A stretch of DNA of 64,000 bases from Bacteroidales bacterium. GTDB lineage: Bacteria; Bacteroidota; Bacteroidia; Bacteroidales; WCHB1-69. The stretch is taken from NCBI GenBank assembly GCA_017964255.1, contig JAGCSI010000034.1, positions 9,992-73,991 of the forward strand, written 5' to 3'. Below are positions 1-64,000 of this stretch, piece after piece (within the stretch, counting starts at the first letter, position 1; every line of letters begins with the position of its first letter). The position numbers and the translations under genes were made by a program. The notes under the pieces are model-generated. The model was not told the origin of the DNA. It saw only the letters and a list, made by a program, of their open reading frames with translations, and made no database searches.

Positions 1-2
1 GT

Positions 3-749
3 GAATCTATCCAAATCTGTATACCATCAACAGTTCCTATTACCCTTGCCACGGCAACTCCATATCCTGCAAGTGGCTTGAACAAAACCCAACTGTTCTC
101 CAATGAAGGTATAACCCTTAAGGCGAGAGTTGGAAACTTTTCCCATTCTCAAGTGTCAAGTTTTGGTTTCCTTATTTCTGATAATCCGGATGATATTCAA
201 ACCTACAATAATGATTTTCGTTTGCCTGCAACATTTACTAATGTTAACGATACGCTATTTACCCATAAGATAGGTATGGAATACTGCAAAAAGACCTGGT
301 ATTACCGTCCTTATATGGTATTGACTGCATGTGATGGAGAAATCCTGTATGGAGAAATCGGCAGTGTGACGATGTGGGGACCGGAGGATTATAATCCGAC
401 AGCCACGCCGATTACTGTAACGGCAGGTCAAACGGTTAACTTGTCCTCCACGGCATACATCACCATAAGTTCGCTTGGTGGATGGAAGCCCATAGAATAC
501 TATCTGGATCCCAATGGTGAATATAGTGAATATGCAGATCAATTAGCTCATAATGGAGTAACATACGAAAACTGGTCCTATTATTGGAAAGCCAACGGCA
601 GCCAGATTTATTCCTCGCATACTTCGGGTAACACCACCCATAATCCCACTCAGACAACGGTGTATGATGCCTATTGTGTGTTTGAAATTAATGGATCGCA
701 TTGTATTGTGAATGGTAACCCGATTACTGTTACGGTAACTCAGCCGTAA
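3..749 (+). CDS. hypothetical protein, C-terminal part (frame open to window edge)
   Basis: Frame 3 has no stop from nt 3. The ORF track starts it at an internal TTG (78). No catalytic motif recognised; Thr/Asn/Tyr-rich, ends VTVTQP. A strong terminator hairpin follows. Confidence 0.55.
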   Translation, partial: ESIQICIPSTVPITLATATPYPASGLNKTQLFSNEGITLKARVGNFSHSQVSSFGFLISDNPDDIQTYNNDFRLPATFTNVNDTLFTHKIGMEYCKKTWYYRPYMVLTACDGEILYGEIGSVTMWGPEDYNPTATPITVTAGQTVNLSSTAYITISSLGGWKPIEYYLDPNGEYSEYADQLAHNGVTYENWSYYWKANGSQIYSSHTSGNTTHNPTQTTVYDAYCVFEINGSHCIVNGNPITVTVTQP

Positions 750-790
750 ATTGAGAATATCACGGAGTCGCTTCCGTGAGGAATATACAT

Positions 791-829
791 AAAAAATCCC
801 CGTTTATCTTGCGATAGGCGGGGATTTTT
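791..829. terminator. bidirectional intrinsic terminator between convergent genes
   Basis: Stem aaaaaatccccg / cggggattttt is flanked by an A-run and a T-run. It lies between the stop at 747-749 (+) and the stop at 853-855 (-). An extra 7-bp hairpin tcacgga/tccgtga sits at 760-779. Confidence 0.7.
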
Positions 830-852
830 CTGCTATAGTTTGGGTTCTTTTG

Positions 853-2925
853 CTATTTCTCCAAGCGGATACGGGCATCCACAGCGGTAACGTAGCTTGG
901 GTTGCCCAAAAGCGGGTTGAGGTCCATCTCCGCGATTTCAGGAGCGGCCTGCACCAAAGCACTCACACGTGCTACTTGGTCAGCGTACAGGTCGAGGTTC
1001 ACAGGCTCCTGGCCACGAACGCCCTGCAGAATCTTGTAGCCACGCAGCTTGGTGAGCATCTCCTTGGCCTCGGCAGCAGTGATAGGAGCCAACGCACTCT
1101 GTACGTCTTTCAGCACCTCGATGAAGATTCCGCCCAAACCGAAAAAGATTTGATGGCCGAACTTGGCGTCCTTGATGGCACCGATATAAACGTCGGTACC
1201 GTCGAGCATGGGGTACATTTCCACTGCGTAGGTGTCTTTAATGGCCATCAGACGGTCGAACTCCTTGCTGACAGTGTCCAGGTCCTTAACGCCGAGGGTT
1301 ACGCCGCCTACGTCGCTTTTGTGCAACGGACCGACCACCTTCATCACGAGAGGCACATCCTTGCTGCAGCCCACCTCTTTGGCGAAGGCCAAGGCATCCT
1401 CTTTCTTGTTTACTTCCACACTTTTCTTGCGGCTGATGCCAGCGGCATCCAGCAGTTCGTTGTAGTCGGCAATTTCCATGTAGCCATCTTTGCAGCGGTC
1501 AACGGTGGCGCGGATACGGGCCACATCAATCTGTGGCAGTTCCACATGTTCGGGCTGCGGTTTGGGAGTGTTGTAAACTTTGCAGATGGCATTACCCAGT
1601 ACACACTCTTCGGGGAAGTTGATACGGCCTTTGGCGATGAAGTCGTTGATTTCGTCCTTCACATTGATGATACTCGGCAGCACGGGGAAGATGGGCTTCT
1701 TGCAGGTCTTCATCTTCTCGTCTAACAAGTCGTATACTTCTTTGTTGCTGAACAAACCGGGAGAGCCGAAGATGACCACGGAGAAGTCGATTTCGTCGTA
1801 TTCATTCTCGACGGTGTCTATAATGTAGCCAAGCTGCTCGGCAGTACCGGTGGCGAGGAAGTCGATGGGGTTGCCCACAGAGGATCCTCCGAAGAGTTTG
1901 GCGAGCAGGGCGGGGCTGGCGGGATGGTCTTTCAGTGAAGGAACCTCCATGCCACCGTTGCTAAGCACATCGGTGAGCATCACGGCGGGACCGCCGGCGT
2001 GGGTGATCACGGCGCAGCGCTTGCCTTTGATTTCGGGATGCATGAACACACCGCAAACGGTGGTCAGCTCCTGGCGATTGTGGCAGCGCACAATGCCTGC
2101 TTTCTGGAACAGGGCATCGACAGCGGCGTCGTTGGTAGCCAAAGCACCAGTGTGTGAAGAAGCGGCACGTGAGCCGGCAGCACTGCCACCGCTCTTGATG
2201 GCGGCGATGTGGCACCCCTTGTTGATGAGGCTTCGGCTGTGCTTGAGCAGACGCTGCGGGTCGCCAATCTTTTCCATATAAAGCATAATGACGTGTGAGG
2301 ACTTTTCAGGATCGAATGTCTCGTCCAAATGTTCGAGTACATCCTCGATGCCGAGTTGCGCACTGTTACCAACTGCCCACACACTGTTGAACTTCAGACC
2401 GTTGCTCATGCCGTATTCCTTGATGAACACAGCCGTGGCTCCGGAACCCGTGATGAAATCGACACCCTTGGGGTCGAGTTTCGGAATCGGCGTGTCAAAA
2501 CAGCCAGCATAGTTCACATTGAGGAAGCCAGTGCAGTTGGGACCGATAAGGGAGCCGCCTACGCTGTTGATGGTATCCACAATGTGCTTCTCAATTTCAG
2601 CGCCTTCGTGGCTCTCTTCCGAGAAACCGGCACTGATGATGATGAAGCCCTTGCAGCCTTTTTCCTTGGCCAGCACATCAACGGTCTGGGCGCAGAACTT
2701 GGCGGCGATACAGAGGATGGCGCAATCTACCTGCGGCAGGTCATCGACTTTGGCGTAGCATTTCACGCCCTGCACTTCGGTCTCTTTGGGGTTGACAGCG
2801 TAAATCTGACCCTTGAAGGGGCTCTCCAAGAGGTTTTTCAGCGATTTTCCACCGGGTTTGTGAATGTCACTCGACGCACCGCATATCACGATGCTTTGGG
2901 GGTTTAATAGTTTTGGGTTGATCAT
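853..2925 (-). CDS. acetate--CoA ligase family protein (ADP-forming acyl-CoA synthetase: CoA-binding + SCS-like + ATP-grasp)
   Basis: 690 aa. N-terminal CoA-binding fold (IVICGAS..HKPGGK), central succinyl-CoA-synthetase-like domain and C-terminal ATP-grasp, the architecture of ADP-forming acetyl-CoA synthetases. Confidence 0.85.
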   Translation of the reverse strand: MINPKLLNPQSIVICGASSDIHKPGGKSLKNLLESPFKGQIYAVNPKETEVQGVKCYAKVDDLPQVDCAILCIAAKFCAQTVDVLAKEKGCKGFIIISAGFSEESHEGAEIEKHIVDTINSVGGSLIGPNCTGFLNVNYAGCFDTPIPKLDPKGVDFITGSGATAVFIKEYGMSNGLKFNSVWAVGNSAQLGIEDVLEHLDETFDPEKSSHVIMLYMEKIGDPQRLLKHSRSLINKGCHIAAIKSGGSAAGSRAASSHTGALATNDAAVDALFQKAGIVRCHNRQELTTVCGVFMHPEIKGKRCAVITHAGGPAVMLTDVLSNGGMEVPSLKDHPASPALLAKLFGGSSVGNPIDFLATGTAEQLGYIIDTVENEYDEIDFSVVIFGSPGLFSNKEVYDLLDEKMKTCKKPIFPVLPSIINVKDEINDFIAKGRINFPEECVLGNAICKVYNTPKPQPEHVELPQIDVARIRATVDRCKDGYMEIADYNELLDAAGISRKKSVEVNKKEDALAFAKEVGCSKDVPLVMKVVGPLHKSDVGGVTLGVKDLDTVSKEFDRLMAIKDTYAVEMYPMLDGTDVYIGAIKDAKFGHQIFFGLGGIFIEVLKDVQSALAPITAAEAKEMLTKLRGYKILQGVRGQEPVNLDLYADQVARVSALVQAAPEIAEMDLNPLLGNPSYVTAVDARIRLEK

Positions 2926-2962
2926 GTTTATGTTTGTTTTTGTTGTATTGTTTATTTATTTT

Positions 2963-3161
2963 GTCGTTTATGCGTTAAGACGTTAAGACATGCACTTCGT
3001 ACATTCGTTAAGACGTTAAAGCGATGTGTTATTCGCATTTATTCGTCTCCTATTCGTTAAGGCGTTAAGACATGCATTGCGTGCATTCGGTTAGGCGTTA
3101 TTGCAATTATCGTCTTAACGAGCGAATGAAGTGAGCGTCTCCACGTCTCCACGTCTTCACG
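2963..3161 (-). repeat. family-A composite intergenic element, copy 1 (CGTTAAGACG...CGTCTTAACG bounded)
   Basis: cgttaagacg (2973-2982, tandemly repeated) and its exact reverse complement cgtcttaacg (3111-3120) bracket small hairpins (atgca..tgcat). An octamer tail gtctccac gtctccac gtcttcac follows. It fills the gap between the pgm stop (3167) and the acs-like start (2925). Confidence 0.8.
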
Positions 3162-3166
3162 AATTC

Positions 3167-4891
3167 CTACAGTTTCATCTCCTCAATTATCCCCTTGATC
3201 TTCGCCTGCATTGCGGCATTGGCCTCGTCGTATTTGGCTACATCAGGCAACTCGCCCACCACACCGAAATAGAACTTGATTTTGGGTTCGGTGCCGGAGG
3301 GACGGACGGTGATTTTGGAGCCGTCGGCCGTGAAGAACTGCAGCACATTGGACTTGGGCAGGGCAATGGGTTCTTGCGTGCCTTTGTCCAAGTGATAAGC
3401 GATGCTAGCCTGGATGTCGTTCATCAGCACCACCTTCTGTCCACCGATTTCTTTCGGAGGATTGTTGCGGTAGTTGACCATCATGGCGGCGATTTCCTCG
3501 GCACCGCTCTTGCCCTGTTTGGTCAGCGAAAGCAGGTCTTCTTTGTAGAAACCGTATTCGTGGTAGATTTCGAGCAGCATCTGGTACAAACTCTTGCCCT
3601 GGTTAGCGTAGAAGGCGGTCATTTCGGCGATAAGACAGCAGGCAATGACGGCATCTTTGTCTCTTACAAAGTCGCCGGCCAGGTAGCCGTAGCTTTCCTC
3701 ACCACCACCGATGAAGCTCATCTGGCCCTCATGCTCTTTGATTTTTTCCGCAATATATTTGAAGCCGGTCAACACATCGAAGCAAGGCACCTGATAGGCA
3801 TCGGCCATGCGCTTGATTAATTCGGTGGTGACGATGGTCTTGACGACAAACTGTTTGCCGTTGATTTTGTTGAGGGCTTTCCACTGCGACAGCAGATAGT
3901 GAACCAGCAGGGAGCCAGTCATGTTGCCGTTGAGCAGGATCATCTCACCTTTGGAGTTGCGCACAGCGATACCCACGCGGTCGGCATCGGGATCGGTGGC
4001 CAGCACCAGGTCAGCTTTCTCGGCCTCTGCCTGGGTGATAGCCATCACGAGGGCGCTTTTTTCCTCGGGGTTAGGTGACTTCACGGTGGGGAAGTTGCCG
4101 TCGCTGACAGCTTGCTCTTTGACGATGCTGATGTTTTCAAATCCGTACATCTTCAAGGCCTTGGGCACCATGGTGATGCCGGTGCCGTGCAGCGGAGTGT
4201 AGATGATTTTCAGCTGTTTCTGAGCGGCAATGGCCTCTGGATGCAGCGATAGGCCGTGAACCAGCTTTAGGTAAGCCTCATCCAGGCTGCTATCGATGAT
4301 ATGCACTTTGTCGGGGTTGCGCTGCCATTTGGTATCATGCAGCGACTTGATTTTGTTGACCTCGGCAATGACATTTTTGTCGTGTGGGGGCACCAATTGT
4401 CCACCGTCATTCCAATATACTTTGTAGCCGTTATATTCTTTCGGATTGTGCGAGGCGGTCACCATTACACCCGACTGGCAGTGCAGGTAGCGCACAGCGA
4501 AAGACAGCACCGGGGTGGGGCGCAGCTCTGGGAACAGGTGGCAGGTGATGCCGTTGGCGGAGAGCACGTCGGCGGTGATGTCGGCGAAATAAGCGCTGTT
4601 GTTGCGTGAATCGAAGGCGATGGCTACGCTGATTTCCTGCTTGGGGAACTGCTGTTTCAGGTAGTTGGCCAGTCCTTGGGTGGCGGCGCCCACCGTGTAT
4701 TTGTTCATGCGGTTGGTGCCCACGCCCATGATGCCGCGCAGACCGCCCGTGCCGAATTCCAGGTCACGGTAGAAAGCCTCGGTCAGCTCGTCGGGGTTGT
4801 TTTGCTGGTATTCCCTGATTTTCGCTTTGGTATCGGCATCGTAGTCGTCGTTCAGCCACAGCGCCACGCGTTCTTCAATATATTTATCCAT
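3167..4891 (-). CDS. phosphoglucomutase/phosphomannomutase family protein (alpha-D-phosphohexomutase)
   Basis: 574 aa. Phosphoserine loop TASHNPKEYNGYK; length and order of four-domain phosphohexomutases. Confidence 0.9.
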   Translation of the reverse strand: MDKYIEERVALWLNDDYDADTKAKIREYQQNNPDELTEAFYRDLEFGTGGLRGIMGVGTNRMNKYTVGAATQGLANYLKQQFPKQEISVAIAFDSRNNSAYFADITADVLSANGITCHLFPELRPTPVLSFAVRYLHCQSGVMVTASHNPKEYNGYKVYWNDGGQLVPPHDKNVIAEVNKIKSLHDTKWQRNPDKVHIIDSSLDEAYLKLVHGLSLHPEAIAAQKQLKIIYTPLHGTGITMVPKALKMYGFENISIVKEQAVSDGNFPTVKSPNPEEKSALVMAITQAEAEKADLVLATDPDADRVGIAVRNSKGEMILLNGNMTGSLLVHYLLSQWKALNKINGKQFVVKTIVTTELIKRMADAYQVPCFDVLTGFKYIAEKIKEHEGQMSFIGGGEESYGYLAGDFVRDKDAVIACCLIAEMTAFYANQGKSLYQMLLEIYHEYGFYKEDLLSLTKQGKSGAEEIAAMMVNYRNNPPKEIGGQKVVLMNDIQASIAYHLDKGTQEPIALPKSNVLQFFTADGSKITVRPSGTEPKIKFYFGVVGELPDVAKYDEANAAMQAKIKGIIEEMKL

Positions 4892-4920
4892 AGTATATCA
4901 GATTATAAATTATTAATCTG

Positions 4921-4928
4921 CAAACTTA
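4921..4928 (-). promoter_or_regulatory. Bacteroidota -7 box (TAagTTTG on minus strand)
   Basis: caaactta is the reverse complement of taagtttg, 30 nt upstream of the ATG at 4891. Confidence 0.55.
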
Positions 4929-5006
4929 CAAAAAGTTTTCGGATTGTCAAAAAATATTTTTGCCATATAATTCCCCTTCTTTAAGACTCGACGAACGAGC
5001 GATGTG

Positions 5007-5034
5007 GTAGAGACGTTTCATGAAACTTCTCTAC
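5007..5034. repeat. 28-bp palindrome family B, copy 1
   Basis: gtagagacgtttcatgaaacttctctac, one mismatch from a perfect palindrome. Preceded by the flank module ttaagactcgacgaacgagcg. Confidence 0.85.
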
Positions 5035-5075
5035 AAAAAAACACAAATCAATTTCATTTATTCAGAAAATTTATG

Positions 5076-5083
5076 TATGTTTG
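5076..5083 (+). promoter_or_regulatory. Bacteroidota -7 box (TAtgTTTG)
   Basis: tatgtttg lies 43 nt upstream of the ATG at 5126. It overlaps the TTG used as the ORF-track start (5081), which argues for the downstream ATG. Confidence 0.55.
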
Positions 5084-5125
5084 CAAAAATTATCAACCCT
5101 TATTATTAATTTAATTCATAAAATT

Positions 5126-5563
5126 ATGGAAGAGAAAGATTTACAACTCTTGGAAGAGTCAAAATTGTATGTGTCAAGCATGGGCAAATGGATGAAATTC
5201 TTTGCCGTGTTGATGACCATAGCTCTTGTGTTCATGGCATTAGGCTGCATAGGCATCGTGTCATTCGGTTCGCATATTCCAATGGAAGTATTTGGAGGGC
5301 TAAGTTTGAAATGGTTCGGATTTTTATACTTGATTATGATTATCCTGTATGTTTTCCCAACCCTTTATCTGTACCGTTCGTCAGCAGCTGCACAATTGGC
5401 AGTGGAAGCTAACGATAATGAGCAGGTTGTGGAATTCCTCAAGAATAACAAGTCTTTCTGGAAATTCTGCGGGATTTTGACGATTGTGATGTTATGTACC
5501 TATGTTGTGGCGATTATTGGTATTATTATTGCCGCGATAGCCATGGGAATGCCGATGATGTAA
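5126..5563 (+). CDS. small integral membrane protein (three hydrophobic segments), function unknown
   Basis: 145 aa from MEEKDLQLLE. Three long hydrophobic stretches; no catalytic motif. Confidence 0.6.
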   Translation: MEEKDLQLLEESKLYVSSMGKWMKFFAVLMTIALVFMALGCIGIVSFGSHIPMEVFGGLSLKWFGFLYLIMIILYVFPTLYLYRSSAAAQLAVEANDNEQVVEFLKNNKSFWKFCGILTIVMLCTYVVAIIGIIIAAIAMGMPMM

Positions 5564-5616
5564 TCAAAAGCCCTGTTTAATTTCCCTTTATTAGATTCGA
5601 CGAACGAACGAGTATG

Positions 5617-5644
5617 GTAGAGACGTTTCATGAAACGTCTCTAC
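5617..5644. repeat. 28-bp palindrome family B, copy 2 (perfect)
   Basis: gtagagacgtttcatgaaacgtctctac, preceded by the flank ttagattcgacgaacgaacgag. Confidence 0.9.
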
Positions 5645-5664
5645 TATGTAAAGCACATTAGATG

Positions 5665-5754
5665 GAATTCAAAGTTCAGAATTCAAAATTCAATTGGTAC
5701 ATTAGCACATTAAAACAATTTGCTAATTTACTAATTAACTAATTTGCTAATTAA
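5665..5754. repeat. heptamer (GAATTCA-like) plus octamer (AATTTGCT-like) tandem tracts abutting the ftsW stop
   Basis: gaattca aagttca gaattca aaattca, then aatttgct aatttact aattaact aatttgct aattaatc. The tract ends at the stop codon at 5755-5757. Confidence 0.8.
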
Positions 5755-6828
5755 TCACGCTTCTTGTTTGCTGATGTTCAGCAACACACCGGTAGCGATG
5801 CCGGCAAAGAGTAGGGAGGCACCGCCACGACTGATGAAGGGCAGTGTCTGTCCGGTGGCGGGCAGGAGCCCGCAGTTGACACCAATGTGTACCAAGCCCT
5901 GACAACAGAACCAGAAACCTATACCTACCGCCAAGAGCATGCCGAAGGGTCCTTCGCTGCGCTTGGCGATTTTTATGGAGCGGATAAACAGCATCAGGTA
6001 GCAGGCCAGAATGATCAGGCTGGCGGTGATGCCCAATTCCTCCGTCACTGTGGTGAACACGTAGTCAGTGTCTTTTTCAGGCAGATTCTTGTTGATGACT
6101 CCCTGTCCAGGTCCTGCTGGCAGCAGTCCCGAACGGGCAATGGCAGCCTTCGACATAATCATTTGGTCGCCATAACCTTCGCTGTTGTCGTTGGTGATGT
6201 AATAGTGACAGCGGTGGCGGAAGGTGCTGGAACGTCCGGAGTTGGTTCCGAACAGGTAAATGGAGCCGAAGAAAACCGCCACAAAGCAGAAGAGCATAAG
6301 ATGCTTGATTCTGACATTGCCTAAAAACATAATGGCCAGGCTGGTGGCGAAAAAGATGATAGCGGTGGACATGTTGCTGAGAGCCATGCCACCGGTGAAC
6401 AGCAAGACGACAACAAATAGTCCTGACACGTCCTGTAAGGTCATTCTGGAATCATTGTTGATGCGGACGGCCAGGAATTTGGCGATGAAAAAAATGACCA
6501 GGAAACCGATGAAATAGAAAGTCTGGATTTCCATGGATCCGATTTGGATGCCTCGCCGTTCTTCATTACCGAACGCCAGGGTTGCCACCAGTAGAATGCC
6601 AGCTGCAAACAGGGAGAAGAGCGCCAGCCTCGACAATGCCTGGTAGTTGATTTTGTAGGCAACAAACATACCGACAAAGCATAGGGCGAGGTTGAACAAA
6701 TGGTGAATGAAGACAGAGGTCGATTTGGCAGAGCTTAACACTGCCAACACCGAAATCAAGGACAGGACAATGGTGATGATCAGGATGCCCCTGTCTCCTT
6801 TGAATTTGAATTTCTCCCTTAGATCCAT
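5755..6828 (-). CDS. ftsW: FtsW/RodA/SpoVE (SEDS) family cell-division protein
   Basis: 357-aa polytopic membrane protein. SEDS-like blocks KDTDYVFTTVTEELG and TGQTLPFISRGGAS; sits in the ftsW position of the dcw cluster. Confidence 0.8.
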   Translation of the reverse strand: MDLREKFKFKGDRGILIITIVLSLISVLAVLSSAKSTSVFIHHLFNLALCFVGMFVAYKINYQALSRLALFSLFAAGILLVATLAFGNEERRGIQIGSMEIQTFYFIGFLVIFFIAKFLAVRINNDSRMTLQDVSGLFVVVLLFTGGMALSNMSTAIIFFATSLAIMFLGNVRIKHLMLFCFVAVFFGSIYLFGTNSGRSSTFRHRCHYYITNDNSEGYGDQMIMSKAAIARSGLLPAGPGQGVINKNLPEKDTDYVFTTVTEELGITASLIILACYLMLFIRSIKIAKRSEGPFGMLLAVGIGFWFCCQGLVHIGVNCGLLPATGQTLPFISRGGASLLFAGIATGVLLNISKQEA

Positions 6829-6833
6829 TTATA

Positions 6834-6991
6834 GTCGTTTATTCGTTTATGCGTTAAGACGTTAAGACATGCACTTTGTGCATTCGTTAAGGCGTTAGGA
6901 CGTTAAGATATGTGTTACGTACATTCATCAAGGTAATTATCGTTTTAACGAGCGAACGAAGTGAGCGTCTCCACGCCTTCACGTTTCCACG
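6834..6991 (-). repeat. family-A composite intergenic element, copy 2
   Basis: cgttaagacg (6852-6861) pairs with cgttttaacg (6941-6950). Internal hairpin atgcac ttt gtgcat; octamer tail gtctccac gccttcac gtttccac. It fills the whole gap between the murD-remnant stop (6993) and the ftsW start (6828). Confidence 0.8.
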
Positions 6992-6992
6992 T

Positions 6993-7550
6993 TTATAACT
7001 GTGCTACCGCGTCTTTGAACTTGTCACCTCTTTCGCGGTAAGTGTGATACATGCCGAAACTGGTGGTTCCGGGAGCGAAAAGGATGGCGTCGCCGGCATC
7101 GGAAGCATAATAGGCGGTGCGAACAGCATCTTCCAGATTGTCACAAATATCCACCATTTTGTCCAAACCGGAAATGAAATCGTATACTTCTGTGTTGTAA
7201 ACATCTACCATGATGATATGTTTCACCTTTTCGTTGATAATGTCCACGAGACTGTCGCTGATATTCTCGCGTTTGTCAATGCTCATGATCCAAGTGGTAG
7301 GCTTGGTCATGCTTTCCAGGGCAAACCATACAGCGTTGGCGTTGGTGGAGCGTGAGTCGTTGATAAAATCTCTGCCTTCGATGGTCTTGACCAGCTCGAG
7401 GTTGTTGGCGCTGCCCTCGAAGTCGGACATGGATTCGTTCAAGCTTTCGTTACGTGCGTGGAGCAGTCTGCCCGCTACGGCAGCGGCCATGCTGCTGCGG
7501 TTGTCGGTGGTGGGGAATACGTTGTACCCAATGTTTTTGTTTGTTGCCAT
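6993..7550 (-). CDS. murD: MurD C-terminal-domain-only ORF (truncated UDP-N-acetylmuramoylalanine--D-glutamate ligase; likely gene remnant)
   Basis: 185 aa, versus roughly 440 aa for MurD (from memory). Only the C-terminal region is recognisable (DFINDSRSTNANAVWFALESM; LFAPGTTSFGMYHTYRERGDKFKDAV). The ATG lies 3 nt after the mraY stop, so there is no room for the N-terminal and P-loop domains. Confidence 0.6.
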   Translation of the reverse strand: MATNKNIGYNVFPTTDNRSSMAAAVAGRLLHARNESLNESMSDFEGSANNLELVKTIEGRDFINDSRSTNANAVWFALESMTKPTTWIMSIDKRENISDSLVDIINEKVKHIIMVDVYNTEVYDFISGLDKMVDICDNLEDAVRTAYYASDAGDAILFAPGTTSFGMYHTYRERGDKFKDAVAQL

Positions 7551-7553
7551 ATT

Positions 7554-8813
7554 TTATCTTACTTTTAATGTTACTACTGAAATTACTGCCAACAGGATGC
7601 CGATGATGATGAATCGCTGTACGATTTTGGTTTCATGCAGGCCCTTTTTCTGGTAATGGTGGTGAATGGGTGCCATCAGAAAGACGCGCTTGCCTTCACC
7701 ATATTTTTTCTTGGTATATTTGAAATAACTTGTCTGGATGATGACGGAAACTGATTCGATGAGATAGATGCCGCAAAGGACAGGAATCAGCAATTCTTTA
7801 CGGATGATGATGCACAAAACAGCGATGATGCCGCCTAGGGAAAGACTGCCAGTGTCGCCCATGAACACCTGGGCTGGGAAGCAGTTCCACCAGTAGAAGC
7901 CGAGACATGCCCCGAGCAAGGCGGCGATGAAGACTACCAACTCACCGATGTTGGGGATGTACATGATGTTCAGGTAGTCGGCGAAAATGCTGTTACCTGA
8001 CACATAGGCTAGTACGGCGATTCCTATGGAAATCACAGCTGCGGTGCCGATGGCCAGACCATCCAGTCCGTCGGTGAGGTTGGCCCCGTTAGATACCGCC
8101 GCTATGATGAAGATGATGACTAAAATGTAAACCAGTGAGGAAAGCAAGCCTGACTTGTCTCCCGTCCAGTTGGTGAGCCAGGCATAGTCGAATTCGTTGT
8201 TTTTCACAAAGGGAATGGTGGTCTTGGTGGAGTTGTGTTGGGCAGGAATTCTGCTGAAGACACTGGTAGTCTGGTTGGCCTCGCCAATGCTGACAACTTC
8301 TGTGGTTTCAACTTTCTTGCTTATAGTACTGTTTTTCTCTTTGATGATTACATCGGGATGAAAGCACATCACAATACCTACAATCAGGCCTAATACAATT
8401 TGTCCGATGAGTTTTTTCTTTCCGGAAAGGCCTTCTTTGTTTTTCTTGAAAACTTTGATATAATCATCGGCAAATCCTAGGCATCCTAACCATAAAGTAG
8501 TGAATATCATTAAGATAATGTAGATATTGTTCAGTTTGGTAACCAAAAGTACTGGTACGATAATGGAAGCGATGATGATAAGACCACCCATGGTAGGGGT
8601 GCCTTTTTTCTGGAGCTGTCCTTCCAGACCAAGGTCGCGGACAGTTTCTCCAATTTGAGCCTTTTGCAGTTTCTTGATGACACTTCTTCCAATTATGAGC
8701 GAGATGAAAAGTGAAAGCACGATGGCTGCTGCTGCTCTGAAAGAAATGTATTGGAACATTCCCGCGCCAGGGAAGTTGTATTGGTGTAACCAGTCGAAAA
8801 GGTAGTACAGCAT
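7554..8813 (-). CDS. mraY: phospho-N-acetylmuramoyl-pentapeptide transferase
   Basis: 419 aa. Motifs [21 protein letters not shown] and APIHHHY; multi-pass membrane protein in dcw order. Confidence 0.95.
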
Positions 8814-8832
8814 AGGGATTAGGTTTTAGTGG

Positions 8833-10308
8833 TTAGAGATTAAAGTTTGCTTTTATTTCTTCGGTGTCATCAAAGTGATGTTTCACGTGGTTGATTTCCT
8901 GATAGTTCTCGTGGCCTTTACCGGCAACCAGCAGCACATCCTTGCCTTGCATCAGCATGCAGGCGGTCTTGATGGCCTCGTGGCGGTTCTCGATGACCAG
9001 CACCTTGCGTTTTTGGTCGGCGCCCACTCCTTGAAGCATGTCGTTGAGGATGTCCTCGGGTTTCTCGGTACGGGGATTGTCGGAGGTCAGGATGACCTTG
9101 TCGCTGTATTCGCAGGCGATGGCGGCCATCTCTGGGCGTTTCAGCTTGTCGCGGTCACCACCGCATCCTACCACGGTGATGATGTTCACGCTGTGCTGCG
9201 TGATGTCGGTGATGGTGGAGAGCACGTTCTTCAGTGCGTCGGGGGTATGGGCGTAATCAACAATGGCAGAACCTCCTTCAGTATTGCGGATCAGCTGGAA
9301 ACGGCCGGCAGCGCTACCCAAGCCACTCATTTGCTGTAATACCTCGGCGGAATCCATACCCAGCAGGATGGCGGCACCGTAAATGGCCAGCAGGTTGTAG
9401 GCATTGAAGCGGCCACATAATTTGAAATACACTTCCTGTCCATTGATGGTCATCTGCAGACCAGTGAAGTCATTGTCCAAAATAACTCCTTTGAAATCAG
9501 CAGTTTTCAGCAAACTGTAAGTCTTGACTTTGGCCCTGCTGTTTTGTGTCATCACCAGGCCGTTCTTGTCATCAATGTTGGTCAGAGCGAAAGCGTTTTC
9601 AGGCAGTTCGTCGAAGAATTTCTTCTTGGCTTTGATGTATTCGGCAAAGGTTTTATGATAGTCCAAATGGTCGTGGGTAATGTTGCTGAAAATGCCTCCG
9701 GCGAAATGTAATCCCGCGATGCGGTGCTGGCAGATGGCGTGTGAGCTGACTTCCATGAAGCAGTACTGGCAGCCAGCTTCCACCATGCGGTGAAGCAGTT
9801 CGTTCAGCACGATGGCGTCGGGGGTGGTGTGTGTAGTGGGGATGACTTCGTTTACAATGCGGTTTTCAATGGTGGAAAGCAGTCCGGTGGGGTAACCCAT
9901 GCTGTTGAACAAGCGGTACAGCAGGGTGACGGTAGTGGTTTTGCCATTGGTGCCGGTGATGCCCACCAAATGCAGTTTCTGGCTGGGGAAATCATAAAAA
10001 GCACTGGCCAACAATCCAAGGGCGATGTCACTGTTAGGCACCTTGATGAAGGTGACATCCTGAGGTAGAGACGTTTCCTGAAACGTCTCTGCAGGAATCT
10101 CTTCGCAAACAATCATTCTGCCGCCCTGTTCAATGACTTTGCCGATGAAACTGTGGCCATCCACATGGGTGCCACGCTGGGCGACAAACAAGGTGTTAGC
10201 ATCGTTTGCTTTGCGCGAGTCAAAGGTGATGTTCTCCACCTGACGCTCGGCAGATCCTATGAGTTCATATTTTCCAATGTGTTGCAATAAAAAAGATAAG
10301 GTTTTCAT
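8833..10308 (-). CDS. murE: UDP-N-acetylmuramoyl-L-alanyl-D-glutamate--2,6-diaminopimelate ligase
   Basis: 491 aa. P-loop GITGTNGKTTT and a DNPR motif (TSDNPRTEKPEDI) typical of DAP-adding MurE. Confidence 0.95.
   Translation of the reverse strand: MKTLSFLLQHIGKYELIGSAERQVENITFDSRKANDANTLFVAQRGTHVDGHSFIGKVIEQGGRMIVCEEIPAETFQETSLPQDVTFIKVPNSDIALGLLASAFYDFPSQKLHLVGITGTNGKTTTVTLLYRLFNSMGYPTGLLSTIENRIVNEVIPTTHTTPDAIVLNELLHRMVEAGCQYCFMEVSSHAICQHRIAGLHFAGGIFSNITHDHLDYHKTFAEYIKAKKKFFDELPENAFALTNIDDKNGLVMTQNSRAKVKTYSLLKTADFKGVILDNDFTGLQMTINGQEVYFKLCGRFNAYNLLAIYGAAILLGMDSAEVLQQMSGLGSAAGRFQLIRNTEGGSAIVDYAHTPDALKNVLSTITDITQHSVNIITVVGCGGDRDKLKRPEMAAIACEYSDKVILTSDNPRTEKPEDILNDMLQGVGADQKRKVLVIENRHEAIKTACMLMQGKDVLLVAGKGHENYQEINHVKHHFDDTEEIKANFNL
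10065..10092. repeat. 28-bp palindrome family B, copy inside murE coding sequence
   Basis: gtagagacgtttcctgaaacgtctctgc differs from the intergenic consensus at 2 positions. It is translated in-frame as AETFQETSL in the MurE N-terminal domain. Confidence 0.85.
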
Positions 10309-10326
10309 TGCTATTGTTTGTTTAGT

Positions 10327-12582
10327 TTATTCCAGATAAAGTGTTACAGTGTTGGTGGCCGTGTTCAAATCCTGACGGTGTACCACGCCATAGCCTTTTA
10401 TTTTCACTTGATAGCCGGCGCGTGTCAGTTCGCTGACAGCATCAGCCGCAATCATATCTGTCACATCAGGCATCTTGTCGCCGTTTTTGAAACGAGGTTT
10501 TTTCAGCATCACGGAGTAGTCTTCGCGCAAGCCGGAGGTGACGTAGGGCACCGGCAGTTGACTGTCAGGATAAGCGATGCCCAGTTGTTTCATGAGGAAC
10601 TTGTATTGTTCAGTGTTGACCACGTAGGTTCTGGGTGTTTTGGTGTTTTGATTATGATTGACAGTTTGCAATGCGCCATAGCCATTGTTGCCGGTGTTCA
10701 TAATATTTCTGGCAATACGAGCGAAGACATCTACAGCAATGGAACTTTTTTTGGACACATTGTACATGAAAACCAGACAGGTGTATTTTGGGGTGTCGGC
10801 GGGGAAATATCCGCAAAAAGAAACGCTGTTCTTGCTGTAGTTGTATGCTTTGAGTTCCTCGTCCCAGATGTCACGGGTACCGGTTTTACCAGCAAAAGTT
10901 ATTATTGTGTCTCGGTAAGGGCGGGCAGTGCCATGTTCGCCGTAGACCACTGCTTTCAGGTAGCTTTTTGCCTTGGCAATAGTTTGTGGACTGCATATTT
11001 TCTCGTTGAGGACTTCTGCTTGGAAGGTTTCTAGGGGTTCAGTCTCGTGAGCTTTGGTGATGTATTTGACGAAGAGTGGTGCAAGCATTTTGCCGTTGTT
11101 GGCGATGGCATTGTAATACACCAAAGTCTGGATGGGGGTCATGGTGAATCCAGCCCCATAGCAGGTGTTGTAATAGGTATGAAAATCTTTGGCATTACGC
11201 TTGAGATTGGGAGCCTGAATCTTACCTAATTGTGTGGAGAAAGAGGTGGTGATGTATAGTTGGTCGATTTTTTTCAAGTAATTTTTATAGTTATTATCGC
11301 CGAAGGCATCAAAGATCATGGAAGCAATACCGACATTGGAGGAACGCTGGATAATTTCACTGGGATAAGCGTAAATATTTTTGTGGTTATTGTCGTCATA
11401 GGAACTTTTGTCATATTTGTGGTACACGTATGTCCTGCTATTGTCTTTGTTTGTTCTTTTGAAATCATGACACAAAATGTGATAGGCCTTGTTATCATCA
11501 CCATGTCTCTGTTCCAGGTAGGCGAGGGCAGAGGCAATCTTGAAAGTGGAACCTGGCTCCACCATCTTGTGCAGCACGTATTCATCGCTTTCAGTATAGT
11601 CACTTCCGTCACGGTTGGCCCGGCGCAGGTTGCAAATGGCTTTGATTTCTCCGGTCTCGGTTTCCATCACCACTGCGCAACCCCATTCTGCATTTTGTTC
11701 TATTAGTTTGGCTTTTAATTCATTGTGGACGATATTCTGAATTTCCAGATTCAAGGTGGTATGGATATCGTAACCGTCAACAGGCTCCACATATTCATTC
11801 AGGGGAAGACGGGCTTTGTTGACATACAGATATTTGCGGGAGCCTTCAATGCCGGCAAGCTGTTCGTTGAAGTAGTACTCCATGCCATACTGGCGGTCGC
11901 CGATGTTCAGGCCTAAAGTTCGTTTGGCAAGGTCTCCATAGGGGTTGATGCGCACGGTATGGTAGGTGTAGTTGACACAGCGTTTGCAGGGTTTCTCGGA
12001 GAACATGGGCAGATGATTGATAAAAGCAGTGTCCTCGGAGGTGACCCATCGCTGCTCATTGCTTTCGTTAGACTGTAGGATGAGCGCATTGCTTTGCTCT
12101 ATCAAGGCACGGGTGAATTTTTTACGATAGTATTGCAGGTCGTTTTTGGGGAATTTGTCTTTGAAATGATTATAGAATTCCGCACTCAGTGTCTCAACCA
12201 ATTTGTTCAGCTTGGCGGCGGAATGAACATATATGGTGTCTTTGGAGCCGAAAATACGGCCATCCAGCGTGAGGTCGAAAACGGTGACATTGCTGACCAG
12301 CACGTGATTCTGATCGTCATAGATCTCTCCTCTGACAGGGCGCACGTTGTTGGCTATCACATAGCAGTCGCAGGTCGAGTCCTGGGCGAGGGGGTTCTGC
12401 TTCCAGTCTTCCTGGGTTTTGTCGAGGCATTTGGAGGAGGTGCCACTATAAAGTGAGCGTTGGAAAATGACAAGATACAGGATTTTGCCGAAACAGCAAA
12501 CACCCAGCAACAACACCAGAAACAGGATGACTCCCATTCTCGTGTTGAAACGTTTGTTTCCCATGTTTTCGTTATTCTGCAT
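10327..12582 (-). CDS. ftsI: penicillin-binding protein (FtsI-type class B transpeptidase)
   Basis: 751 aa with an N-terminal membrane anchor. Transpeptidase motifs STFK (EPGSTFK), SSN (RSSNVG) and KTG (AGKTGT). Confidence 0.9.
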   Translation of the reverse strand: MQNNENMGNKRFNTRMGVILFLVLLLGVCCFGKILYLVIFQRSLYSGTSSKCLDKTQEDWKQNPLAQDSTCDCYVIANNVRPVRGEIYDDQNHVLVSNVTVFDLTLDGRIFGSKDTIYVHSAAKLNKLVETLSAEFYNHFKDKFPKNDLQYYRKKFTRALIEQSNALILQSNESNEQRWVTSEDTAFINHLPMFSEKPCKRCVNYTYHTVRINPYGDLAKRTLGLNIGDRQYGMEYYFNEQLAGIEGSRKYLYVNKARLPLNEYVEPVDGYDIHTTLNLEIQNIVHNELKAKLIEQNAEWGCAVVMETETGEIKAICNLRRANRDGSDYTESDEYVLHKMVEPGSTFKIASALAYLEQRHGDDNKAYHILCHDFKRTNKDNSRTYVYHKYDKSSYDDNNHKNIYAYPSEIIQRSSNVGIASMIFDAFGDNNYKNYLKKIDQLYITTSFSTQLGKIQAPNLKRNAKDFHTYYNTCYGAGFTMTPIQTLVYYNAIANNGKMLAPLFVKYITKAHETEPLETFQAEVLNEKICSPQTIAKAKSYLKAVVYGEHGTARPYRDTIITFAGKTGTRDIWDEELKAYNYSKNSVSFCGYFPADTPKYTCLVFMYNVSKKSSIAVDVFARIARNIMNTGNNGYGALQTVNHNQNTKTPRTYVVNTEQYKFLMKQLGIAYPDSQLPVPYVTSGLREDYSVMLKKPRFKNGDKMPDVTDMIAADAVSELTRAGYQVKIKGYGVVHRQDLNTATNTVTLYLE

Positions 12583-12943
12583 CTTCTTTCGGAGTTTGTA
12601 CTATGATTTTATATATTCGCTTGTCATTTTTCTCGAAACCTCTGTTGTTCAGCATCTGTTTCAGCTCCTGGTTTTGATCATACAGGATGTACTGGTTGTT
12701 GTGTTTCAGTGCGCTGATAGTCTGCTTGTATTCAGTTTCCAACTGTTTGATTTTTTGTCTTTTGGTATCCATGTTGTGTTCGTTCAGCACAATCAGAATC
12801 ATCAGCAGGAAAACGTAGGTGATGTAAGGATACCAGCGGACGGTTTCCGGAGCAAACAGGAAGTCGCCGGAAATCAGTTGTTTCCAGAAGCTGTCGCCCT
12901 TGGTTTTGGGCTCTTTGGGTTCCTGTTTGCTGGTGGTTATCAT
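12572..12943 (-). CDS. ftsL: FtsL-like cell-division protein
   Basis: 123 aa from the ATG at 12943. One TM segment (WYPYITYVFLLMILIVL) followed by a coiled-coil-like region. The 204-aa ORF-track version would overlap rsmH by 238 nt. Confidence 0.6.
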   Translation of the reverse strand: MITTSKQEPKEPKTKGDSFWKQLISGDFLFAPETVRWYPYITYVFLLMILIVLNEHNMDTKRQKIKQLETEYKQTISALKHNNQYILYDQNQELKQMLNNRGFEKNDKRIYKIIVQTPKEDAE

Positions 12944-12948
12944 GTTTG

Positions 12949-13848
12949 TTATTTTTTTTCTGCGACTCTTAATTTTGCGCTTCTGGCACGGGGGTTGACG
13001 GCTATTTCGTCCTCGTCGGGGATTACGGCCTTCCGGGTAATCAGGGTGAACGGGGTCATCAGGTTGCCGAAAAAGTCTTTGTCGGCTTCGCCTTCGAATT
13101 TTCCCGATCGCATGAAGTTCTTCACCAGTCGGTCTTCCAGCGAATGGTAGGCGATGACCACCAGCCGGCCTCCCGGTTTCAGGCATTCCACCGTTTGGCT
13201 TAAGAATTCTTTCAGCACAGCCATCTCGTCATTCACCTCTATTCTGATGGCTTGGAAAAGCTGCGATAGCACTTTGTTTTCCTTGCCTTTTGGGAGCATT
13301 GGTGTTACTGCGGCGACCAGCTGGGCAGTGGTGGCGATTTCGGCTTTCTCGCGCTCGCTCACAATCTGGCGCGCCAACTGTTTGCCGTTGGGCAGTTCGC
13401 CGTAGGTGTAGAACATGGCAGCCAAACGTTCTGGGGCATAGCCGTTGATAATCTCGCGGGCGGAAACCTCTTTCTGCTGGTTCATGCGCATGTCCAAAGC
13501 ACCGTCAAAGCGGTGCGAAAATCCCCGTTCCGCTGTGTCGAACTGGTAGGACGACACCCCGAGGTCGGCCAAAATGCCGTCGGCGGGACAACATTTATAA
13601 TATTGGGCGAATTTTTTCAGATGGCGAAAATTGCTTGGAACAAATTGGAAGCGTTCGTCATCTATAATATTATGTTGTGCGTCAGGGTCTTGGTCGAAGG
13701 CCAGCAAATGTCCGGCAGGATTCAGGCTTTCCAAAATTTTCCGGGAATGCCCGCCACCGCCGAAGGTGACATCGATATAGGAGCCGGAGGGATTGGTGAC
13801 CAGTTGCTGTATGGATTCCTCAAGGAGGACCGGGTTATGGTATGTCAT
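12949..13848 (-). CDS. rsmH: 16S rRNA (cytosine1402-N4)-methyltransferase
   Basis: Starts MTYHNPVLL (typical RsmH N-terminus) with a SAM-binding loop DVTFGGGGHS. The upstream alternative start at 13884 would overlap mraZ by 50 nt. Confidence 0.9.
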   Translation of the reverse strand: MTYHNPVLLEESIQQLVTNPSGSYIDVTFGGGGHSRKILESLNPAGHLLAFDQDPDAQHNIIDDERFQFVPSNFRHLKKFAQYYKCCPADGILADLGVSSYQFDTAERGFSHRFDGALDMRMNQQKEVSAREIINGYAPERLAAMFYTYGELPNGKQLARQIVSEREKAEIATTAQLVAAVTPMLPKGKENKVLSQLFQAIRIEVNDEMAVLKEFLSQTVECLKPGGRLVVIAYHSLEDRLVKNFMRSGKFEGEADKDFFGNLMTPFTLITRKAVIPDEDEIAVNPRARSAKLRVAEKK

Positions 13849-14323
13849 TGCCTTCCTCCTTTCGCGCAGTATTAAATTGGCCAAGGTGAATGGCCTCGTT
13901 CAACTTGTTCAATTCTTCTGGGGTCATGTCGAACTCTTTGTGGTATGCCTCACTGTCCCAAACGTCAATTTTGCCGTCGTCTAAAATCATTACTACCTCA
14001 CGATCAATATTATAGTATTCCATGAAGAATTTTGGAATGACAAGGCGGCTTTGTGAGTCACATTCCACAAGGGTATTGCGCGTAAGAAATGCGTTGCGGT
14101 ATTTCTTGATTGCTATGATGTTTCTATCCAAAGAATTAAGGAAATCCATCTGTTTCTCGTAGGCCTTCATGGTCCATAAGGTCACATGATTGCCGAAACC
14201 AGGGGTAGCCATAAAACAACTGCGGTCATCTTCGTCCAATGACTTCAAGAGCATGGTGGGCAATTTCACACGCCCATGCTTCTCGATGGCAGCTTCATAA
14301 TAACCTTGATTGAATTTTGGCAT
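13835..14323 (-). CDS. mraZ: division/cell wall cluster transcriptional regulator MraZ
   Basis: 162 aa. Two MraZ/AbrB-like half-domains (GRVKLP..., SRLVIPKFF); first gene of the dcw cluster. Confidence 0.85.
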   Translation of the reverse strand: MPKFNQGYYEAAIEKHGRVKLPTMLLKSLDEDDRSCFMATPGFGNHVTLWTMKAYEKQMDFLNSLDRNIIAIKKYRNAFLTRNTLVECDSQSRLVIPKFFMEYYNIDREVVMILDDGKIDVWDSEAYHKEFDMTPEELNKLNEAIHLGQFNTARKEEGNDIP

Positions 14324-14346
14324 TTTTTTCTTTGGTTTTATCGTGG

Positions 14347-14354
14347 CAAAGATA
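14347..14354 (-). promoter_or_regulatory. Bacteroidota -7 box (TAtcTTTG on minus strand) for mraZ
   Basis: caaagata lies 24 nt upstream of the mraZ ATG (14323). Confidence 0.55.
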
Positions 14355-14857
14355 TATCTTTTTTCAATACTTTTTCCACAATTTTTCCTTTTTAGTCAAA
14401 AAAAGATAATATTGTAATGTAAATATCTGAAAATCAGTGTGGAAAAAAATGGTAATTTTTTCGAATTTAAAGGATTAATAAGCTAAAATATTGATTTTTC
14501 AGTAGATAAAGTTATATAATTTAATAAATCATAACTTTTTAAAAATCAATACTATATAAGAAATAAATGGAGGTCTTTCCAAAATTTTCCACAATAGATT
14601 GTTGATTTTCGGAGAAATCTGGAAAAAAATGGAAACTTTTGGAGCGGGAAGGAAAGTTATCAACAAAAAAACGACCCGAAGGTCGTTATGCTTTCCACAG
14701 GGGAATGTTGATTAATTAACAAATTGGTTAATTAGCAAATAAGCAAATGATTTTAATGTGCTAATGTGCAAATTGATGATTACGATTTGCTCGAATGAGG
14801 CTCGAAAACGGCCTCAAAGAGGTCGAATCTTAGTAACCCCGCACGTAAGTGTGGGGT

Positions 14858-15187
14858 CTAGAACATCACAATCTTCAGGTACTCCACCAGCACTGCGGCG
14901 AGGACCGCTCCGATGGCGACAGTGAGCAGGTCACGTTTGCGCCACGACATGATGAGCGCTACCACCGTGGCGACAACACCCGAGGTGAGACTTTTGGTAG
15001 AATATATGACATCGGGGAAGGTCATGGCAGCCAGTACGCAGAAGGGGATGTAGAACATGAAATCCTTGAACCAGCGGTTTTCTAATTTGCGGTGGAACAC
15101 AGCCATGGGCGTCACCCTGATGAAATAGGTGGTGAGGGCCATGACAGCCAACATGATGCCTGCGGTGGAGAAAGTGAATTGGCTCAT
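14858..15187 (-). CDS. azlD: AzlD-family branched-chain amino acid transport protein
   Basis: 109-aa hydrophobic protein. It overlaps the AzlC stop by 4 nt, the classic azlCD pairing. Confidence 0.8.
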   Translation of the reverse strand: MSQFTFSTAGIMLAVMALTTYFIRVTPMAVFHRKLENRWFKDFMFYIPFCVLAAMTFPDVIYSTKSLTSGVVATVVALIMSWRKRDLLTVAIGAVLAAVLVEYLKIVMF

Positions 15188-16116
15188 CGTGCCACCTCCT
15201 TTCTCTCTGCCTCATCGGCAACCTCGTCGGTTTTGAAGAAAGTGGCGCAGAGGGAAGCTGCTCCAATAGCGGAGATAATCAGCGACCAGCCACCACCGTT
15301 CTGTGAAATCTGGTTGATGCCAGGCACATATTTGAACATGCACGACAGTGCCGAGGCAATCAGTATAGAGTAGAATATCTTCTTGTTGGTTTTGGAGGGC
15401 GGCACAATGATGGCGATGAACATGCAGTACAAGGCAATGCCCATGCAGGCCTGTACCATGGCGGGCATCAGCTCGGCGGCAAAGGCACCCAGCACCGTGC
15501 CCAGCGTCCAGCCGACAATTGGGCATGTCATCAGGCCGGTAAAGAAACGGAAGCTGACATCCTCTTTCTCCATGGCTGCCAGCGCGAAAATCTCGTCCGT
15601 CACGCCGAATGCCATGATACAGCGTTTGTAGGTCGGCATTTTTGGGTCTATCTTTTGCGTCAGCGAGAGGCTCATCAGGAAGTAGCGGATGTTCACCACC
15701 AGGGTGGTCATGGCCAGTTCGATGGCAGGAGCGCCACCGGCAATCATGCGGATGCCGGCAAACTGACCGGCAGAAGCCAGGTTGGTGAGCGAGATGAAGA
15801 CCGCTACCCAGGGGTCGAAGCCCATCTGCACGGCCACCAAACCGAAAGTGAACGACACGGGTACATAGCCCAAGCCGATGGATTTGCCCAACGACAAGCC
15901 CCGCATATAGTCGTTTTTCGGTTGGTCCTTACGGGATCTGCGTCTCAGGACCTTGATCAGGAGGGGGAGACGGCGCACAATCAAGAGGTCATTGACCTGC
16001 TCGCGCAAACGCCGGTTGAACTTGTCGCGCCTCCATTTCATGGCGCGCAAGGTGGCTTTTCGGCGCGAACCGCGTCGGCTGCTTACACTCTTGATTTTTT
16101 TATTTTCTTTTACCAC
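15184..16116 (-). CDS. azlC: AzlC-family branched-chain amino acid permease component (start uncertain)
   Basis: The polytopic core starts near MRGLSLGKSIGLGYVPVSF. The longest ORF uses a GTG at 16116 and adds about 70 Arg/Lys-rich residues. In-frame ATGs at residues 26 and 71 are alternative starts. Confidence 0.75.
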   Translation of the reverse strand: MVKENKKIKSVSSRRGSRRKATLRAMKWRRDKFNRRLREQVNDLLIVRRLPLLIKVLRRRSRKDQPKNDYMRGLSLGKSIGLGYVPVSFTFGLVAVQMGFDPWVAVFISLTNLASAGQFAGIRMIAGGAPAIELAMTTLVVNIRYFLMSLSLTQKIDPKMPTYKRCIMAFGVTDEIFALAAMEKEDVSFRFFTGLMTCPIVGWTLGTVLGAFAAELMPAMVQACMGIALYCMFIAIIVPPSKTNKKIFYSILIASALSCMFKYVPGINQISQNGGGWSLIISAIGAASLCATFFKTDEVADEAERKEVAR

Positions 16117-16156
16117 AGTTATTTATGCCGTTTTTATAGGCTCAATTTTCAGAGTG

Positions 16157-16164
16157 CAAAAGTA
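16157..16164 (-). promoter_or_regulatory. Bacteroidota -7 box (TActTTTG on minus strand)
   Basis: caaaagta lies 41 nt upstream of the GTG at 16116. Confidence 0.45.
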
Positions 16165-16174
16165 ATGTTTTTTT

Positions 16175-16306
16175 TAATTAGCTAATTAGCAAATTAGTTA
16201 ATTAGCAAATTAGCAAATGATTTTTGGGAGTCTCATGCTAAGCATTCGAGGGAGAGTTGTAAATGTGCTAATTGAATTTTGAATTCTATTCAATGTGCCA
16301 ATTGAA
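16175..16306. repeat. mosaic of octamer (AATTAGCA) tract, 30-bp C element and heptamer tract
   Basis: taattagc taattagc aaattagt taattagc aaattagc (16175-16219). C element gggagtctcatgctaagcattcgagggagag (16226-16256). Heptamers aaatgtg ctaattg aattttg aattcta ttcaatg tgccaat run up to the stop at 16308. Confidence 0.8.
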
Positions 16307-16307
16307 A

Positions 16308-17285
16308 TCAAAACCGAAGCCTCACAAACACCGGATAGTGATCCGAAGGATTGCGGCGGGTGTATGAGTTGAAGGAAATTTCCTGTGGCGCATCTAAGGC
16401 CTTTTTGCTTTCGTCCGACTGCTCGTTAGGAGTCCAATAACTGTTGGTGAACACTCCGTAAGCTTCCACCTGTGTGGAGGGGGACACAAATACATGGTCG
16501 ATGCGGCTTTGGGTGAAATATTCCGTTTTGAAAGCATTGAAGGTGCCGTTTTCCGCAAAACGTATGCGGGCGGCATCATAGGAGTCTTTCAGCAGTCCCG
16601 ACTGGGAGAAAATAGTGTATATCTCATCGTTTTGGTCCACATTGAAATCGCCGGTGAGGATGACGGGAAGACCGTCGGTCATCTCTTTGATACGCTTCAT
16701 CACCAGCTTGGCCGCCTCGCGTCGGGCTACCACGCCCACATGGTCCATGTGTAGGTTGAAGTAATAAAAGGTTTGGGCGTCCTTATTGGGACTGTCGGAC
16801 CGTTTGTCGGCAGCGTCGTTTTGTGCGGTCTTCACCGAGAACTTGCCCCAGGTGCAGATGCGGATACAGGCCGCGTCCCAACCCAATGCGGGCTTGTCGG
16901 GCGTTTCGTTGAGCCAGAAGTCTCCATGGTCGAGGAGCTGGAGTTGGTCTTTCTTGTAGAAGATGGCCTCGTGTTCGCCGCCATGTTTGCCGTCGTCACG
17001 CCCGATGCCGATGTAGTCGTAGCCGTCCAAAGCTTTTTGCATATCGAGAAGCTGGCTATACAATACCTCCTGGGTGCCGAAAATGACGGGGGCCATGAAG
17101 TTAATCTGGTCGCAGATGACCTGGCAACGCTTTGGCCACAGATTGCCCTGCACACTGTCGTTCCAGTTCTTATAGCGTATGTTGTAGCTGCCTACAAGCA
17201 TCTCCTGAGCGGAGACAAAAATGACAAGAAACAGGAAAAATCCGAAGAATATCAGTCTTTTCTGAAAAATAAAGTTTTTGTTCAT
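16308..17285 (-). CDS. endonuclease/exonuclease/phosphatase (EEP) family protein, secreted
   Basis: 325 aa with a signal-peptide-like N-terminus. C-terminal SDHYPVFV motif typical of the EEP fold. Confidence 0.8.
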   Translation of the reverse strand: MNKNFIFQKRLIFFGFFLFLVIFVSAQEMLVGSYNIRYKNWNDSVQGNLWPKRCQVICDQINFMAPVIFGTQEVLYSQLLDMQKALDGYDYIGIGRDDGKHGGEHEAIFYKKDQLQLLDHGDFWLNETPDKPALGWDAACIRICTWGKFSVKTAQNDAADKRSDSPNKDAQTFYYFNLHMDHVGVVARREAAKLVMKRIKEMTDGLPVILTGDFNVDQNDEIYTIFSQSGLLKDSYDAARIRFAENGTFNAFKTEYFTQSRIDHVFVSPSTQVEAYGVFTNSYWTPNEQSDESKKALDAPQEISFNSYTRRNPSDHYPVFVRLRF

Positions 17286-17306
17286 GTAAGGTCATTTTAT
17301 TTTCCG

Positions 17307-17314
17307 CAAAAATA
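17307..17314 (-). promoter_or_regulatory. Bacteroidota -7 box (TAttTTTG on minus strand)
   Basis: caaaaata lies 22 nt upstream of the ATG at 17285. Confidence 0.5.
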
Positions 17315-17486
17315 CGTAAAAAACACATATTTCTGATCTTAAAAAGACTCCCCTCGAACGCAGTGCGAGATTTCCCCAAATTTTCTCATTTGCTAATTTA
17401 CTAATTAACCTATTTGCTAATTCTCTTCAACATTTCCCTGTGTATAAATACTATCCTCTTTTTGAAAATAGAGGGCAATATCCTTT

Positions 17487-17494
17487 TATTTTTG
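17487..17494 (+). promoter_or_regulatory. Bacteroidota -7 box (TAttTTTG)
   Basis: tatttttg lies 26 nt upstream of the ATG at 17520. Confidence 0.5.
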
Positions 17495-17519
17495 TAAGTT
17501 ATAGTAAAGTAGTAAATTA

Positions 17520-18836
17520 ATGCTGATGAAAAACCATATTTTTTCCCGTTTGTTGTTCGCAGTGGCGGTATTGACGCTAACGCTGATGTTTGCCCCTTTC
17601 GACGCTTTTTCGCAATCGAAAAGCGCAAAGTTGAAAAATGACAAGAAGAAAATCGAGACGGAAATCGCCAATACCCAGAAACTGCTGAAGCAGACCGAGA
17701 AAAACAAGAATGCCTCTCTGCAGCAAATCAGTGTCTTGCGTCAGCAGATTTCCAACCGTGAGGCGCTGATTACCACTTTGAATACCGAAATCTTCCAACT
17801 GGAAGAGGAACTGGCCCTCAATGTCAAGCTGTCGCAGGACCTGAGCAAGAAGCTCGAATACATGAAGTCTGATTACTCCCGTGTAGTGTATCTGGCATAT
17901 AAAAACCGCAAACTCATCGACAAGGTGACTTTCCTGCTTTCCGCGGATAATTTCTCGCAGATGTTCCGCAGAATCAAGTATTATTCTGTCTTCGCCAACA
18001 ATGTGAAACGGCAGGTGGAGTTGATTGAGAAAACACAGGAGGAAATCAAGGCGAAGAACGAGGAGATTGTGCAGATGAAAGCGGAAAAACTGGCATTGTT
18101 GGAGGGCAAGGAGGTGGAAATCAAGAAATTGGAAATGGACAGAACGGCCACTACCAAGAAGGCTCAGGAGCTGAAACAGAAAGAGAAACAATTGGCCAGC
18201 ACGCTTCAGGAAAAACAGAAAAAGAGAAAAGAACTGGATGTGGCTATCAAGAAAGCCATCGAAGCGGAAATTGTGGCGGCCAACAAGAAGAAAGCTGAGG
18301 AGGCTGCCAAAGCTGCCAAGGCTAAAGCCAACAAGAATACTACCAACACCTCGTCTTCCAGCAGAAGTGGTAAAACAACCGCCAAGAACGAGATTGTGTT
18401 GACTCCCGATGAGCAGTTGGTGAGCAATTCCTTTGCCAACAACAAGGGCAAGTTGCCATGGCCAGTGGCCAAAGGCGCCAAGGTGGGCGATTTCGGCAGC
18501 TACCCGCATCCCGACGTGCCTTCGGTGATGATTGAAAACCGAGGTATTGATATTTTGGTAGAGCCAAACACCCCTGTCAGGGCCATCTTCCAAGGCGAGG
18601 TGACCGGCATCCTCGATGTGATGGGCACCAAGGTGCTGATGATTCGTCATGGTGAGTATCTTTCTGTTTATCAGAATCTTGCATCGGTAAATGTAAAGAA
18701 GGGAGACAAAGTAACTACCAAACAAAGCATTGGAACAGTAGCCAAATCTTCAACTAACAATACTTACGAACTCCATTTTGAGGTGTGGAAGAACAATGTG
18801 TATCTGAACCCCAACCAATGGCTGTCGGGAAGATAA
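17520..18836 (+). CDS. EnvC-like murein hydrolase activator / peptidase M23 family protein
   Basis: 438 aa. Signal peptide, a long Lys/Glu/Gln coiled-coil region, and a C-terminal LytM/M23 domain. Expected metal-binding His positions look substituted (YQNL, YELHFE), as in non-catalytic EnvC-type activators (judged from memory of the motif). Confidence 0.8.
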   Translation: MLMKNHIFSRLLFAVAVLTLTLMFAPFDAFSQSKSAKLKNDKKKIETEIANTQKLLKQTEKNKNASLQQISVLRQQISNREALITTLNTEIFQLEEELALNVKLSQDLSKKLEYMKSDYSRVVYLAYKNRKLIDKVTFLLSADNFSQMFRRIKYYSVFANNVKRQVELIEKTQEEIKAKNEEIVQMKAEKLALLEGKEVEIKKLEMDRTATTKKAQELKQKEKQLASTLQEKQKKRKELDVAIKKAIEAEIVAANKKKAEEAAKAAKAKANKNTTNTSSSSRSGKTTAKNEIVLTPDEQLVSNSFANNKGKLPWPVAKGAKVGDFGSYPHPDVPSVMIENRGIDILVEPNTPVRAIFQGEVTGILDVMGTKVLMIRHGEYLSVYQNLASVNVKKGDKVTTKQSIGTVAKSSTNNTYELHFEVWKNNVYLNPNQWLSGR

Positions 18837-18922
18837 CTATTTATGGGCTTATAGGTAGCAGGATTTTGTCCTGTGAAAAAAGGCACCAGCATCGAATTGC
18901 ATCTATTCAAACCTAAATAATC

Positions 18923-19552
18923 ATGGATTACCAAATCAAGAATGTAAAATTCCTTAAGTCCGAGGTAGATTATAAAAAATGCCCAGCGGACCGTTTACCT
19001 GAAGTTGCCTTCATTGGCCGTTCCAATGTGGGTAAATCTTCATTAATCAACATGTTAGCAAATCATAAGGATTTGGCAAAGACCTCATCAAAACCTGGAA
19101 AAACCCAAACCATCAACCATTATGAGGTGGATAAGCGATGGTACCTTGTGGATCTGCCAGGCTATGGTTATGCTTCCATTTCCAAGTCAATGCGCGAGAA
19201 ATGGGAGAAGATGATAGACAATTATCTCAGATACCGTAAAAACCTCCAGTCGGTGTTCGTATTGGTGGATATCCGTCTGGAACCGCAGGAATTGGATATC
19301 AATTTTATCAATAAATTGGGAGAGATGGGCATGCCGTTCTCCTTGGTATTTACCAAGGCGGATAAAATTGGGAAAAACAAGGGCGCTGTCAGTGTGCGTA
19401 ATTTCTGCCGTAAGCTGATGGAAACCTGGGAAGATTTGCCACCGTTCTTTGTCTGTTCATCTGTAGATGGTCGTGGCAAACAGGAACTGTTGGACTATAT
19501 TGACCAGATTAACGAATATTATTACAACCAGAAAAAACAGGAGAAAGAATGA
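18923..19552 (+). CDS. engB: ribosome biogenesis GTP-binding protein YihA/YsxC (EngB)
   Basis: 209 aa. G1 GRSNVGKSSLIN and G3 DLPGYG. Confidence 0.9.
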   Translation: MDYQIKNVKFLKSEVDYKKCPADRLPEVAFIGRSNVGKSSLINMLANHKDLAKTSSKPGKTQTINHYEVDKRWYLVDLPGYGYASISKSMREKWEKMIDNYLRYRKNLQSVFVLVDIRLEPQELDINFINKLGEMGMPFSLVFTKADKIGKNKGAVSVRNFCRKLMETWEDLPPFFVCSSVDGRGKQELLDYIDQINEYYYNQKKQEKE

Positions 19553-19995
19553 AAAGGACAGCTGTTATTTTTTCAATTGTTATTGTGGTCTTGCTTGTGT
19601 TGTCAGTAACAGCATGTATGACCGCCAAAAAGAAGGCCGAAATGGCACAGAACAAACCCTTGGTGGATACCTATTGGGTGTTGAAGTCGGTGAAGGGAGA
19701 GGATATACCCAAAAATATCATCACACCTTTCATCGTTTTTCATTCAGACGGGACTTATAACGGCAATTTGGGCTGCAATAAATTTTTCGGCAATTATAGA
19801 TGCGGCAAGAGCAAGATGAAGATGGAATATGAGGGGGCTACCAAGCGCTTGTGTGAGACTATGAAAGTGGAGAAGCTTTTCATGTTGCATCTCCACAGCG
19901 ATTTCAAACAATATGAAATTATCAAGGATACACTTATCCTGAAGGATAAAGAGGGCGAGGTGTTGCGCTTCTTCGCTGGCGTGAGACCGGAATAG
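19549..19995 (+). CDS. META (HslJ-like) domain lipoprotein
   Basis: 148 aa. Lipoprotein-type signal (LSVTAC) and the W-x-L pattern DTYWVLKSVKG typical of META domains. ATGA overlap with engB. Confidence 0.65.
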   Translation: MKRTAVIFSIVIVVLLVLSVTACMTAKKKAEMAQNKPLVDTYWVLKSVKGEDIPKNIITPFIVFHSDGTYNGNLGCNKFFGNYRCGKSKMKMEYEGATKRLCETMKVEKLFMLHLHSDFKQYEIIKDTLILKDKEGEVLRFFAGVRPE

Positions 19996-20000
19996 TTTAC

Positions 20001-20057
20001 AGGTGCCAGTGGTCAGTGGACAGAAAAATCTGTAACCTGCAACCTGTAACCTAATCC
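20001..20057. repeat. heptamer tracts (CAGTGGT-like and CTGTAAC-like) between convergent stops
   Basis: ccagtgg tcagtgg acag, then ctgtaac ctgcaac ctgtaac ctaatcc. The tract ends at the nadB stop (20058-20060). Confidence 0.75.
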
Positions 20058-21653
20058 CTATAAAAGGTCATGCGTACTCTGCGACTCGTCGCGATGCCCT
20101 TGGTAATCCAATGAATAGTGCAAACCTCGGCTTTCATGGCGATTCATGGCATGCTTGATAATCAAGTAGCCGATATTGATCATATTACGCAATTCGCAGA
20201 TTTCAGGAATCAAAATGGATTTCTTATAGAGGTCTTCGGTTTCCCTATACAAAATTTCCAGACGGTCGAAGGCGCGTTGCAAACGGACGTTGGAGCGGAC
20301 AATACCCACATAATTACACATGATGGTCTGCAACTCCTTGCGAGATTGCGTAATCAATACCATTTCTTCGTTGAGAACTGTGCCTTCGGTGTTCCATTCC
20401 GGCACATCATCGCAGAAGTCAATATCTTTGAAACGCTCCACGGCTTTGAGGCAGGCACGGTGAGAGAAAACCAAAGCTTCAAGCAAAGAGTTTGAAGCCA
20501 GTCGGTTAGCACCATGTAAACCTGTGGAGGCACATTCACCGGAACTGAACAGGTTGATAATGGAGCTCTCGCCCCATTCGTCCACCTTGATACCGCCGCA
20601 TGAGTAGTGGGCAGCAGGTACCACGGGAATCATGTCCTTGGTGATATCCACGCCAATACTTAAGCATTTGGCATAGATATTGGGGAAGTGGTTGAAAATC
20701 TCGGTTTTGCTGATGTGGGTGGCATCAAGATACACGTGGTCGCAGCCTTTTTGTTTCATCTCATTGTCGATGGCACGGGCCACAATGTCACGGGGTGCCA
20801 AGGAACCTCGTTTGTCGTATTTGCTCATGAACTCCACCCCGTTCTCATCTTTCAGGATAGCTCCGGCACCACGCAAAGCCTCGGTAATCAGGAAAGAAGG
20901 CGATTCTTTGGGATTGTAGAGTGAGGTGGGGTGGAACTGCACGAATTCCATACCGTTGACCGCCCCCTTTGCACGATAGACCATGGCAATGCCGTCGCCG
21001 GTGGCAATGGTGGGATTGGTGGTGTTGCCATACACCGTGCCGATGCCACCGGTGCACATCATGGTGATGCGCGACAAGATGGTTTCTACCTTGTTGGTGT
21101 TGGGGTTATAAACATAAGCCCCGTAGCAGGTGATGTCGGGGGTACGGCGGCTCACCTCGATACCCAGGTGGTGCTGGGTGATAATCTCGATGGCCAGATG
21201 ATTTTCAAGTATTTCAATATTAGGATGCTGCTTGGCAGCGATAATCAGTTTCTCCTCGATTTCCAAACCAGTGATGTCCTTGTGGTGCAACACGCGGAAC
21301 TCGGAGTGACCACCTTCTTTGGCCAGGGCGAACTTGCCACTTTTGGTCTTGTCGAAGTCCACGCCCCATTCCACCAGTTCCATCACACGGGCAGTCGATT
21401 CGCGGATGGTGAGTTCCACAATGTGTCGGTCCGACAGTTCGTCACCGGCAATCATGGTGTCCTGGATGTGTTTCTCGTAGGTGTCGGGCTGGTACACCAC
21501 GGCGGCGATACCACCCTGTGCATACTTGGTAGAGGTGTCGTCAACCTTGGCTTTGGTAACCATGCATACTTTGCCGTAGTTGGCGGCTTTCAAGGCGAAG
21601 CACAGGCCGGCGACGCCTGATCCGATAACCAGAAAATCAACTTTTTTTCTCAT
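20058..21653 (-). CDS. nadB: L-aspartate oxidase
   Basis: 531 aa. FAD-binding VIGSGVAGL N-terminus and succinate dehydrogenase/fumarate reductase-like flavoprotein architecture of NadB length. Confidence 0.9.
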   Translation of the reverse strand: MRKKVDFLVIGSGVAGLCFALKAANYGKVCMVTKAKVDDTSTKYAQGGIAAVVYQPDTYEKHIQDTMIAGDELSDRHIVELTIRESTARVMELVEWGVDFDKTKSGKFALAKEGGHSEFRVLHHKDITGLEIEEKLIIAAKQHPNIEILENHLAIEIITQHHLGIEVSRRTPDITCYGAYVYNPNTNKVETILSRITMMCTGGIGTVYGNTTNPTIATGDGIAMVYRAKGAVNGMEFVQFHPTSLYNPKESPSFLITEALRGAGAILKDENGVEFMSKYDKRGSLAPRDIVARAIDNEMKQKGCDHVYLDATHISKTEIFNHFPNIYAKCLSIGVDITKDMIPVVPAAHYSCGGIKVDEWGESSIINLFSSGECASTGLHGANRLASNSLLEALVFSHRACLKAVERFKDIDFCDDVPEWNTEGTVLNEEMVLITQSRKELQTIMCNYVGIVRSNVRLQRAFDRLEILYRETEDLYKKSILIPEICELRNMINIGYLIIKHAMNRHESRGLHYSLDYQGHRDESQSTHDLL

Positions 21654-21678
21654 AGTGGCAATAGGTATTTTAATCTTG

Positions 21679-21686
21679 CAAAAATA
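21679..21686 (-). promoter_or_regulatory. Bacteroidota -7 box (TAttTTTG on minus strand) for nadB
   Basis: caaaaata lies 26 nt upstream of the ATG at 21653. Confidence 0.5.
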
Positions 21687-21710
21687 AGAAAAAACAAGAT
21701 ATGCGCAACC

Positions 21711-22862
21711 TTAATGCATGATTCCCTTTCGCAGCGTGAAAACGACAATCTCAGGTTGTGCGCCCAAACGGAATGGAATGGTTCCACCAACGCCTTCGCT
21801 GACAAAAAGATGTTGCTCACCTTCAGTGTATAGTCCGCTCCATTCGGTGTAAAGCCACTGCACGGGTGACCACCGGCCGATTTTGACTTGCGCGGCATGG
21901 GTGTGGCCTGACAGAGTGAGAGGAATATGGGTGTCGGGCAGTACTTCCATACGCCAGTGGGAGGGGTCGTGCGAAAGCAAAATCGTGAAAACACTGTCCG
22001 GTATCCCTGCCATGGCGGCTTTGAGGTCACCGATTTCAGGGAAGGGCGGCTTGCCGGTATTCTCCACCCCGACAATGGCAATTTGTGCTCCGTTGTGTTG
22101 AATCATCCGATGCTCGTTGAGCAGCAAATTCCAACCCATTTGCTTTTCGTTTTGAACCAGTTGCTTCGCTCCGTCTCGCGGGTCTGCGGGACGTTCCTTC
22201 ATGCCGTATAGGCAATAGTCGTGATTGCCGAGGACCGATATAACCCCGTCATGAGCCTGCAATTGCGACAGTATTGTCTCAAAGGGTTTGAGTTCATCCG
22301 CTGAGGTATTGACAAGGTCTCCCGTGAAAACAATCAGGTCGGCTTGCTGTTCGTTCACACGCTGGACTAATTTTTCCAGGAAAGCGGTCTGTTGGCCATG
22401 GGTGCCAATGTGAAGGTCGGAGAGCTGCACGATTTTGTATCCGTCAAATGCAGCGGGAAGAGAGGGAAAACTCAATTCCACTTGTTTGACAGTCAGGTGT
22501 TTCCAGCCGAATATCACCCCATAAAGCATGGTCAATGCCAAAACAGAGGCCAAGCAGAGTCCTGTTACGTTGCCGATGTTGGCAGCAGGATGCCAAACCA
22601 AACCGATAAGCTTGCCTAATATGGAAAATATGGCGAAAAGCAATTGGGGTAGGGCGATGCAGAGCAGTAGACCAATAAACAATTGCATCTTCACGGCTCC
22701 TAATCCGCTGAATCTGACGGAGAGCAGTATCACAAACGCCACAATGGAGGGGGTCCATAAAAGCAGATGCGCCCACCATGACGCTCCTCGCATCAAGGCA
22801 AGGGAGATATACAAATCAGGCAAAATAAAAAGCAGGGCGATAATGAGGAGAGCGATAATCAT
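21711..22862 (-). CDS. membrane-anchored metallophosphoesterase
   Basis: 383 aa from MIIALLIIALLF. N-terminal TM helices, then DLHIG, GDLVN, GNHDY and SGHTH motifs. A -7 box caaaagta (22889-22896) supports this start over the 455-aa ORF-track version. Confidence 0.8.
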   Translation of the reverse strand: MIIALLIIALLFILPDLYISLALMRGASWWAHLLLWTPSIVAFVILLSVRFSGLGAVKMQLFIGLLLCIALPQLLFAIFSILGKLIGLVWHPAANIGNVTGLCLASVLALTMLYGVIFGWKHLTVKQVELSFPSLPAAFDGYKIVQLSDLHIGTHGQQTAFLEKLVQRVNEQQADLIVFTGDLVNTSADELKPFETILSQLQAHDGVISVLGNHDYCLYGMKERPADPRDGAKQLVQNEKQMGWNLLLNEHRMIQHNGAQIAIVGVENTGKPPFPEIGDLKAAMAGIPDSVFTILLSHDPSHWRMEVLPDTHIPLTLSGHTHAAQVKIGRWSPVQWLYTEWSGLYTEGEQHLFVSEGVGGTIPFRLGAQPEIVVFTLRKGIMH

Positions 22863-23055
22863 AAGGGGTACATTATGGTTTGAGCCTGCAAAAGTATAAA
22901 ATATTTTTATTCGAAGAGATGGGGTGTGCCCCGTCTCCGCCAAGAAAAACAAATTGATCATATTGAATTTCATGAATTCTGTGTACATTTGCAATCTATT
23001 ACCCTCTGAAGGGTGATTATTCGTATTATTCTGATTATCAATAAAATAATATATC

Positions 23056-24072
23056 ATGAGAAGTTTTGGCAGTGACAATAATTCGGGAGTGCATCCGCAG
23101 ATTATGGAGGCTTTGATGAAAGCGAACGATAACCATGCTTTAGCTTATGGTGATGACCCATGGACCGCTCAGGCGGTAAAAGACCTCAAAGCTTGTTTTG
23201 GCGAAATTGCTGAACCTTATTTTGTGTTCAACGGTACGGGAGCCAATGTGACAGCTATCAGGGCTTGTTGTCAGCCTTTTCATGCGGTGATAGCAGCGCG
23301 TACAGCACATATTGCGGTGGATGAGTGCGGTGCTCCGGGTTTCTTGAGCGGTGCGGCCGTGAAGGAGGTGGATACTCCTGATGGCAAACTTACTCCTGAG
23401 TTGATAAAGCCACTGTTACATGGTTTCGGTTTTGAGCATCACTCCCAACCTAAAATGGTTTATATTTCGCAGTGCAGTGAGTTGGGTACGGTTTATACCT
23501 TGACGGAAATCAAGAATCTGGCAGACTTTGTACATCAATATAATATGTATCTGCTGATGGATGGCGCCCGCATTGCCAACGCTTGTGTGGCTTTGGGCAA
23601 AACGGTTAAAGAGGTGACGGTGGATTGTGGTGTCGACATTCTGAGCTTTGGAGGTACCAAAAACGGCTGTATGATGGCTGAGTCGGTCATTGCTTTCCGT
23701 CCTGAATTGGCGGAGAATATCAAATATCTGCGCAAGCAGTCCACCCAGTTGTACTCTAAGATGCGCTATGTGTCGGCACAGTTTTCCGCTTATCTGCAGG
23801 GCGACTTGCTGTATAAAAACGCTGCGCATGCCAACAAAATGGCCCAAAAGTTGCATCAGGAACTATTGAATCTGGGCTTTGAGTTTACCCAGTCGCCCGA
23901 TGCCAATATTCTGCTCCTGAAAATGGAACCAGATATGGTTGACAAGCTATTGCAGAAGCATTTCTTTTACGTTTGGGACGAAAACACCCACGAAATCCGC
24001 CTAGTCACCTCCTGGGACACCACCGAAGAGGATGTCATGTCATTTGTACAGGACGTGAAGGTACTGATATAG
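23056..24072 (+). CDS. ltaE: low-specificity threonine aldolase / beta-eliminating lyase family protein
   Basis: 338 aa. N-terminus FGSDNNSGVHPQIMEAL and a PLP-lysine block FGGTKNG. A -7 box tacatttg lies at 22984-22991. Confidence 0.8.
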   Translation: MRSFGSDNNSGVHPQIMEALMKANDNHALAYGDDPWTAQAVKDLKACFGEIAEPYFVFNGTGANVTAIRACCQPFHAVIAARTAHIAVDECGAPGFLSGAAVKEVDTPDGKLTPELIKPLLHGFGFEHHSQPKMVYISQCSELGTVYTLTEIKNLADFVHQYNMYLLMDGARIANACVALGKTVKEVTVDCGVDILSFGGTKNGCMMAESVIAFRPELAENIKYLRKQSTQLYSKMRYVSAQFSAYLQGDLLYKNAAHANKMAQKLHQELLNLGFEFTQSPDANILLLKMEPDMVDKLLQKHFFYVWDENTHEIRLVTSWDTTEEDVMSFVQDVKVLI

Positions 24073-24075
24073 CTG

Positions 24076-27000
24076 TTAGAAATCCAATCCTATTGAGAAG
24101 TTAAACATACCCTTGGGGTTGTATATTTTGTAGTCCTCTACGCCCCAGGCGTAGTCGAAGCGCAGGAAATAGCCGAAAACACTAACTCGCAGGCCTAGGC
24201 CAAAGCCACCGACAAAGGGTTCCACCTGCCGTGTGATTTTGGCGGTGATGGGGCCGTTGATGACATAGCGGGTGTATAAACAGTTGTCTTCCGAATAAGG
24301 CGTGAGCCCCGTCCAGGCAGTGCCGAAGTCGCCGAACAAAAGCAACTGCATGGAGTTGAAGAAGTTGAAGCGTACTTTGTGCCCCACGATGAGCTGGATG
24401 AACGGAATGCGCAACTCCGTGTTCAGCACAATAAAAGAGGTACCGTTGCGGATGTTCTGCTCGAAACCATGCATGTTGGTGGCCAAGGTTTGATAGGCAT
24501 AGTCCTTGCTGACATCCACCCAGATGTCGCTGTTGAATTTGGCCCCAATCCAGTTGTCCACACCTCCCATGTAATACACTAAACGTGATTGCCCGAAATT
24601 GGTACTGGCCGCCAGTCGTGTGGCCCAGGTCATGTTCTTATAGACCTTTACCGATTTGCGGATGTCAAAACCGATGACAAACAGGTTTTTAGTCTCTTTC
24701 TCCACTCGCTGCTGGTACTCCGCGAACAGCTTGATTTTGCTGCCTTTCCACAGATTTGTATACAATTCTTTGGAGGAGTCAAAAATGTATTCTATTTTGG
24801 CACCTGCCCATACATGCCATTCGTTGGCTGCTTTGAGAGCGGCGTCGTTTGTGCTGCCTAAAATGTTGGTTTCCAGTCTTCCTGTAAGGGTCAAACGCAG
24901 GCTGTTGAATTTGTCGAAGGGCAATTTGATGATGTAAAACAAACTGTTGGCCCGCTGCTTGTACATGTAGTAGCTGTTGTAGGAGTTGATGGATTGACGG
25001 TAAAATACAATTTGGTGATCTACTCTCCGCGAGAGGTTTTCGTAGCTGATCATGAATTCATTGCTCTGCATGTCCAAACCGAGCCTGAAACCACCCGTGA
25101 TACGATGGTTCTCGAACAGGTCGTGGATGCCTACCATAAACAGGGCGTTGATTCCGGTGTTAAGGTAAATGGGACTGGTACTGCTGGTGAATTGCTGGTA
25201 AGTGGTGTTCAGAAAACCATAATCGGCTTGTGTAACCAGTTTGTTTACAGTATATTGTGTGTAATAGTTTTTGGAAATTGGGTGTACATATTCAAAACCT
25301 TTGGTGAGCACATCCTCTTGGATGCCTTTTTTAGAGCCGGTGTTGCTCAAACTATCTTCCACTATCACAGGCTTTTTGACCAAATCACTTTTTCTGAATT
25401 GGTAAAAACCGTGTTTTGTCGCGCTCTCTTTTTTCTTTTCCGGCTTGACGTTGGCCAGACTGTCCTTGATTTGCTGCTCTTTTAGTATTTGCGCCTTGAT
25501 GCTGGAAGCGCTCAACTCCTGTTGGTGCAAGGGAGATGCCAATGGGGTGATATAGATTCTTTTGACTTTGTCATATAGGATGATGCTTCCGCTTTGTACG
25601 GATGCGGGATTATAACTTTGTTCAAAAATGCTGTAATAATTGTCGCTGAGGTGTGACAGACGGGCGAAATAGCCGTAATGGATGATGGTGTCAATCTTGC
25701 TGATACTGCTGTCCAATCGGGTCAGTTGCTGATTATAAATACCGTTTTCATCGCTCAAAAACAATATTTCCCGTGGACTTACTGCCTGTGCCTGAATATT
25801 GTTCACGTGGTTGGAATGGGTGATTTGCAGGAGTTTTTCATCCTTTTGTACGTAGCGATACAAAAACAGATTATAGCCATCAACCGGTTTGGCTTGGTAG
25901 AAGGGATCCTTGATTTTGATGGAATCTACTGGCCGGTTGGAGGAGAAGACGATTTGTTTTTTATCCAGAAAAACAGGGAAGCAATCGTCGTAAAAGTCAT
26001 TGGTGATGTTTTGATAGGATTTGGCCAACAAACTGAAAATGAATATATCAGACTGTCCATTTTTGAATCCGGAGAAGAGCAGGAACTTGCCATCGGGGTC
26101 AAAAGAGAAGTCGGTGATTTTTTCCACGTCCACTAAAATACGTTTTCCTACTTTGTTTTTTTCCGTATCAAAAGGATAATAATAACAACGGCCTTTATCC
26201 TCCATGGTGAAGGCGAGAACACTTCCACTGGGGTGCCAGCATAGCGAGGGATAGCTGAGGTCCGGATTGTCTTCTGTTTTTTTATACTTTCGGTAGATGA
26301 CGACAGGTTTTTTCTTTTCAGGAGTTTTTAACCAGATTTTTACCTGTCCCGCTTCATTGGTGGCGTATGCGTAACTTTCCCCATCCGGTGAAAAACAGAA
26401 TTGGTTGTAGTCTCGCAGTTTGTGCGGGCGTTTCAAAATACCGTTTCCGTCGGGCATGGTCCTCTCACGGTCTTTGGCGTATAGAATGTAGTAATAGCGG
26501 AACCAGTTGGCTAACAGTTGCCGGTACTCCAAACCGGTGACAAGGTAAAATCCTCTTTCATAGCTGCCAGAAGAGCGGGTGACATGAAGAATATTGGGAA
26601 TGGCTTTCTCACCATACTCATCCACAATGAACTTCCAGAAGGAATGTCCGGCGTAGGTGGCATCTACGGGTGATAGCTCGTCAAAATCGGCATAACGTTG
26701 GGTCAGGATGCCGTCTTTGACGTGGGCATCGATGTCGCTGTCCCAGTTGCGTCCGATATATGACGACAGACCGTTATAGTACCAGCTGGGCATGGAACCT
26801 GTATAGCTTGATTTCATGTTGGAAGCTGTGGTGCTTCCTTCCACCAGCAGGTGAGCGTAGATATTCATGATGCCTGCCTTCAGCATCTTGTCGAAGTGGG
26901 CATGGCTGCCGTCGAAATACAGATAGACTTTGGTGCCGTAGATGTTGGTGATACCACCTTGGTTGTAAAAATCCTCGTCATCGCAAGCGAAATTAGATTC

Positions 27001-27306
27001 CCGGAAATCCGCCTGAGTATTATAGACGATGAATTGGATTTTCTTTTCCGAGGTGAAATTGAGCATTTTTTCAATCTCACTGATAAACTGTGGTGCCTTA
27101 TATAGCGTGTATTCAGCCAGATTTTTACCAGTGGGGTAGAAGTATACGTCGAATTGTGTGTCCCGGAAGTATTCCCAATTGAATTTCTGGTGCTGTACCC
27201 GGTTCTTTCCGAAACTCAGCTGTGAACCATTGTAAAACTGGGCATACAAAGGCACTGCCGCTATCAAAAGCAGGAATAAAACCATGATTTGCCCGAGTTT
27301 TTTCAT
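24076..27306 (-). CDS. large outer-membrane protein: N-terminal globular region + TolB/PD40-like beta-propeller repeats + C-terminal Omp85/surface-antigen-like beta-barrel
   Basis: 1076 aa with a signal peptide (AAVPLYAQ). PD40-like repeats (PDGESYAY, HPSGSVLAF, DPDGKFLLFSG..SDIFIF). Alternating-hydrophobic C-terminal third ending FNFSIGLDF, an aromatic terminal residue typical of OMPs. Confidence 0.6.
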   Translation of the reverse strand: MKKLGQIMVLFLLLIAAVPLYAQFYNGSQLSFGKNRVQHQKFNWEYFRDTQFDVYFYPTGKNLAEYTLYKAPQFISEIEKMLNFTSEKKIQFIVYNTQADFRESNFACDDEDFYNQGGITNIYGTKVYLYFDGSHAHFDKMLKAGIMNIYAHLLVEGSTTASNMKSSYTGSMPSWYYNGLSSYIGRNWDSDIDAHVKDGILTQRYADFDELSPVDATYAGHSFWKFIVDEYGEKAIPNILHVTRSSGSYERGFYLVTGLEYRQLLANWFRYYYILYAKDRERTMPDGNGILKRPHKLRDYNQFCFSPDGESYAYATNEAGQVKIWLKTPEKKKPVVIYRKYKKTEDNPDLSYPSLCWHPSGSVLAFTMEDKGRCYYYPFDTEKNKVGKRILVDVEKITDFSFDPDGKFLLFSGFKNGQSDIFIFSLLAKSYQNITNDFYDDCFPVFLDKKQIVFSSNRPVDSIKIKDPFYQAKPVDGYNLFLYRYVQKDEKLLQITHSNHVNNIQAQAVSPREILFLSDENGIYNQQLTRLDSSISKIDTIIHYGYFARLSHLSDNYYSIFEQSYNPASVQSGSIILYDKVKRIYITPLASPLHQQELSASSIKAQILKEQQIKDSLANVKPEKKKESATKHGFYQFRKSDLVKKPVIVEDSLSNTGSKKGIQEDVLTKGFEYVHPISKNYYTQYTVNKLVTQADYGFLNTTYQQFTSSTSPIYLNTGINALFMVGIHDLFENHRITGGFRLGLDMQSNEFMISYENLSRRVDHQIVFYRQSINSYNSYYMYKQRANSLFYIIKLPFDKFNSLRLTLTGRLETNILGSTNDAALKAANEWHVWAGAKIEYIFDSSKELYTNLWKGSKIKLFAEYQQRVEKETKNLFVIGFDIRKSVKVYKNMTWATRLAASTNFGQSRLVYYMGGVDNWIGAKFNSDIWVDVSKDYAYQTLATNMHGFEQNIRNGTSFIVLNTELRIPFIQLIVGHKVRFNFFNSMQLLLFGDFGTAWTGLTPYSEDNCLYTRYVINGPITAKITRQVEPFVGGFGLGLRVSVFGYFLRFDYAWGVEDYKIYNPKGMFNFSIGLDF

Positions 27307-27324
27307 CGCGTCAGTTTAAGCGTG

Positions 27325-27352
27325 CAAAGCTACAAAAATTTTTGTATTTTTG
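27325..27352. promoter_or_regulatory. back-to-back divergent -7 boxes forming a 28-bp near-palindrome
   Basis: caaagcta (minus-strand TAgcTTTG, 19 nt from the ATG at 27306) and tatttttg (plus strand, 21 nt from the ATG at 27373) are joined by caaaaatttttg. Confidence 0.55.
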
Positions 27353-27372
27353 CCCTTCATTTTGTTATTATC

Positions 27373-29088
27373 ATGGATATTCTGACAGTAAATGATTTTT
27401 CTCTGGAATTGAAGCGTGATGAGGAATGGAAACAGATTCTGCATCACGTGACTTTTTCGTTGGGAAAAGGGGAGACTGTCGGTATCGTGGGCGAGTCGGG
27501 TTCTGGCAAGTCGGTGACCGCTTTGTCGGTAATGCAGTTGCTGAATCGGAAAATAGCCAAATTCACGTCGGGAAGCATAGTCTTTCATGACAAAGACAGT
27601 GAAATTAGTATTTTGGACGCATCGGAAACGCAGATGCGGAGTATTCGGGGTGCTCGTATCGCCATGATTTTCCAGGAGCCTATGACCTCCCTCAATCCGG
27701 TCATCAAGTGTGGCGATCAGGTGACGGAGGCGATTTTGCTGCATAACGACATCAGCGAAAAAGAGGCCCGCGAGCAGGTGATTACACTTTTCAAAGAAGT
27801 GATGTTACCTCGTCCGGAAAAAATCTTTGATTCTTATCCTCATGAGTTGTCCGGTGGCCAGAAACAGCGTGTGATGATCGCCATGGCCATGAGCTGTCAT
27901 CCCGATATCCTGATTGCGGATGAGCCTACTACCGCACTGGATGTGACGGTGCAGAAGAATATTCTGGAACTGATACGCAGTCTGCAGCAGAAGCATGGCA
28001 TGAGCGTGATTTTTATCACCCACGATTTGGGTGTGGTGGCCGAAATCGCCGAAAAAGTGGTGGTGCTGTACAAGGGCCAGATTGTGGAGGCGGGACCGAT
28101 ACAAGAGATTTTCAGACATCCTCAACATCCTTATACACAGGGCTTGTTGGCATGTCGTCCGCCTTTGGATGTGCGTTTGAAAAAATTATCCACAGTGGAT
28201 GATTACATGCGCAGTGCGGAAGAGCATAAGGCGGTGCCAAAAGAGATTGTCTCTCCGGAGGAAAGACAAGTTTTCCATCAGCAGTTATATGCTGAGAAAC
28301 CGTTGATATGCATTGAGCATTTGTTCAAGACCTATCCCATTCGAAAACGGAAGTTGTTTGAGAAGCAGGAGTATGTCCATGCAGTGCAAGATATTAGTTT
28401 GGAAGTGTTTGAAGGAGAAACCCTGGGTTTGGTAGGCGAGTCGGGTTGCGGCAAAACCACTTTGGGCAGGTCCATGATCCGCTTGATTGAACCCACTTCA
28501 GGAATCGTAACTTATAAAGGGGAGAATTTGCTGAATTTGTCGGGACGGGAGATGATGAAACACCGCAAAGACCTGCAAATTATTTTGCAAGATCCTTATT
28601 CGTCTTTAAATCAGCGAATTACTATAGGTTCGGCCATCATGGAGCCAATGCAGGTGCATCATTTGTATGCCAATGACAAGGAACGGAAAAAACGGGCGAT
28701 AGAGTTGCTGGAGCGTGTTAGTTTGGACGAGTCGCATTTCTACCGCTATCCGCACGAGTTTTCCGGTGGTCAGCGGCAGCGTATCAGTATTGCCCGTGCC
28801 TTGGCGGTGAACCCTCGCTTCATCATCTGCGATGAGTCAGTTTCCGCGCTGGATGTGTCGGTACAGGCCCAGGTGCTGAATCTGCTTAATGAGTTGAAAC
28901 AGGAATACCATCTGACCTATATCTTCATTTCTCACGACTTGTCGGTGGTGAAGTTCATGTCCGATAGGATGGCGGTCATGCAGAATGGTAGAATAGTGGA
29001 ATTAAATGATGCGGACGAGGTGTATGCCCATCCGCAGACAGATTATACTAAAAAATTAATCGGGGCTATTCCCAAAGGTATTAATTAA
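27373..29088 (+). CDS. ABC transporter ATP-binding protein with duplicated ATPase domains (Dpp/Opp/YejF type)
   Basis: 571 aa from MDILTVNDF. Two Walker A motifs ([16 protein letters not shown]) and two signature motifs ([16 protein letters not shown]). Confidence 0.9.
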
Positions 29089-29112
29089 GAACTAAGAATT
29101 AAGAGTTAAGAA
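29085..29112. repeat. (TTAAGAA)4 heptamer tract overlapping the ABC stop codon
   Basis: ttaagaa ctaagaa ttaagag ttaagaa. The TAA stop at 29086-29088 lies in unit 1. Confidence 0.8.
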
Positions 29113-29135
29113 CCAAGTATTTAAAATAACAAGAT

Positions 29136-30053
29136 ATGAAAATTAAAGATATTGTTTTGTTGATACTTCGCCTCCTGATTGGCGGCATGTTTGTCACCAC
29201 AGCTATTATGAAGTTATTGACCATTGATGAGTTTGAAGCATATATATACAGTTTCGGCATTTTCAATTTCCTTTTATCCACAGTAGTAGCTCGTTTGGTG
29301 ATAATGGCCGAAATGCTGTTAGGTATTTGTTTGATGGCCAAGTTGTTGTATAAGTACGCATGGTGGTTGACTATGTTGATGCTGGTGGGATTCACCCTTT
29401 TTCTGATTTATGTGGCTATTTTCAGAAATGATACCAATTGCCATTGTTTTGGAGATATTATTCAAGTTGATCCCGCACATTCCATTATCAAAAATGTGGT
29501 GACGATGATTCTGATGTTTTTCATCAGGAAAGAGGAGGATTATCAGTTCAAAGGAAAGAAATGGGCGATAGCTGCTGCTTGCTTGGTGTCGTTTGTGGTG
29601 CCGTTCTGTGTGTTTCCGATGGATGCGGTCTATAACAAGTTTGTGTCTCCTGTGGAGGAGATTAATGAACAGGCTTTCACTACACTTCTGTCAGACAGCA
29701 CGATGGCGGATTTTGACATCCATGAGGGAAATTATGTGGTGGCTGTTTATGCCTCAGGTTGCAAATATTGCAAGATGAGCGCCAAGAGAATGTCAATGAT
29801 GATGGACCAACATGACCTTGATCCCGACAGATTCCAAATATTGATTTGGGGGGATTCTGTTCATATCAAGAGCTTTATGGAGGAAACCAATTGTTCCCAA
29901 TACCGTTGGTATCATATTAGTCCGTATAAGGCTATTGATATGGTATATGGCCAATTTCCCACGTTTATACTCACTCACGACGGCCAGGTCACCAAAGGCA
30001 TGGACTATCGTGGTATCGATGAAAGCATCTTGTTAGAGCATATTTCCAAATAA
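29136..30053 (+). CDS. DoxX/MauE-like membrane domain fused to a thioredoxin-like CxxC domain
   Basis: 305 aa. N-terminal four-TM region with CHCFGD (MauE/DoxX-like). C-terminal soluble region with VYASGCKYCKMS, a CxxC in a thioredoxin-like context. Confidence 0.55.
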   Translation: MKIKDIVLLILRLLIGGMFVTTAIMKLLTIDEFEAYIYSFGIFNFLLSTVVARLVIMAEMLLGICLMAKLLYKYAWWLTMLMLVGFTLFLIYVAIFRNDTNCHCFGDIIQVDPAHSIIKNVVTMILMFFIRKEEDYQFKGKKWAIAAACLVSFVVPFCVFPMDAVYNKFVSPVEEINEQAFTTLLSDSTMADFDIHEGNYVVAVYASGCKYCKMSAKRMSMMMDQHDLDPDRFQILIWGDSVHIKSFMEETNCSQYRWYHISPYKAIDMVYGQFPTFILTHDGQVTKGMDYRGIDESILLEHISK

Positions 30054-30066
30054 AAAGCGCAAAGAC

Positions 30067-30231
30067 TTATTTGCAAGAACGACTGTCGTTGGAGTAATTG
30101 CCGCAGTCTTCGTTGTAAGCTATTTCAATTTCCTGGTCTAAATTAGAACTGGAAATGGAACAGGTGCATGATTTGCTGCAGGCGCAACACATCATCGCCG
30201 CTACACAAACAAAAAACAATATCTTTTTCAT
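30067..30231 (-). CDS. 54-aa Cys-rich small secreted/lipoprotein-like peptide (not in ORF track)
   Basis: Hand translation gives MKKILFFVCVAAMMCCACSKSCTCSISSSNLDQEIEIAYNEDCGNYSNDSRSCK*. The N-terminus is signal-like and runs into a Cys cluster; 8 Cys in total. ATG at 30231-30229, TAA at 30069-30067. Confidence 0.4.
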   Translation of the reverse strand: MKKILFFVCVAAMMCCACSKSCTCSISSSNLDQEIEIAYNEDCGNYSNDSRSCK

Positions 30232-30256
30232 AATCTATAGTAGTAATTAGTTTTGT

Positions 30257-30313
30257 ATTCTGAACTTTGAATTTTGAATTCTCTAAACTCTAATCCCTGT
30301 CCCCTGTAACCTG
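30257..30313. repeat. eight drifting heptamer units ending 1 nt from the stop of the first T9SS paralog
   Basis: attctga actttga attttga attctct aaactct aatccct gtcccct gtaacct, followed by the stop (tca at 30314-30316). Confidence 0.85.
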
Positions 30314-33157
30314 TCATCTCTCCCTGATCACCTGTAGCGTCCCATGATAATTCACCGTCTTCAATTTCCCCTTGTAATAAAAGGTAAAAAAGTAGGTTCC
30401 GTCAGTGACTTTGGACGCGTCGAAAACTTGTTCGCCAATGATAATCCCGTTGCCTCTTTCTCCCGTCATATCTTTGAAAGTGTCGTAGTTTATCGCATGA
30501 TAAACTTGCTTGCCCCAGCGATCATAGATGAATAGCTCGTTATTTCTGTATTTGTCTGGGTCAAAAACGTTCATGGTGGTGTTGAGATTGCCGATAGCGA
30601 ACACATCGTTCACTCCATCGCCATTGGGTGTGATGACGTTCGGGAAGACAAGGTCCGCTTCGAGTGTTACCGTGTGAGCGATGCTGCTGCTACAACCGTC
30701 AGAGGAGGATAGGGATAGCGTGACAACATAATCTCCCCAACTGCTATAATTATGCTCAATGCTGTAGCCCGAAGACTCACTGGAACCATCGCCAAAATCC
30801 CAAAGAATACTCATATTGTCCTCGAAAGACAGGGTGTCGCCCATAACATGAAATGTAATGACACCACCGCTTTCCGCCCAAAGGGAAATTTCTGGCAATG
30901 CTTCAAATTCGGCGACTGGCTGATAGTTCACATTGATTAAGTCAGACTTTAATAGCGAGTCTTGGCAGCCTTCGGGGCTTGTTATCGTGAGTTGTATGCT
31001 GTATATGCCACTTTGCTCGAAAGTGTAGTTGGGGTTTTGTTGCGATGAGGTGAAAACTATCTGTCCATATTCATCCCAACAGGTCCAATAATATTGTAAA
31101 TTTTCCCCTGTGACTACGCTCCTGTCAGTAAAGGTTACAGACAAAGGGGAACATCCACTGGTGTCGCTGACGGAAAAATCTGCCGTCGGTTTGGGTGCCA
31201 CCTGAATCAACACCGTGTCAGCGCCACTGCATACCAAGCCGTCTTCGGAGGTGTTGAATACATTCAGGGAATATTCGCCTGCAGAGGTAAGATAAATATC
31301 TGAGGTGTGCTCGCCAGTGCTCCATAAAAAGGTGGAGTTGTTATCCTGCCAGTTGGAAGTCAACAAGTATAGGTCACCGAAGCAGATAAAACGGTCATCT
31401 CCCAGGTCGGGCTGGGGACTTTGGGTAATGTCGATGTGCATAACGGTGTCATAAAGACAGCCATACTCATCGATTACATTCACCGTGTATGGAATATTGC
31501 CGCTTTGATTGGGCACAATATAGGTGCCGTTAGCTCCCGGACCTGTGATGAAGATGGTGTCCACTGCTACGGCATACGACCAGTTTTGGGGAAGTAGGGA
31601 GGGATCCAAAGCCATTTCCCATTCATGTAGATAACCATTGTCATTAGTCCATACATCCTCGATTTCGATGTACCAGCTGCCGTTCAAGGGACAACCTACC
31701 ATACCTGCGAAACTTTGAAGAGGATGATACACTTGGGTCATATTGGCCACGTCAGTGGAGTCGATTTTGTAGGAAGTAGAGCCATCATCCCAATAGGGGT
31801 TGGGCGTGGAGTGCACATTGCCAGGCTCATAACAATAGCTGTTTGGTGTGCTGGCATATTGATAACCTAATGTCGTGTTGTTCGACCATACATAATTCCA
31901 AGCAATTCCCATAGGATTTTGTGAGGCGTTGCAACTTACCACCTCCTGCAAGCGGTTTGCTACTCCCAAATTGGTCCGGAAGTAGTGGGTGACACCGCCC
32001 CAACCGTCATACTGGTAGTCGGGAACAATCTTGCAGCGACTTCCATTAGGACATACCAGTGAGATACGAATGTCTTCGATGGCAGAGTGCTCTATTTTCA
32101 AGCGCACATACAGAATGTCGTTGGCGCTGGTGATGGTTGCATTGGGCGAAAAAGCCGTGAAATTGACGTATGAACGGTAGTAATAGCCGTAAGGCGGACA
32201 ACTTATGCCGTCGGGGAGAAAAACCGTATCCACGACAGCCAATGAGGTGATTTGTTCACTTCCTACCGGGGTCAGTTGCAAGGAGGATAAATTGTCATAG
32301 CCTACCGACAGGTGCAATTCGTCGCCTGTGCATGCGGGCGCTTGGGCGGCAATCCCTTTGATGGGATTCTTGGAGGTGCGCACACGGAAGGTAATGGGCA
32401 CTAACGATGGGCATTGGCTGACATCAATGGCGCTGATGGCCACGTCATAGCCGCGTCCTGGTGTGAAGTAGTAGTCAATGGTATTCCCACCTGTAATGTC
32501 AAACTCTTCCAAGTCAAAATCCCACTTGAACGAGGTGGTGGCGTCAGACTGATGATAGCTGAAGTCATTGTCGGGATAGTCACAGTGAACCACAAAATGA
32601 ACGGTGTCATAAGGACAGACATCCACATAATAGTAGCTGTCTTCAGGATTCAGATGGGGAATATGGGTGGATTGTAATGAATCCAAGTAAATGTTCACGC
32701 GTTGGCATGGGGCAATGCAGCTGGTATGCAGTTCAAAGCCTTCGCTTACATTGGCGGAATCGGTCTTGAATCTGACGGTGATGGCACCAGTGGCATTTTG
32801 GATGGTGGCTGCATAACGGTAGGTGACAGTAGGATTGTAATTTCCATTGTTGATTTTGTGCAGCAATATTCCGTTGGTATCGGTTCCGTCGTAGAAATAA
32901 AGGGTGTCGTTTTCGTCGATATTCAGGCTTTGGACCTCTACCACGACACAGCCGTTGTTGGGGTCGTTGGAGGTGATGGTCAGTGTCTGGTCGAGATTTG
33001 AAGAGTAGTCTCCACTGGCCCCGCCATTGTCATAGATCAGCAAGTCACAGCCGGCAATGGCCGAACTGGCTCCAAGGTTTATGGTGCCTTGGGCGATAAG
33101 CATGGGTAAGCAGGAGATGAATAGTACAAACAAAAAGAAAGACTTTCTCATAAGCAT
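30314..33157 (-). CDS. T9SS type-B C-terminal sorting domain surface protein, paralog 1 (CUB-like + P-domain-like + PKD repeats + CTD)
   Basis: 947 aa with a signal peptide. N-terminal CUB-like block (CDLLIYDNGG...DTLYFYDG); P-domain-like block (LYVRLKIEHSAIEDIRISLVCPNGS). PKD-like WDFGDGS. C-terminus FPNVITPNGDGVNDVF...IYDRWGKQVY...GTYFFTFYYKG matches the gliding-motility C-terminal (type B) domain. Confidence 0.8.
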   Translation of the reverse strand: MLMRKSFFLFVLFISCLPMLIAQGTINLGASSAIAGCDLLIYDNGGASGDYSSNLDQTLTITSNDPNNGCVVVEVQSLNIDENDTLYFYDGTDTNGILLHKINNGNYNPTVTYRYAATIQNATGAITVRFKTDSANVSEGFELHTSCIAPCQRVNIYLDSLQSTHIPHLNPEDSYYYVDVCPYDTVHFVVHCDYPDNDFSYHQSDATTSFKWDFDLEEFDITGGNTIDYYFTPGRGYDVAISAIDVSQCPSLVPITFRVRTSKNPIKGIAAQAPACTGDELHLSVGYDNLSSLQLTPVGSEQITSLAVVDTVFLPDGISCPPYGYYYRSYVNFTAFSPNATITSANDILYVRLKIEHSAIEDIRISLVCPNGSRCKIVPDYQYDGWGGVTHYFRTNLGVANRLQEVVSCNASQNPMGIAWNYVWSNNTTLGYQYASTPNSYCYEPGNVHSTPNPYWDDGSTSYKIDSTDVANMTQVYHPLQSFAGMVGCPLNGSWYIEIEDVWTNDNGYLHEWEMALDPSLLPQNWSYAVAVDTIFITGPGANGTYIVPNQSGNIPYTVNVIDEYGCLYDTVMHIDITQSPQPDLGDDRFICFGDLYLLTSNWQDNNSTFLWSTGEHTSDIYLTSAGEYSLNVFNTSEDGLVCSGADTVLIQVAPKPTADFSVSDTSGCSPLSVTFTDRSVVTGENLQYYWTCWDEYGQIVFTSSQQNPNYTFEQSGIYSIQLTITSPEGCQDSLLKSDLINVNYQPVAEFEALPEISLWAESGGVITFHVMGDTLSFEDNMSILWDFGDGSSESSGYSIEHNYSSWGDYVVTLSLSSSDGCSSSIAHTVTLEADLVFPNVITPNGDGVNDVFAIGNLNTTMNVFDPDKYRNNELFIYDRWGKQVYHAINYDTFKDMTGERGNGIIIGEQVFDASKVTDGTYFFTFYYKGKLKTVNYHGTLQVIRER

Positions 33158-33216
33158 GATTTTTTGTTTTTGATATCCAATTTGCCTCCGTAAGAATCTC
33201 TATTAAAATCAGTCCA

Positions 33217-33224
33217 CAAAGTTA
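33217..33224 (-). promoter_or_regulatory. Bacteroidota -7 box (TAacTTTG on minus strand) for paralog 1
   Basis: caaagtta lies 60 nt upstream of the ATG at 33157. Confidence 0.5.
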
Positions 33225-33267
33225 CACAAAAATTTTAAACATATTTCTACTTGCAATAATTTATTGT

Positions 33268-33302
33268 AAAAAAAAAGAGTTAAGAAGAATACCTCTTAAC
33301 TC
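33268..33302 (-). terminator. intrinsic terminator after paralog 2
   Basis: On the minus strand: 9-bp stem gagttaaga/tcttaactc with an 8-nt loop, followed by a T9 run (the A-run at 33268-33276 on the plus strand). Confidence 0.7.
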
Positions 33303-33337
33303 TTAATTGTTAATTGTAAACTATTAACTATCAATTG
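33294..33337. repeat. six heptamer units (TCTTAAC-like) abutting the stop of paralog 2
   Basis: tcttaac tcttaat tgttaat tgtaaac tattaac tatcaat, then tg and the stop tta (33338-33340). Unit 1 doubles as the terminator stem arm. Confidence 0.8.
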
Positions 33338-36199
33338 TTAACGGTCTCTGATAATCTGCAGGGTGCCGTGATAGTTGACGGTTTTTAATTTTCCTTTGTA
33401 GTAAAACGTGAAATAATAGGTACCATCGTTCACCTTGGAAGCGTCGAAGACCTGTTCTCCCACTATAATACCATTACCTCTCTCACCGGTCATATCCTTG
33501 AAAGTGTCATAGTTGAGTGCATGATATACTTGTTTGCCCCAGCGGTCGTAAATGGTCAGCTCGTTGTTTCTGTATCTGTCAGGGTCATAGCTGTTCATGG
33601 AGGTGTTGAGGTTGCCGATGGCAAATACGTCGTTCACACCATCCCCATTGGGAGTGATGACATTCGGGAAAATGAGGTCTGCTTCCAGAGTAACTGTATG
33701 GGTGATACTGCTGTTACAGCCTTCGGGGGTGAACATGAACAAGGTTACATCGTAATCGCCCCAGCTGGAAAAGCTGTGTTCGAGGGCATAGCTGGAGGAG
33801 TCGATGCTGCCATCGTCGAAGTCCCAATAAAATCCCATGTCATCTCCGAATGCCAGCGTGTCGCCTTGTACCTGGAAGAAGACGGAGCCATTAGTTTCAG
33901 ACCAAAGCGCTACTTCGGGCAGAGCATCGAATTCAGCCAAGGGTTGGTAATTGATGGTCAGGTAATTGACCTTGGTGATAGAATCCGTACAGCCTTCATC
34001 AGTGGTAACCACTAATTTGACGGTATAGTGGCCTTCATTCTCGAAGCGAAGGTCCGGATTGGCCTTGTCAGAGGTGCTGACAATATTGCCGTTTTCATCA
34101 AAGATAATCCACCGGAAACTCATTCCCATGGTATCATTGGTTACGCTCCTGTTGATAAAGTGGATGTCAAGTGGTGCGCAACCTGCGGTATCCGATGCGG
34201 TAAATTCGGGAACAGGTTTAGGTGATACATATACATTGACGGTATCAGAACCCGTGCAGGTCAAACCATCGTCATTGGTAACGGCCACACGTACTGAATA
34301 ATCACCTGCGGAAGTTAAGAAGATGGTGGGAGTGTGTTCACCGGTATTCCAATAAACGGTACTTTGGGGATTGTCATAATGTGAATCCAATTCATAGAGT
34401 TCTCCGTGGCAGATGGCAATGTCGGGACCCAAGTCGGGATGAGGTCTCTCTACTACTTCAATATGAAGCAGTGTGTCATACACACAACCAAATTCGTCCA
34501 TAATGTGTGCGGTATATTCTACCTGACCACTTTGGTCGGGAATAATGTATGCTCCTTGAGCACCAGGACCGGTAACCCACATGGTGTCAGGGTGAACAGT
34601 ATAATCCCAGTCTTGTGGCAGCAAGGAAGGATCCAGAGCCATTTCCCATTCGGTCAGCCAGCCGTTATCAGCGCCCCAACCGTCAATTACTTTGATAGAC
34701 CAGGTTCCGTTCATCGGACAGCCAATAAGTTGTGAGAAGGGCTGGTCAGGATGATATACTTGGGTCATGTTCACTGTGTTGGTGGAATCTACTCTGCCGT
34801 TAGTTACATTGACAGTTTCATATACATAACCTTGGCCGTTGGCATATTGGTATCCCAGCGCAGTGTTGTTGGACCAGCAGTAGTTCCAAGTCTGACCCAT
34901 TTGGTTTTGGCTGTCGTTGGGGTTGCAACCATTGGAATAGTCGTAGGCTACACCGAAATAGGCACCTGAAGAGACTCCAGAAGTTACTTGCCATCCCCAT
35001 GGGGTCGGAATCTGGGAAGCACAAGTGGTGGCACCGCTGGTTCCGTATTTGTTCATAATTTTGACTGTTTGTCCATTAGGACAGCTCAAGGCAATGTAGA
35101 TATCACCGATAAATGAGTGCTCCAACTGGATACGGACATACAAAATGTCATCGGCACTTTGGATGGTGGCAGAGGGAGCAAAAGCTGTAAAGGTTACAGA
35201 TGAAGTGTATGCACATCCATTACCACAGTCCACACCGTCGGGGAGGAAGATGGTGTCCGTTACCTTCAAAGTGGTCAGCTGTTCACTGAACACAGAGTCC
35301 ACCTGGATGACAGAAAGGTTTGAATAGGTGGAGGAGACTGTGATTTGGTCGCCAGTACACATAGGAGGTAATTGCGATACTTTTCTGATGGGGTTTTGGG
35401 AAGTTCTGATACGGAAGATTTCAGGCATATAGTTGATACAGCCGGCACTATCCACATTGGAGATGGCGATGTCATAACCGCGACCTGTGGTGAAATAGTA
35501 ATCCAAGGTGTTCATACCCACACCTTCTTGTGTTTCAATTCCCAAATCCCAAGTGAATGTTGTGTTTGCATCGTCCTGATGATAGCTGAAGTCGTTGTCC
35601 GGATAGACACCGTGCACTACCATGTGCAAAGTGTCCTTTTCGCACAAATCCACATAGTAGAAGCCGTCGTCAGCCAAATGGGGATAGTGGGATGACAATA
35701 CTGAATCGATTTCCAAACTTACGCGCTGGCAGGGAGCCACACAGTCGGTGTTGATGACGTATCCTGTACCAACACTATCTGATGCATCAGAAACGAATTT
35801 TAAGGTCAATGCGCCTGTGGGATTGGTCACTGTGGCGGTGAAAATGATATTGTTGGCTGTGACACCGTACATTACATCGTTGTTGACGGCACCGATCAAC
35901 AGAGAATCGGCATCAGTGACACCATCATAGATGTACAGTGTGTCAGTGGGATGGATGTCAAAACCCAACATGACAATGCTGATCTGAACACACGCTGCAT
36001 TCGGGTTGCTGGAGTGAATGGTCAGAAGGTCGTTGCGGTTGGGACCATAATTTCCTTGGAGACCACCGTGATCATAAATGACGAAATTACAGCCTGTTAC
36101 ATCTGTGGTACTACCGCCCATGGTGACTACAGTCTGCGCTGAAACAGTACCTATAATCCCGCAAATAATAAAAGCGAGGAGAGTTAAAATTCTTTTCAT
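33338..36199 (-). CDS. T9SS type-B C-terminal sorting domain surface protein, paralog 2
   Basis: 953 aa with the same architecture as paralog 1. The C-terminal ~115 aa are nearly identical in all three paralogs, and the protein is collinear with paralog 3 over its whole length. Confidence 0.8.
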   Translation of the reverse strand: MKRILTLLAFIICGIIGTVSAQTVVTMGGSTTDVTGCNFVIYDHGGLQGNYGPNRNDLLTIHSSNPNAACVQISIVMLGFDIHPTDTLYIYDGVTDADSLLIGAVNNDVMYGVTANNIIFTATVTNPTGALTLKFVSDASDSVGTGYVINTDCVAPCQRVSLEIDSVLSSHYPHLADDGFYYVDLCEKDTLHMVVHGVYPDNDFSYHQDDANTTFTWDLGIETQEGVGMNTLDYYFTTGRGYDIAISNVDSAGCINYMPEIFRIRTSQNPIRKVSQLPPMCTGDQITVSSTYSNLSVIQVDSVFSEQLTTLKVTDTIFLPDGVDCGNGCAYTSSVTFTAFAPSATIQSADDILYVRIQLEHSFIGDIYIALSCPNGQTVKIMNKYGTSGATTCASQIPTPWGWQVTSGVSSGAYFGVAYDYSNGCNPNDSQNQMGQTWNYCWSNNTALGYQYANGQGYVYETVNVTNGRVDSTNTVNMTQVYHPDQPFSQLIGCPMNGTWSIKVIDGWGADNGWLTEWEMALDPSLLPQDWDYTVHPDTMWVTGPGAQGAYIIPDQSGQVEYTAHIMDEFGCVYDTLLHIEVVERPHPDLGPDIAICHGELYELDSHYDNPQSTVYWNTGEHTPTIFLTSAGDYSVRVAVTNDDGLTCTGSDTVNVYVSPKPVPEFTASDTAGCAPLDIHFINRSVTNDTMGMSFRWIIFDENGNIVSTSDKANPDLRFENEGHYTVKLVVTTDEGCTDSITKVNYLTINYQPLAEFDALPEVALWSETNGSVFFQVQGDTLAFGDDMGFYWDFDDGSIDSSSYALEHSFSSWGDYDVTLFMFTPEGCNSSITHTVTLEADLIFPNVITPNGDGVNDVFAIGNLNTSMNSYDPDRYRNNELTIYDRWGKQVYHALNYDTFKDMTGERGNGIIVGEQVFDASKVNDGTYYFTFYYKGKLKTVNYHGTLQIIRDR

Positions 36200-36235
36200 T
36201 GTTGTATGTTTTTATTTTTGTTGATTTTCTATGGA

Positions 36236-36688
36236 TTACAAGCCGTATTCTGATAAAACAGCGCGTTTCTGTTCCTCAAACCATTGCTTGGAGTTGACAA
36301 TGATATAGGCGCCAGTATTGCCCATGGGATAGACCACTGTCATAAAGGCATGTTGCTCCAAGTCAAAGTCATAGCGATTGATGGCTCCGCTGCTGATAAT
36401 ATCCTGGTAATTGCAGCTTTTGCCAGCTTTGACATGGTTCTTCAAGTCGTCTTTCATGATGAAAGTGCCTTCTGGTTCCGACATTTTCAAAGCCACATAG
36501 CAGAAATAATTCAGATTGACATGCTCAATCAATAATTGTTTCGGATTATTGGCTTTCAAATCGTTAACTTTGGCAGCTCCTAATATCTCTGTGAGGCGAG
36601 GATCAACCTTAATTTCTTTCTTGCTTTGCTGTGAATAGGCTCCAAATAGAAGGAAATAAGCCATCGCAAATAAAATCAGTTTTTTCAT
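36236..36688 (-). CDS. 150-aa secreted hypothetical protein, likely co-transcribed with paralog 2
   Basis: Signal peptide MKKLILFAMAYFLLFGAYSQQ. Its stop is 36 nt upstream of the paralog 2 start, with no promoter box between them. No recognisable family. Confidence 0.6.
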   Translation of the reverse strand: MKKLILFAMAYFLLFGAYSQQSKKEIKVDPRLTEILGAAKVNDLKANNPKQLLIEHVNLNYFCYVALKMSEPEGTFIMKDDLKNHVKAGKSCNYQDIISSGAINRYDFDLEQHAFMTVVYPMGNTGAYIIVNSKQWFEEQKRAVLSEYGL

Positions 36689-36809
36689 AACTATCTAATT
36701 TTTAATATGTTATCATTTTTACATTTCCCTTTTTGCTGTTTTTCTCTAACTACATGACGCTTTAAACCTTCAAAACGTTACAACAAAATGAAATTTTTTT
36801 TCTAATCGG

Positions 36810-36817
36810 CAAAGATA
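36810..36817 (-). promoter_or_regulatory. Bacteroidota -7 box (TAtcTTTG on minus strand) for the 150-aa gene/paralog 2 unit
   Basis: caaagata lies about 120 nt upstream of the ATG at 36688, implying a leader of roughly 110 nt that contains the conserved block at 36752-36796. Confidence 0.45.
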
Positions 36818-36885
36818 CAAAATATTTAATATAAATATACTTTAGATGAAAAAATAGATGCCTTTATATGGATATTTTTCTGTTT

Positions 36886-39744
36886 TTATCTTTCTTTGAT
36901 AATCTGCAGGGTGCCGTGATAGTTGACAGTTTTTAATTTTCCTTTGTAGAGGAAGGTGAAGAAATAAGTGCCGTCGGTCACTTTGGAAGCGTCGAATACT
37001 TGTTCACCCACAATGATGCCATCACCTCGCTCACCGGTCATATCCTTGAAGGTGTCATAGTTGAGGGCATGGTAAACTTGTTTGCCCCAGCGGTCGTAAA
37101 TGGTCAGTTCGTTGTTTCTGTATCTGTCTGGATCATAGTCATTCATGGAAGTATTGAGGTTGCCGATGGCAAATACGTCGTTCACACCATCTCCATTGGG
37201 AGTGATGACATTCGGGAAAATGAGATCTGCCTCCAAAGTAACTGTATGGGTGATACTGCTCTTACAACCTTCAGGAGTGAACATGGAGAGGGTCACATCA
37301 TAGTCGCCCCAACTGGGGAAAATGTGTTCAAGGGCATAGCTGGAGGAGTCGATGCTGCCATCACCAAAGTCCCAATAGAAACCCATGCCGTCGCCGAATT
37401 CCAGAGTGTCGCCCTGTACTTGGAAAAAGATGGTGCCATTGGTTTCAGACCAGAGCGCCACTTCAGGAAGAGCGTCGAATTCAGCCATAGGTTGGTAATT
37501 GATAGTCAGATAATTGTATTTGGTGATGGAATCTGTGCATCCTTCATCGGTAAGGACCACTAATTTGACGGTATAATGTCCCTCGTGGTCAAATTGCAGG
37601 TCGGGGGATGCCTTGTCGGAGGTAAAGGCCACATTGCCGTTTTCGTCATAGACAATCCAATGGTATGACATGCCCATGGTGTCGTTGGCGAAGCTGGCAT
37701 TGTTGAAATGTACGGTCAATGGCGCGCAACCAGAGGTGTCGGACGCAGAGAATTCAGGCGTCGGTTTCGGGGAAACATAGACATTGACAGTGTCGGAACC
37801 TGTGCAAACCAACCCGTCTTCGTTGGTCACAGACACACGGACTGAGTAGTCACCCGCGGAAGTCAGAAAGATGGAAGGACTGTGCTCGCCGGTGCTCCAC
37901 ACGAGTGAGGTATAAGGCTCGTCATAGCCACAATCTAATTCATAAAGGTCACCATGGCAGATGGCGATGTCGGGTCCGAGGTCAGGATGAGGCCTCTCCA
38001 CCACGTCCAAAACAAAGGTGCTATCGTATTCACAGCCTAAATCGTCAATAACATGTACCGTATATTCAAAGTTACCACCCTCGGAAGGGATGATGGTGGA
38101 ATTTTCCGCGCCAGGGCCGGTCACGTACACGGAGTCGACAAAAACGGTGTAGGACCAATCCTGGGGCACCAAAGAGGGGTCTAAAGCCATTTCCCATTCG
38201 GTAATCCATCCGTTGTCCGCTCCCCATCCGTCAATGACGGTGATTGCCCATTGTCCGTTCATGGGGCATCCGATCAATGAACTGAAGGACTCGTCAGGAT
38301 GATAAACATTGGTCATATTGAGCGTATTGGTGGAGTCAACACTGCCATTGTGGACATTGACAGTTTCGTAAACATATCCATAGCCATTGGCATACTGGTA
38401 TCCGTTGCTGGTGTTGTTCGACCAACAATAATTCCAGGGCTGACCCATTTGGTTCTGGCTGTCGAAGGGATTGCAACCGTTGGAATAGTCGTAGGCAATG
38501 CCAAAATTTGCGCCGGAAGACACTCCTGTGCTTAATTGCCATCCCCAAGGAACGGGAATATAGGCGGAGCATTGGGAGGAGCCGCTTGAGCCGTATTTGT
38601 TCATGATTTTGGCCCTTTGTCCGTTCGGACAGGTGAGCGCGATATAGACATCACCGATATAGGAGTGCTCTAATTTTATCCGGACATACAGAATGTCGTC
38701 GGCGCTCTGTATGGTGGCGTTGGGGGCGAATGCGGTGAAAGTCACGGGAGAGTTGTATTCGCATCCGTTACCGCAATCCACTCCGTCGGGAATGAAGACG
38801 GTATCGTTGACAGCCAGTGTTGTCTCCTGTACGCTGTGAACCGAGTCAATTTGCAATATGGAAAGATTGGAGTATCCGGAGGTTATCGTTATTTCATCAC
38901 CGGAACAGATAGCGGGTAGCGGCTGTATGTGCTTGATGGGGTTCATGGAGGTCCTGATTCGGAAGATGGTAGGCATCATGTTCTTGCAGCCGGCACTATC
39001 CTCATTGCTGATCGAAATGTCATATCCTCGTCCAGCTTCAAACAGATAGTCCAGTACAGTCATCCCTTCTCCTTCCATGTAGTCAACGCCCAGGTCCCAT
39101 TTGAATGTGACATTGGTGTCGGCTTGGTGGTAAGTGTAGTCATTGTCGGGATAAACCCCGTTTACGACCAGATGAAGGGTGTCATTCCCGCAAAGATCTA
39201 TGTAATAAAAGCCGTCTGTATCCAGTTGCGGATAATGAGAGGATAAAAAGGGATTAATTTCCAAACCGACACGTTGGCAAGCACGAACGCAACTTGTTTC
39301 AACGAGATATCCGCCGGATTGGAGGGTGTCGTCACTTTTGAACCTCAAGGTTATTGCTCCGCTCGGATTGTGGACGGTAGCCGAGTAAACGAGTTCGTTT
39401 GCGGAAACGTTATTTACAATTTGGCTGTTGATGGCCGCTAATAACAGAGAATCTGCCACCATGTCTCCGTCATACACAAACAAGGTGTCATTGTGACAAA
39501 TTTCCAGATATACCATGTTGATTTTCACTTGCACATTGGGATTCGTGGGGTCGTCCGAATGAATGGTCAAGATGTCATTACGGTGGGGACCGTAATTTCC
39601 TTGAAGACCGCCGTGGTCTAAAATGACAAAATCACATCCTGTGACACTTGTTGTGCTACCGCCCATCGTAACGAAGGTCTGTGCGGAAATGGTCCCCATA
39701 ATCCCGCAAATGATAAAGGCTAAAAGAATAATATTGTTTTTCAT
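36886..39744 (-). CDS. T9SS type-B C-terminal sorting domain surface protein, paralog 3
   Basis: 952 aa from the ATG at 39744. MKNNIILLAFIICGIMGTISAQT parallels the paralog 2 N-terminus. The ORF-track start at 39774 is a TTG that adds 10 aa. Confidence 0.8.
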   Translation of the reverse strand: MKNNIILLAFIICGIMGTISAQTFVTMGGSTTSVTGCDFVILDHGGLQGNYGPHRNDILTIHSDDPTNPNVQVKINMVYLEICHNDTLFVYDGDMVADSLLLAAINSQIVNNVSANELVYSATVHNPSGAITLRFKSDDTLQSGGYLVETSCVRACQRVGLEINPFLSSHYPQLDTDGFYYIDLCGNDTLHLVVNGVYPDNDYTYHQADTNVTFKWDLGVDYMEGEGMTVLDYLFEAGRGYDISISNEDSAGCKNMMPTIFRIRTSMNPIKHIQPLPAICSGDEITITSGYSNLSILQIDSVHSVQETTLAVNDTVFIPDGVDCGNGCEYNSPVTFTAFAPNATIQSADDILYVRIKLEHSYIGDVYIALTCPNGQRAKIMNKYGSSGSSQCSAYIPVPWGWQLSTGVSSGANFGIAYDYSNGCNPFDSQNQMGQPWNYCWSNNTSNGYQYANGYGYVYETVNVHNGSVDSTNTLNMTNVYHPDESFSSLIGCPMNGQWAITVIDGWGADNGWITEWEMALDPSLVPQDWSYTVFVDSVYVTGPGAENSTIIPSEGGNFEYTVHVIDDLGCEYDSTFVLDVVERPHPDLGPDIAICHGDLYELDCGYDEPYTSLVWSTGEHSPSIFLTSAGDYSVRVSVTNEDGLVCTGSDTVNVYVSPKPTPEFSASDTSGCAPLTVHFNNASFANDTMGMSYHWIVYDENGNVAFTSDKASPDLQFDHEGHYTVKLVVLTDEGCTDSITKYNYLTINYQPMAEFDALPEVALWSETNGTIFFQVQGDTLEFGDGMGFYWDFGDGSIDSSSYALEHIFPSWGDYDVTLSMFTPEGCKSSITHTVTLEADLIFPNVITPNGDGVNDVFAIGNLNTSMNDYDPDRYRNNELTIYDRWGKQVYHALNYDTFKDMTGERGDGIIVGEQVFDASKVTDGTYFFTFLYKGKLKTVNYHGTLQIIKER

Positions 39745-39849
39745 TGTGCTATGGTTTTTAGTGTTTTCTTTCAATCACATGACGCTAAAAACTCGCAAAA
39801 CGTTACAATGAAATCAAGTTTTTGGCAAGCCGGAGGCTTACATAAATTT

Positions 39850-39857
39850 CAAATATA
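39850..39857 (-). promoter_or_regulatory. Bacteroidota -7 box (TAtaTTTG on minus strand) for paralog 3
   Basis: caaatata lies about 105 nt upstream of the ATG at 39744. The leader contains the conserved block at 39776-39813. Confidence 0.45.
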
Positions 39858-39940
39858 CAAGCAGTTATATTAAAAATATATGTTTGTTGTAAATATATAG
39901 GGGAAAATGTAGGACTGTCGTATTATGGCAGCCCTGAGAA

Positions 39941-39978
39941 ATAAAAAAAAACGTGTCAAACAGAAATCTGACACGTTT
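39941..39978 (-). terminator. intrinsic terminator after tRNA-Phe
   Basis: On the minus strand: stem aaacgtgtca/tgacacgttt followed by a T-run (the A9 run on the plus strand at 39943-39951). Confidence 0.7.
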
Positions 39979-39986
39979 GAAAAAAG

Positions 39987-40059
<73 letters not shown>

Positions 40060-40076
40060 AGCTGTTTTTGGAGTTG

Positions 40077-40084
40077 CAAAAATA
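40077..40084 (-). promoter_or_regulatory. Bacteroidota -7 box (TAttTTTG on minus strand) for tRNA-Phe
   Basis: caaaaata lies 18 nt upstream of the mature tRNA 5' end. Confidence 0.55.
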
Positions 40085-40234
40085 CAAAAAAAATCAATCT
40101 ACACTATATTTTTCAGAAAAAATTTTCATAATCAATATAAGTAATTGGTATTCAGTAATTTTAATTTTATTGATTGAATGATGACAATGCGCTTTTTCCT
40201 CTTTTTTTCATTTATTTGCGAGGAAAAATGGAAG

Positions 40235-40897
40235 TTAATCGTTCAATTTTTTGCCGTAAGCTAAATCTCCGGCATCTCCCAAACCAGGTACGATAAATGA
40301 ATTGGCAGTCAGTTCATCGTCCACGGCACCCACCCAAATGGTGCATTTACGGGGTGAGAGATTCTTCTGCAAATACTCTATACCCTGGGCGGAAGCGATG
40401 GCGCAAACAATGTGCGTGTGCCTGGGGTTGCCGTTGTTGAGGAGTTCTTCGTAAGCTAAAATCATGGATTGTCCTGTCGCCAACATAGAGTCGGCGATAA
40501 TCAATGTACGGTCCTCCAAATTGGGAGCTGACATGTAATCTACCTGGATTTCGAAGGAACCGTCGCGGTAATGCTTTCTGAAAGCCGATATAAAGGCGTT
40601 TTCCGAGTCGTCGAAGTAGTTGAGTAATCCTTGGTGGAAGGGGAGCCCGGCACGCAAAATTGTGGCTAAAACGGGCTTCTCCTTGAGCAGGTTCATATTG
40701 GCTATGCCAAGCGGAGTGGAGACTTCTCGCTTTTCATATTCCATCTGCTTGCTGATTTCATAGGCGAAAATCTCTCCTATACGTTCCAGATTTCTTCTGA
40801 AGCGCATGCTGTCCTGTTGAGCGTTCTCGCTTCTTATTTCCGCAATGAAATGATTGAAGATGGAATTCTCTAATCCTAAGTTTCTGATGGGTTTCAT
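40235..40897 (-). CDS. upp: uracil phosphoribosyltransferase
   Basis: 220 aa. PRPP-binding loop LIIADSMLATGQS and C-terminal VPGLGDAGDLAYG. Confidence 0.9.
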   Translation of the reverse strand: MKPIRNLGLENSIFNHFIAEIRSENAQQDSMRFRRNLERIGEIFAYEISKQMEYEKREVSTPLGIANMNLLKEKPVLATILRAGLPFHQGLLNYFDDSENAFISAFRKHYRDGSFEIQVDYMSAPNLEDRTLIIADSMLATGQSMILAYEELLNNGNPRHTHIVCAIASAQGIEYLQKNLSPRKCTIWVGAVDDELTANSFIVPGLGDAGDLAYGKKLND

Positions 40898-40939
40898 AAT
40901 GTTTGTTGTTTTTGTTTAATGGTTAATGTTTATTTTTTT

Positions 40940-41027
40940 GAGCTATGAGCTGTGAGCTGTGGGGTATGAGGTTAGAGTTTAGGGTTTGGGTTTAATGGGG
41001 AGTCTCATGCTTCGCATTCGAGGGGAG
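40940..41027. repeat. eight GAGCTGT-like heptamers followed by 30-bp C element
   Basis: gagctat gagctgt gagctgt ggggtat gaggtta gagttta gggtttg ggtttaa, then ggggagtctcatgcttcgcattcgaggggag (40997-41027). Confidence 0.85.
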
Positions 41028-41153
41028 TTTAAATTCCCCTTCTTCTAGATTCGACGAATGAGCGAGTGCAGATTCATAGTTTACTTTGAGTATGCCGAGC
41101 GAAGAGGAGAAGAAGACGAAGTCTTCAACGGGTGGCCGAAGGCCGGGGTAGTC

Positions 41154-41181
41154 TAATTTTGAATTTTGAATTTTGAATTAA
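41154..41181. repeat. (GAATTTT)n heptamer tract next to the stop of the FemAB-like gene
   Basis: taatttt gaatttt gaatttt gaattaa, 6 nt before the stop at 41188-41190. Confidence 0.8.
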
Positions 41182-41187
41182 TATTGC

Positions 41188-42120
41188 TTAGTGTTTTATC
41201 GCCTTATACAGTTTTATCAGCCCGCCCAAGTAAAAATCCCGGGTATAGTGCAGCATGTTGAAAGTGTATGGGATGCCGCCGAAGCTTTTGTACAGCCGGG
41301 CTACATTCTCGTTCATGGAGCCGTTGAAGTCTAGGATGTATTGCTGTTCCGCATGACGACGAATATACTCGTCAATCAGGAAAAACATGGCTTTTTTGTC
41401 CGCCTGCGCATTGTCCCGTCCCGAAAACCAAAACCATATTTTGCCATTATCTTTCAGAAAAAGGGCTCCGGCAATCATTTTTCCTTCACTCAGCACACCG
41501 ACGGTGTCCAAAAATCCATGGTTATAGGCATGGTGCGCCAGTCTCATCAAGCTGTAATAGTCTCTTTTTTTGTAATGTACAGCCTTTCGTTTGCCCCTGT
41601 TCTGTTGAAATAACCGGATAGTTTCCTTGATGGAAGCATTTTCGATATATTGTAGGCCTTGTTTTTGTGCGGATTTGATATTCCGGCTGGTATTCTGCGA
41701 GTATAGGCGGACAATTGTTTCGTAGGACTGTTTCAAGCCCATGCGATGCGATACCATTTCAATAACCTTGTCATCAATAAGTTCGCATGGATTGTTCTCG
41801 TTGAGAGAAAGGTCAATCTGTCTGTATTTCCGTGGTATGGCATCGGTAAATTCCTTCACCAGTTCGGGACTGATCTCTTTTTGGGAGAAAATGCCCATCC
41901 GATTATAAAAGAAGGGGGTGAATACATACTTGATGGATAGCTTTGAACGCACTGGCAATGGCATGATACTTTGATAGTCATCTTCCACTAAAGCACACCA
42001 GTTCGGATTGCCGATACTTAAGAAATCAAAATCGACAAAGATAGTGGGATTCAATGCCGTATGGGCAGTTTTGTTCCAGCTGTCTTTGTCGATTTCCGAA
42101 TGCTTAAGAAAGCGTATCAT
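41188..42120 (-). CDS. FemAB-like / GNAT-fold acyltransferase family protein (function unknown)
   Basis: 310 aa. The overall pattern resembles the FemAB/BioF2-like acetyltransferase family common in Bacteroidota, recognised by eye only. Its start is 4 nt after the MCM stop. Confidence 0.45.
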   Translation of the reverse strand: MIRFLKHSEIDKDSWNKTAHTALNPTIFVDFDFLSIGNPNWCALVEDDYQSIMPLPVRSKLSIKYVFTPFFYNRMGIFSQKEISPELVKEFTDAIPRKYRQIDLSLNENNPCELIDDKVIEMVSHRMGLKQSYETIVRLYSQNTSRNIKSAQKQGLQYIENASIKETIRLFQQNRGKRKAVHYKKRDYYSLMRLAHHAYNHGFLDTVGVLSEGKMIAGALFLKDNGKIWFWFSGRDNAQADKKAMFFLIDEYIRRHAEQQYILDFNGSMNENVARLYKSFGGIPYTFNMLHYTRDFYLGGLIKLYKAIKH

Positions 42121-42124
42121 CTGC

Positions 42125-44269
42125 TTAGTTCATCAGAATTTCCAGAATTTTGATGGCACAATCGCTGATAACAGAGCCAGGACCGAAAATGGCGGCGGCA
42201 CCGGCTTTGTACAGGAAGTCATAGTCCTGCGGCGGAATAACGCCACCCACCACCACGATGATGTCCTCGCGGCCTAATTTCTTCAGTTCTTCAATTACTT
42301 GGGGAACCAGAGTCTTGTGACCGGCAGCCAATGAGGAAACGCCCAATACGTGAACGTCGTTCTCAACGGCTTGCTTGGCAGCTTCTTCCGGGGTCTGGAA
42401 CAAAGGTCCCATATCCACGTCGAAACCGATGTCGGCATAACCGGTGGAGACTACCTTGGCGCCACGGTCGTGACCGTCCTGGCCCATTTTGGCAATCATA
42501 ATACGCGGACGACGGCCTTCTTTCCTGGCGAATTCGTCGGCCATCTCACAAGCTTTCTTGAAGCTGGTGTTTTCTTTTTGTTCTGAACTGTACACGCCTG
42601 TAATTAAATTGATTTTTGCTTTGTATCTTCCGAAAACTTTCTCCATAGCGTAGGAGATTTCACCCAAAGAAGCACGCTTTTTGGCTGCATCTACGGACAA
42701 TTCCAGCAGATTGCCCTCGCCAGTCTCGGCGCAGCGGGTGATAGCCTCCAGACAAGCCTGAACCTCTTCGTTGTTACGTTCTGCTCTCAGCTTGGCCAAA
42801 CGTTTAATCTGGGCCTCACGCACAGCGGTGTTGTCCACTTCCAGAGTCTCAATCGGGTCTTCCTTGTCCAAACGATATTTGTTGACACCTACGATGGATT
42901 CGATGCCAGAGTCGATTTTGGCCTGTTTTCTGGCAGCGGCTTCCTCGATTCTCATCTTTGGAATACCGGTTTCAATAGCTTTGGCCATGCCACCCAAGGC
43001 TTCCACTTCTTGGATATGCTTCCAGGCGCGGTGTGCCAGCGCATGGGTGAGGGTTTCCACATAATAGGATCCAGCCCACGGGTCAACCACACGGCAAACG
43101 TTAGTCTCTTCCTGAATGTAAATCTGTGTGTTACGGGCAATACGTGCGGAGAAGTCGGTAGGCAATGCGATAGCTTCGTCCAAAGCGTTGGTGTGCAGTG
43201 ACTGGGTGTGTCCCAGTGCGGCACCCATGGCTTCAATGCAAGTACGTGCCACGTTGTTGAACGGATCTTGCTCGGTGAGGCTCCAGCCTGAGGTTTGCGT
43301 GTGCGTACGCAAAGCCAGTGACTTGGGATTCTTCGGGTTGAAAGTACTTACAATTTTAGCCCACAGCATACGGGCAGCACGCATTTTGGCAATTTCCATG
43401 AAATGGTTCATGCCTGAGCACCAGAAAAATGACAGACGAGGTGCGAAAGCGTCAACATCCAAGCCGGCTTTGACACCGGTACGCAGGTAGTCCCAGCCGT
43501 CGGCCAAGGTGTATGCCATTTCAATGTCAGAAGTGGCACCGGCTTCCTGCATGTGATAGCCTGAAATGGAGATGCTGTTGAATTTCGGCATTTTTTGCGA
43601 GGTGAACTCGAAAATGTCGGCGATAATACGCATTGAGTGTTCAGGCGGGTAAATATAGGTGTTACGTACCATGAATTCCTTCAAAATGTCGTTTTGGATG
43701 GTGCCTTGCAATTCTTCGTATTTGGCACCTTGCTCCAAAGCGGCAACGATGTAGAACGCCAAAATCGGCATAACTGCACCGTTCATGGTCATGGAAACGG
43801 ACATTTTGTTCAAGGGAATCTGGTCGAACAAAACCTTCATATCTTCGACAGAGCAGATACTCACACCGGCCTTACCCACATCACCCATGACACGCTCGTG
43901 GTCGGCGTCGTAGCCACGGTGGGTGGCCAAGTCGAAGGCCACAGACAGACCTTTCTGGCCAGCTGCGATGTTACGGCGATAGAAAGCGTTACTTTCCTCA
44001 GCGGTGGAGAATCCGGCGTATTGACGGATGGTCCATGGGCGCATCACATACATGGTAGAGTAGGGTCCACGGAGGTAAGGGGCAATGCCGGCGGCATAGT
44101 TGAGGTGCTCCATGCCTTCCAAATCCTCTTTCCCATATACTGGCTTGACGGGAATTTGTTCCGTGGTCAGCCAACTGGTGTCGATGTTGTTTTCTTTAGC
44201 CCACTCGGCAAAACTCTGCTCGTTTTGCTTCTTTTGTTTGAAGTTTACTTTACTGAAATCAGGACGCAT
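42125..44269 (-). CDS. methylmalonyl-CoA mutase, large (catalytic) subunit
   Basis: 714 aa. N-terminal substrate-binding barrel and a C-terminal B12-binding domain with the DxHxxG motif ([10 protein letters not shown]). Confidence 0.95.
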
Positions 44270-44302
44270 AATCAGTTTTTTTAACTATTAAGTTTGAATC
44301 GG

Positions 44303-44310
44303 CAAAGTTA
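44303..44310 (-). promoter_or_regulatory. Bacteroidota -7 box (TAacTTTG on minus strand) for the mutase
   Basis: caaagtta lies 34 nt upstream of the ATG at 44269. Confidence 0.55.
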
Positions 44311-44343
44311 CATAAAAATCTTGATAATAACACAACATGTCAT

Positions 44344-44380
44344 AAAAAAAAGTGGAGATGCAATGGCGTCTCCACTTTTT
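44344..44380. terminator. bidirectional-type intrinsic terminator after the acyl-CoA ligase gene
   Basis: 10-bp stem gtggagatgc/gcgtctccac (one G-U pair) with loop aatg, flanked by A8 and T5. The arm reuses the gcgtctccac word found in family-A elements. Confidence 0.7.
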
Positions 44381-44420
44381 CATCGCTCACGGCTCATCGC
44401 TCATGGCTTTTGTCCGTGGC
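44381..44420. repeat. CATCGCT-like heptamer tract abutting the stop of the acyl-CoA ligase gene
   Basis: catcgct cacggct catcgct catggct tttgtcc gtggc, then the stop tta (44421-44423). Confidence 0.8.
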
Positions 44421-46190
44421 TTATTTGAACATTTCGTCAATTCTGTTGGCGTAGCGCTCATGGACAAAACGTCTCTTTACCTTCAGTGTTGGGGTGAGAA
44501 TCTCGTTTTTGATAGTCCATTCGTCAGGCACCAAGATGAACTTTTTGATTTGCTCGAAATCGCCGAAATTCTTGTTGTAACTTTGTACCTCACGGTTGTA
44601 ACGCTTGATGATGTCGGGGTTGTGTACCATGTCATCGGGAGTGGTGAACTTCATTTCGTGGCGTGCGCACCAGCCTTTCAGGAATTCAAAGTCGGGTGCG
44701 ATGACCGCGCCAGCGAATTTCTGGTTCTCACCTACCACCATCATGTTGGCAATGAACGGAGATTCGCAGAATTTCTCTTCCAAAGCTTCGGGGTTGATAT
44801 ACTTGCCGAAAGAGGTCTTGAACAAGCTCTTGATACGGCCGGTGATGAAAATCTGTCCTTTTTCGTTACGGCGACCCATATCTCCGGTGTGATACCAACC
44901 ATCTTTATCGATGACCTCGGCGGTCAGTTCGGGATCCTTGTAGTAGCCCATCATCACGTTGTGACCGCGGCACAGCAATTCGCCATTGTCGTCGAATTTG
45001 ATTTCCACACCGGGCAGCGGGAAGCCTACAGTGCCCACTTCACGTCCGTCACGGTCGCGGCAGCTCACGGCAATCACAGGAGAGGTCTCGGTGCTGCCAT
45101 AACCCTCGAAAACGGGCATGCCGATGGCGGAGAAGAAGGAGGCCAGATGAGGCTGGATGCTGGCGGCACCGGACACCACGATGTCAAAATTGCCACCTAT
45201 TTTTTCACGTATCTTCTTGTAAACCAATTTGTCGGCAATGCTGTGCTTGAAGTTGTACCAGGCAGAGCGTTCATAATCCTGGATTTTGTATTGTTTGGCT
45301 ACTCCGACAGCCCATACGAATATTTTCTGGGCCATGGGTTTCATGTTGAACTTGGAACTCCAGATTTTGTCGTAGAATTTTTCCAACACACGAGGTACTG
45401 CCGACATCATGGTGGGGTTCACCTCTTTGATGTTCTCGGCAATGGTGCCTAAATTTTGTGCGTAATATACGGACATGCCCAGATATTGGTACAGGAATAC
45501 CAGCATACGTTCGTAAGCGTGGCAGATGGGCAGGAAGCTGAAGGCCTTGTTGGACCATTTGGCGGGAGTCTGGCGCAGGTTGAGCAGCTGATGCACAATG
45601 TTGCGGTGTGACAGCATCACGCCTTTCGGGTGACCGGTGGTACCGGAAGTGTACATAATGGTGCAGCAATCTTCCTCTTTCACGGCATCGCTGCGACGTT
45701 TCAGTTCTTCGGGGTTGGCATTCTCACGGCCCATTTCAATCAACTGGTCCAGATAGGGGAAGCGGTCGCGATTGATGAAAGTATAAACTTTCTCCAGTTT
45801 CGGGGTGTCGCCCATGATGTTGCTGATCTTGTTCATCACTTCCACGCCTTCCACGAAAACGACCTTCATGTCGGAGTGGTTGACGATGTAATGGTAGTCG
45901 CTCTCGCTGATGGTCGGATACACGGGAACTGTGATGGCTCCGATTTGCATGATACCCATGTCCAGCATGTTCCATTCGGGACGGTTGTTGGCAATGATGC
46001 CGACCTTGTCGCCGGGTTCCACTCCCAATTTCATCAGTCCGTAACTGATATTGTCGGTCAATTCTTTATATTGGGCGGGTGAGAAGGTTACCCATTTCTG
46101 ATCTCTTTTACAGCCTAAAGCAATGGTCTGTTTGGGATATTTTTCCTCATAACGATTCAAAATATCAAAAAGTCTGCTGATTTCTTTCAT
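44421..46190 (-). CDS. long-chain-fatty-acid--CoA ligase (AMP-dependent synthetase)
   Basis: 589 aa. AMP-binding signature YTSGTTGHPKGV and later GWYHTGD. Confidence 0.9.
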   Translation of the reverse strand: MKEISRLFDILNRYEEKYPKQTIALGCKRDQKWVTFSPAQYKELTDNISYGLMKLGVEPGDKVGIIANNRPEWNMLDMGIMQIGAITVPVYPTISESDYHYIVNHSDMKVVFVEGVEVMNKISNIMGDTPKLEKVYTFINRDRFPYLDQLIEMGRENANPEELKRRSDAVKEEDCCTIMYTSGTTGHPKGVMLSHRNIVHQLLNLRQTPAKWSNKAFSFLPICHAYERMLVFLYQYLGMSVYYAQNLGTIAENIKEVNPTMMSAVPRVLEKFYDKIWSSKFNMKPMAQKIFVWAVGVAKQYKIQDYERSAWYNFKHSIADKLVYKKIREKIGGNFDIVVSGAASIQPHLASFFSAIGMPVFEGYGSTETSPVIAVSCRDRDGREVGTVGFPLPGVEIKFDDNGELLCRGHNVMMGYYKDPELTAEVIDKDGWYHTGDMGRRNEKGQIFITGRIKSLFKTSFGKYINPEALEEKFCESPFIANMMVVGENQKFAGAVIAPDFEFLKGWCARHEMKFTTPDDMVHNPDIIKRYNREVQSYNKNFGDFEQIKKFILVPDEWTIKNEILTPTLKVKRRFVHERYANRIDEMFK

Positions 46191-46290
46191 GTTTATGATT
46201 TAAGTTGATAAATTTCTTCTGAGTTGAGGCTAATAAAAAATGCAAAAGAATGAAAAAAAATGACAGACTTGTATTTTATGGTGTGTTTGA

Positions 46291-46400
46291 GGGGTAAATG
46301 TGGCGAAATTCCCAAATGAGGGGCGAAATTCCCAAATGAGGGGCGAAATTCAATTGCTGTGGGGTGAAATTTAAAAATACGGTGTGAAATAAATTTTTTG
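46291..46400 (+). promoter_or_regulatory. array of five to six phased 20-bp direct repeats (core G[CT]GAAAT) immediately upstream of the LytTR gene promoter
   Basis: ggcgaaattcccaaatgagg occurs twice perfectly (46302-46341). Degenerate units follow: ggcgaaattcaattgctgtg, gggtgaaatttaaaaatacg, gtgtgaaataaattttttg. The array ends at the -7 box. Confidence 0.7.
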
Positions 46401-46408
46401 TATCTTTG
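46401..46408 (+). promoter_or_regulatory. Bacteroidota -7 box (TAtcTTTG) for the LytTR/methyltransferase unit
   Basis: tatctttg lies 25 nt upstream of the ATG at 46433. It overlaps the TTG used by the ORF track (46406). Confidence 0.55.
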
Positions 46409-46432
46409 CATCCCTTTAAAATATATTGTATA

Positions 46433-47290
46433 ATGAACCAGAAAATACCGGATTACTTGGCGAATTTCCGCATCAACATCCAGATGCTGCTTTTCGTTTT
46501 GGTATTTTCTATCGCATTTGTTTCCATTTATACCCCTTTCGATCTTACCACTTGGTACCAGTCCAATGATGATGTGATGAAAATGGTTTATGCTTCCATC
46601 ACTGTTTTGGGCTGTGTGTCCATTTTGGTGCTGAGTCGCTTGATCTTGTGGGCGGTATGCCGCAGAGAGCGTATTTCCATTTTGCAATATGTGCTGTGGA
46701 TCGCTTCGGAAATCATCTTGATTGTGTTTATTTATTCGGTTTTCAATAAATTTGCGTTGCATGATGACCGTCCTTTCGAGGATATTTTCAAAAGAGCGCT
46801 GATATTTGTGCCGTCTATCCTTTTTATCCCTTATTTGGTGTCCTATTTGTATTATTCTTTGAAAGAAAAGAACAATAAACTGAATAGTTTGTTGGAAAAA
46901 AAGGAGATTTGGGACAATAAACCCTATACCCATGTGGATGAAGTTTTCAATTTCTGCGATGAAAAGGGAAGACTGAAGTTGTCCATCCTGCTGGCAAATG
47001 TATATTACTTGGCGTCAGCAGATAATTATGTTAATATATATTATATGGATAATGGGCATTTGTTCCATTATATGCTTCGCAACAATTTGAAGGATTTGGA
47101 AGAGAAGTTGAGCAACAAAGGCTTCTGTCGTAGCCATCGTTCGTATATCGTTAATATGCAGAAGATTAAGATGATCAGCAAAGAGAAGGAAGGCTTGTTC
47201 ATCAATTTCGATAATGAAGAGGTGGCTCCGCTGCCGGTGTCCAAAACCTACTCTGAACAGATTGTGGACAAATTTGCCACTTCCGAATAG
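46433..47290 (+). CDS. membrane-anchored LytTR-domain DNA-binding protein
   Basis: 285 aa. About four N-terminal TM helices and a C-terminal LytTR-type domain (YLASADNYVNIYY...CRSHRSYIVNMQKI). Confidence 0.75.
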   Translation: MNQKIPDYLANFRINIQMLLFVLVFSIAFVSIYTPFDLTTWYQSNDDVMKMVYASITVLGCVSILVLSRLILWAVCRRERISILQYVLWIASEIILIVFIYSVFNKFALHDDRPFEDIFKRALIFVPSILFIPYLVSYLYYSLKEKNNKLNSLLEKKEIWDNKPYTHVDEVFNFCDEKGRLKLSILLANVYYLASADNYVNIYYMDNGHLFHYMLRNNLKDLEEKLSNKGFCRSHRSYIVNMQKIKMISKEKEGLFINFDNEEVAPLPVSKTYSEQIVDKFATSE

Positions 47291-47307
47291 CTTTTCTTGC
47301 ACTCATT

Positions 47308-48231
47308 ATGAAAGAAAGGGCTCCCCGCAACAAGACTTTAACCCTGACGGAGGAGGAGAGAAAATCTCTTCAGTCTCGTTTGTTGTCTGCCCATCAGATC
47401 AAGAGCAATACTAACTTGACTAACAAGACGATACATGGTGATGCTTTGTCGTTGTTGTCGCAGCTTCCGGCACAAATGGCCGACTTGATCATCGTGGATC
47501 CACCCTATAATCTGTCAAAGAACTTCAATGGTTTTCAGTTCAAGGCTACTTCCGAATCCCAGTATCTGGAGTACCTCCGCTCATGGTTTCCAAAGTTGTG
47601 CAAGTTGTTGAAACCCAATGGGTCCTTGTATCTTTGTGGTGATTGGAAATCCACTTCAGCCTTGCAACAGGTGATGGAGGAGAATCTGACGGTGATGAAC
47701 CGCATCACCTGGCAGCGAGAGAAGGGCAGAGGAGCTTACAAAAATTGGAAGAACGGCATGGAGGACATCTGGTACGGAGTCATAGATAAGAACAACTATT
47801 ACTTTGACTTAGAATCAGTTAAACAGAAAAGAAGGGTGTTAGCCCCTTATCGTGAGAAAGGTGTGCCGAAAGATTGGGAAGAAGGTGAGGAGGGTAAATT
47901 CCGTCTTACTTGCCCGTCAAATTTCTGGGACGACATTACCGTTCCGTACTGGTCGATGCCGGAAAATACTGATCATCCGACACAAAAGCCCGAGAAGCTT
48001 GTTGCCAAACTGATTCTTGCCTCCTGCCCTCCCGATGGTTTGGTCTTCGATCCGTTCCTCGGTTCCGGTACCACCTCCGTGGTCGCCAAGAAGCTAGGAC
48101 GCCAATACCTCGGCATTGAAATGAATGAGGAATATTGCCTTTGGGCGGAAAAACGTTTGATGCTGGCCGATGAAAATCCACGTATCCAAGGGTATGAAAA
48201 TGGGGTGTTCAAAGAGCGAAATATGCACTGA
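47308..48231 (+). CDS. site-specific DNA methyltransferase, beta class (N6-adenine or N4-cytosine), orphan
   Basis: 307 aa. Motif IV IIVDPPYN precedes motif I FDPFLGSGTT, the beta permutation. It starts 17 nt after the LytTR stop, and no restriction endonuclease is adjacent. Confidence 0.85.
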   Translation: MKERAPRNKTLTLTEEERKSLQSRLLSAHQIKSNTNLTNKTIHGDALSLLSQLPAQMADLIIVDPPYNLSKNFNGFQFKATSESQYLEYLRSWFPKLCKLLKPNGSLYLCGDWKSTSALQQVMEENLTVMNRITWQREKGRGAYKNWKNGMEDIWYGVIDKNNYYFDLESVKQKRRVLAPYREKGVPKDWEEGEEGKFRLTCPSNFWDDITVPYWSMPENTDHPTQKPEKLVAKLILASCPPDGLVFDPFLGSGTTSVVAKKLGRQYLGIEMNEEYCLWAEKRLMLADENPRIQGYENGVFKERNMH

Positions 48232-48505
48232 TATTTTTTTGATTTTTCATGCCATTTTTTGCATAAAAATGACGATTATATTCACCTTTTTCTTAATTCT
48301 CTAATAATCAAAGAAAAAAAATATCAACGTCATTTTGTTCATAATAAATATGAATTTTAACATTCTATTCGCTCCAACTTTTTTATTTTAGCAAAAGAGT
48401 TTTAGAGAGATTTTTGTAAAGCTAATCATCGTTCTATCAATGAGTTATTGAATTTGCCATTGACGGGCTTTGTATAGTTTTATGAAAAAGAGGTGAAGGG
48501 GGATG

Positions 48506-48513
48506 TAAATTTG
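48506..48513 (+). promoter_or_regulatory. Bacteroidota -7 box (TAaaTTTG) for the RNR gene
   Basis: taaatttg lies 21 nt upstream of the ATG at 48534. Confidence 0.5.
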
Positions 48514-48533
48514 GAAAAAATACAAGCATTTCT

Positions 48534-51272
48534 ATGGATAAAGATTTATCACTATTTGACAATTTGAAAATTTCGGAGTCCTTGGAAGAGGTGGATGTCC
48601 AGAAAAAAGACAACCAGCAGGCGCTGATAGAGAGCCGCGCGAATGGTTTGGAGAAAATGCAGTTCGATGACCTGGAAGAGCTGGTCATGGGAAGTGCGCA
48701 AGAGGAAATCAAAGCAGTGGAGGAAGTGGAGAAGGAGCCGATGAAAACGTATAAGAAAGAGGATATTTTCCAAGAGGTGGTGGAATATTTCCATGGCGAC
48801 GAACTGGCAGCAGGCGTGTGGATCGACAAATATGCGCTGAAAAATGATGAAGGTCAGTTGATGGAACGCAATCCTGACGAGATGCACCATCGTATGGCCC
48901 GCGAGTTTGCCCGTATCGAGAAGAAATATGCCAACCCGATGAGCGAGGAGCTGATTTATTCCTTGTTCAAGAATTTCAAATATGTTATTCCTCAGGGAAG
49001 CCCGATGGCCGGTATTGGTAACAATTTTCAGATTTCGTCTTTGTCCAATTGCTTCGTTATTGGTAACGATGCCCGCTCCGACTCTTATGGTGGTATCATG
49101 AAAATGGACGAGGAACAGGTACAACTGATGAAACGTCGTGGTGGTGTGGGTCATGACCTTTCCCATATCCGTCCCACGGGTAGCAAAGTGCAGAACTGTG
49201 CTATTTCCTCTACCGGCGTGGTGCCTTTCATGGAAAGATATTCCAATTCCACCCGTGAGGTGGCCCAGGATGGCCGCCGTGGTGCTTTGATGTTGTCTAT
49301 CTCTATCAAACATCCCGATGCCGAACGTTTCATAGATGCCAAGATGACCGAGGGCCGAATCACCGGTGCCAACGTGTCCGTGCGTATTGACGATGAGTTC
49401 ATGGAATGCGTGAGAACCGGCAAGCCCTACGTGCAACAGTATCCTATCGATTCTCCCAATCCGAAATTCAGACAGGAAATAGATGCTTCCAAGTTGTGGC
49501 AGAAAATCACCCACAATGCCTGGAAGTCCGCAGAACCAGGTGTGTTGTTCTGGGACACCATCCACAGAGAAGCTATTCCCGACTGCTATGCTGATGAAGG
49601 TTTCTTGACGGTTTCTACCAACCCCTGCGGCGAGATTCCCTTGTGCCCATACGACAGTTGCCGTTTGATTGCCATGAACTTGTACAGCTATGTGGACAAT
49701 CCGTTCACGGAACAGGCCAGCTTCAATATGCCGCTGTTCCGTCAGCATGTGCAGTACGCCCAGCGTCTGATGGATGACATCATCGACTTGGAATTGGAGA
49801 AAATCGAGAAGATTATTGACAAAATCAAGAAAGACCCTGAAACGGATGATATCAAACGTGTGGAACTGGAACTGTGGAACAAAATCAAGAAACAATCCTT
49901 GAAGGGTCGTCGTACCGGTTTGGGTATCACCGCCGAAGGCGATATGCTGGCCGCTCTGAATATCCAGTACGGTTCCGACCACGGCAACGCTTTCTCAACC
50001 GAAGTACACAAACAATTGGCTCTGGCCGCTTATCGTTCCTCCGTTACCATGGCACGCGAAAGAGGCGCTTTCCCGGTGTATAGCTGCATCAAAGAAAGCC
50101 GCAATCCGTTCGTGCTGCGTTTGAAAGCCGCCGACGAAAAGCTGTATGAAGACATGATTCGCTACGGTCGTAGAAATATTGCCTTGCTGACTATCGCTCC
50201 TACAGGTAGTGTGAGTATTTGTACGCAAACCACTTCCGGTATCGAGCCCGTCTTCAATGTGGTGTATATGAGAAGAAGAAAAGTGAATCCCAACGATATG
50301 AACCGTCGCAAGACCGTGCGTGATACTGTGGGTGATCTTTTCGAGGAATATATGGTCTTCCATCCTAAATTCATCGACTGGGCCGCTGTCCAGGGCATCA
50401 GCAAGGAAGAACTGGAAGCTATGGATAAAGACGAGATCTTGGCTTTGGTGGAGAAATCTCCTTACTACAAGTCCATGGCTGCTGATACCGATTATATCAA
50501 GAAAGTGGAATTGCAGGGTATGGTGCAGAAATGGGTGGACCACTCCATTTCTGTTACCGTGAATTTGCCTGCCGACACTACTGAGGAAACCGTGGCCGGC
50601 TTGTATGTCAAAGCTTGGGAAGTGGGTTGCAAGGGCATGACCGTTTATCGTGAGGGTTCTCGCGACGGTGTGTTGAATACCATCACCAAAAAAGAAGAGG
50701 AGAAACCTGCCGAACAACCCAAGAATTACAAACGTCCCACCTCTCTGCCAGCAGAAATTGTGAGATTCAAAAACAATTGCGAGGACTGGATTGCTTTTGT
50801 GGGTCTGCGTGACGGTCGTCCGTACGAGATTTTCACCGGTAAGACCGAAAGCGACCGCTTCGTTATTCCGAAATGGGTGGAGTCAGGTTTCATCATCAAG
50901 AATCGCCACGAGGATGGTACAAAGACCTACGATTTCCAATATTATGACAAAGACGGTTATGAAGTGCTGATGAAAGGCTTGTCCCGTACATTCAATCCTG
51001 AATTCTGGAACTATGCCAAGATGATTTCCGCTTTGCTGAGACACGAAATCCCGATGGAAAGCATCATCAACATCATTTCCGGTCTGAATTTCCGCGAGGA
51101 ATCCATCAACTCATGGAAGAATGGTGTGATTCGCGCCCTGAAGAAATTCCTCCGCGATGGTACAAAAGCCAAGGGTGCTGTCTGCCCGAAATGCGGTCAG
51201 GAGAATACCATGGAGTACAAGGAGGGCTGTCTGTGCTGCTCTAACTGCGGCTACTCCAAATGTGGTTCGTAA
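48534..51272 (+). CDS. nrdJ: adenosylcobalamin-dependent (class II) ribonucleotide reductase
   Basis: 912 aa. Active-site block TNPCGEIPL and a C-terminal CxxC...CxxC zinc ribbon (CPKCG...CSNCG). About 70 aa of acidic N-terminal extension. Confidence 0.9.
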   Translation: MDKDLSLFDNLKISESLEEVDVQKKDNQQALIESRANGLEKMQFDDLEELVMGSAQEEIKAVEEVEKEPMKTYKKEDIFQEVVEYFHGDELAAGVWIDKYALKNDEGQLMERNPDEMHHRMAREFARIEKKYANPMSEELIYSLFKNFKYVIPQGSPMAGIGNNFQISSLSNCFVIGNDARSDSYGGIMKMDEEQVQLMKRRGGVGHDLSHIRPTGSKVQNCAISSTGVVPFMERYSNSTREVAQDGRRGALMLSISIKHPDAERFIDAKMTEGRITGANVSVRIDDEFMECVRTGKPYVQQYPIDSPNPKFRQEIDASKLWQKITHNAWKSAEPGVLFWDTIHREAIPDCYADEGFLTVSTNPCGEIPLCPYDSCRLIAMNLYSYVDNPFTEQASFNMPLFRQHVQYAQRLMDDIIDLELEKIEKIIDKIKKDPETDDIKRVELELWNKIKKQSLKGRRTGLGITAEGDMLAALNIQYGSDHGNAFSTEVHKQLALAAYRSSVTMARERGAFPVYSCIKESRNPFVLRLKAADEKLYEDMIRYGRRNIALLTIAPTGSVSICTQTTSGIEPVFNVVYMRRRKVNPNDMNRRKTVRDTVGDLFEEYMVFHPKFIDWAAVQGISKEELEAMDKDEILALVEKSPYYKSMAADTDYIKKVELQGMVQKWVDHSISVTVNLPADTTEETVAGLYVKAWEVGCKGMTVYREGSRDGVLNTITKKEEEKPAEQPKNYKRPTSLPAEIVRFKNNCEDWIAFVGLRDGRPYEIFTGKTESDRFVIPKWVESGFIIKNRHEDGTKTYDFQYYDKDGYEVLMKGLSRTFNPEFWNYAKMISALLRHEIPMESIINIISGLNFREESINSWKNGVIRALKKFLRDGTKAKGAVCPKCGQENTMEYKEGCLCCSNCGYSKCGS

Positions 51273-51376
51273 TCTTTTTTAATGGGGTTAATAAATTGAA
51301 AAAAAGGGTGGTCGGCAACGAACTGCCCTTTTTTGTATGCAGGTCGGCGAATATTTTGTAATTTTGTAGCCGAATT

Positions 51377-52696
51377 ATGGTAGAACAGTTTCGACAACAT
51401 ATTGAACAATTGGTGCCTTTTGCGCAGGAGAAAAAATATCTGCTGACGGTGAGTGGTGGTGCCGATTCCTCGGTGATGGCCTGGCTTTTTCATCACTGCG
51501 GATTTGACTTTGCCATAGCACATTGCAATTTTCATTTGCGGGGCGAGGAGTCGGATAAGGATATGCTGCTGGTGCGCGAAATGGCTAAGAATTACGGTGT
51601 ACGATACTTTGAGCAGGAGTTTGACACGCTGGACTACCAGAAACAGCATGGCTTGTCGCTGGAAATGGCCGCACGGGAACTGCGTTATCATTGGTTTGCG
51701 AAAATTTCCGCTGATTTTGATTACGTGGTAACTGCCCATAATGCCAATGACAATGCTGAAACATTCCTTCTGAATATGACACGGGGGACAGGTTTGAAGG
51801 GTCTGACGGCCATTCCGGAAAAGACCACCACATTGCTCCGCCCGTTATTGCATTTCTCTTCGGCCCAAATCAGGCGTTTTGCCGCCGAAAAAGGCATTGC
51901 GTATAGAAATGATGCTTCTAATGACTCCGAGGCCTTCCAACGCAATAAAATCAGGCTTTCTGTGATGCCTAAACTGGAAGAGATGAATCCGGAACTGATT
52001 CCTGTTTTTTCACGCAATATCGATTTGCTTAAACGCCAGTATTTTTTTTACCAACGACGGATGGATGAACTTAAGTCTACGTTGGTTGACGAAGAGGGGG
52101 AAATGTTGCGTATTTCGACAGAAAAATTGTGCAAGTGTGAAGATCCGGCGCTGGTTTTATTCGAAATTCTGAAAGATTACGGTTTTAACGCTTCTGGGGT
52201 GGAGCAGATTCTGGATTCATTGGAAAAATCCTCTGGCAAACTTTTCTATTCGACCGATTATCAATTGGTAAAAGATAGAAAATATATGATTGTCAGTCCT
52301 GTAGAGACTTCTCAGCAAAAAGATAAAAAGATTGAAAAGATAGAGGATTTGGAGGTTCTGGGATTCACAGTGGAGAAGTTTCCGATCAGCGTTTCCCCTG
52401 ATTATACTCCGAATTCCAGTGTTTTGTATGTGGATGCGAAGAAGTTGGTCTTCCCGCTGATTCTGCGTCATTGGCAAGAAGGCGACCGTTTTTATCCTTT
52501 TGGTATGCGAGGCAGTAAGAAACTGAGTGATTTTTTTATTGATCAGAAAATCAATTTGTTAGAAAAACAAAATGTACCTGTTTTATGTTCTGGCGATAAA
52601 ATTGTTTGGCTGGTGGGATTACGCAGCGATGACAGATTCAAGATAGATCATCAAACCGAAAATTATTATAAAATTCAATATCATGGATCCATTTAA
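51377..52696 (+). CDS. tilS: tRNA(Ile)-lysidine synthase
   Basis: 439 aa. PP-loop SGGADSSV and the HCNFHLRG block typical of TilS. Confidence 0.9.
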   Translation: MVEQFRQHIEQLVPFAQEKKYLLTVSGGADSSVMAWLFHHCGFDFAIAHCNFHLRGEESDKDMLLVREMAKNYGVRYFEQEFDTLDYQKQHGLSLEMAARELRYHWFAKISADFDYVVTAHNANDNAETFLLNMTRGTGLKGLTAIPEKTTTLLRPLLHFSSAQIRRFAAEKGIAYRNDASNDSEAFQRNKIRLSVMPKLEEMNPELIPVFSRNIDLLKRQYFFYQRRMDELKSTLVDEEGEMLRISTEKLCKCEDPALVLFEILKDYGFNASGVEQILDSLEKSSGKLFYSTDYQLVKDRKYMIVSPVETSQQKDKKIEKIEDLEVLGFTVEKFPISVSPDYTPNSSVLYVDAKKLVFPLILRHWQEGDRFYPFGMRGSKKLSDFFIDQKINLLEKQNVPVLCSGDKIVWLVGLRSDDRFKIDHQTENYYKIQYHGSI

Positions 52697-53195
52697 CGAA
52701 AACAAACCGAAACGCTCACCTTGGCTGGTGGTGCTGGCAGTATTAACCTTCATTTTCTCGGGTTTTTCCTTCCTGGGATATTTTACGCTTTCTTTTACTT
52801 CCGGGGTGATGCCATCGGTGATAGAGATGTATGAGAACGCGGGAATGCCGAGCGAGATGATTGAGGCTATGCAAAAATTGGCGGAAGTGCCGTCGTGGCA
52901 GTATCTCTTGCTGTCTTTAGGTTATGCCTTGGCAGTGGTGGGTGCCGCTTTGATGCTGAAACTTAATAAAGTCGGTTTTCATTTGTATGTCATCGCCCAA
53001 ATCTGGCTGTTTGTAATGTGCAATCTGGTCATTAAAGGCGCTTTGACCATGAATTGGATGAGTATTTTCACCACCGTGCTGATTATTGCCTGTTATGGTT
53101 TGCTGATGCGTGAGGCTTTGATGAACAAAAATGACGGGAACCAGTTCTCGGATTATGAGGAAGTGAATGATCAAGACGATGATGACGATGAATAG
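52683..53195 (+). CDS. small membrane protein with acidic C-terminal tail
   Basis: 170 aa. Four hydrophobic segments; tail ends DQDDDDDE. It overlaps tilS by 14 nt and sufS by 8 nt, which suggests translational coupling. Confidence 0.55.
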   Translation: MDPFNENKPKRSPWLVVLAVLTFIFSGFSFLGYFTLSFTSGVMPSVIEMYENAGMPSEMIEAMQKLAEVPSWQYLLLSLGYALAVVGAALMLKLNKVGFHLYVIAQIWLFVMCNLVIKGALTMNWMSIFTTVLIIACYGLLMREALMNKNDGNQFSDYEEVNDQDDDDDE

Positions 53196-54390
53196 AGAGG
53201 ATTTTAAGATTTTGGATCAGAAGATATATGGCAGACCATTGGTATATCTTGATAATGCTGCCACCACGCAGAAACCGCAGGTGGTGATTGACACATTGAA
53301 GGCGTATTATGAGACCATCAATAGCAATATCCACCGTGGGGTGCATTATCTGAGCCAGCGGGCTACCGACGAGTTTGAGGCTGCCCGTGAGGCGGTACGA
53401 CGCTTTATCAACGCCCGTCATGCCTATGAGATTATTTTCACCCGTGGAGCTACGGATTCTATGAATCTGGTAGCGGCTTCTTTTGGACGTACTTTTTTGC
53501 ATGAAGGCGATGAAATCATTGTCAGCGAGATGGAGCATCATGCCAATATTGTACCGTGGCAGTTTCTTTGCAAAGACCGTGGTTGTGTGCTGAAAGTGCT
53601 TCCTTTCAACGAAAAGGGAGAGTTGTGCATAGAGCAGCTGGATCAACTGATTACTCCCAAAACCAAGATAGTGGCGGTGACGCATGTGTCCAATTCTTTG
53701 GGAACGGTCAATCCGGTGAAGGAAATTATTGAAATAGCCCATGAAAAGGGTGTTCCTGTGCTGCTGGACGGTGCTCAGGCAGTCTCCCACTGCAAAGTGG
53801 ATGTCCAGGCCTTGGATTGCGAGTTTTACTGCTTCTCGGGGCACAAGATGTATGCGCCGATGGGTATCGGGGTGATGTATGGCAAGGAGGAATGGTTGAA
53901 CAAGATGAAACCCTACCAGGGTGGGGGTGAGATGATCAAGCAGGTGACTTTTGCCAAAACCACTTATAACGATTTGCCTTTTAAATTCGAGGCCGGTACT
54001 CCCAGTGTGGGCGATGCCATGGGCTTGAAGGCTGCAGTGGAATATATGGAGAGTATTGGTATTGAGAATATTGCCGCCTATGAGAAGGAGTTGCTTGATT
54101 ATGCGGAGGAGCGTTTGTCAAGTATTGAAGGACTTCGTATCTATGGTCAGGCAGCACAGAAAGCGGCTATCGTTTCTTTCAATATAGATAAAATCCACCC
54201 CTCTGATATCGGGGCTATTATTGACAAATTGGGTGTGGCGGTGCGTACAGGCCATCATTGCACCCAGCCTATCATGGATCATTTCGGAATTCCCGGAACG
54301 GTCCGGGCTTCGTTTGCCTTATACAATGACAAAAAAGAAATAGACGACCTCTATGAGGCCGTCTATAGGGCAAAAAACATGTTGTTGTAA
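53188..54390 (+). CDS. sufS: cysteine desulfurase, SufS family (start ambiguous: 53167-53188)
   Basis: LVYLDNAATTQKP, PLP-lysine block SGHKMYAPMGIG, and catalytic Cys loop RTGHHCTQP. Confidence 0.9.
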   Translation: MNREDFKILDQKIYGRPLVYLDNAATTQKPQVVIDTLKAYYETINSNIHRGVHYLSQRATDEFEAAREAVRRFINARHAYEIIFTRGATDSMNLVAASFGRTFLHEGDEIIVSEMEHHANIVPWQFLCKDRGCVLKVLPFNEKGELCIEQLDQLITPKTKIVAVTHVSNSLGTVNPVKEIIEIAHEKGVPVLLDGAQAVSHCKVDVQALDCEFYCFSGHKMYAPMGIGVMYGKEEWLNKMKPYQGGGEMIKQVTFAKTTYNDLPFKFEAGTPSVGDAMGLKAAVEYMESIGIENIAAYEKELLDYAEERLSSIEGLRIYGQAAQKAAIVSFNIDKIHPSDIGAIIDKLGVAVRTGHHCTQPIMDHFGIPGTVRASFALYNDKKEIDDLYEAVYRAKNMLL

Positions 54391-54394
54391 AAAA

Positions 54395-54426
54395 ATATAG
54401 AGATGCAAAACATTGCATCTCTATAT
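54395..54426 (-). terminator. 14-bp perfect hairpin; T-run only on the minus strand (terminator for the protease gene)
   Basis: atatagagatgcaa aaca ttgcatctctatat, preceded on the plus strand by A5, which reads as a T-run after the hairpin for minus-strand transcripts. Confidence 0.6.
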
Positions 54427-54466
54427 TAGGGGATAATATTCTTGAATTTTGAATTCTGAATTATAT

Positions 54467-54500
54467 GTAGAGACGTTTCATGAAACGTCTCTACTTTTTT
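54467..54500 (+). terminator. family-B 28-bp perfect palindrome followed by T6 (terminator-like for sufS)
   Basis: gtagagacgtttcatgaaacgtctctac followed by tttttt. This is copy 4 of the palindrome family. Confidence 0.55.
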
Positions 54501-54503
54501 ATA

Positions 54504-56498
54504 TTAATTCTTCGAGAATTTCTTATACACTACTTCGTTATCCACGGTAGTCAGACGCATGAGGTACATGGCGTTTTCTAACTGGGCCACGGGGATAATC
54601 AGCGAGTTGTCACCGTTGGTGTTGGCGCTGTAAACCACTTTGCCTAACATGTCGATGATTTCGACTTTGCTGAGGAAGTGATCAGCGGTTTCAATATTGA
54701 TTTCGTTGTGAGCGGGATTAGGATAAATGTTGAATTCTGTTTCTGAAACCATGGAGATGCCTGTTCCGGAAGCATCTTGTTTCACAATTACTTGGAAAGA
54801 AGTGCCATCGGCTTTGTTGACAAACATATTGCAACGGCGGGTGCTGGTTGTGGGGTTTGCCTGGCAAGTCACCTGTATGGCACCGTCACCACTACCGGAT
54901 TCGTTATTCACAGTAAACCAGCTGTGATCATTTTGATAGGTCAGAGTCCATGGCTGGTCGCTGAAAACAGTGTAGTTATAATTAGCGCCATTGGCACTGA
55001 AAACGTGAGCGGCGGGCAAGACATAGAATGAACTAGTGAGGTCCAAGGTATTGCAAGTTGTTTGTGAAAGCGGAACGGGATCCAACCAAGGTTGCAGTTT
55101 TCTTTCGTTGGTAGTTCCGGCGGAAGACCAGTGGTAAGACATTTTGCCGTAGTATTCTCTGCTATTGGGGTTGGCGCAGTTAGAGTTGCCACCGGTAAGG
55201 GTGCCGACTACCAATCCATTAGAGTTGAACAGGGGTGAACCTGAGGAACCTCCTTCTGTGTCACTTCTGCCATGAGCAGTGGTAGCCCATGGAACTACCC
55301 AATACGCATTGGTTGCTCCATCGTTGAAAGTGCCGGAAGTCAAGGTGGAATTATAGGTGGAAATTTTCTTCACATCACCTGCGGGGTGGTGGATACAAAC
55401 ACCTGAGGAACTGGCCGAAACGGCTTTGCTCCATCCGTTCAGCACTAAACCGTCATTTTTCAATCTGGTCCAGGCGGCGTTTTTCAATTTCAGCAACAAA
55501 AAGTCAGATCCACGATAGGTGTAAGCGCCAGAAGTGTTAGTAATGGCGATGGGGCTGCTGGCGACTTTGGTAACGCCTGAGTACGTGATCATGCCCGGCT
55601 CAGAAGTGCAAGTGCAATAAGGACATTCGTAATGGAAGTAAATTTCAAAATAATTGAAATATTGGATGGTAGTTCCTTCTGCACAGTGGTGGGCGGAAAG
55701 AAAATAGGGGGTTCCATCACCCATGGTGTTGTTGATTAATGTGCCAGAACACCAGCCTGCGGTTACTTCTCCGTCTTCTGTACCATAACAAAGCATACGT
55801 CCTACGCCTTTTTGCTGAACTCTCCAGTTGTCACCTTCAGAGCAGTTGACATTAATCTTGCAACTTTGGGCTGCTCCATAACCGGTATCACCGTCTTTGG
55901 TTCCGAAAATTCTGTTGTCGGGCAATCCTTCTGAACGATAAAAATAGGTATATCCGGCAATCAGAATGTCGGGATTCTCACTTTGGTTAAACATTTGTTT
56001 TGGAGAAACGTATTCCAGAATCACATCTCCTCCCGCGAACAATCCGCTACTGAAACCTTCTCCAGAAGGATTGTCTTCGTTGGTATAAGGACCATAAATC
56101 AAAGACTTGTCGTCGTTGTAAGCAAAGAACTGTGAGCCTTCGGGCAATTGGAAACGTTCGAAGAGTGCGCAACATCCCAATGCTTTGGCATTGTGTAATC
56201 TCAGTCGCCAGATGTCATAACCGTCATTTGTATGTTCCCAAATTCCCGCATTGTCAGTGGTAAGTTGCAAAGGCATGACAATAGCCACCTTCAAGGGAGT
56301 GCCATCCATGATGGATTTTTCCGATTTGGCTTGAAGATCCGCTAAATCGGGAGTGGCAACATCAACCTGAGGAACAGAGGCTTCAGATAATTGTGCCACA
56401 GTACTTTTGGGAAGAACACCGCTGTTCACTTGTGCGGATACCCATTGACCGATAATCAGACATAAGGCCAATAAAGAGACAGGTAGTAATTTTTTCAT
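54504..56498 (-). CDS. secreted trypsin-fold (S1-like, lysyl/glutamyl endopeptidase-like) serine protease with T9SS type-A C-terminal domain
   Basis: 664 aa with a signal peptide. His block LSAHHC and Ser block TEGGSSGSPLF. C-terminal ~80 aa (IYPNPAHNEINIE...MYLMRLTT...) look like a Por secretion tail. Confidence 0.75.
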   Translation of the reverse strand: MKKLLPVSLLALCLIIGQWVSAQVNSGVLPKSTVAQLSEASVPQVDVATPDLADLQAKSEKSIMDGTPLKVAIVMPLQLTTDNAGIWEHTNDGYDIWRLRLHNAKALGCCALFERFQLPEGSQFFAYNDDKSLIYGPYTNEDNPSGEGFSSGLFAGGDVILEYVSPKQMFNQSENPDILIAGYTYFYRSEGLPDNRIFGTKDGDTGYGAAQSCKINVNCSEGDNWRVQQKGVGRMLCYGTEDGEVTAGWCSGTLINNTMGDGTPYFLSAHHCAEGTTIQYFNYFEIYFHYECPYCTCTSEPGMITYSGVTKVASSPIAITNTSGAYTYRGSDFLLLKLKNAAWTRLKNDGLVLNGWSKAVSASSSGVCIHHPAGDVKKISTYNSTLTSGTFNDGATNAYWVVPWATTAHGRSDTEGGSSGSPLFNSNGLVVGTLTGGNSNCANPNSREYYGKMSYHWSSAGTTNERKLQPWLDPVPLSQTTCNTLDLTSSFYVLPAAHVFSANGANYNYTVFSDQPWTLTYQNDHSWFTVNNESGSGDGAIQVTCQANPTTSTRRCNMFVNKADGTSFQVIVKQDASGTGISMVSETEFNIYPNPAHNEINIETADHFLSKVEIIDMLGKVVYSANTNGDNSLIIPVAQLENAMYLMRLTTVDNEVVYKKFSKN

Positions 56499-56554
56499 AA
56501 GCTTTAATGTTATTCTATGTTACTTTCTTTTTTGAACTTTCTTTTTTGAGCCTG

Positions 56555-56562
56555 CAAATTTA
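56555..56562 (-). promoter_or_regulatory. Bacteroidota -7 box (TAaaTTTG on minus strand) for the protease gene
   Basis: caaattta lies 57 nt upstream of the ATG at 56498. Confidence 0.45.
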
Positions 56563-56614
56563 TCACTTTTTTTTGGATTTTTCATACGGAGGATGAAATA
56601 TTAAATTTTTTTTG

Positions 56615-56622
56615 TATTTTTG
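56615..56622 (+). promoter_or_regulatory. Bacteroidota -7 box (TAttTTTG) for rho
   Basis: tatttttg lies about 110 nt upstream of the rho ATG. The leader contains a hairpin agcggt...accgct. Confidence 0.5.
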
Positions 56623-56730
56623 CAGCGGTTTTGCAGGTGGTTGTTTACCGCTAAGAATTGCTGGATGCAAGGGCAAAATCTTCTCAGGAAAATTTTTTAA
56701 CAAACGAAATCAGCATTTACTTTATTTTTT

Positions 56731-58500
56731 ATGGAGAACTCTCTTGAAAAGAAATCGAAAAGAAAACGTATTTCTGTCCCCGGAAAGGGTCCAGTAGCTA
56801 CTTCAAATGTCAAAAAGATTTCATCGGGAATGCTTGTCGCAAATGAAATTAAACCCGAGGAAAACCAGCCTTTGACAGAGGGTGTCATGGAAAATGGATT
56901 GACGCAGAATGCGAACGATAATATATCAGATATTGATAGTCAAATTATTGTAAATCAAGAAAATCCTGTGCGGGTGGAAAAAGTTGAGACAAAAGGGAAA
57001 AAGTCTAGAAGAACCAGAAAAAAGGAGGTACAGCCACAATTGGATTTGACTTTGGATGATAATGTGGAAATGTCAGTGGTGGAGGCTATCCCCAAAAAGG
57101 GTGCTTCGCGTAGGAAAACAAAAGCAAAAGCCAATGATGAGGATAAAACCGCTGACATTCTGGCATTGAATGATATATTGCTGGACGATGATTCTTTCAT
57201 AAATGACATTACAGAGCCTGCCGAATTTGCAAATCAAGTTCCTGTGATGGAGGAAAATGAAGCTGATGAGACAGAAGAGGATGTGGATGTGACAGAGACG
57301 TCAAAAGAGAAAGCTCAGAAAATTCCCGAAAAACCGACAGTGTTTGATGAACAGTGGGGTATAGTGGCTAATGCCAATTATGACGGCTCCGTGACAGCAG
57401 AAGGTGTGCTGGAAATTAATGCCGACAACTCCTGCGGTTTTCTCCGATCTTCAGATTATAATTATTTGTCCTCCCCAGATGATATATATGTATCTCCTTC
57501 TCAGATTAAGCTGTTCGGCCTGAAGAATGGAGATACCATCAAAGGGGCCATCCGTCCGCCGAAAGAAGGAGAGAAATTTTTTCCATTAACAAAAATTGAA
57601 AAAATCAATGGTCGTAATCCTGAGGAAATTCGAGACCGTGTGCCGTTCGACTACCTTACTCCGATGTTCCCGGATAAGAAAATCCGCTTGACAGGCCATC
57701 AAGGTGAGACTTTGAGTACCCGTGTCATCGATTTGTTCGCCCCAATCGGAAAAGGACAGCGTGGTTTGATTGTGGCCCAGCCGAAAACCGGTAAAACAGT
57801 GTTGCTGAAAGAGATAGCTAATGCTATTGCCGCCAACCACCCTGAAATATACTTGATTATCCTCCTGATTGATGAGCGTCCGGAAGAGGTGACCGACATG
57901 CAGCGCAGCGTGAATGCTGAGGTGATTTCCTCTACTTTTGACGAACCAGCGGAACGTCATGTGCGCATCGCCAACATGGTGCTCGAGAAAGCCAAGCGTA
58001 TGGTGGAATGCGGTCACGATGTGTGCATCTTGTTAGACTCTATCACTCGTTTGGCCAGAGCATTTAACACGATGGCACCGGCGTCGGGCAAGGTGTTGTC
58101 GGGTGGTGTGGAAGCTAACGCTTTGCAAAAGCCCAAACGTTTCTTCGGTGCGGCACGTAATATCGAAAATGGTGGTTCACTGACGATTATCTCCACCGCA
58201 TTGATTGAAACGGGCTCCCGTATGGATGAGGTAATCTTCGAGGAATTCAAGGGTACCGGTAATATGGAATTGCAGTTGGATAGAAAGTTGTCCAACAAGC
58301 GTATCTATCCAGCTGTGGATATCGTGGCTTCGAGTACACGTCGCGATGATTTGCTGCAACCGCAGGAAGTATTGCAGAAAGTTTGGATTCTGAGAAATCA
58401 TCTGGCCGATATGACTACATTGGAAGCCATGACTTTCTTGAAGGAAAGAATGGAAAATACTCGCAGCAACGAGGAATTCCTTATTTCAATGAATGGTTAA
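56731..58500 (+). CDS. rho: transcription termination factor Rho with long N-terminal low-complexity insertion
   Basis: 589 aa. About the first 200 aa are Lys/Glu/Asp-rich and low-complexity. The canonical Rho core follows (Walker A AQPKTGKT; [10 protein letters not shown]). Confidence 0.9.
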
Positions 58501-58547
58501 TAGCTGATTATGTTTTAGCTGGCAGTCTGAGAGGATTGCCAGCAAGA

Positions 58548-59291
58548 TTATCGGGTGAGTTGGCGGAATAATTCCTCCATCTCCAAGTTTGTGGCGCGCT
58601 CTTCTTGCCGCTTGAAGCCCATCTTTTCGGTCATCTTTCTGATGTCGTCAATCTTGGCGTCAGCAACAATTTTGCCTTTGTTGATGATGATGATGCGGTC
58701 GCAAACGGCTTCCACTTCCTGCATGATGTGGGTGGACAACAATACGGTTTTGGTTTTGCCGCATTTTTTGATGAGTTCGCGGATCTCCACCAATTGGTTG
58801 GGGTCGAGACCTGTGGTGGGCTCGTCCAAAATCAGCACTTCAGGGTCGTGGATGAGGGCTTGGGCAATGCCCACACGTTGCTTGTAACCACGCGACAAGG
58901 CTCCGATTTTCTTGTGCATCTCAGGGGAAAGACCGGTCAGTTGGATAATGTGTTCCACTTTTGCCTTTTTGTCTTTCAGCTGATGAATGCCTGCAATGAA
59001 TTCCAGAAATTCACGCACATACATGTCGTAGTACAAGGGATTGGCCTCGGACAGGTAGCCCACTTTTTTGCGCAGTTCCAACGAATCGTTCCAGATGTCC
59101 AGACCGCACACTTCCACATCGCCTTTAGTGGGGGGGATGAAGGAGGTGATGATTTTCATCATGGTGGATTTGCCGGCTCCGTTGGGACCTAAAAAGCCCA
59201 CAATCTCTCCTTTTTTGATTTCAAAACTGACATCGTCTAGGGCATACTGGGTGCCGAAAACCTTGGAAACATGATGAACTGCGATGGACAT
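58548..59291 (-). CDS. ABC transporter ATP-binding protein (ABC-2/GldA-like subfamily)
   Basis: 247 aa. Walker A GPNGAGKST, signature LSRGYKQR, Walker B LILDEP. No permease gene is adjacent. Confidence 0.85.
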   Translation of the reverse strand: MSIAVHHVSKVFGTQYALDDVSFEIKKGEIVGFLGPNGAGKSTMMKIITSFIPPTKGDVEVCGLDIWNDSLELRKKVGYLSEANPLYYDMYVREFLEFIAGIHQLKDKKAKVEHIIQLTGLSPEMHKKIGALSRGYKQRVGIAQALIHDPEVLILDEPTTGLDPNQLVEIRELIKKCGKTKTVLLSTHIMQEVEAVCDRIIIINKGKIVADAKIDDIRKMTEKMGFKRQEERATNLEMEELFRQLTR

Positions 59292-59337
59292 GACCTATGA
59301 TATATTGTTGGTTGTTGTTGCTTGATTTATCGGAGGG

Positions 59338-59345
59338 CAAAAATA
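59338..59345 (-). promoter_or_regulatory. Bacteroidota -7 box (TAttTTTG on minus strand)
   Basis: caaaaata lies 47 nt upstream of the ATG at 59291. Confidence 0.5.
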
Positions 59346-59348
59346 CAA

Positions 59349-59388
59349 ATTAATTAGCAAATTAGCAAATTAGCCAATGAGCAAATTA
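59349..59388. repeat. AATTAGCA-type octamer tract abutting the TolC stop
   Basis: taattagc aaattagc aaattagc caatgagc aaattatt, then the stop tta (59389-59391). Confidence 0.8.
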
Positions 59389-60720
59389 TTATTCATTATT
59401 TCCGCTCCGGTAAAACTCCAACAACTGCACTTTGTAGATGTAGTCGTATTGTGCTTGTACTAAGTCGGAAGACGCTTTCAGATAGTTGTTCTTGGCTTCG
59501 TTGAATTCGGTAAGGGTGACTTTGCCGTTCTCATAGCGGGCTTTCTCCAAAAGGAAAGCTTCTTCGGAGCTTTCCGCCGCTATCTTGCTGCTCTTGTATT
59601 TGTCGCGTGCGCTCACAGCTCCGTAATAGGCCTGTTGGATTTCTTTATACAGCGTCTTCTTTACATTGTCCAGCTGCAATTGCTGACTGCTGAGTTGCAG
59701 TTTGGCGCTGCGCACATTGTTGCGGGTCACCAATTTGTCGAAGATAGGGATGTACAGCGAGAATCCTAGATAGGGACTGAAGTTGTCCTTGAGTTGTTGC
59801 CCGAATGATTTGTTTTGATAGCCCAGCAACGCATAATAATTGGTGCCGATGCCACCATTCATCGACAAAGTGGGAATATAGCCGCTTTTGGCCAAGGCAA
59901 TGTTGGTTTTAGCATAATCATAGCGGATTTCCTCTGCCTTAATGGCTGGTCTGACACCGACGGCTTGAGCATATACCTGTTCAGGGTTGGGCAGGGCATT
60001 GACCGTAAAGTTCGAGATGTCCAAAGGGGCGATGGAAAAGCCTTCGGGACTATTCAGTTCCAACAGCTGAGAAAGCTCCAGTAAGTCCAGTTTCAGTTGG
60101 TTGGCAGCTTGCGTATAGGTGAGCTGGCTTTGGGCCAGTGTGGACCTTTGGGCGGCGACCTCCGCAGACCCTGCTTTTCCTGCTTTTTCCATGGCTTGAA
60201 GCCGCTCCAGCTGCATGGAGTCGATGCTGATTTGCTCCGCTGCTACCTTGCTGATTTCCATGTCATACAGAATTTGTGTGAAGGCTTGCATCACCGCAAT
60301 GCGGATGTCGTCTTTGGCTTTTTCGTAGTCGGCGGTGGCGGCCTGCAGATTGAGTTTGCCCATCGTGATGTTGTTCTTGACCCTCAAACCTGTGAACAAG
60401 TCCAAACTTCCGCCAATGCTGAAAGAAGTGTTGGCGGTGTTGTTCATGGTGTAGGTATTGTCCTCCGACAGACCACGACCGAAGTTAAACCCTTGGCTTC
60501 CATTGGCTTGTAAAGACGGCCATACGCTGTTGCGGGCAGTGTTCAGCTCGATGGAACGCTGTTGGCAGGTGTTTTGGCTTTGTTTTATGCTGATGTTATG
60601 CTCCAAGGCATATTGGATACAGTCGTCCAGTGTCCATGGACCTTTGTTTGTAGTGTTGTCCTGCCCATGTACAAAAAGCAGGCCACAACTCATCAGAAAA
60701 CAGAACAGTATTTTTTTCAT
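59389..60720 (-). CDS. TolC-family outer membrane efflux protein
   Basis: 443 aa with a signal peptide. Two-repeat TolC-like pattern (WTLDDCIQYALEHN...); last gene of the efflux operon. Confidence 0.85.
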   Translation of the reverse strand: MKKILFCFLMSCGLLFVHGQDNTTNKGPWTLDDCIQYALEHNISIKQSQNTCQQRSIELNTARNSVWPSLQANGSQGFNFGRGLSEDNTYTMNNTANTSFSIGGSLDLFTGLRVKNNITMGKLNLQAATADYEKAKDDIRIAVMQAFTQILYDMEISKVAAEQISIDSMQLERLQAMEKAGKAGSAEVAAQRSTLAQSQLTYTQAANQLKLDLLELSQLLELNSPEGFSIAPLDISNFTVNALPNPEQVYAQAVGVRPAIKAEEIRYDYAKTNIALAKSGYIPTLSMNGGIGTNYYALLGYQNKSFGQQLKDNFSPYLGFSLYIPIFDKLVTRNNVRSAKLQLSSQQLQLDNVKKTLYKEIQQAYYGAVSARDKYKSSKIAAESSEEAFLLEKARYENGKVTLTEFNEAKNNYLKASSDLVQAQYDYIYKVQLLEFYRSGNNE

Positions 60721-60726
60721 GGCTTA

Positions 60727-61818
60727 TTATTTATCGAAGATGATTTGTGAACCTCTGACCTTATCGCCTTCTTTCAACCCATTGGTAATTTGGATATTGA
60801 TGCCATCGCTCAAACCTGTGGTGACAGCCTGTCGGGTGAAGTTGCCATCCTTTTTGACATAGACAAAGGTGGAATCCCCTTCAAATTCGAGGGCACTTTC
60901 GGGAATGGCCAATACATCGGTGGCCTGTTCAAGAATGATTTTGGCGTTGGCACTGTAGCCGGAACGTATTTTGTGCTCTTTCTGCGGTAACACAGCGGCC
61001 TTAATCTCAAATTTGTTGGTACCGTTACTCTCGGTCGCCTTGGGTGCGATGTATTCCAAAGTGGCTTCAAAACTCAGGTTTTGCAAGGCCCCGATGGTGA
61101 TAATCAGCGGCATGCCTTCCTGTAGTGTGCCCACTTCGGTTTCGTCCACACTGCCCGTGAAAATCAGGTCGTTCATATTGGCAATGGTGGCCACGGTGGT
61201 GCCGTCGTTGAGGGTATTGGCCTGGATGACGGAGTTACCCACCTTGACAGGAACATCCAGAATCAGTCCCGAAATGGTGGAGCGCACCAGGGTAGAGCTG
61301 GAGGTGGCGTTGGTGGAGGACACGCCATCGCGGATAATCTCCAAAGCGTCTTGGGCTGCCGATTTCTCCTCTCGGGCCTGATTCAGTAATTGTGTGGTTT
61401 TCTCAAAGGATTCCTGGCTGATCAGCTTCTGGTCGTATAGCATTTTTTCCCGCTTGTAATTGCTCAAAGACTGTTCGTAGTTGATTTCCGCCAGTCGGAC
61501 ACGGCTTTGGGCCGCACTCAGCGAGTTCATGTCGGGAATCACCTTCAGTTTGGCAATCACCTCGTTTTCTTTCACTTCCTGTCCCGCTTCCTTGTATAAT
61601 TCGGCGATGATGCCGTTGATTTGCGGCTTGATGGCCACCTCGTTGCGGGGACTGATTTTGCCGGTAATCAAAGCTTCCCGCTGGATATCCATCTTCGCTA
61701 CCTCGTATTCGTTATACTGAATTTCTTTTTTTCTGGATTTCTGGAACAGAAAAACGAAAGTGCCGATAAAAATCAGGCCAATCAGCGTGAAAATGATAAT
61801 TTTGAGTCCCTTTTTCAT
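60727..61818 (-). CDS. efflux transporter periplasmic adaptor subunit (HlyD/MacA family)
   Basis: 363 aa. N-terminal anchor, a coiled-coil hairpin region, and barrel-sandwich/beta-barrel segments. It lies between the permease and TolC genes. Confidence 0.85.
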   Translation of the reverse strand: MKKGLKIIIFTLIGLIFIGTFVFLFQKSRKKEIQYNEYEVAKMDIQREALITGKISPRNEVAIKPQINGIIAELYKEAGQEVKENEVIAKLKVIPDMNSLSAAQSRVRLAEINYEQSLSNYKREKMLYDQKLISQESFEKTTQLLNQAREEKSAAQDALEIIRDGVSSTNATSSSTLVRSTISGLILDVPVKVGNSVIQANTLNDGTTVATIANMNDLIFTGSVDETEVGTLQEGMPLIITIGALQNLSFEATLEYIAPKATESNGTNKFEIKAAVLPQKEHKIRSGYSANAKIILEQATDVLAIPESALEFEGDSTFVYVKKDGNFTRQAVTTGLSDGINIQITNGLKEGDKVRGSQIIFDK

Positions 61819-61843
61819 GATATGATGTTTTATTTATTTTTGA

Positions 61844-61947
61844 ATCGTTTATACGGTTATACGTTAAGGCGTTAAGACGACATTATTCATTTTTTCTGTT
61901 TTTCCGAACGAACGTAGTGAGTGTCTCCACGCTTCCACGTCTTAACG
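61844..61947 (-). repeat. family-A composite intergenic element, copy 3 (short form)
   Basis: cgttaagacg (61870-61879) and its exact reverse complement cgtcttaacg (61938-61947). Contains gtgtctccacgcttccacg. It lies between the permease stop (61957) and the adaptor start (61818). Confidence 0.8.
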
Positions 61948-61956
61948 TTTCTATTT

Positions 61957-63189
61957 CTATTCATCTCTCATCGCATCTACAGGTTTTATATGCATGGCTC
62001 GGTAGGCAGGGGCGATGCCCGCTAACATGCCGAGAATAGTAAGCAGGAAAAATGCTGCCATGGCTGTGCCAAAGTTAATCTGGAAGGCGGTTTCGTGGTG
62101 CGCGATCACTTCAAGCGCATTCAGCATGAATACCGAAAACACAATGGCCGACAGTCCCGCAACCAAAGTGAGTACGATGCCTTCCATGACAATCTGGAAC
62201 AGAATGTCGAAAGGTGTGGCTCCAATAGCTCTGCGGATGCCGATTTCGATGGTGCGCTCTTTCACCACCACCATCATGATGTTGCTTACTCCGATGGCAC
62301 CGGCCAGCAAAGTGCCGATACCTACTAACCATATTAAAAAGTTTACACCTTTGAAAAGGTTGTCTATTATCTTGAAAATTGGTTCCATGTTGAGCATGAA
62401 AAGTGCCTCGTCATCGTCGGGGGCAATGGTATGCTTGCGGTAAACAGCTTGGCGGATGCGGGGTTCCATGTCACTCATCTTCACACCGTCTCGTCCCACC
62501 ATGCAAATCATTCCTACTGCATCTCCCGTATTGAGAATGTCACGTAAAACTGTAATAGGCACGGTAACACTTTCTTCGCTTCGGCCATTGATGTTGATGT
62601 TGGAGCTGCTATAATTCACTCCAATCACTTGATAATAAACAGAGTTTACACAGATGAACTGTCCGCAGGGGTCACCACCTTCCGGAAACAGCGATTGGTA
62701 AATCTGTTTGCCGATGACACATACCTTCCGGTGCTGTTGTATATCCACATTGTTGAGGTAACGTCCATATTTCAGTACCGGGGTTTCCACATACTGGTAG
62801 TCGGCGTCTGCTCCCAGCATATTGCTGTTGACCGAATATCCCTCGTTGACAGCTACTGTGCCCCATTGTGACAACTGCGGAGTGACGATGGACAACTCGG
62901 GAAACAGATGTTTCAGCCGTTCTACGTCTTTAAACTCCAATTGCCAGTAACGTCCTTCCTCGAAACCCTTGTATGGCTTACCTGTCTGGCCCGCCCCCAT
63001 AATGATGGTGTTGGTGGCGAAACCCGAGAAATTCTTGGACAACAGGGCTTTCAATCCGTTTCCGCCTCCGATGAGGAACAACAGCATGAACAAGCCCCAA
63101 AAGATGCCGAAACCGGTGAGGAAACTTCGCCGTTTGTTCCGCATCAGCGAGTCAGAGATTTCTTTGTAACTGTCCAGGTCGAATTTCAT
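61957..63189 (-). CDS. ABC transporter permease (MacB/FtsX family)
   Basis: 410 aa. N-terminal TM, a large periplasmic domain, and a C-terminal three-TM FtsX domain. Confidence 0.85.
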   Translation of the reverse strand: MKFDLDSYKEISDSLMRNKRRSFLTGFGIFWGLFMLLFLIGGGNGLKALLSKNFSGFATNTIIMGAGQTGKPYKGFEEGRYWQLEFKDVERLKHLFPELSIVTPQLSQWGTVAVNEGYSVNSNMLGADADYQYVETPVLKYGRYLNNVDIQQHRKVCVIGKQIYQSLFPEGGDPCGQFICVNSVYYQVIGVNYSSSNININGRSEESVTVPITVLRDILNTGDAVGMICMVGRDGVKMSDMEPRIRQAVYRKHTIAPDDDEALFMLNMEPIFKIIDNLFKGVNFLIWLVGIGTLLAGAIGVSNIMMVVVKERTIEIGIRRAIGATPFDILFQIVMEGIVLTLVAGLSAIVFSVFMLNALEVIAHHETAFQINFGTAMAAFFLLTILGMLAGIAPAYRAMHIKPVDAMRDE

Positions 63190-63218
63190 TACTGTTGAAT
63201 TGTTGAGTTGTTTATTTT

Positions 63219-63272
63219 GCTATGGGCTGTGAGCTATGGGGTGTGAGCTCATCGCTCATCGCCCACAGCTTC
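63219..63272. repeat. GCTRTGR/GCTCATC heptamer tract filling the gap between the two permease genes
   Basis: gctatgg gctgtga gctatgg ggtgtga gctcatc gctcatc gcccaca gcttctc, running into the stop at 63273-63275. The two halves are imperfect reverse complements of each other. Confidence 0.8.
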
Positions 63273-64000
63273 TCATTCATTTCTAAGTGCTTCTATCGGT
63301 CGTATGCGTGCTGCTTTCAGGGCGGGGGAGAGTCCGGCAATGGTGCCGGCGATAATCAGTACAAGTGTCACTCCGAAAGCTACATCCAAGCCTACCGTAG
63401 GGTCAACAAACACACTGACTTTTTCTCCGAACATCTCCAACGAGGATTTCCCCACGGTGGCGTCCATGATTTCGCAGGCCACCAGCCCGAGAATCATGCC
63501 AATATAGCCAAATAGTGCTGTGATGGTCACACTTTCGGCCACAATGAGTTTCATGATGGAACTCGGCGTGGCGCCAATGGCTTTGCGGATGCCGAATTCG
63601 TGTGTTCTTTCTTTCACCGTAATCAGCATGATGTTCGATACTCCGACTATGCCGCCCAGAAGTGTTAAGATTCCGATAATCCATAAAGCTTTGCTCAAAA
63701 TACTGGTGCCTTTGTTCATCTGCATGTTCTGGGTGAAACGGTTCCAGATCCAAATGGCTCCGTCGTCGTTGGGGGCAGCACGGTGCGATTGGTTGAGCAC
63801 CGCTCTGTATTGCCGCTCAAACTCCTCATTTTCTTGTTCGGTGTTCAAACCATGGAAGGTAAATATGATGTGGTCTTCGTAATTGTAGTTGTTGGTAAGC
63901 ATCTGCATGGTGGTGAACGGAACATAAACATCGTTGTTGCGCATGTTGTCCTGTGCTTTGTAGATGCCCACAATCTTATACATTGAGTTTCCTATTTTCA
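63273..64000 (-). CDS. ABC transporter permease (MacB/FtsX family), C-terminal part; continues beyond window
   Basis: The frame stays open upstream of the Met at 63983 to the window edge (..KIGNSMYKIVGIYK). An FtsX three-TM domain is present. Confidence 0.8.
   Translation of the reverse strand, partial: KIGNSMYKIVGIYKAQDNMRNNDVYVPFTTMQMLTNNYNYEDHIIFTFHGLNTEQENEEFERQYRAVLNQSHRAAPNDDGAIWIWNRFTQNMQMNKGTSILSKALWIIGILTLLGGIVGVSNIMLITVKERTHEFGIRKAIGATPSSIMKLIVAESVTITALFGYIGMILGLVACEIMDATVGKSSLEMFGEKVSVFVDPTVGLDVAFGVTLVLIIAGTIAGLSPALKAARIRPIEALRNE

Follow-up and report, generated by a model that had tools for sequence, protein, structure and literature searches.

A probable family of dispersed mosaic palindromic repeats in the intergenic spacers of uncultured rumen Bacteroidales

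Introduction

Three related non-coding sequences occupy short gaps between co-directional genes in the chromosome of an uncultured Bacteroidales bacterium. Are they regulatory parts of the operons in which they lie, or members of a repeat family that spreads and changes at the level of DNA? The question was addressed in a window of 64,000 nucleotides (positions 9,992 to 73,991 of contig JAGCSI010000034.1), which corresponds to part of a chromosomal contig with ordinary housekeeping genes (ENA ERZ27256941, 92 kb); no mobile-element, transposase or nearby recombinase gene was found among the window genes. Identical sequences are present in independent assemblies (ENA, JGI and NCBI MAGs), so the repeats are not an assembly artefact. 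Our analysis favours the second option: the three sequences probably belong to a dispersed family of mosaic, palindromic, non-coding repeats, of the type of BIMEs, REP clusters or BOX elements, in the spacers of rumen Bacteroidales.

Results

Three copies of a mosaic repeat in one window

The copies proposed at 2963-3161, 6834-6991 and 61844-61947 were confirmed, both in their coordinates and in the words that they share. The orientation of the repeat is defined here by the core word reading forward; on this definition all three copies lie on the plus strand, between co-directional genes on the minus strand, as originally described. Copy 1 (2963..3161, 199 nt, nhmmer E 1e-38) is antisense to the pgm-acs transcript and separates the phosphoglucomutase gene pgm (3167..4891, upstream) from an ADP-forming acyl-CoA synthetase-like gene (853..2925, downstream). 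Copy 2 (6834..6991, 158 nt) lies between a 185-aa ORF with a weak Mur_ligase_C match (6993..7550) and ftsW (5755..6828), and copy 3 (61844..61947, 104 nt) between the genes for a MacB-type permease (61957..63189) and an HlyD-type membrane-fusion adaptor (60727..61818). The 185-aa ORF had been taken for a remnant of murD; it is conserved in all relatives examined and is not a recent remnant. The gap to the upstream stop codon measures 5 nt for copy 1, 1 nt for copy 2 and 9 nt for copy 3, and the corresponding gaps to the downstream start codon are 37, 5 and 25 nt; these figures replace the gaps of 6-10 and 6-38 nt given before.

The Bacteroidetes -7 promoter box (TAnnTTTG) is absent from the gene strand of all three window spacers, so that co-transcription through the element is a reasonable assumption; such boxes do occur upstream of pgm (TAAGTTTG, 4921-4928, minus strand) and of mraZ (14347-14354). 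The proposal that the window copies lie within operons is thus supported by co-directional genes and promoter-box-free spacers, with the operons best termed apparent.

Copy 1 contains the most complete set of parts. Its left arm, CGTTAAGA CGTTAAGA C (2973..2989, plus strand, as for all element parts below), is continued by more left-arm octamers at 3006-3019 and 3055-3071. A first mini-hairpin, ATGCAC-TTC-GTACAT with one mismatch, is found at 2990..3004 and a second, ATGCAT-TGC-GTGCAT, at 3072..3086. The apical stem-loop (3088..3120) consists of CGGTTAGGCG, a 13-nt loop TTATTGCAATTAT and CGTCTTAACG, with alignment columns 41-50 pairing with 64-73; the right core AGCGAATGAAGTGAG and a right arm of CGTCTCCA CGTCTCCA CGTCTTCA CG complete the element (3121..3161). 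The octamer array grades into the A-rich leader of the downstream gene (2926..2962, minus strand). This leader is itself periodic at 8-9 nt, with an array of period 9 at 2925-2964, as if an octamer array had decayed into it.

The left part of copy 2 is built from two TCGTTTAT and two CGTTAAGA units, a hairpin at 6869-6883 and three octamers at 6885-6908. A degenerate hairpin (6910-6924), CGTTTTAACG (6941-6950) and the core (6951-6965) make up the middle, and the right arm reads CGTCTCCA CGCCTTCA CGTTTCCA CG (6966-6991). Copy 3, of which L045 holds an orthologous copy, is a short form. Degenerate octamers (61845-61860) are followed by CGTTAAGG CGTTAAGA CG (61862-61879), a T-rich spacer, the variant core CCGAACGAACGTAGTGAG (61904-61921) and TGTCTCCA CGCTTCCA CGTCTTAA CG (61922-61947). 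Small internal hairpins, which had been ascribed to every copy, are therefore present in copies 1 and 2, and copy 3 has no mini-hairpin. Similarly, CGTCTTAACG forms the right boundary of the element, as had been suggested, in copy 3 only; in copy 1 (3111-3120) and in copy 2 (with CGTTTTAACG as the equivalent) it lies inside the element, as the closing strand of the apical stem, and the core and three CGTCTCCA-type octamers come after it.

The signature words of the element do not recur in the rest of the window. Allowing two mismatches, CGTTAAGRCGTTAAGAC gave nine matches, all on the plus strand and only within the three elements (expected 0). AGTGAGYGTCTCCACG was found exactly three times, also on the plus strand (expected 0.02), and ATGCAC-N3-GTGCAT with at most one mismatch three times, confined to copies 1 and 2 (expected 0.26). 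A profile search of the window and 17 kb more of the same contig yielded no fourth copy, which amounts to three copies in 81 kb. About half of the spacers in the window are colonised by 7-8-mer hairpin repeats of one kind or another, a phenomenon that appears to be undescribed.

Architecture of the repeat

Each copy is an imperfect long inverted repeat. The arms are tandem arrays of CpG-anchored octamers, with CGTTAAGA/CGTGAAGA/CGTGGAGA types in one arm and their complements in the other. The left-arm octamers are CGTTAAGA, CGTTAAGG and CGGTTAGG, to which CGTGAAGA, CGTGGAGA and CGTCAAGG are added in copies elsewhere; the right arm is made of CGTCTCCA, CGTCTTCA or CGTCTTAA. Between the arms lie internal modules of about 41 nt in variable number (0-2 or more), each with the 15-nt mini-palindrome ATGCAC-N3-GTGCAT, an apical 10-bp stem (CGTTAAGGCG/CGTCTTAACG) that encloses a 13-nt loop, and a conserved core of about 27 nt (GAGCGAAYGAAGTGAGCGTCTCCACG). 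The core AGCGAAYGAAGTGAG is a diverged mirror image of the mini-hairpin module. The spacing between CG dinucleotides in 46 unique copies peaks at 8, 16/17, 25 and 33 nt; in coding sequence only a period of 3 is seen.

The stem of the mini-hairpin is almost invariant and its 3-nt loop is variable; a single double change (GTGCAC...GTGCAC) was observed. A nearly invariant palindrome stem around a free 3-nt spacer is the pattern expected of a dimer operator. It suggests an alternative in which the repeat acts as DNA, as an array of protein-binding sites (a dimer on ATGCAC-N3-GTGCAT, and nucleoid, gyrase or IHF-type proteins on the octamers) with a role in supercoiling, insulation or recombination. 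Nucleoid, gyrase or IHF-type protein binding has been reported for BIMEs. The strict phasing of CpG every 8 nt and a core that is nearly invariant across species point in the same direction, as do sites in untranscribed DNA upstream of promoters, in either orientation (see below). An invariant stem with a variable loop is, however, equally expected of a hairpin. Moreover, copy 3 and several other copies have no mini-palindrome, the sequence and number of the octamers vary freely, other repeat families take the place of the element at the same sites, and no candidate binding protein was identified. We therefore give the protein-binding array only a small chance of being the principal explanation.

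Distribution of the family

The exact 16- or 26-nt core is present at no fewer than 44 intergenic places, and no ORF at these places contains it. The carriers are the MAGs RGIG6710, RUG11690, RGIG9334 and Tb.RUG.402 and rumen-type metagenome contigs; the 26-nt core was found in 20 metagenome stretches. In 470 kb, a profile search delineated 53 element regions with lengths of 31-262 nt. In the scan of genome contigs with the 16-mer most of the listed matches were chance hits in unrelated phyla, and only Bacteroidales loci were kept; three loci (L060, L098 and L026) were discarded as chance matches in coding sequence. By extrapolation the copy number may be guessed at around a hundred per genome.

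The family was not found in the reference collections searched. Rfam, at gathering as well as relaxed thresholds, returned nothing beyond a tRNA and noise, and IMG/VR, scanned with the core, left and right words, gave no matches or only chance matches in coding sequence. The element had no match in plasmid and phage collections, and in the literature the exact words were matched by nothing but unrelated primers. We regard the family as specific to one clade of uncultured Bacteroidales from the rumen; it appears to be undescribed so far, with no description found in Rfam or the searchable literature.

Between related copies the differences amount to complete octamers or complete modules. There is one hairpin module in L053 and there are two in L063, and the number of right octamers is three in L070, five in L050 and more than eight in L116. 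Such changes could be taken to mean that the repeat is a minisatellite that arises in situ, by local slippage or growth of a quasi-palindrome in each spacer and without dispersal between sites. The shift of octamer and module numbers by whole units would be accounted for, together with arrays that grade into 8-periodic A/T-rich leaders and the many other 7-8-mer arrays in the spacers of the window. As the sole explanation this is nevertheless very improbable: the 26-nt core and the mini-hairpins recur in identical form in several species, at more than 40 sites that are unrelated to each other, which makes an independent origin impossible. Slippage can explain the remodelling of copies and not their origin.

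Gene context and orientation

Operon-internal position and a fixed orientation had been put forward as traits of the element. They do not hold for the family, in which all four arrangements of flanking genes and both orientations occur. Taken relative to the core word, the genes on either side of the element, in a set of 44 word matches, are co-directional and antisense in 15 cases, co-directional and sense in 10, divergent in 6 and convergent in 5; these counts are to be read qualitatively, since the loci were found via the exact core word, the sample contains orthologous redundancy and ORFs were called by simple means. Many copies lie no more than 25 nt from a stop codon, and the family resembles REPs in being extragenic, multi-copy and located mostly downstream of ORFs. 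Some copies have a stop codon on one side and a terminator-like or GTAG palindrome on the other (L070, L075, L050, L120), and in genes with a type IX secretion (T9SS) C-terminal domain the TAA stop codon is supplied by the first CGTTAAGG octamer. Others are placed between two outward-facing TAnnTTTG promoters (L121/L127, L113/L131, L009). In two MAGs (L040 versus L024) the 3' end of one gene is adjoined by the element in opposite orientations. The occurrence of copies in sense, antisense and convergent settings, in 3' UTRs and at divergent promoters largely provides what had been named beforehand as evidence against an operon-internal role, namely copies in other contexts and orientations. The orientation agreed with the replication strand, as judged from local GC skew, in 30 of 47 copies, a comparison that is confounded by gene strand.

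The arms of the element are inverted repeats, and at one and the same junction relatives differ in the orientation of the internal part, as would be expected of an invertible, phase-variable switch of the Bacteroidales inverton type. The 53 element regions (6.7 kb), however, contain no TAnnTTTG box, as compared with 24 in 4 kb of other spacers, and no recombinase gene lies nearby. In addition, the strain of the window is represented by two further, independent assemblies (L001 and L002). Over 14.9 kb, a stretch that covers copies 1 and 2, these show 1-2 substitutions with respect to the window and no unit indels or change of orientation. An inverton is thus hardly credible as an explanation.

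Tests of an RNA role

If the window copies are transcribed, they could act as cis-acting RNA (a stabiliser, a site of RNase processing, or a polarity or attenuation device), selected to set the relative expression of neighbouring cistrons. Their position, 1-9 nt after stop codons in spacers that have no promoter box, is consistent with this, and so is the predicted fold. Both strands of the window copies fold as a long bulged stem (-22 to -66 kcal/mol, z -1.5 to -5.5); for copy 1 the values are -62.1 kcal/mol (z -5.5) and -65.9 kcal/mol (z -3.1) for the two strands. The long, imperfect hairpin that had been anticipated for the minus-strand transcript was indeed predicted in the window copies, and in the gene-strand fold the A-rich leader of the following gene remains unpaired.

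The other measurements do not point to selection on the RNA. The transcribed strand is the weaker folder, by 3.8 kcal/mol on average and in all three window copies; a strand preference of folding in favour of the mRNA was sought and rejected, as none was found. An argument on strand from GNA triloops was likewise abandoned because the two arms mirror each other, each strand carrying one C-GAA-G loop. On the gene strand of the three window copies the hairpin is followed not by a U-tract but by CAUAAACGA and the A-rich leader; it is therefore not an intrinsic terminator. In 11 copies of equal length, 77% of the cells in the long stem are paired, versus 29-47% when the partners are slid against each other, and the stem as such is thus real. 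Compensatory changes, which had been proposed as a check on this stem, were not in excess: the covariation was 0.062 as compared with 0.053 in shuffles and was reached by 60 of 500 shuffles, and three pairs were changed on both sides where 3.4 were expected, in a test whose power is limited by the 11 copies of equal length and by a right arm that is fixed by ascertainment. Variable positions in the arms of the long stem are often simply unpaired.

Orthologous junctions

FtsW homologues and their contigs were used to compare two junctions, 185aa-ftsW and pgm-acs, between relatives. In the 185aa-ftsW spacer, which measures 164 nt in the window, the element is identical in the window, L104 and L130. 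A homologous copy that is about 11% diverged is present in L142 (FtsW 88% identical to that of the window). The spacer of L137 (FtsW 85%) is rearranged and 222 nt long; its core reads in the sense direction, and it contains a 48-nt unit three times over. The element is replaced by a 56-nt hairpin of (CTGTAAC)n heptamers in L141 (FtsW 91%) and by another short module of 40 nt in L143 (FtsW 85%). In L138, L139, L140 and L144 (FtsW 55-74%) the spacer is empty (11-22 nt). At the pgm-acs junction the CG-octamer element of the window corresponds to a (CTAAGAA)n/(TTCTTAG)n hairpin in L137, to another hairpin in L143 and to an empty spacer of 45 nt in L139. Overall, genus-level relatives carry some spacer element at both junctions, in each case a hairpin repeat except for the ftsW spacer of L143, and distant relatives have empty spacers of 11-45 nt at the two junctions. 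A target-site duplication was not visible when filled and empty 185aa-ftsW and pgm-acs junctions were compared; the whole spacer differs instead.

The presence of a spacer element at both junctions in all genus-level relatives could be read in favour of a selected cis-acting RNA, as could the invariance of copy 2, which is 100% identical in three genomes (window, L104 and L130) whose flanking genes are 88-93% identical. This invariance is the sole hint of constraint. It could mean purifying selection, and a local recombination tract explains it equally well. As proof of function it was rejected: the tract of high identity around copy 2 reaches about 500 nt into ftsW, and the L142 copy has diverged at about the neutral rate. 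Copies upstream of divergent promoters, and both orientations even at one junction (185aa-ftsW, in L137), are at odds with a selected RNA, as are the lack of compensatory variation above shuffles, the weaker folding of the transcribed strand and the gene-strand hairpin without U-tract. Taken together, we regard a selected RNA as unlikely, while granting it some weight; a dispersed mosaic repeat remains the preferred reading.

GTAG palindromes and the mode of spread

A second palindrome, of 28 nt (GTAGAGACG-N10-CGTCTCTAC) and with GTAG inside the stem, occurs four times in the window. It adjoins the element at a constant junction sequence, TTCGGTTAGGCGTTAAGG, in eight loci or more. One of the window palindromes lies in-frame inside murE and is an insertion that is absent from more distant relatives; in-frame insertion within genes is a known behaviour of REPs and RPEs (PMC3733652). 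The octamer GTGGAGAC of the element is one base off the stem GTAGAGAC of the GTAG-type palindrome. On account of this similarity, and because the palindrome often abuts the element, an HUH/RAYT-type enzyme is a plausible agent of spread, with recombination between copies plus slippage as the alternative. A tblastn search with approximate IS200/RAYT protein queries, which is a weak test, gave no match in 470 kb. As no transposase, target-site duplication or defined termini were found, the mobility of the element is deduced only from its distribution.

A bolder proposal is that a lineage-specific process builds and rebuilds spacers from 7-8-nt complementary hairpin-arm units, the candidate agent being an HUH/RAYT-like or other enzyme that acts on GT(A/G)G-headed octamers. 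This is unlikely. If true, it would explain how one family of oligomer hairpins can take the place of another at a given junction with no target-site duplication, and it would represent a new route of REP-array genesis, in a phylum without GTAG-type REPs in the 2013 survey.

Discussion

The family described here is dispersed, modular and restricted to intergenic DNA; at orthologous junctions its copies are present, absent or replaced by other sequences, and they change in unit number. It is best filed as a new family within the known category of small interspersed mosaic palindromic repeats. BIMEs and REP clusters of Enterobacteria offer a close comparison in several respects: they too are short extragenic palindromes with a mosaic structure and conserved linkers (GTAG and CGTC REP superfamilies; Di Nocera et al. 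2013, PMC3733652). Both tend to lie shortly after the end of a coding region, where the neighbouring genes are co-directional or convergent, and both number tens to hundreds of copies that are able to fold into larger hairpins, and as with REPs a related GTAG-type palindrome co-occurs in the genomes of the element, in one case in-frame inside a gene (PMC3733652). The mosaic character is evident from octamer arms, 41-nt module, apical stem and 27-nt core that are combined in various ways, with a variable number of modules.

The differences are nonetheless clear. A tagged REP is a stem-loop of 20-40 nt with an unpaired GTAG or CGTC head (PMC3733652). The mini-hairpin ATGCAC-N3-GTGCAT is flanked by GAC and TCG and has no unpaired GTAG or CGTC head, so the element is not a tagged REP. 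Its arms are tandem 8-nt units, as opposed to the single units with stems of 5-13 bp in REPs, and unlike REPs it also occurs upstream of promoters, with no RAYT found and no sequence similarity. For Bacteroidetes the 2013 survey recorded REPs of the CGTC class alone, its GTAG REPs being from other phyla, and it stated the spread of transposase-less CGTC-type REPs as an open question (PMC3733652).

Likeness to other systems is also architectural only, given that Rfam, plasmids and phages revealed no homology to the families of Escherichia coli or pneumococcus. BOX elements of Streptococcus pneumoniae are intergenic, have a strong predicted structure and consist of a conserved left part, variable internal modules and a conserved right part. 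Our element is likewise intergenic and modular, with variable hairpin modules, conserved parts and a strong predicted secondary structure; unlike BOX, it ends in expandable octamer arrays without fixed termini, and sequence and phylum are unrelated. In cyanobacteria, STRR heptamer arrays are mostly simple direct arrays, and small dispersed repeats are nested in hairpins. There, too, intergenic 7-8-nt tandem arrays with hairpins are found and several families coexist and replace one another in one lineage; the element differs in phylum and sequence and in having two complementary arms around a conserved core. Within the Bacteroidales, BrickBuilt of Porphyromonas gingivalis is a MITE or minisatellite of 23-nt bricks that carries bidirectional promoter elements (Klein et al. 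2015, PMC4596501). It shares with our element inverted-repeat ends and a variable number of tandem direct repeats, a position that is always intergenic, multiple copies and a narrow host range (PMC4596501), and it differs in that the element has 8-nt units in two complementary arms and no -7 promoter box. The original prediction had likened the sequences to BIME/REP or MITE elements. A modular, length-variable, hairpin-forming dispersed repeat agrees with the BIME/REP part of this. The whole element is an imperfect inverted repeat. Its ends, however, consist of octamer arrays that vary in unit number and merge into the flanking sequence, and hence it has no fixed terminus; with no target-site duplication visible at the two junctions either, it is probably not a typical MITE.

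How would such a family come about? The copies are likely to have spread, and to be continually remodelled, at the DNA level rather than by selection for one regulatory RNA. Candidate processes are transposition or strand transfer by some enzyme, or recombination or gene conversion combined with slippage of 8-nt units. The window copies would be passively co-transcribed in the pgm-acs, dcw and macB-hlyD operons, so that a long imperfect hairpin would come immediately behind the upstream stop codon, with the unpaired A-rich leader of the next cistron beside it. A barrier to 3'-to-5' RNA decay is an established effect of REPs and BIMEs. In the three operons the most likely consequence of the hairpin would similarly be a barrier to 3'-exonucleases, by which the upstream cistron may be stabilised relative to the downstream one.

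For Bacteroidota the catalogue of small interspersed repeats is poor, and the present family fills a large proportion of the intergenic spacers of abundant rumen Bacteroidales. It thereby affects the assembly and annotation of MAGs, through contig breaks, false small ORFs and stop codons that derive from the repeat, and it could be used for strain markers in the manner of REP- or BOX-PCR. The copies provide natural test cases of intercistronic hairpins in a phylum that, to our knowledge, lacks Shine-Dalgarno-led initiation. The filled, empty and replaced junctions make these organisms a tractable system for studying how transposase-less palindromic repeats spread.

A GTAG-type palindrome within murE

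The GTAG-type palindrome, a hairpin repeat of the form GTAGAGACG-N10-CGTCTCTAC that often abuts the CG-octamer element, occurs four times in the window. Three copies are intergenic (5005-5034, 5615-5644 and 54465-54494) and the fourth, at 10063-10092, lies within murE (8833-10308, minus strand), where it is in-frame and codes for AETFQETSL (residues 72-80). These residues are absent from the MurE proteins of four of the relatives compared (L138, L139, L140 and L144, stretches found via FtsW homologues), and the insertion is variable in L137 and L141-L143. The copy in murE is an RPE/REP-like insertion, with an essential gene as its host. An Acidobacteria MAG (L026, 6143-6170) has the stem of the palindrome too, located 3' of a stop codon.

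The dcw cluster around copy 2

Copy 2 of the CG-octamer element (6834-6991), a dispersed mosaic repeat with CpG-anchored octamer arms, is flanked by ftsW and a 185-aa ORF (6993-7550, minus strand) that gives only a weak match to Mur_ligase_C. This ORF takes the position expected for murD in the interval from mraY to ftsW, and it is conserved in every relative (L137-L144) at a length of 185 aa or very close to it, down to 55% FtsW identity. ftsW is the last gene of the dcw cluster in the window, and no full-length murD, murG, murC or ftsQAZ follows it there. A tract of about 500 nt (6487-6991), spanning the 5' end of ftsW and the whole of copy 2, is 94-100% identical to L104 and L130, whereas these genomes are otherwise 78-93% identical in the region; the tract could reflect recombination or local constraint.

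Oligomer arrays and further modules in spacers

Of the window spacers of at least 40 nt, about half carry 7-8-mer tandem arrays of other kinds, which often form the two complementary arms of a hairpin and belong to the families AATTAGCA, TAAGAAC/TTAACTG, CTGTAAC, AATTTTG, TGAGCTA and GCTCATC. The arrays lie at 5717-5752, 14708-14748, 16176-16218, 17379-17422 and 59352-59388; at 29083-29117 and 33296-33342; at 20030-20052; at 30251-30280, 41155-41179 and 54442-54462; at 40939-40994; and at 63193-63262. The same families fill, in sister genomes, the junctions that contain the CG-octamer element in the window.

Further dispersed modules, CTCCCCTCGAACGCAGTGCGAG with its complement GGGGAGTCTCATGCTTCGCATTCGAGGGGAG and AGATTCGACGAACGAGCGA, the last adjoining GTAG palindromes, are repeated in the window (about 17350-17380, 16225-16255 and 40995-41030; also 4990-5004, 5600-5614 and 41050-41075) and within elements of other MAGs (L116, L122 and L123). 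In the intervals 46302-46351 and 46433-48231, a perfect 20-nt tandem repeat, GGCGAAATTCCCAAATGAGG in 2.5 copies, precedes a LytTR-domain gene; next after this gene comes one for an N6/N4 DNA methylase, with no restriction enzyme gene adjacent to it in the window.

Type IX secretion genes

The window contains three paralogous genes in tandem, each encoding a PKD/CHU_C (type IX secretion signal) protein of about 950 aa (30314-39774, minus strand; DNA identity 60-88%).

Elsewhere, paralogous genes with a type IX secretion C-terminal domain end in ...KKFIKR* (L120, L122, L124, L126, L128, L132, L136, L070 and L075), and their TAA stop falls within the first CGTTAAGG octamer. Since the final ~150 nt and the element are nearly identical among these paralogues, the data suggest that gene tail and repeat were co-duplicated or gene-converted as one.

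Follow-up and report, generated by a model that had tools for sequence, protein, structure and literature searches.

Gene order of the dcw cluster and identity of the CTD gene

The window (the whole 64-kb stretch of DNA that was analysed) carries a dcw cluster, among the most conserved of bacterial gene arrays, with all of its genes on the (-) strand. The first cluster gene is mraZ (13835..14323, 162 aa), followed by rsmH (12949..13848, 299 aa as called on identical contigs) and an ftsL-like gene (FtsL_2; 12572..12943, 123 aa), which was called on identical contigs and whose position at L001 4608-4979 was converted to window coordinates. These are followed by a gene for an ftsI-type class B PBP (10327..12582, 751 aa) in which the STFK, SSN, and KTGT motifs are present, by murE (8833..10308, 491 aa) with a DNPR motif and a score above the family cut-off, and by mraY (7554..8813, 419 aa). 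As in the other Bacteroidota clusters that were called, murE is directly followed by mraY and murF lies outside the dcw cluster, which makes the relocation of a mur gene an ordinary event. The last cluster gene here is ftsW (5755..6828, 357 aa), with a score of 195 bits on the ftsW model, for which the cut-off is 337.5 bits, and none of murG, murC, ftsQ, ftsA, and ftsZ was found downstream of it in the window cluster; the clusters of the window's clade likewise lack murG, murC, and ftsQAZ. A search of Rfam over the window returned one tRNA and nothing else.

Between mraY and ftsW, the ORF listing of the window contained a single ATG-initiated ORF of 185 aa (6993..7550, (-) strand). As an earlier note on this sequence had stated, its ATG is separated from the mraY stop by 3 nt, and the ORF coordinates agree. 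On its other side, a 164-nt spacer (6829..6992) made up of 8-nt-periodic CGTTxAxx / CGTxxCCA units and imperfect inverted repeats separates it from ftsW. Scans for sigma-70-type promoters and for terminators around the gene are uninformative for Bacteroidota.

The earlier note had also read this ORF as the C-terminal third of MurD alone, and its alignment to MurD models and structures agrees with that reading. Residues 16-183 matched positions 273-440 of the 441 positions of the NCBIfam murD model (TIGR01087, E 7.8e-35), with a score of 120.8 bits that is under the curated family cut-off of 211.95. Pfam gave a sub-threshold match to Mur_ligase_C and nothing else, and PDB MurD chains aligned with the ORF from about residue 284 through their end. 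The protein is homologous to MurD residues ~256-437, which include the last central-domain helices, the hinge, and domain 3. The sequence up to residue 18 is variable and disordered, a helix derived from the end of the MurD central domain spans residues 19-44, and residues 50-185 adopt the MurD domain-3 fold, mostly with pLDDT >90 in the AF2 model. The top 33 PDB matches to this model were all MurD structures with a probability of 1.00, and the rmsd was 2.5-3.6 Å over ~145 columns for most of them and 7-8 Å for three. The ORF is a real gene, its product is a homologue of the last MurD domain that stands alone, and it is referred to here as a stand-alone MurD C-terminal-domain (CTD) gene belonging to "family 1".

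The CTD protein has the same domain-3 fold as MurD (TIGR01087; Escherichia coli PDB 1uag-4uag, Thermotoga maritima 4buc), and its gene shares with murD the slot that follows mraY and precedes ftsW. The two differ in that the CTD protein does not have the three-domain MurD architecture of ~440 aa (UDP-binding, ATPase, and C-terminal), and the region with the P-loop GxxGKT/S and the central-domain catalytic residues (K115, E157, H183, K198) is missing from it. That the UDP-binding and ATP-binding domains are physically missing from the locus had been proposed previously, and this was borne out by the 3-nt gap, by tblastn, and by Pfam. Without these domains and the P-loop, and with the residue replacements described below, the protein cannot act as a ligase by itself. 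In public annotation such genes are labelled MurD (JGI) or cyanophycin synthetase (PGAP), and these labels may cause the peptidoglycan pathway to be wrongly scored as complete or incomplete in Bacteroidales of the rumen, horse, and termite gut.

Conservation, selection, and altered residues of family 1

The identical 185-aa protein, with the mraY stop 3 nt upstream of its gene, was present on 13 contigs, and the four that were shown came from four different ENA and Logan samples. Orthologues were identified in 36-37 GTDB species, of which 36 were complete, all 184-187 aa long, in the same place, and with a stop just upstream. The MAGs carrying the gene include RGIG9334 (JAGBPS01), RUG14804 (CADCNH01), Tb.RUG.402 (JAEETJ01), Horse_feces121 (JAKSMI01, on a contig of 773 kb), FWF70, FWC10, and MJZ52. 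In all related loci that reach far enough mraY lies upstream of the CTD gene, at a distance of 1-6 nt from its stop within the window's subclade. Identity to the window protein ranged from 40 to 98%, a spread which shows that the relatives did not acquire their ORFs as recent horizontal copies of a single sequence. Numerous short database entries that resemble MurD are fragments produced by contig ends or frameshifts, and an assembly or gene-calling artefact could in the same way hide the N-terminal two-thirds of a complete gene. In this case mis-assembly is excluded by the 13 contigs with the identical protein, the gene recurs in 36 MAGs of different studies, and 260 codons cannot fit in the gap between mraY and the ATG, all of which makes an artefact scarcely credible.

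The dN/dS values of the CTD gene were 0.025, 0.118, and 0.128, like those of its neighbours mraY and murE (0.04-0.07), and the gene is under purifying selection. The family alignment contained 27 invariant and 21 near-invariant columns, and the N-terminal helix has an invariant Arg (R33) and a near-invariant L29. One of the two possibilities raised in the earlier note was that the ORF is a decaying remnant, a piece of pseudogene left after a 5' deletion of murD and open by chance. The presence of the C-terminal third only, with changes at several conserved positions, would fit such a history. However, the frame is intact, as the earlier note itself had observed, and it has been kept at a constant 184-187 aa in 36 species down to 40% identity; together with dN/dS values of 0.025-0.13, the 27 invariant and 21 near-invariant columns, and the confident domain model, this refutes decay.

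Residues of the 37 family members were compared with those of 21 full-length Bacteroidota MurD proteins as the reference, in which the compared positions were 100% conserved except for H267 (20/21). In the family H267 was replaced or gapped, N268 was replaced (by E, D, Q, or H) or gapped, and N271 was retained in 54% of members. The residue R302, which acts as a hinge "handle" linking the C-domain via ADP to the central domain (PMC4816537), was changed to K in 89% and to N or H in the remainder. In addition, K319 was changed to R, G344-G345 to N/S followed by I/M, K348 to a variable residue (P, L, V, or R), and D417 to G. The residues shared with MurD were D317, Y/F422 (with Y422 in 97%), R425, G426, and F429, and T321 was retained in 84% and S415 in 51%. 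Among the Mur-ligase invariants N268, N271, R302, and D317, only D317 is invariant in the family. The D-Glu-binding residues of domain 3 known from MurD crystallography (T321, K348, S415, and F422) are not retained as a whole set. The window ORF itself has INDSRSTN where MurD has NDSKATN and WIMSIDKRE at the GGxDKG block, both of which had been remarked upon before and are indeed present. Besides D317, a new family-specific set of residues has become fixed, and it sits on the former substrate-binding face, with D65/S66, P160/G161, and T170-G175 among the positions that mark this face.

CTD-only genes in other Bacteroidota

A second, CTD-only ORF of 153-191 aa was found in 16 of the 71 fetched loci having a full-length murD and a downstream ftsW, and 20 such ORFs were extracted overall. 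Examples are located at L150 8148-8696 and in L163, L148, L109, and L158. The tandem ORFs start -1 to 87 nt after murD (170 nt in one doubtful case, L131), are 28-51% identical to the MurD C-domain of their own locus, often have R302 and K348 replaced, and have dN/dS values of 0.035-0.16. A further family of ~155-aa ORFs in the same slot (e.g. L074 and L178), represented for instance in Crocinitomicaceae or Fluviicola, is remotely homologous to the family of the window gene (hhalign probability 88.6%, E 2.6e-6). These genes (146-191 aa) share with the window gene the domain, the Arg-bearing N-terminal helix, the slot before ftsW, the degeneration, and the purifying selection. The tandem paralogues coexist with a complete murD, whereas the window gene has none at its locus. 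The maintenance of degenerate CTD-only genes by purifying selection beside a full-length murD shows that the free domain is functional independently of the enzyme, which supports the second possibility of the earlier note, that the domain has been retained for another role.

The window's family is 29-41% identical to the tandem paralogues and forms its own clade in a neighbor-joining tree that is uninformative at that depth, and HMM scoring placed it slightly closer to full-length C-domains than to the tandem paralogues, so orthology between the two is not established. The window ORF does have the features of the proposed family, being within 146-191 aa, consisting of the hinge helix and domain 3, lying upstream of ftsW, and being both degenerate and under selection. 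It is one case of a widespread and undescribed set of MurD-CTD-only genes in Bacteroidota dcw clusters. Neither Pfam nor NCBIfam has a model for stand-alone MurD-CTD proteins, and searches of the literature yielded no account of murD genes that are truncated or split, or of MurD C-domains that stand alone. The original description of murD as "reduced" in this genome holds in so far as the C-terminal third is all that is present, but the condition is not peculiar to this genome, since the family is widespread, and the gene may have an origin other than truncation of murD. It may instead be the survivor of a pair consisting of murD and a C-domain gene, after murD left the cluster.

In other lineages, CTD-only genes replace murD in dcw clusters that are otherwise complete. 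These genes, termed "family 2", are polyphyletic in the tree, and the MAGs that carry them include GCA_028699335.1 and GCA_037144095.1. Members on long contigs conserve H301 (33/33), R302 (32/33), G344-G345 (33/33), and S415 (29/33), and in some of the family 2 proteins (for example P0294 in L095) none of the domain-3 catalytic residues has been lost. In L095, mraY and the CTD gene have a 67-aa ORF between them, and the idea that it is a remnant of the MurD N-terminus was rejected. All CTD-only proteins retain 25-45 central-domain residues, including a conserved Arg.

The usual view of MurD is of a universal and essential enzyme with three domains and a single gene copy, and it is considered an antibiotic target. 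In these genomes a free MurD C-terminal domain that is catalytically degenerate exists as an independent gene under selection, and CTD-only genes are common in Bacteroidota dcw clusters, where they stand beside murD or replace it.

The rest of MurD and the role of the free domain

No N-terminal or central part of MurD was found in the 64-kb window, in the readable rest of the 92-kb contig, or within ±10 kb of the loci of 37 species. The N-terminal halves of 21 Bacteroidota MurD proteins were searched by tblastn against the window in six frames and against 39 short-type loci (37 from GTDB, L001, and L005), and MurE alone was matched. Pfam scans of 26 window ORFs likewise revealed no Mur-ligase central domain or P-loop outside MurE, in agreement with the earlier statement that MurE is the sole P-loop Mur ligase in the window. 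Extension of the contig by 3 kb at one end (L001) and by ~9 kb at the other added no mur gene. In all, ~90 kb from one genome and a 20-kb stretch from each relative were covered by this search for murD. Among the 115 full-length murD loci fetched, none was outside the mraY...ftsW context. P0131, the full-length MurD closest to the family profile, was considered as a relocated paralogue and rejected, as it lies in a normal dcw cluster.

The motifs and scores of MurE, MraY, and FtsI are normal, which suggests that peptidoglycan synthesis is intact and that MurD activity must exist somewhere. One way to provide it would be a split MurD, in which the 185-aa protein is the C-terminal half and docks in trans, via the domain-2 helix and the hinge, on an N-terminal plus central half encoded elsewhere. 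This is suggested by the need for the activity while no full-length murD is present among the searched loci, by the 25-45 central-domain residues with their conserved Arg, and by the conservation of H301, R302, G344-G345, and S415, in some cases of all domain-3 catalytic residues, in family 2. In the window's family, however, the ATP contacts N268 and N271, the hinge R302, the D-Glu contact K348, and the GG loop have been replaced, and in many lineages a similar degenerate CTD gene adjoins a complete murD and complementation is unneeded. In addition, there was no gene for an N-terminal plus central partner near the 37 loci or six others. A profile search of protein databases with central-domain fragments gave matches of at most 245 aa in a list extending to ~1.8 times the query length, a range outside of which a ~270-aa partner would fall. 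Those short N-half-like proteins that were inspected turned out to be pieces of ordinary murD genes, cut off by contig ends or frameshifts, rather than a family of half genes, and the contigs of the N-half matches showed no correspondence with those carrying the CTD gene. A split enzyme is therefore considered rather unlikely. The search for homologues of the family, in which all matches were of the 185-aa type, had the same bound of ~1.8 times the query length and is no evidence of exclusivity.

A more far-reaching alternative is that the clade, which consists of uncultured gut and anaerobic Bacteroidales, has no canonical MurD, and that D-Glu is added, for example, by another Mur ligase with the CTD as an exchangeable substrate-binding module, or that preformed or scavenged peptide is ligated. 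In that case nothing derived from MurD would be left but the CTD gene. [quoted passage not shown] Several parts of the clusters are remodelled in a correlated way, with murG absent from the L097 cluster, murG, murC, and ftsQAZ absent from the window cluster, and rapid evolution of FtsW and FtsI. The tblastn bit scores of FtsI and FtsW were about half those of full-length-murD lineages at equal divergence of MraY and MurE. On the other hand, inspection extended over ~90 kb of one genome and 20 kb per relative, relocation of mur genes is ordinary, as already seen for murF, and the loss of K348, the GG loop, and part of T321 argues against a CTD that still presents D-Glu. We consider it improbable that this clade lacks canonical MurD, and give the same low standing to the wider proposal that it does so along with the other lineages where a CTD gene replaces murD, the free CTD being a substrate-presenting module in trans or D-Glu entering by some other route. 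If true, the lack of a catalytic MurD in the clade would be a much more important finding, and no wall-building bacterium was previously known to depart from the universal MurC-D-E-F series.

The reading that we favour, with moderate confidence, is that the CTD gene encodes a functional, non-catalytic accessory protein of the lipid II and divisome machinery, with a catalytic murD presumed elsewhere in the genome. The protein would consist of a free MurD domain 3 with the last helix of domain 2, no longer engaged in D-glutamate ligation, and would be kept as a pseudoenzyme-type adaptor or ligand binder for the surrounding machinery of lipid II synthesis and division. The position of its gene directly downstream of mraY is counted as an association with that machinery, as are the existence of natural MurD-FtsW fusions and the halved tblastn scores of FtsI and FtsW. 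Action is probably through the former substrate-binding face, where the family-specific invariant residues are found, and the partner may be MraY, FtsW, or a Mur ligase. In the window's clade full-length murD would have left the cluster along with murG, murC, and ftsQAZ, all presumably encoded elsewhere. Mur ligases have long been suspected of contacting MraY, FtsW, and the divisome in a structural or regulatory way, beyond their catalysis. Such a protein would provide a handle on these contacts, as a domain that is kept after the enzyme part was removed is an obvious candidate interface. Docking in trans onto a Mur-ligase central domain would fit equally well with the retained features, namely the domain-2 helix, D317, and the loops on what was once the active-site face.

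Several known systems bear a partial likeness to the CTD protein. Natural MurD-FtsW fusions occur in Proteobacteria and Actinobacteria (PMC10214165). [quoted passage not shown] Unlike the CTD protein, the fusions contain a full-length catalytic MurD rather than a free domain and are from other phyla. The plant MurE-like protein PAP11 (PDB 8qma_O and 8r6s_Q) was among the fold matches to the AF2 model, although weakly (TM-score 0.42). PAP11 is a structural, non-ligase subunit of the plastid RNA polymerase that derives from a Mur ligase, but it is eukaryotic, has a multi-domain Mur-ligase architecture, and has no genomic link to cell-wall genes. MurT, a subunit of the lipid II isoglutaminyl synthase, belongs to the Mur-ligase family, has fewer domains, and works in a complex. 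It keeps the central ATPase domain and is catalytic, whereas the window CTD protein keeps domain 3 alone. The MurT model of NCBIfam (NF052464) was also among the matches of the window MurE.

The reading frame and its homology

A single ATG open reading frame of 185 aa (6993..7550, minus strand) lies between mraY (7554..8813, minus strand), whose stop codon is 3 nt ahead of its start codon, and ftsW (5755..6828, minus strand), which is located downstream beyond a 164-nt spacer. Positions 273-440 of the 441 in the NCBI murD model TIGR01087 pair with residues 16-183 of the ORF (E 7.8e-35), with a score of 120.8 bits that is far under the family cut-off of 211.95, and the only Pfam match is a sub-threshold Mur_ligase_C. 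The alignment to solved MurD structures spans from approximately residue 284 to the MurD C-terminus. An AlphaFold2 model built from an alignment of 27 family members has a disordered start (residues 1-18), a low-confidence helix (residues 19-44) and a confident α/β domain (residues 50-185; pLDDT mostly >90); all of the top 33 PDB matches to this model are MurD. Pfam scans of large ORFs and six-frame tblastn with the N-terminal halves of 21 Bacteroidota MurD proteins found a Mur-ligase central domain within the window in MurE (8833..10308) alone. These searches therefore bear out the earlier note, which described a murD cut down to its C-terminal domain (CTD), starting 3 nt from the mraY stop and lacking the N-terminal UDP-binding domain and the ATP P-loop.

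The MurD C-terminal domain as such is already known. A full-text literature search brought up no account of MurD C-domains that are truncated, split or stand-alone, and source annotations of CTD-only proteins read "hypothetical", "cyanophycin synthetase" or "MurD". There seems to be no earlier description of a conserved free-standing CTD gene in the division/cell-wall (dcw) cluster, or of entire clades in which such a gene replaces murD.

Conservation of the gene and its neighborhood

The identical 185-aa protein is recorded on 13 contigs, and on the four of these that are shown, from four ENA and Logan samples, the neighboring genes are the same, which argues against an assembly artifact. A GTDB scan in which each species was represented by one genome yielded 37 loci (L008-L043 and L080) with a CTD-only gene, here called the short family, and no full-length murD. 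Their MAGs are assigned to Bacteroidales, Lentimicrobiaceae and "Bacteroidetes" and come from yak, sheep, goat, buffalo, reindeer, horse, termite, human (Hadza) and sediment. The CTD protein of L008 (MAG RGIG9334, yak abomasum) is 98% identical to that of the window, and this MAG is presumably of the same species. In 36 of the 37 loci the ORF is 184-187 aa and is preceded at a distance of a few codons by a stop codon; in the remaining locus a contig end cuts it. Length is unchanged as identity to the window protein drops to 40%. Nei-Gojobori dN/dS is 0.025, 0.118 and 0.128 against L008, L010 and L011, respectively; mraY (0.055-0.069), murE (0.041-0.051) and ftsI (0.062-0.094) of these genomes fall in the same range. 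In addition, 27 columns of the family alignment are invariant and 21 nearly so. The possibility raised earlier of a decaying remnant does not fit this fixed length, low dN/dS and invariance; the gene is neither an artifact nor a remnant. All 120 protein-database matches were also 185-186 aa, but three runs of that search returned no match longer than ~1.8x the query and gave length distributions biased to query size, and therefore this uniformity is no proof against longer relatives. The case for a short gene rests instead on the GTDB loci and an unfiltered HMMER search.

The cluster, on the minus strand, reads mraZ, rsmH, ftsL, ftsI, murE, mraY, CTD gene and ftsW, where it ends, followed by a DUF5362 gene on the opposite strand, phosphoglucomutase and an ADP-forming acyl-CoA synthetase. 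The order rsmH-ftsI-murE-mraY-CTD is present in all 37 related loci, while murG, murC, ftsQ, ftsA and ftsZ were not found in the 64-kb window or, in the related loci that reach so far, in the 10 kb downstream. The ftsW gene is downstream in most loci; there is none downstream in L014 and L015, and in the termite-gut Lentimicrobiaceae MAG of L022 (10664-15832) a restriction-modification module, comprising a C5 methylase fused to an Eco57I-type methylase, an unknown 394-aa protein and RmuC, splits it from the CTD gene. Therefore mraY is the constant neighbor. The CTD start codon is 1-6 nt after the mraY stop in the window's subclade, and the spacer is ~60-250 nt, counted from mraY match ends, in other subclades. 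In one subclade (L024-L043 and L080) this spacer is made up of AAACC / TAAACC-like repeats, seen in the 40 nt that directly precede the CTD ATG. In the window, the spacer that separates the CTD gene from ftsW (6829-6992) consists of 8-nt-periodic direct repeats of types CGTTTATT / CGTTAAGA / CGTCTCCA and several imperfect inverted repeats, an array that may serve regulation or protein binding.

Judged by their motifs and scores, MurE (P-loop and DNPR present; 603 bits, cut-off 373), MraY (324 bits, cut-off 192) and FtsI (STFK, SSN and KTGT present) look fully functional, and therefore UDP-MurNAc-L-Ala-D-Glu must be made. No MurD N-terminal or central domain was found for the clade in the window, in a further 3 kb at one end and ~9 kb at the other end of the 92-kb contig or within ±10 kb in the 37 species, and of 115 fetched loci with a full-length murD none has it outside a mraY...ftsW context. 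The simplest expectation is that a full-length murD has probably been relocated elsewhere in the genome, because the cluster here already lacks murF, as do the other Bacteroidota clusters called, with murE directly followed by mraY. That the clade has no canonical MurD of any kind seems to us improbable.

Residues of the former active site

The 37 short-family members were aligned with 21 full-length Bacteroidota MurD and E. coli MurD, with residues numbered as in the literature (translation minus 1). The following positions, invariant in the full-length Bacteroidota proteins (H267 in 20 of 21), are not so in the short family. H267 and N268 are gapped or replaced, N271 is kept in 54%, R302 is K in 89% and otherwise H or N (N in the window), K319 is R, T321 is kept in 84%, G344-G345 is N/S then I/M, K348 is variable (P, L, V, R), S415 is kept in 51%, and D417 is G. 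The earlier observation that conserved positions are altered is borne out. In the crystallography and mutagenesis literature on MurD, N268 and N271 are ATP contacts, and T321, K348, S415 and F422 are D-Glu contacts. R302 is the hinge "handle" that ties domain 3, where the incoming amino acid binds, to the central domain via ADP (PMC4816537).

The short family still has D317, Y422, R425, G426 and F429, and has near-invariant residues of its own (L282, R286, D296-F297-E298, K308, V372-Y373, Y400, G413, R424 and Q436-L437 in E. coli translation numbering). Its conserved residues cluster in loops of the old active-site face, namely the DS loop, the LF(S/A)PG loop and TYRERG. On this basis we read that face as still in use, and it may be a working surface for a different partner or ligand.

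Free C-terminal domains in other lineages and a possible role

Many further MurD-C-only proteins of 181-183 aa ("family 2") emerged from the unfiltered HMMER run with the family profile and from another, word-indexed search. Their genes adjoin the 3' side of mraY in dcw clusters that are otherwise complete in L089, L091 and L095. In L097 (10554-13072; also L098-L100), from a widespread Bacteroidales MAG lineage (protein P0305, 65 contigs), murC comes directly after ftsW, the cluster lacks murG and murD is CTD-only. In a neighbor-joining tree the window's family is a single clade on a long stem, and family 2 is polyphyletic, with several members branching among full-length MurD C-domains, therefore CTD-only genes arose more than once. 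By its residues family 2 is the less degenerate, with H301 and G344-G345 retained in all 33 members from contigs of ~8 kb or longer, R302 in 32, S415 in 29, T321 in 18, K348 in 16, N268 in 15 and N271 in 10. An internal Met just ahead of GxHN (E. coli L256 column) is 90% conserved in canonical Bacteroidota MurD (n=21) and is the exact start point of the family 2 ORFs; an internal start within full-length murD genes is conceivable.

CTD genes also coexist with complete murD. Among 71 loci from a metagenome scan with full-length murD and ftsW downstream, the two genes were directly adjacent in 37, 16 had an additional ORF, clearly paralogous to the MurD CTD (T), and a murD-ftsW gap of 370-670 nt held an ORF of a ~155-aa family (G) in 17. 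The T ORFs extracted from all loci (20; 153-191 aa; for example L150 8148-8696, L163 3845-4393, L148 1099-1668, L109 8895-9359 and L158 10563-11075) start -1 to 87 nt past murD, or 170 nt in the doubtful L131. Their proteins are 28-51% identical to the C-domain of their own locus's MurD, often with N, Q, S or H at R302 and with K348 gone. The G ORFs are 146-176 aa (123 aa in L162), share the motif RPHGKLWGMDVFSW..NP...SFPFPVxW...LLFT and occur in Fluviicola and Crocinitomicaceae (three GTDB loci in all) and in many freshwater contigs (among them and the GTDB loci are L070 10549-11019; L074 and L084 10509-10988; L178 10559-11032; L127, L161 and L168). They have no Pfam match above cut-off, and no model for the window's family, T or G was found in Pfam or NCBIfam. 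By profile-profile comparison (hhalign), in which it aligns to the window's family across 137 columns with a probability of 88.6% (E 2.6e-6), G is remotely homologous to the MurD C-domain family.

T is an old, selected tandem paralogue in many Bacteroidota metagenome contigs, and dN/dS of T and G genes is 0.035-0.16. As they are kept beside a complete, presumably catalytic murD, a free CTD must therefore do something MurD itself does not, in support of the earlier proposal that the domain was retained for another role. The window's gene could descend either from a murD that was truncated at its 5' end in place or from a murD + CTD-gene pair whose murD was lost or relocated; HMM scores of its family lean slightly to full-length C-domains, and its 17-residue leader, helix and length resemble T proteins such as L150 and L163.

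The window's gene most likely encodes a non-catalytic MurD-derived accessory protein. A split enzyme, with the CTD protein as one part of a two-piece MurD, would agree with the domain-2 helix and its invariant Arg still being present and with the well-conserved hinge of family 2, but it is made unlikely by the window's family having lost N268, N271, R302 and K348, and by T and G genes existing side by side with murD.

As an accessory protein, it would act as an adaptor or regulator in MraY/FtsW-centered machinery via the former substrate face, a role that we favor with modest confidence because of the tight mraY linkage, the slot ahead of ftsW, the natural occurrence of MurD-FtsW fusions (PMC10214165) and the co-divergence of FtsW and FtsI. 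The data agree equally well with a ligand-sensing variant of this role, in which the protein would bind an amino acid or a UDP-MurNAc-peptide. In tblastn against a Prolixibacteraceae reference, at matched MraY and MurE divergence, FtsI scores 164-233 bits in short-type lineages versus 306-490 in full-length-murD lineages, and FtsW 71-100 versus 115-250, approximately half (L044-L087 compared). The window's FtsW scores 195 bits against the NCBIfam model, under the 337.5 cut-off.

Elsewhere, the window begins inside or beside a gene for a giant MBG_2-repeat surface protein of >3,100 aa (78-749 and upstream; 16802-20558 in L001), and a single tRNA gene is located at 39987-40059 on the minus strand.

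Follow-up and report, generated by a model that had tools for sequence, protein, structure and literature searches.

A putative double-foot REP read in frame within murE of rumen Bacteroidales, with several different cores at one codon

Can a dispersed palindromic repeat enter an essential gene and be tolerated there, and if so, what kind of element is it and how did it come to lie there? The question is raised by a 28-bp palindrome in a 64,000-nucleotide stretch of a Bacteroidales contig (hereafter the window), for which the initial annotation reported three intergenic copies, at 5007, 5617 and 54467, and a fourth copy with two mismatches inside murE. The MurE protein of the window has the same sequence as MBP5663118.1, which comes from a Bacteroidales MAG. 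Along the coding strand, the palindrome is read as GCA GAG ACG TTT CAG GAA ACG TCT CTA, and translation of the open reading frame bears out the claim that it encodes AETFQETSL ahead of VTFIKV; the peptide occupies residues 73-81 and is separated from VTFIKV by PQD. For the core carried by this copy, the frame giving VET....SL is the sole open one.

A scan of the window with GTAGAGACGTTTCATGAAACGTCTCTAC, allowing up to three mismatches, returned the same four sites that had been listed (Table 1), and 100 dinucleotide-preserving shuffles gave no match. Two of the three intergenic copies, at 5617 and 54467, are perfect palindromes, as had been stated; that at 5007 has a single mismatch (G21T), and the two changes in the murE copy do abolish the central CATG and alter one terminal GTAG/CTAC. 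The feet are accordingly GTAG...CTAC in every intergenic copy of the window and, in murE, GCAG...CTAC when read along the coding strand and GTAG...CTGC when read along its complement. A relaxed scan of the window, in which the 18 outer bases were fixed around an N10 core and three mismatches were again allowed, found these four sites and no extra one. The density is thus four copies per 64 kb, three of them intergenic and two of these between convergent genes. The 28-nt palindrome is predicted to form 12-16 base pairs, the perfect copies reaching -17 to -21 kcal/mol (z of -5 to -6.6), and an RNA hairpin is still predicted for the murE copy (-17.9 kcal/mol, z = -3.0). The unit common to all four copies is the 28-bp palindrome alone, and its flanks carry no duplication. 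Two window copies share, on one side, some 33 nt of additional sequence, which the murE and 54467 copies lack. Searching the whole window against Rfam at gathering thresholds yielded a tRNA at 39987-40059 as the sole match.

Table 1. Host gene, copies of the palindrome and related hairpins in the window.
Feature	Position	Strand	Remarks
murE (UDP-MurNAc-tripeptide synthetase), 491 aa	8833..10308	-	Pfam Mur_ligase N/M/C; E = 3e-81 to E. coli MurE structures
REP copy in murE	10065..10092	-	2 substitutions vs family consensus; coding strand GCAGAGACG-TTTCAGGAAA-CGTCTCTAC = AETFQETSL (aa 73-81)
Perfect intergenic REP	5617..5644		between convergent DUF5362 (5127-5563, +) and ftsW (5755-6828, -); hairpin -21 kcal/mol, z = -6.6
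Intergenic REP, 1 mismatch	5007..5034		divergent region: phosphoglucomutase-family gene (3167-4891, -) / DUF5362
Perfect intergenic REP	54467..54494		between convergent sufS-like gene (53167-54390, +) and gene 54504-56498 (-); T6 follows
Variant REP-like palindrome ATAGAGATG-CAAAACATTG-CATCTCTAT	54397..54424		7 nt past sufS stop codon
GTGG-footed hairpin GTGGAGATGCAATGGCGTCTCCAC	44352..44375		A5/T5 flanks

Several of these sites have counterparts in related contigs. Orthologous REPs of the 5007 copy are present in L131, with the core TTTCATAAAA, and in L001/L002, with the core TGCCATGGCG; the 54467 copy, which looks like a terminator, has an orthologue in L127. At the 54397 site the orthologous hairpin of L128 has another core, GGGCGTGCCC, and no REP is visible in the poorly aligned region of L001/L002 that corresponds to the 5617 site. 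The GTGG-footed hairpin is perhaps related to the family (GT[AG]G...C[TC]AC) in a shorter form.

The palindrome belongs to a widespread family. Scanning genome contigs for GTAGAGACG-N10-CGTCTCTAC gave at least 120 loci, against about nine expected by chance in 596 Gb, and the hosts among the matches listed include Bacteroidota, Cyanobacteria (with Nostocaceae), Chloroflexi, Acidobacteria and other phyla; at least 120 further loci came from a metagenome scan with the exact 28-mer. The cores vary yet are self-complementary, half of the unique cores among the matches listed (35/70) being perfect palindromes, and this palindromy extends through the central 4 nt, which cannot pair in a hairpin. In-frame copies deep within long open reading frames are common, amounting to 17/128 in the genome loci and 27/129, about a fifth, in the metagenome loci among the matches listed, and several genes hold two or three copies each. 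Immediately 5′ of the foot, T occupies position -1 in 53-68% of the copies listed and a pyrimidine position -2, so that TT and CT are the commonest dinucleotides before GTAG; as a sequence pattern, this is compatible with the CT cleavage site of the RAYTs that have been tested (PMC8266576). Full-text literature searches with the arm sequences, the whole palindromes and the encoded peptides returned primer-type noise or nothing.

Seven of the 120 genome loci, among the matches listed, have a RAYT-like open reading frame that contains or directly adjoins the palindrome and carries the motifs PNH[LFI]H, WQ and YIxNNP. The motifs follow the order MPNHLH/MPNHFH/MPNHIH, EWQ/FWQ/AWQ and YIxNNPxxW in L017, L018 (YIFNNP), L040, L059, L076 and L083, and deviations in the tyrosine motif occur in L222 (YIEQNP) and, at its last positions, in L140 (YIEENV) and L159 (YIENNV). 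The palindrome also lies in frame inside the transposase gene itself in L017, L059, L083 and L159, and with two copies each in L140 and L151. In L140 the REPtron is arranged as a REP, 70 nt, a RAYT gene with two in-frame internal REPs (one of them read as VETFHETSL), 8 nt and a further REP; similar REPtrons with the exact 28-mer were found by the metagenome scan in L159 and L151, and others among the genome loci include L018. In NCBIfam the RAYT-like reading frames match REP_Tyr_transpos and no other family (E = 1e-14 to 1e-15), with 52-58 bits where the cut-off is 80, in Pfam Y1_Tnp comes just below its cut-off (E = 3e-4, 21 bits against 23), and the match to PDB 4ER8 is weak (E = 0.44). Searches by tblastn and HMMs found no RAYT gene in the 64-kb window or in the syntenic loci L001-L005, and the tie between the REPs of the query genome and a resident RAYT is inferred from related contigs.

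These features support identification of the 28-mer, at the level of sequence, as a double-foot REP, with 5′ GTAG...CTAC 3′, of the sort that accompanies RAYT/TnpA_REP subclass 2.4 (group 4). Subclass 2.4 combines double-foot REPs with in-frame REPs in tnpA_REP and occurs in Cyanobacteria and Bacteroidetes and, here and there, in further phyla (Quentin et al., 2018, PMC6006769; Bertels et al., 2017, PMC5581495). The available passages of the former also give the transposase motifs NH[IFV]H, WQ and YIxNNP, which recur in the present reading frames as do in-frame REPs within tnpA_REP, and from the REPs they describe nothing essential differs here. What is added to those passages is the conservation of the 9-nt feet across phyla around a free self-complementary core, the palindromy of the central 4 nt and the turnover of the core at an orthologous site.

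Three other identities for the 28-mer, namely a dimeric DNA-binding site with a 10-bp spacer, a dif-like 28-bp site and paired Esp3I/BsmBI sites (GAGACG/CGTCTC), were rejected in view of the self-complementary, freely varying spacer and of the link between the element and a RAYT gene.

Whether the murE copy is an insertion was examined in an alignment of 120 MurE homologues and the members of the query's own 90% cluster. Five to seven extra residues are restricted to the query and the proteins closest to it (about 88-95% amino acid identity), a small clade of rumen Bacteroidales, with one extra residue in an allele whose core is deleted. No homologue at 85% identity or below in the 120-homologue alignment has extra residues, nor do the 485-aa alleles P0244, P0245 and P0247. 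In the DNA of the relatives, what encodes the extra residues is in every case a member of the palindrome family, with the feet GTAGAGACG / CGTCTCTAC, or its decayed remnant; among the orthologues examined, no genome lacking the repeat family was seen to encode this peptide by identical nucleotides. In the AlphaFold model of MurE (m5aa512e8489c, mean pLDDT 86), the peptide sits in a 17-residue coil (residues 69-85, pLDDT 62 for the block) between strands 65-68 and 86-89 of domain 1, a low-confidence position that fits a tolerated loop insertion. The alignment, the relatives' DNA and the loop position thus support the suggestion of the initial annotation that a palindrome entered murE in frame and was tolerated. 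Two parts of the reading needed refining: the element belongs to a class already described, and the length of the loop varies naturally, since E. coli MurE aligns there without a gap.

The nine relatives for which DNA was compared at the murE site comprise five with intact cores, one with a 12-nt central deletion, one decayed and two uninserted. Between constant 9-nt feet, the intact cores are TTTCATGAAA, TACGGCCGTA, CAAAATTTTG, TGCCATGGCG and CAAAGCTTTG, so that at least five different, self-complementary 10-nt cores occupy the same murE codon in close relatives, and the encoded peptide is nearly wholly different among alleles (ETFQETSL, ETYGRTSL, ETQNFASL, ETCHGASL and ET--SL). Relative to uninserted alleles the net gain is +18 or +21 nt, the 28 nt of the element not being a multiple of 3, and no clean boundary between empty and filled site could be defined from the allele comparison because the loop has diverged. 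The 12-nt deletion, which leaves 16 nt in L131, was considered as a RAYT excision footprint; slippage between ACGT...ACGT direct repeats explains it equally well.

The cores tend to be those of the genome in which they lie. The murE copy of the window matches the dominant core of its own genome, TTTCATGAAA, which the three intergenic copies share; in L133 the murE core recurs in one other copy. Among the matches listed, 28% of within-genome pairs have an identical core versus 2% of between-genome pairs. Gradual compensatory evolution of one ancestral core was rejected as the main process, since the cores differ at 6-10 of 10 positions and the flanks at 15-20%; it is also disfavoured by L001, where the murE copy and an intergenic copy carry the same imperfect core with an identical T:G flaw. 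From these patterns, replacement of the core in situ is most likely, with REPs elsewhere in that genome serving as the source of the copy. A more specific proposal is that the 9-nt feet would serve as fixed docking sites, between which a group-4 RAYT or template switching would overwrite the core from REPs of the same genome, giving a hypervariable peptide (ETFHETSL, ETYGRTSL, ETQNFASL, ETCHGASL) with the frame kept; the palindromy of the central 4 nt would then be the footprint of a copying process that derives one arm from its partner, rather than a mark of selection on the stem. We put this forward tentatively, as a mechanism less likely than not to be correct.

The distribution of the insert has also to be explained, as the REP state at murE is discordant with the gene tree. 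The uninserted L132 nests among inserted alleles; across the remainder of the gene it is the allele most like the query (89.4%), yet in the flanks (79.6%) it is not. This discordance could mean that several lineages each acquired a REP variant of their own at the same murE codon, the codon being a preferred target and MurE offering few tolerant places. Every variant is indeed a complete, near-perfect family member, the family prefers T at -1 and Y at -2, and the genes with two or three copies show a high insertion rate. However, a derived downstream flank, (P/Q)xD[VI]TF, is common to the REP-bearing alleles without exception, whereas the uninserted alleles, including the nested L132, have xxQVSY as in the outgroup, which indicates a single inserted ancestral allele together with recombination. 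Such recombination is directly seen between L001 and L002, which are 97.6% identical and have 33 of their 38 differences, mostly synonymous, crowded into a stretch of some 130 nt that surrounds the REP; the murE segment with the REP has thus moved between lineages by homologous recombination. Moreover, at least five hits on one nucleotide would need a very strict target, yet the flanks of the family are otherwise diverse. Repeated entry is therefore an unlikely account of the allele series.

It is far less probable still that the palindrome has been kept in murE for a function, either as an mRNA hairpin tuning translation or processing of the dcw operon or as a peptide aiding MurE. The hairpin is strong in the query and in L001 (-22.4 kcal/mol), and the insert has persisted over about 20% DNA divergence. 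The hairpin is, however, not conserved as a structure, as it has decayed in L002 and L003/L004 (z ~0) and has been cut down in L131; the almost complete change of the peptide between alleles, the close alleles P0244, P0245 and P0247 that do without an insert and the low confidence with which the loop is modelled also speak against a function. A chance match or an assembly or binning artefact of the MAG can be dismissed, since shuffles expect no match, the identical MurE protein occurs on seven contigs in NCBI, ENA and Logan assemblies, and related inserted alleles are found in many independent assemblies.

The history that very probably explains the whole is that a REP of the subclass 2.4 type landed once, long ago, in frame in murE, was later subject to recombination and core replacement and is now a passenger. 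By analogy with the RAYTs that have been tested, its hairpin would form in single-stranded DNA, where an HUH/Tyr enzyme would bind it, using the GTAG foot as a guide, and cut at the adjoining YT dinucleotide, permitting REP copies to be made or exchanged. Binding and cleavage of REPs as single-stranded DNA have been demonstrated for group 2 and group 3 enzymes only (PMC8266576). One copy would have landed in frame in a surface coil of MurE domain 1, and this position would let the essential enzyme tolerate it. The insertion would predate the roughly 20% DNA divergence of the small rumen Bacteroidales clade; the REP-bearing segment later moved from lineage to lineage by homologous recombination, and the 10-nt core would have been replaced several times between the constant 9-nt feet. 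The query copy has gained two point changes; on the coding strand, one of them abolishes the GTAG foot, and a tested RAYT barely cleaves a GCAG foot (PMC8266576). It is probably a passenger whose mobility is partly lost, without a function of its own in murE.

Palindromic DNA in protein-coding genes has precedents. The Rickettsia palindromic elements (RPE), reportedly described by Ogata and colleagues in 2000 as inserted in frame in protein-coding genes, are said to be selfish palindromic DNA that essential genes tolerate since it lands in surface regions. RPE-1 is said to measure 100-150 bp and to encode 30-50 residues, against 28 bp and nine residues here; RPE belong to a different lineage, and we know of no RAYT of subclass 2.4 for them. 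A Rickettsia-type element or MITE (at least some 100-150 bp long, terminal inverted repeats enclosing a non-palindromic body, often with a target-site duplication) was rejected for the present palindrome, whose shared unit is only 28 bp with unduplicated flanks. The small dispersed repeats (SDR) of heterocystous cyanobacteria, which Elhai and colleagues reportedly presented in 2008, are said to be mobile hairpins of 21-27 nt, often beside heptamer repeats; their hosts, the Nostocaceae, also carry the present family.

Closer parallels come from REPs themselves. GTAG/CGTC-tagged REPs wholly within open reading frames, read as 7-30 extra residues, have been viewed as tolerated insertions, and different REPs stand near the same recB site in two Xanthomonas species (Di Nocera et al., 2013, PMC3733652). 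Those cases come mostly from Proteobacteria, Opitutus and Rickettsia, and, unlike murE here, one site was not traced through many close relatives; the accessible part of the supplementary text of that study contains no Bacteroidales species, no murE case and no GTAGAGAC-type family. Different REP classes at orthologous positions in related strains, termed 'orthogroups', are also known (Nunvar et al., 2013, PMC3686654). There the REPs replaced in place flank RAYT genes of pseudomonads and stenotrophomonads, whereas in the present case the probable replacement concerns two intergenic sites and a site within an unrelated essential gene.

The murE REP is thus real and fairly ordinary selfish DNA tolerated within an essential gene. 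It changes neither the knowledge of MurE nor that of REPs in general, and the element is not new, being a double-foot REP of a class already described; less ordinary is the occurrence of several different cores at one murE codon in close relatives. As a clean and well-controlled natural case of a REP in an essential gene, with many alleles in public rumen metagenomes, murE provides an allele series usable to measure the rates at which double-foot REPs are gained, overwritten and lost, and this series could test whether the core is exchanged between fixed feet by subclass 2.4 RAYTs. For annotation, a short in-frame VETxxxxSL or RDxxxxVST in proteins of Bacteroidota or cyanobacteria is to be read as REP-encoded and not as part of the protein family.

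The 28-mer GTAGAGACGTTTCATGAAACGTCTCTAC has four sites in the 64-kb window, where dinucleotide-preserving shuffles predict none, and the same four are found when only its 18 outer bases are fixed. The three dispersed copies of the initial annotation were re-found in a scan allowing mismatches, and the fourth, said there to lie within murE with two mismatches and to be read as AETFQETSL ahead of VTFIKV, was borne out in every detail by sequence scan and translation. The host ORF is MurE, with Mur_ligase N, M and C domains and E = 3e-81 to E. coli MurE structures; on its coding strand, GCA GAG ACG TTT CAG GAA ACG TCT CTA encodes residues 73-81, a short distance upstream of VTFIKV. Elsewhere in this region, the usual place of a full-length murD (about 440 aa) is taken by a 185-aa ORF whose only match, to Mur_ligase_C, is weak; every relative has this ORF, with its size unchanged. 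The last gene of the dcw cluster is ftsW, and murG, murC and ftsQAZ do not follow it.

Features of the window and variants of the murE site in relatives (L-numbers, contigs with orthologous loci)
Feature	Position	Strand	Remarks
28-mer copy	5617-5644		perfect
28-mer copy	54467-54494		perfect
28-mer copy	5007-5034		one mismatch
28-mer copy in murE	10065-10092		two mismatches
murE, host of fourth copy	8833..10308	minus	491-aa ORF
185-aa ORF	6993-7550	minus	
mraY	7554-8813		neighbour of 185-aa ORF
ftsW	5755-6828		neighbour of 185-aa ORF
~33-nt module	4970-5002, 5580-5611, 41032-41065		
Heptamer-like repeats	5668-5693, 16272-16290, 30260-30285, 41152-41177, 54442-54460		intergenic
REP-like hairpin	54397-54424		directly after sufS; symmetric foot changes, ATAGAGATG...CATCTCTAT; terminator-like
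REP-like hairpin	44352-44375		symmetric foot changes, GTGGAGATGCAATGGCGTCTCCAC, flanked by A5/T5; terminator-like
27-nt near-palindrome	54340-54366		ATAGACGACCTCTATGAGGCCGTCTAT; inside 3′ end of sufS-like gene (..IDDLYEAVY..)
tRNA gene	39987-40059	minus	sole Rfam match in window
murE site, query			GCAGAGACG-TTTCAGGAAA-CGTCTCTAC; two changes vs consensus
murE site, L133			GTAGAGACG-TTTCATGAAA-TGTCTCTAC
murE site, L129			GTAGAGACA-TACGGCCGTA-CGTCTCTAC
murE site, L130			GTAGAGACG-CAAAATTTTG-CGTCTCTAC; perfect palindrome
murE site, L001			GTAGAGACG-TGCCATGGCG-CGTCTCTAC
murE site, L002			GCAGAGACG-CAAAGCTTTG-CATCGCTAC
murE site, L131			GTAGAGAC / GTCTCTAC; 12-nt central deletion
murE site, L003/L004			decayed remnant
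murE site, L132 and L005			nothing there; uninserted

In an alignment of 120 homologues and of the sequences that share the query's 90% cluster, the roughly nine residues proposed as an insertion proved lineage-specific: 5-7 extra residues are found at the site only in the query and its nearest relatives (88-95% amino acid identity; one residue in the core-deleted allele P0253), and are absent from all homologues at ≤85% identity and likewise from P0244, P0245 and P0247 (485 aa, 93% identical to the query). In the murE DNA obtained and read for nine relatives, the extra residues are always encoded by a palindrome of one double-foot family (5′ GTAG and 3′ CTAC), and all variants occupy the same codon position; this confinement and invariable origin support the insertion reading. 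The expected loop location agrees with the AlphaFold model (mean pLDDT 86), in which residues 69-85 form a coil of domain 1, flanked by strands 65-68 and 86-89 (pLDDT 62 for block 71-80). E. coli MurE aligns gap-free at the site, and the loop length is therefore naturally variable. The 28 nt are no multiple of three, the net gain of murE being +18 or +21 nt relative to uninserted alleles, and comparison of inserted and uninserted alleles found no clean empty-site/filled-site boundary.

The pattern GTAGAGACG-N10-CGTCTCTAC, two 9-nt feet around a 10-nt core, was found at at least 120 loci versus ~9 expected by chance in 596 Gb (one genome per species), and hosts among the matches listed include Bacteroidota, Cyanobacteria, Chloroflexi, Acidobacteria, Ignavibacteria, Planctomycetes and others. 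The core is highly variable (70 unique cores among the loci listed) yet almost always self-complementary. Clustering of nearby ORFs to seek recurrent families gave a single one, at 6-7 of the at least 120 genome loci, with the palindrome within the ORF or directly adjoining it. These ORFs bear MPNH[LFI]H, WQ and YIxNNPxxW, the motifs of subclass 2.4 of TnpA_REP, the REP-associated tyrosine transposase (RAYT group 4). According to the passages of Quentin et al. (2018, PMC6006769) on this subclass, it goes with 'double foot' repetitive extragenic palindromes (REPs) carrying 5′ GT[AG]G and 3′ C[TC]AC, some of them in frame within tnpA_REP itself, and its hosts are Cyanobacteria, Bacteroidetes and scattered other phyla; a similarly broad distribution is reported for RAYT group 4 (Bertels et al., 2017). 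Profile models support the RAYT identity more weakly than the motifs do: REP_Tyr_transpos is the sole NCBIfam match (E ~1e-15, under the equivalog cut-off), and Y1_Tnp of Pfam lies slightly under its cut-off.

The 64-kb window holds no RAYT gene. Among the matches listed in a scan with the exact window 28-mer, metagenomes contain REPtrons (RAYT genes flanked by their own REPs) that bear it. In the metagenome contig L140 the order is REP, 70 nt, RAYT, 8 nt, REP, and two further REPs lie in frame inside the RAYT, the first with the core GGGCGCGCCC and the second encoding VETFHETSL; the REPtrons of L159 and L151 resemble it. That a single enzyme gene is ringed by REPs with differing cores suggests that the core is not the specificity determinant of the RAYT. 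On the 5′ side of the GTAG foot, -1 is T in 53-68% of the copies listed and -2 is a pyrimidine, matching the CT at which tested RAYTs cleave (PMC8266576). The murE element is a double-foot REP, most probably of a RAYT group 4 system. Palindromy spans even the central four bases (pairs 13-16 and 14-15 are 83% and 71% Watson-Crick), which cannot pair in a hairpin and thus hint at a copying mechanism making one arm from the other.

Other small repeats occur in the window. Two copies of the ~33-nt module (AATTCCCCTTCTTnTAGAyTCGACGAAyGAGCGA) are located just 5′ of a REP, at a distance of a few bases, and the third has no REP beside it; the module contains a 4-bp hairpin with a compensated change (CTCG..CGAG vs TTCG..CGAA). 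The REPs of L131 and L133 have a different small GC hairpin, CACTACCCCGCCCTTTGGGC, after them instead. Two of the five heptamer-like runs (TTCAAAA/TTCAGAA) adjoin REP copies; such runs recall the heptamers found with the small dispersed repeats of cyanobacteria. The near-palindrome in the sufS-like gene, with a terminator-like score on the minus strand, may be a very old remnant of a REP or may match by chance.

Beyond about ±90 nt of the REP, the murE allele closest to the query is the uninserted L132 (89.4% DNA identity), followed by L129 (88.9%) and L133 (86.4%), and within the REP flanks the identity of L132 falls to 79.6%. The derived downstream flank xxD[VI]TF is common to all inserted alleles, and xxQVSY to the uninserted alleles, L132 included, and the outgroup. 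L001 and L002 are 97.6% identical over murE as against 99.6% otherwise, and 33 of their 38 differences, mostly synonymous, fall in ~130 nt centred on the REP (alignment columns 164-296). This mosaic is a recombination tract, through which another REP variant was acquired, and it shows directly that diverged rumen lineages exchange short patches by homologous recombination. One old insertion, with the allele later shuffled among lineages by homologous recombination, is the simplest history. It fails to explain the diversity of the cores: inserted alleles differ pairwise by 15-20% in their flanks and by 60-100% in their cores, every core still being self-complementary.

Copies from one genome tend to have the same core: among the genome loci listed, cores are shared by 28% of within-genome pairs versus 2% of between-genome pairs. 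In the window, the murE copy (with one change) and the three intergenic copies all have the TTTCATGAAA core, and so do the murE copy of L133 and its copy at 19028. In L001 the murE core is TGCCATGGCG, and the intergenic copy at the orthologue of window 5007 has it too, with an identical T:G imperfection. A second orthologous pair, directly after sufS (window 54397 and L128 11229), has differing cores. From this agreement within genomes and difference between orthologous sites, we infer that cores are replaced in situ with those of other copies of the same genome; orthologous positions next to RAYT genes have been reported to hold differing REP classes (PMC3686654). Independent re-insertion at a hot spot in murE seems to us an unlikely source of the allele series. 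In L131 (10001-11464, murE of P0253) the site is reduced to GTAGAGACGTCTCTAC, a 16-nt perfect palindrome of two joined feet (VET-SL), and this symmetric 12-nt deletion could reflect slippage between ACGT direct repeats or an excision footprint.

Hairpin, peptide and allele comparisons gave no sign of a function for the insert in murE. In RNA folding the query and L001 give a strong hairpin and L131 a truncated one, and L002 and L003 have lost it; the inserted peptide sequence is unconstrained in the allele alignment, and the insert is wholly absent from some close alleles. Of the two derived changes in the query copy, one turns the coding-strand foot into GCAG. With this mutation, the S. maltophilia RAYT cleaves hardly at all (PMC8266576), and the query copy has probably lost part of its mobility.

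The double-foot family often has in-frame copies in genes: 17 of 128 copies in the genome loci listed and 27 of 129 in the metagenome loci listed lie deep within long ORFs. One of the three REP reading frames contains TAG and, with the TTTCATGAAA core, a second contains TGA, so that with this core only VETFHETSL, the frame used in murE, can survive in a gene. Four metagenome contigs (L136, L200, L251, L252) encode a ~490-aa secreted-protein family whose members each have between one and three REP-encoded peptides. The positions recur, and at some of them one member has such a peptide and another an unrelated one of equal length (GRIV-ETFHETSL-QPG vs GRIV-GANHYSSL-QPG). In two others (L192, L246) the identical 28-mer is in frame in ORFs unlike Bacteroidales genes (putatively MenD-like and galactokinase-like, by eye), which suggests the same REP variant across distant hosts. 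Intragenic REPs in many unrelated genes were catalogued earlier (Di Nocera et al., 2013, PMC3733652). Because in-frame genic REPs are common and already known, the murE REP is a further example of this class, and its main interest lies in the series of alleles that share a single codon position in an essential gene.
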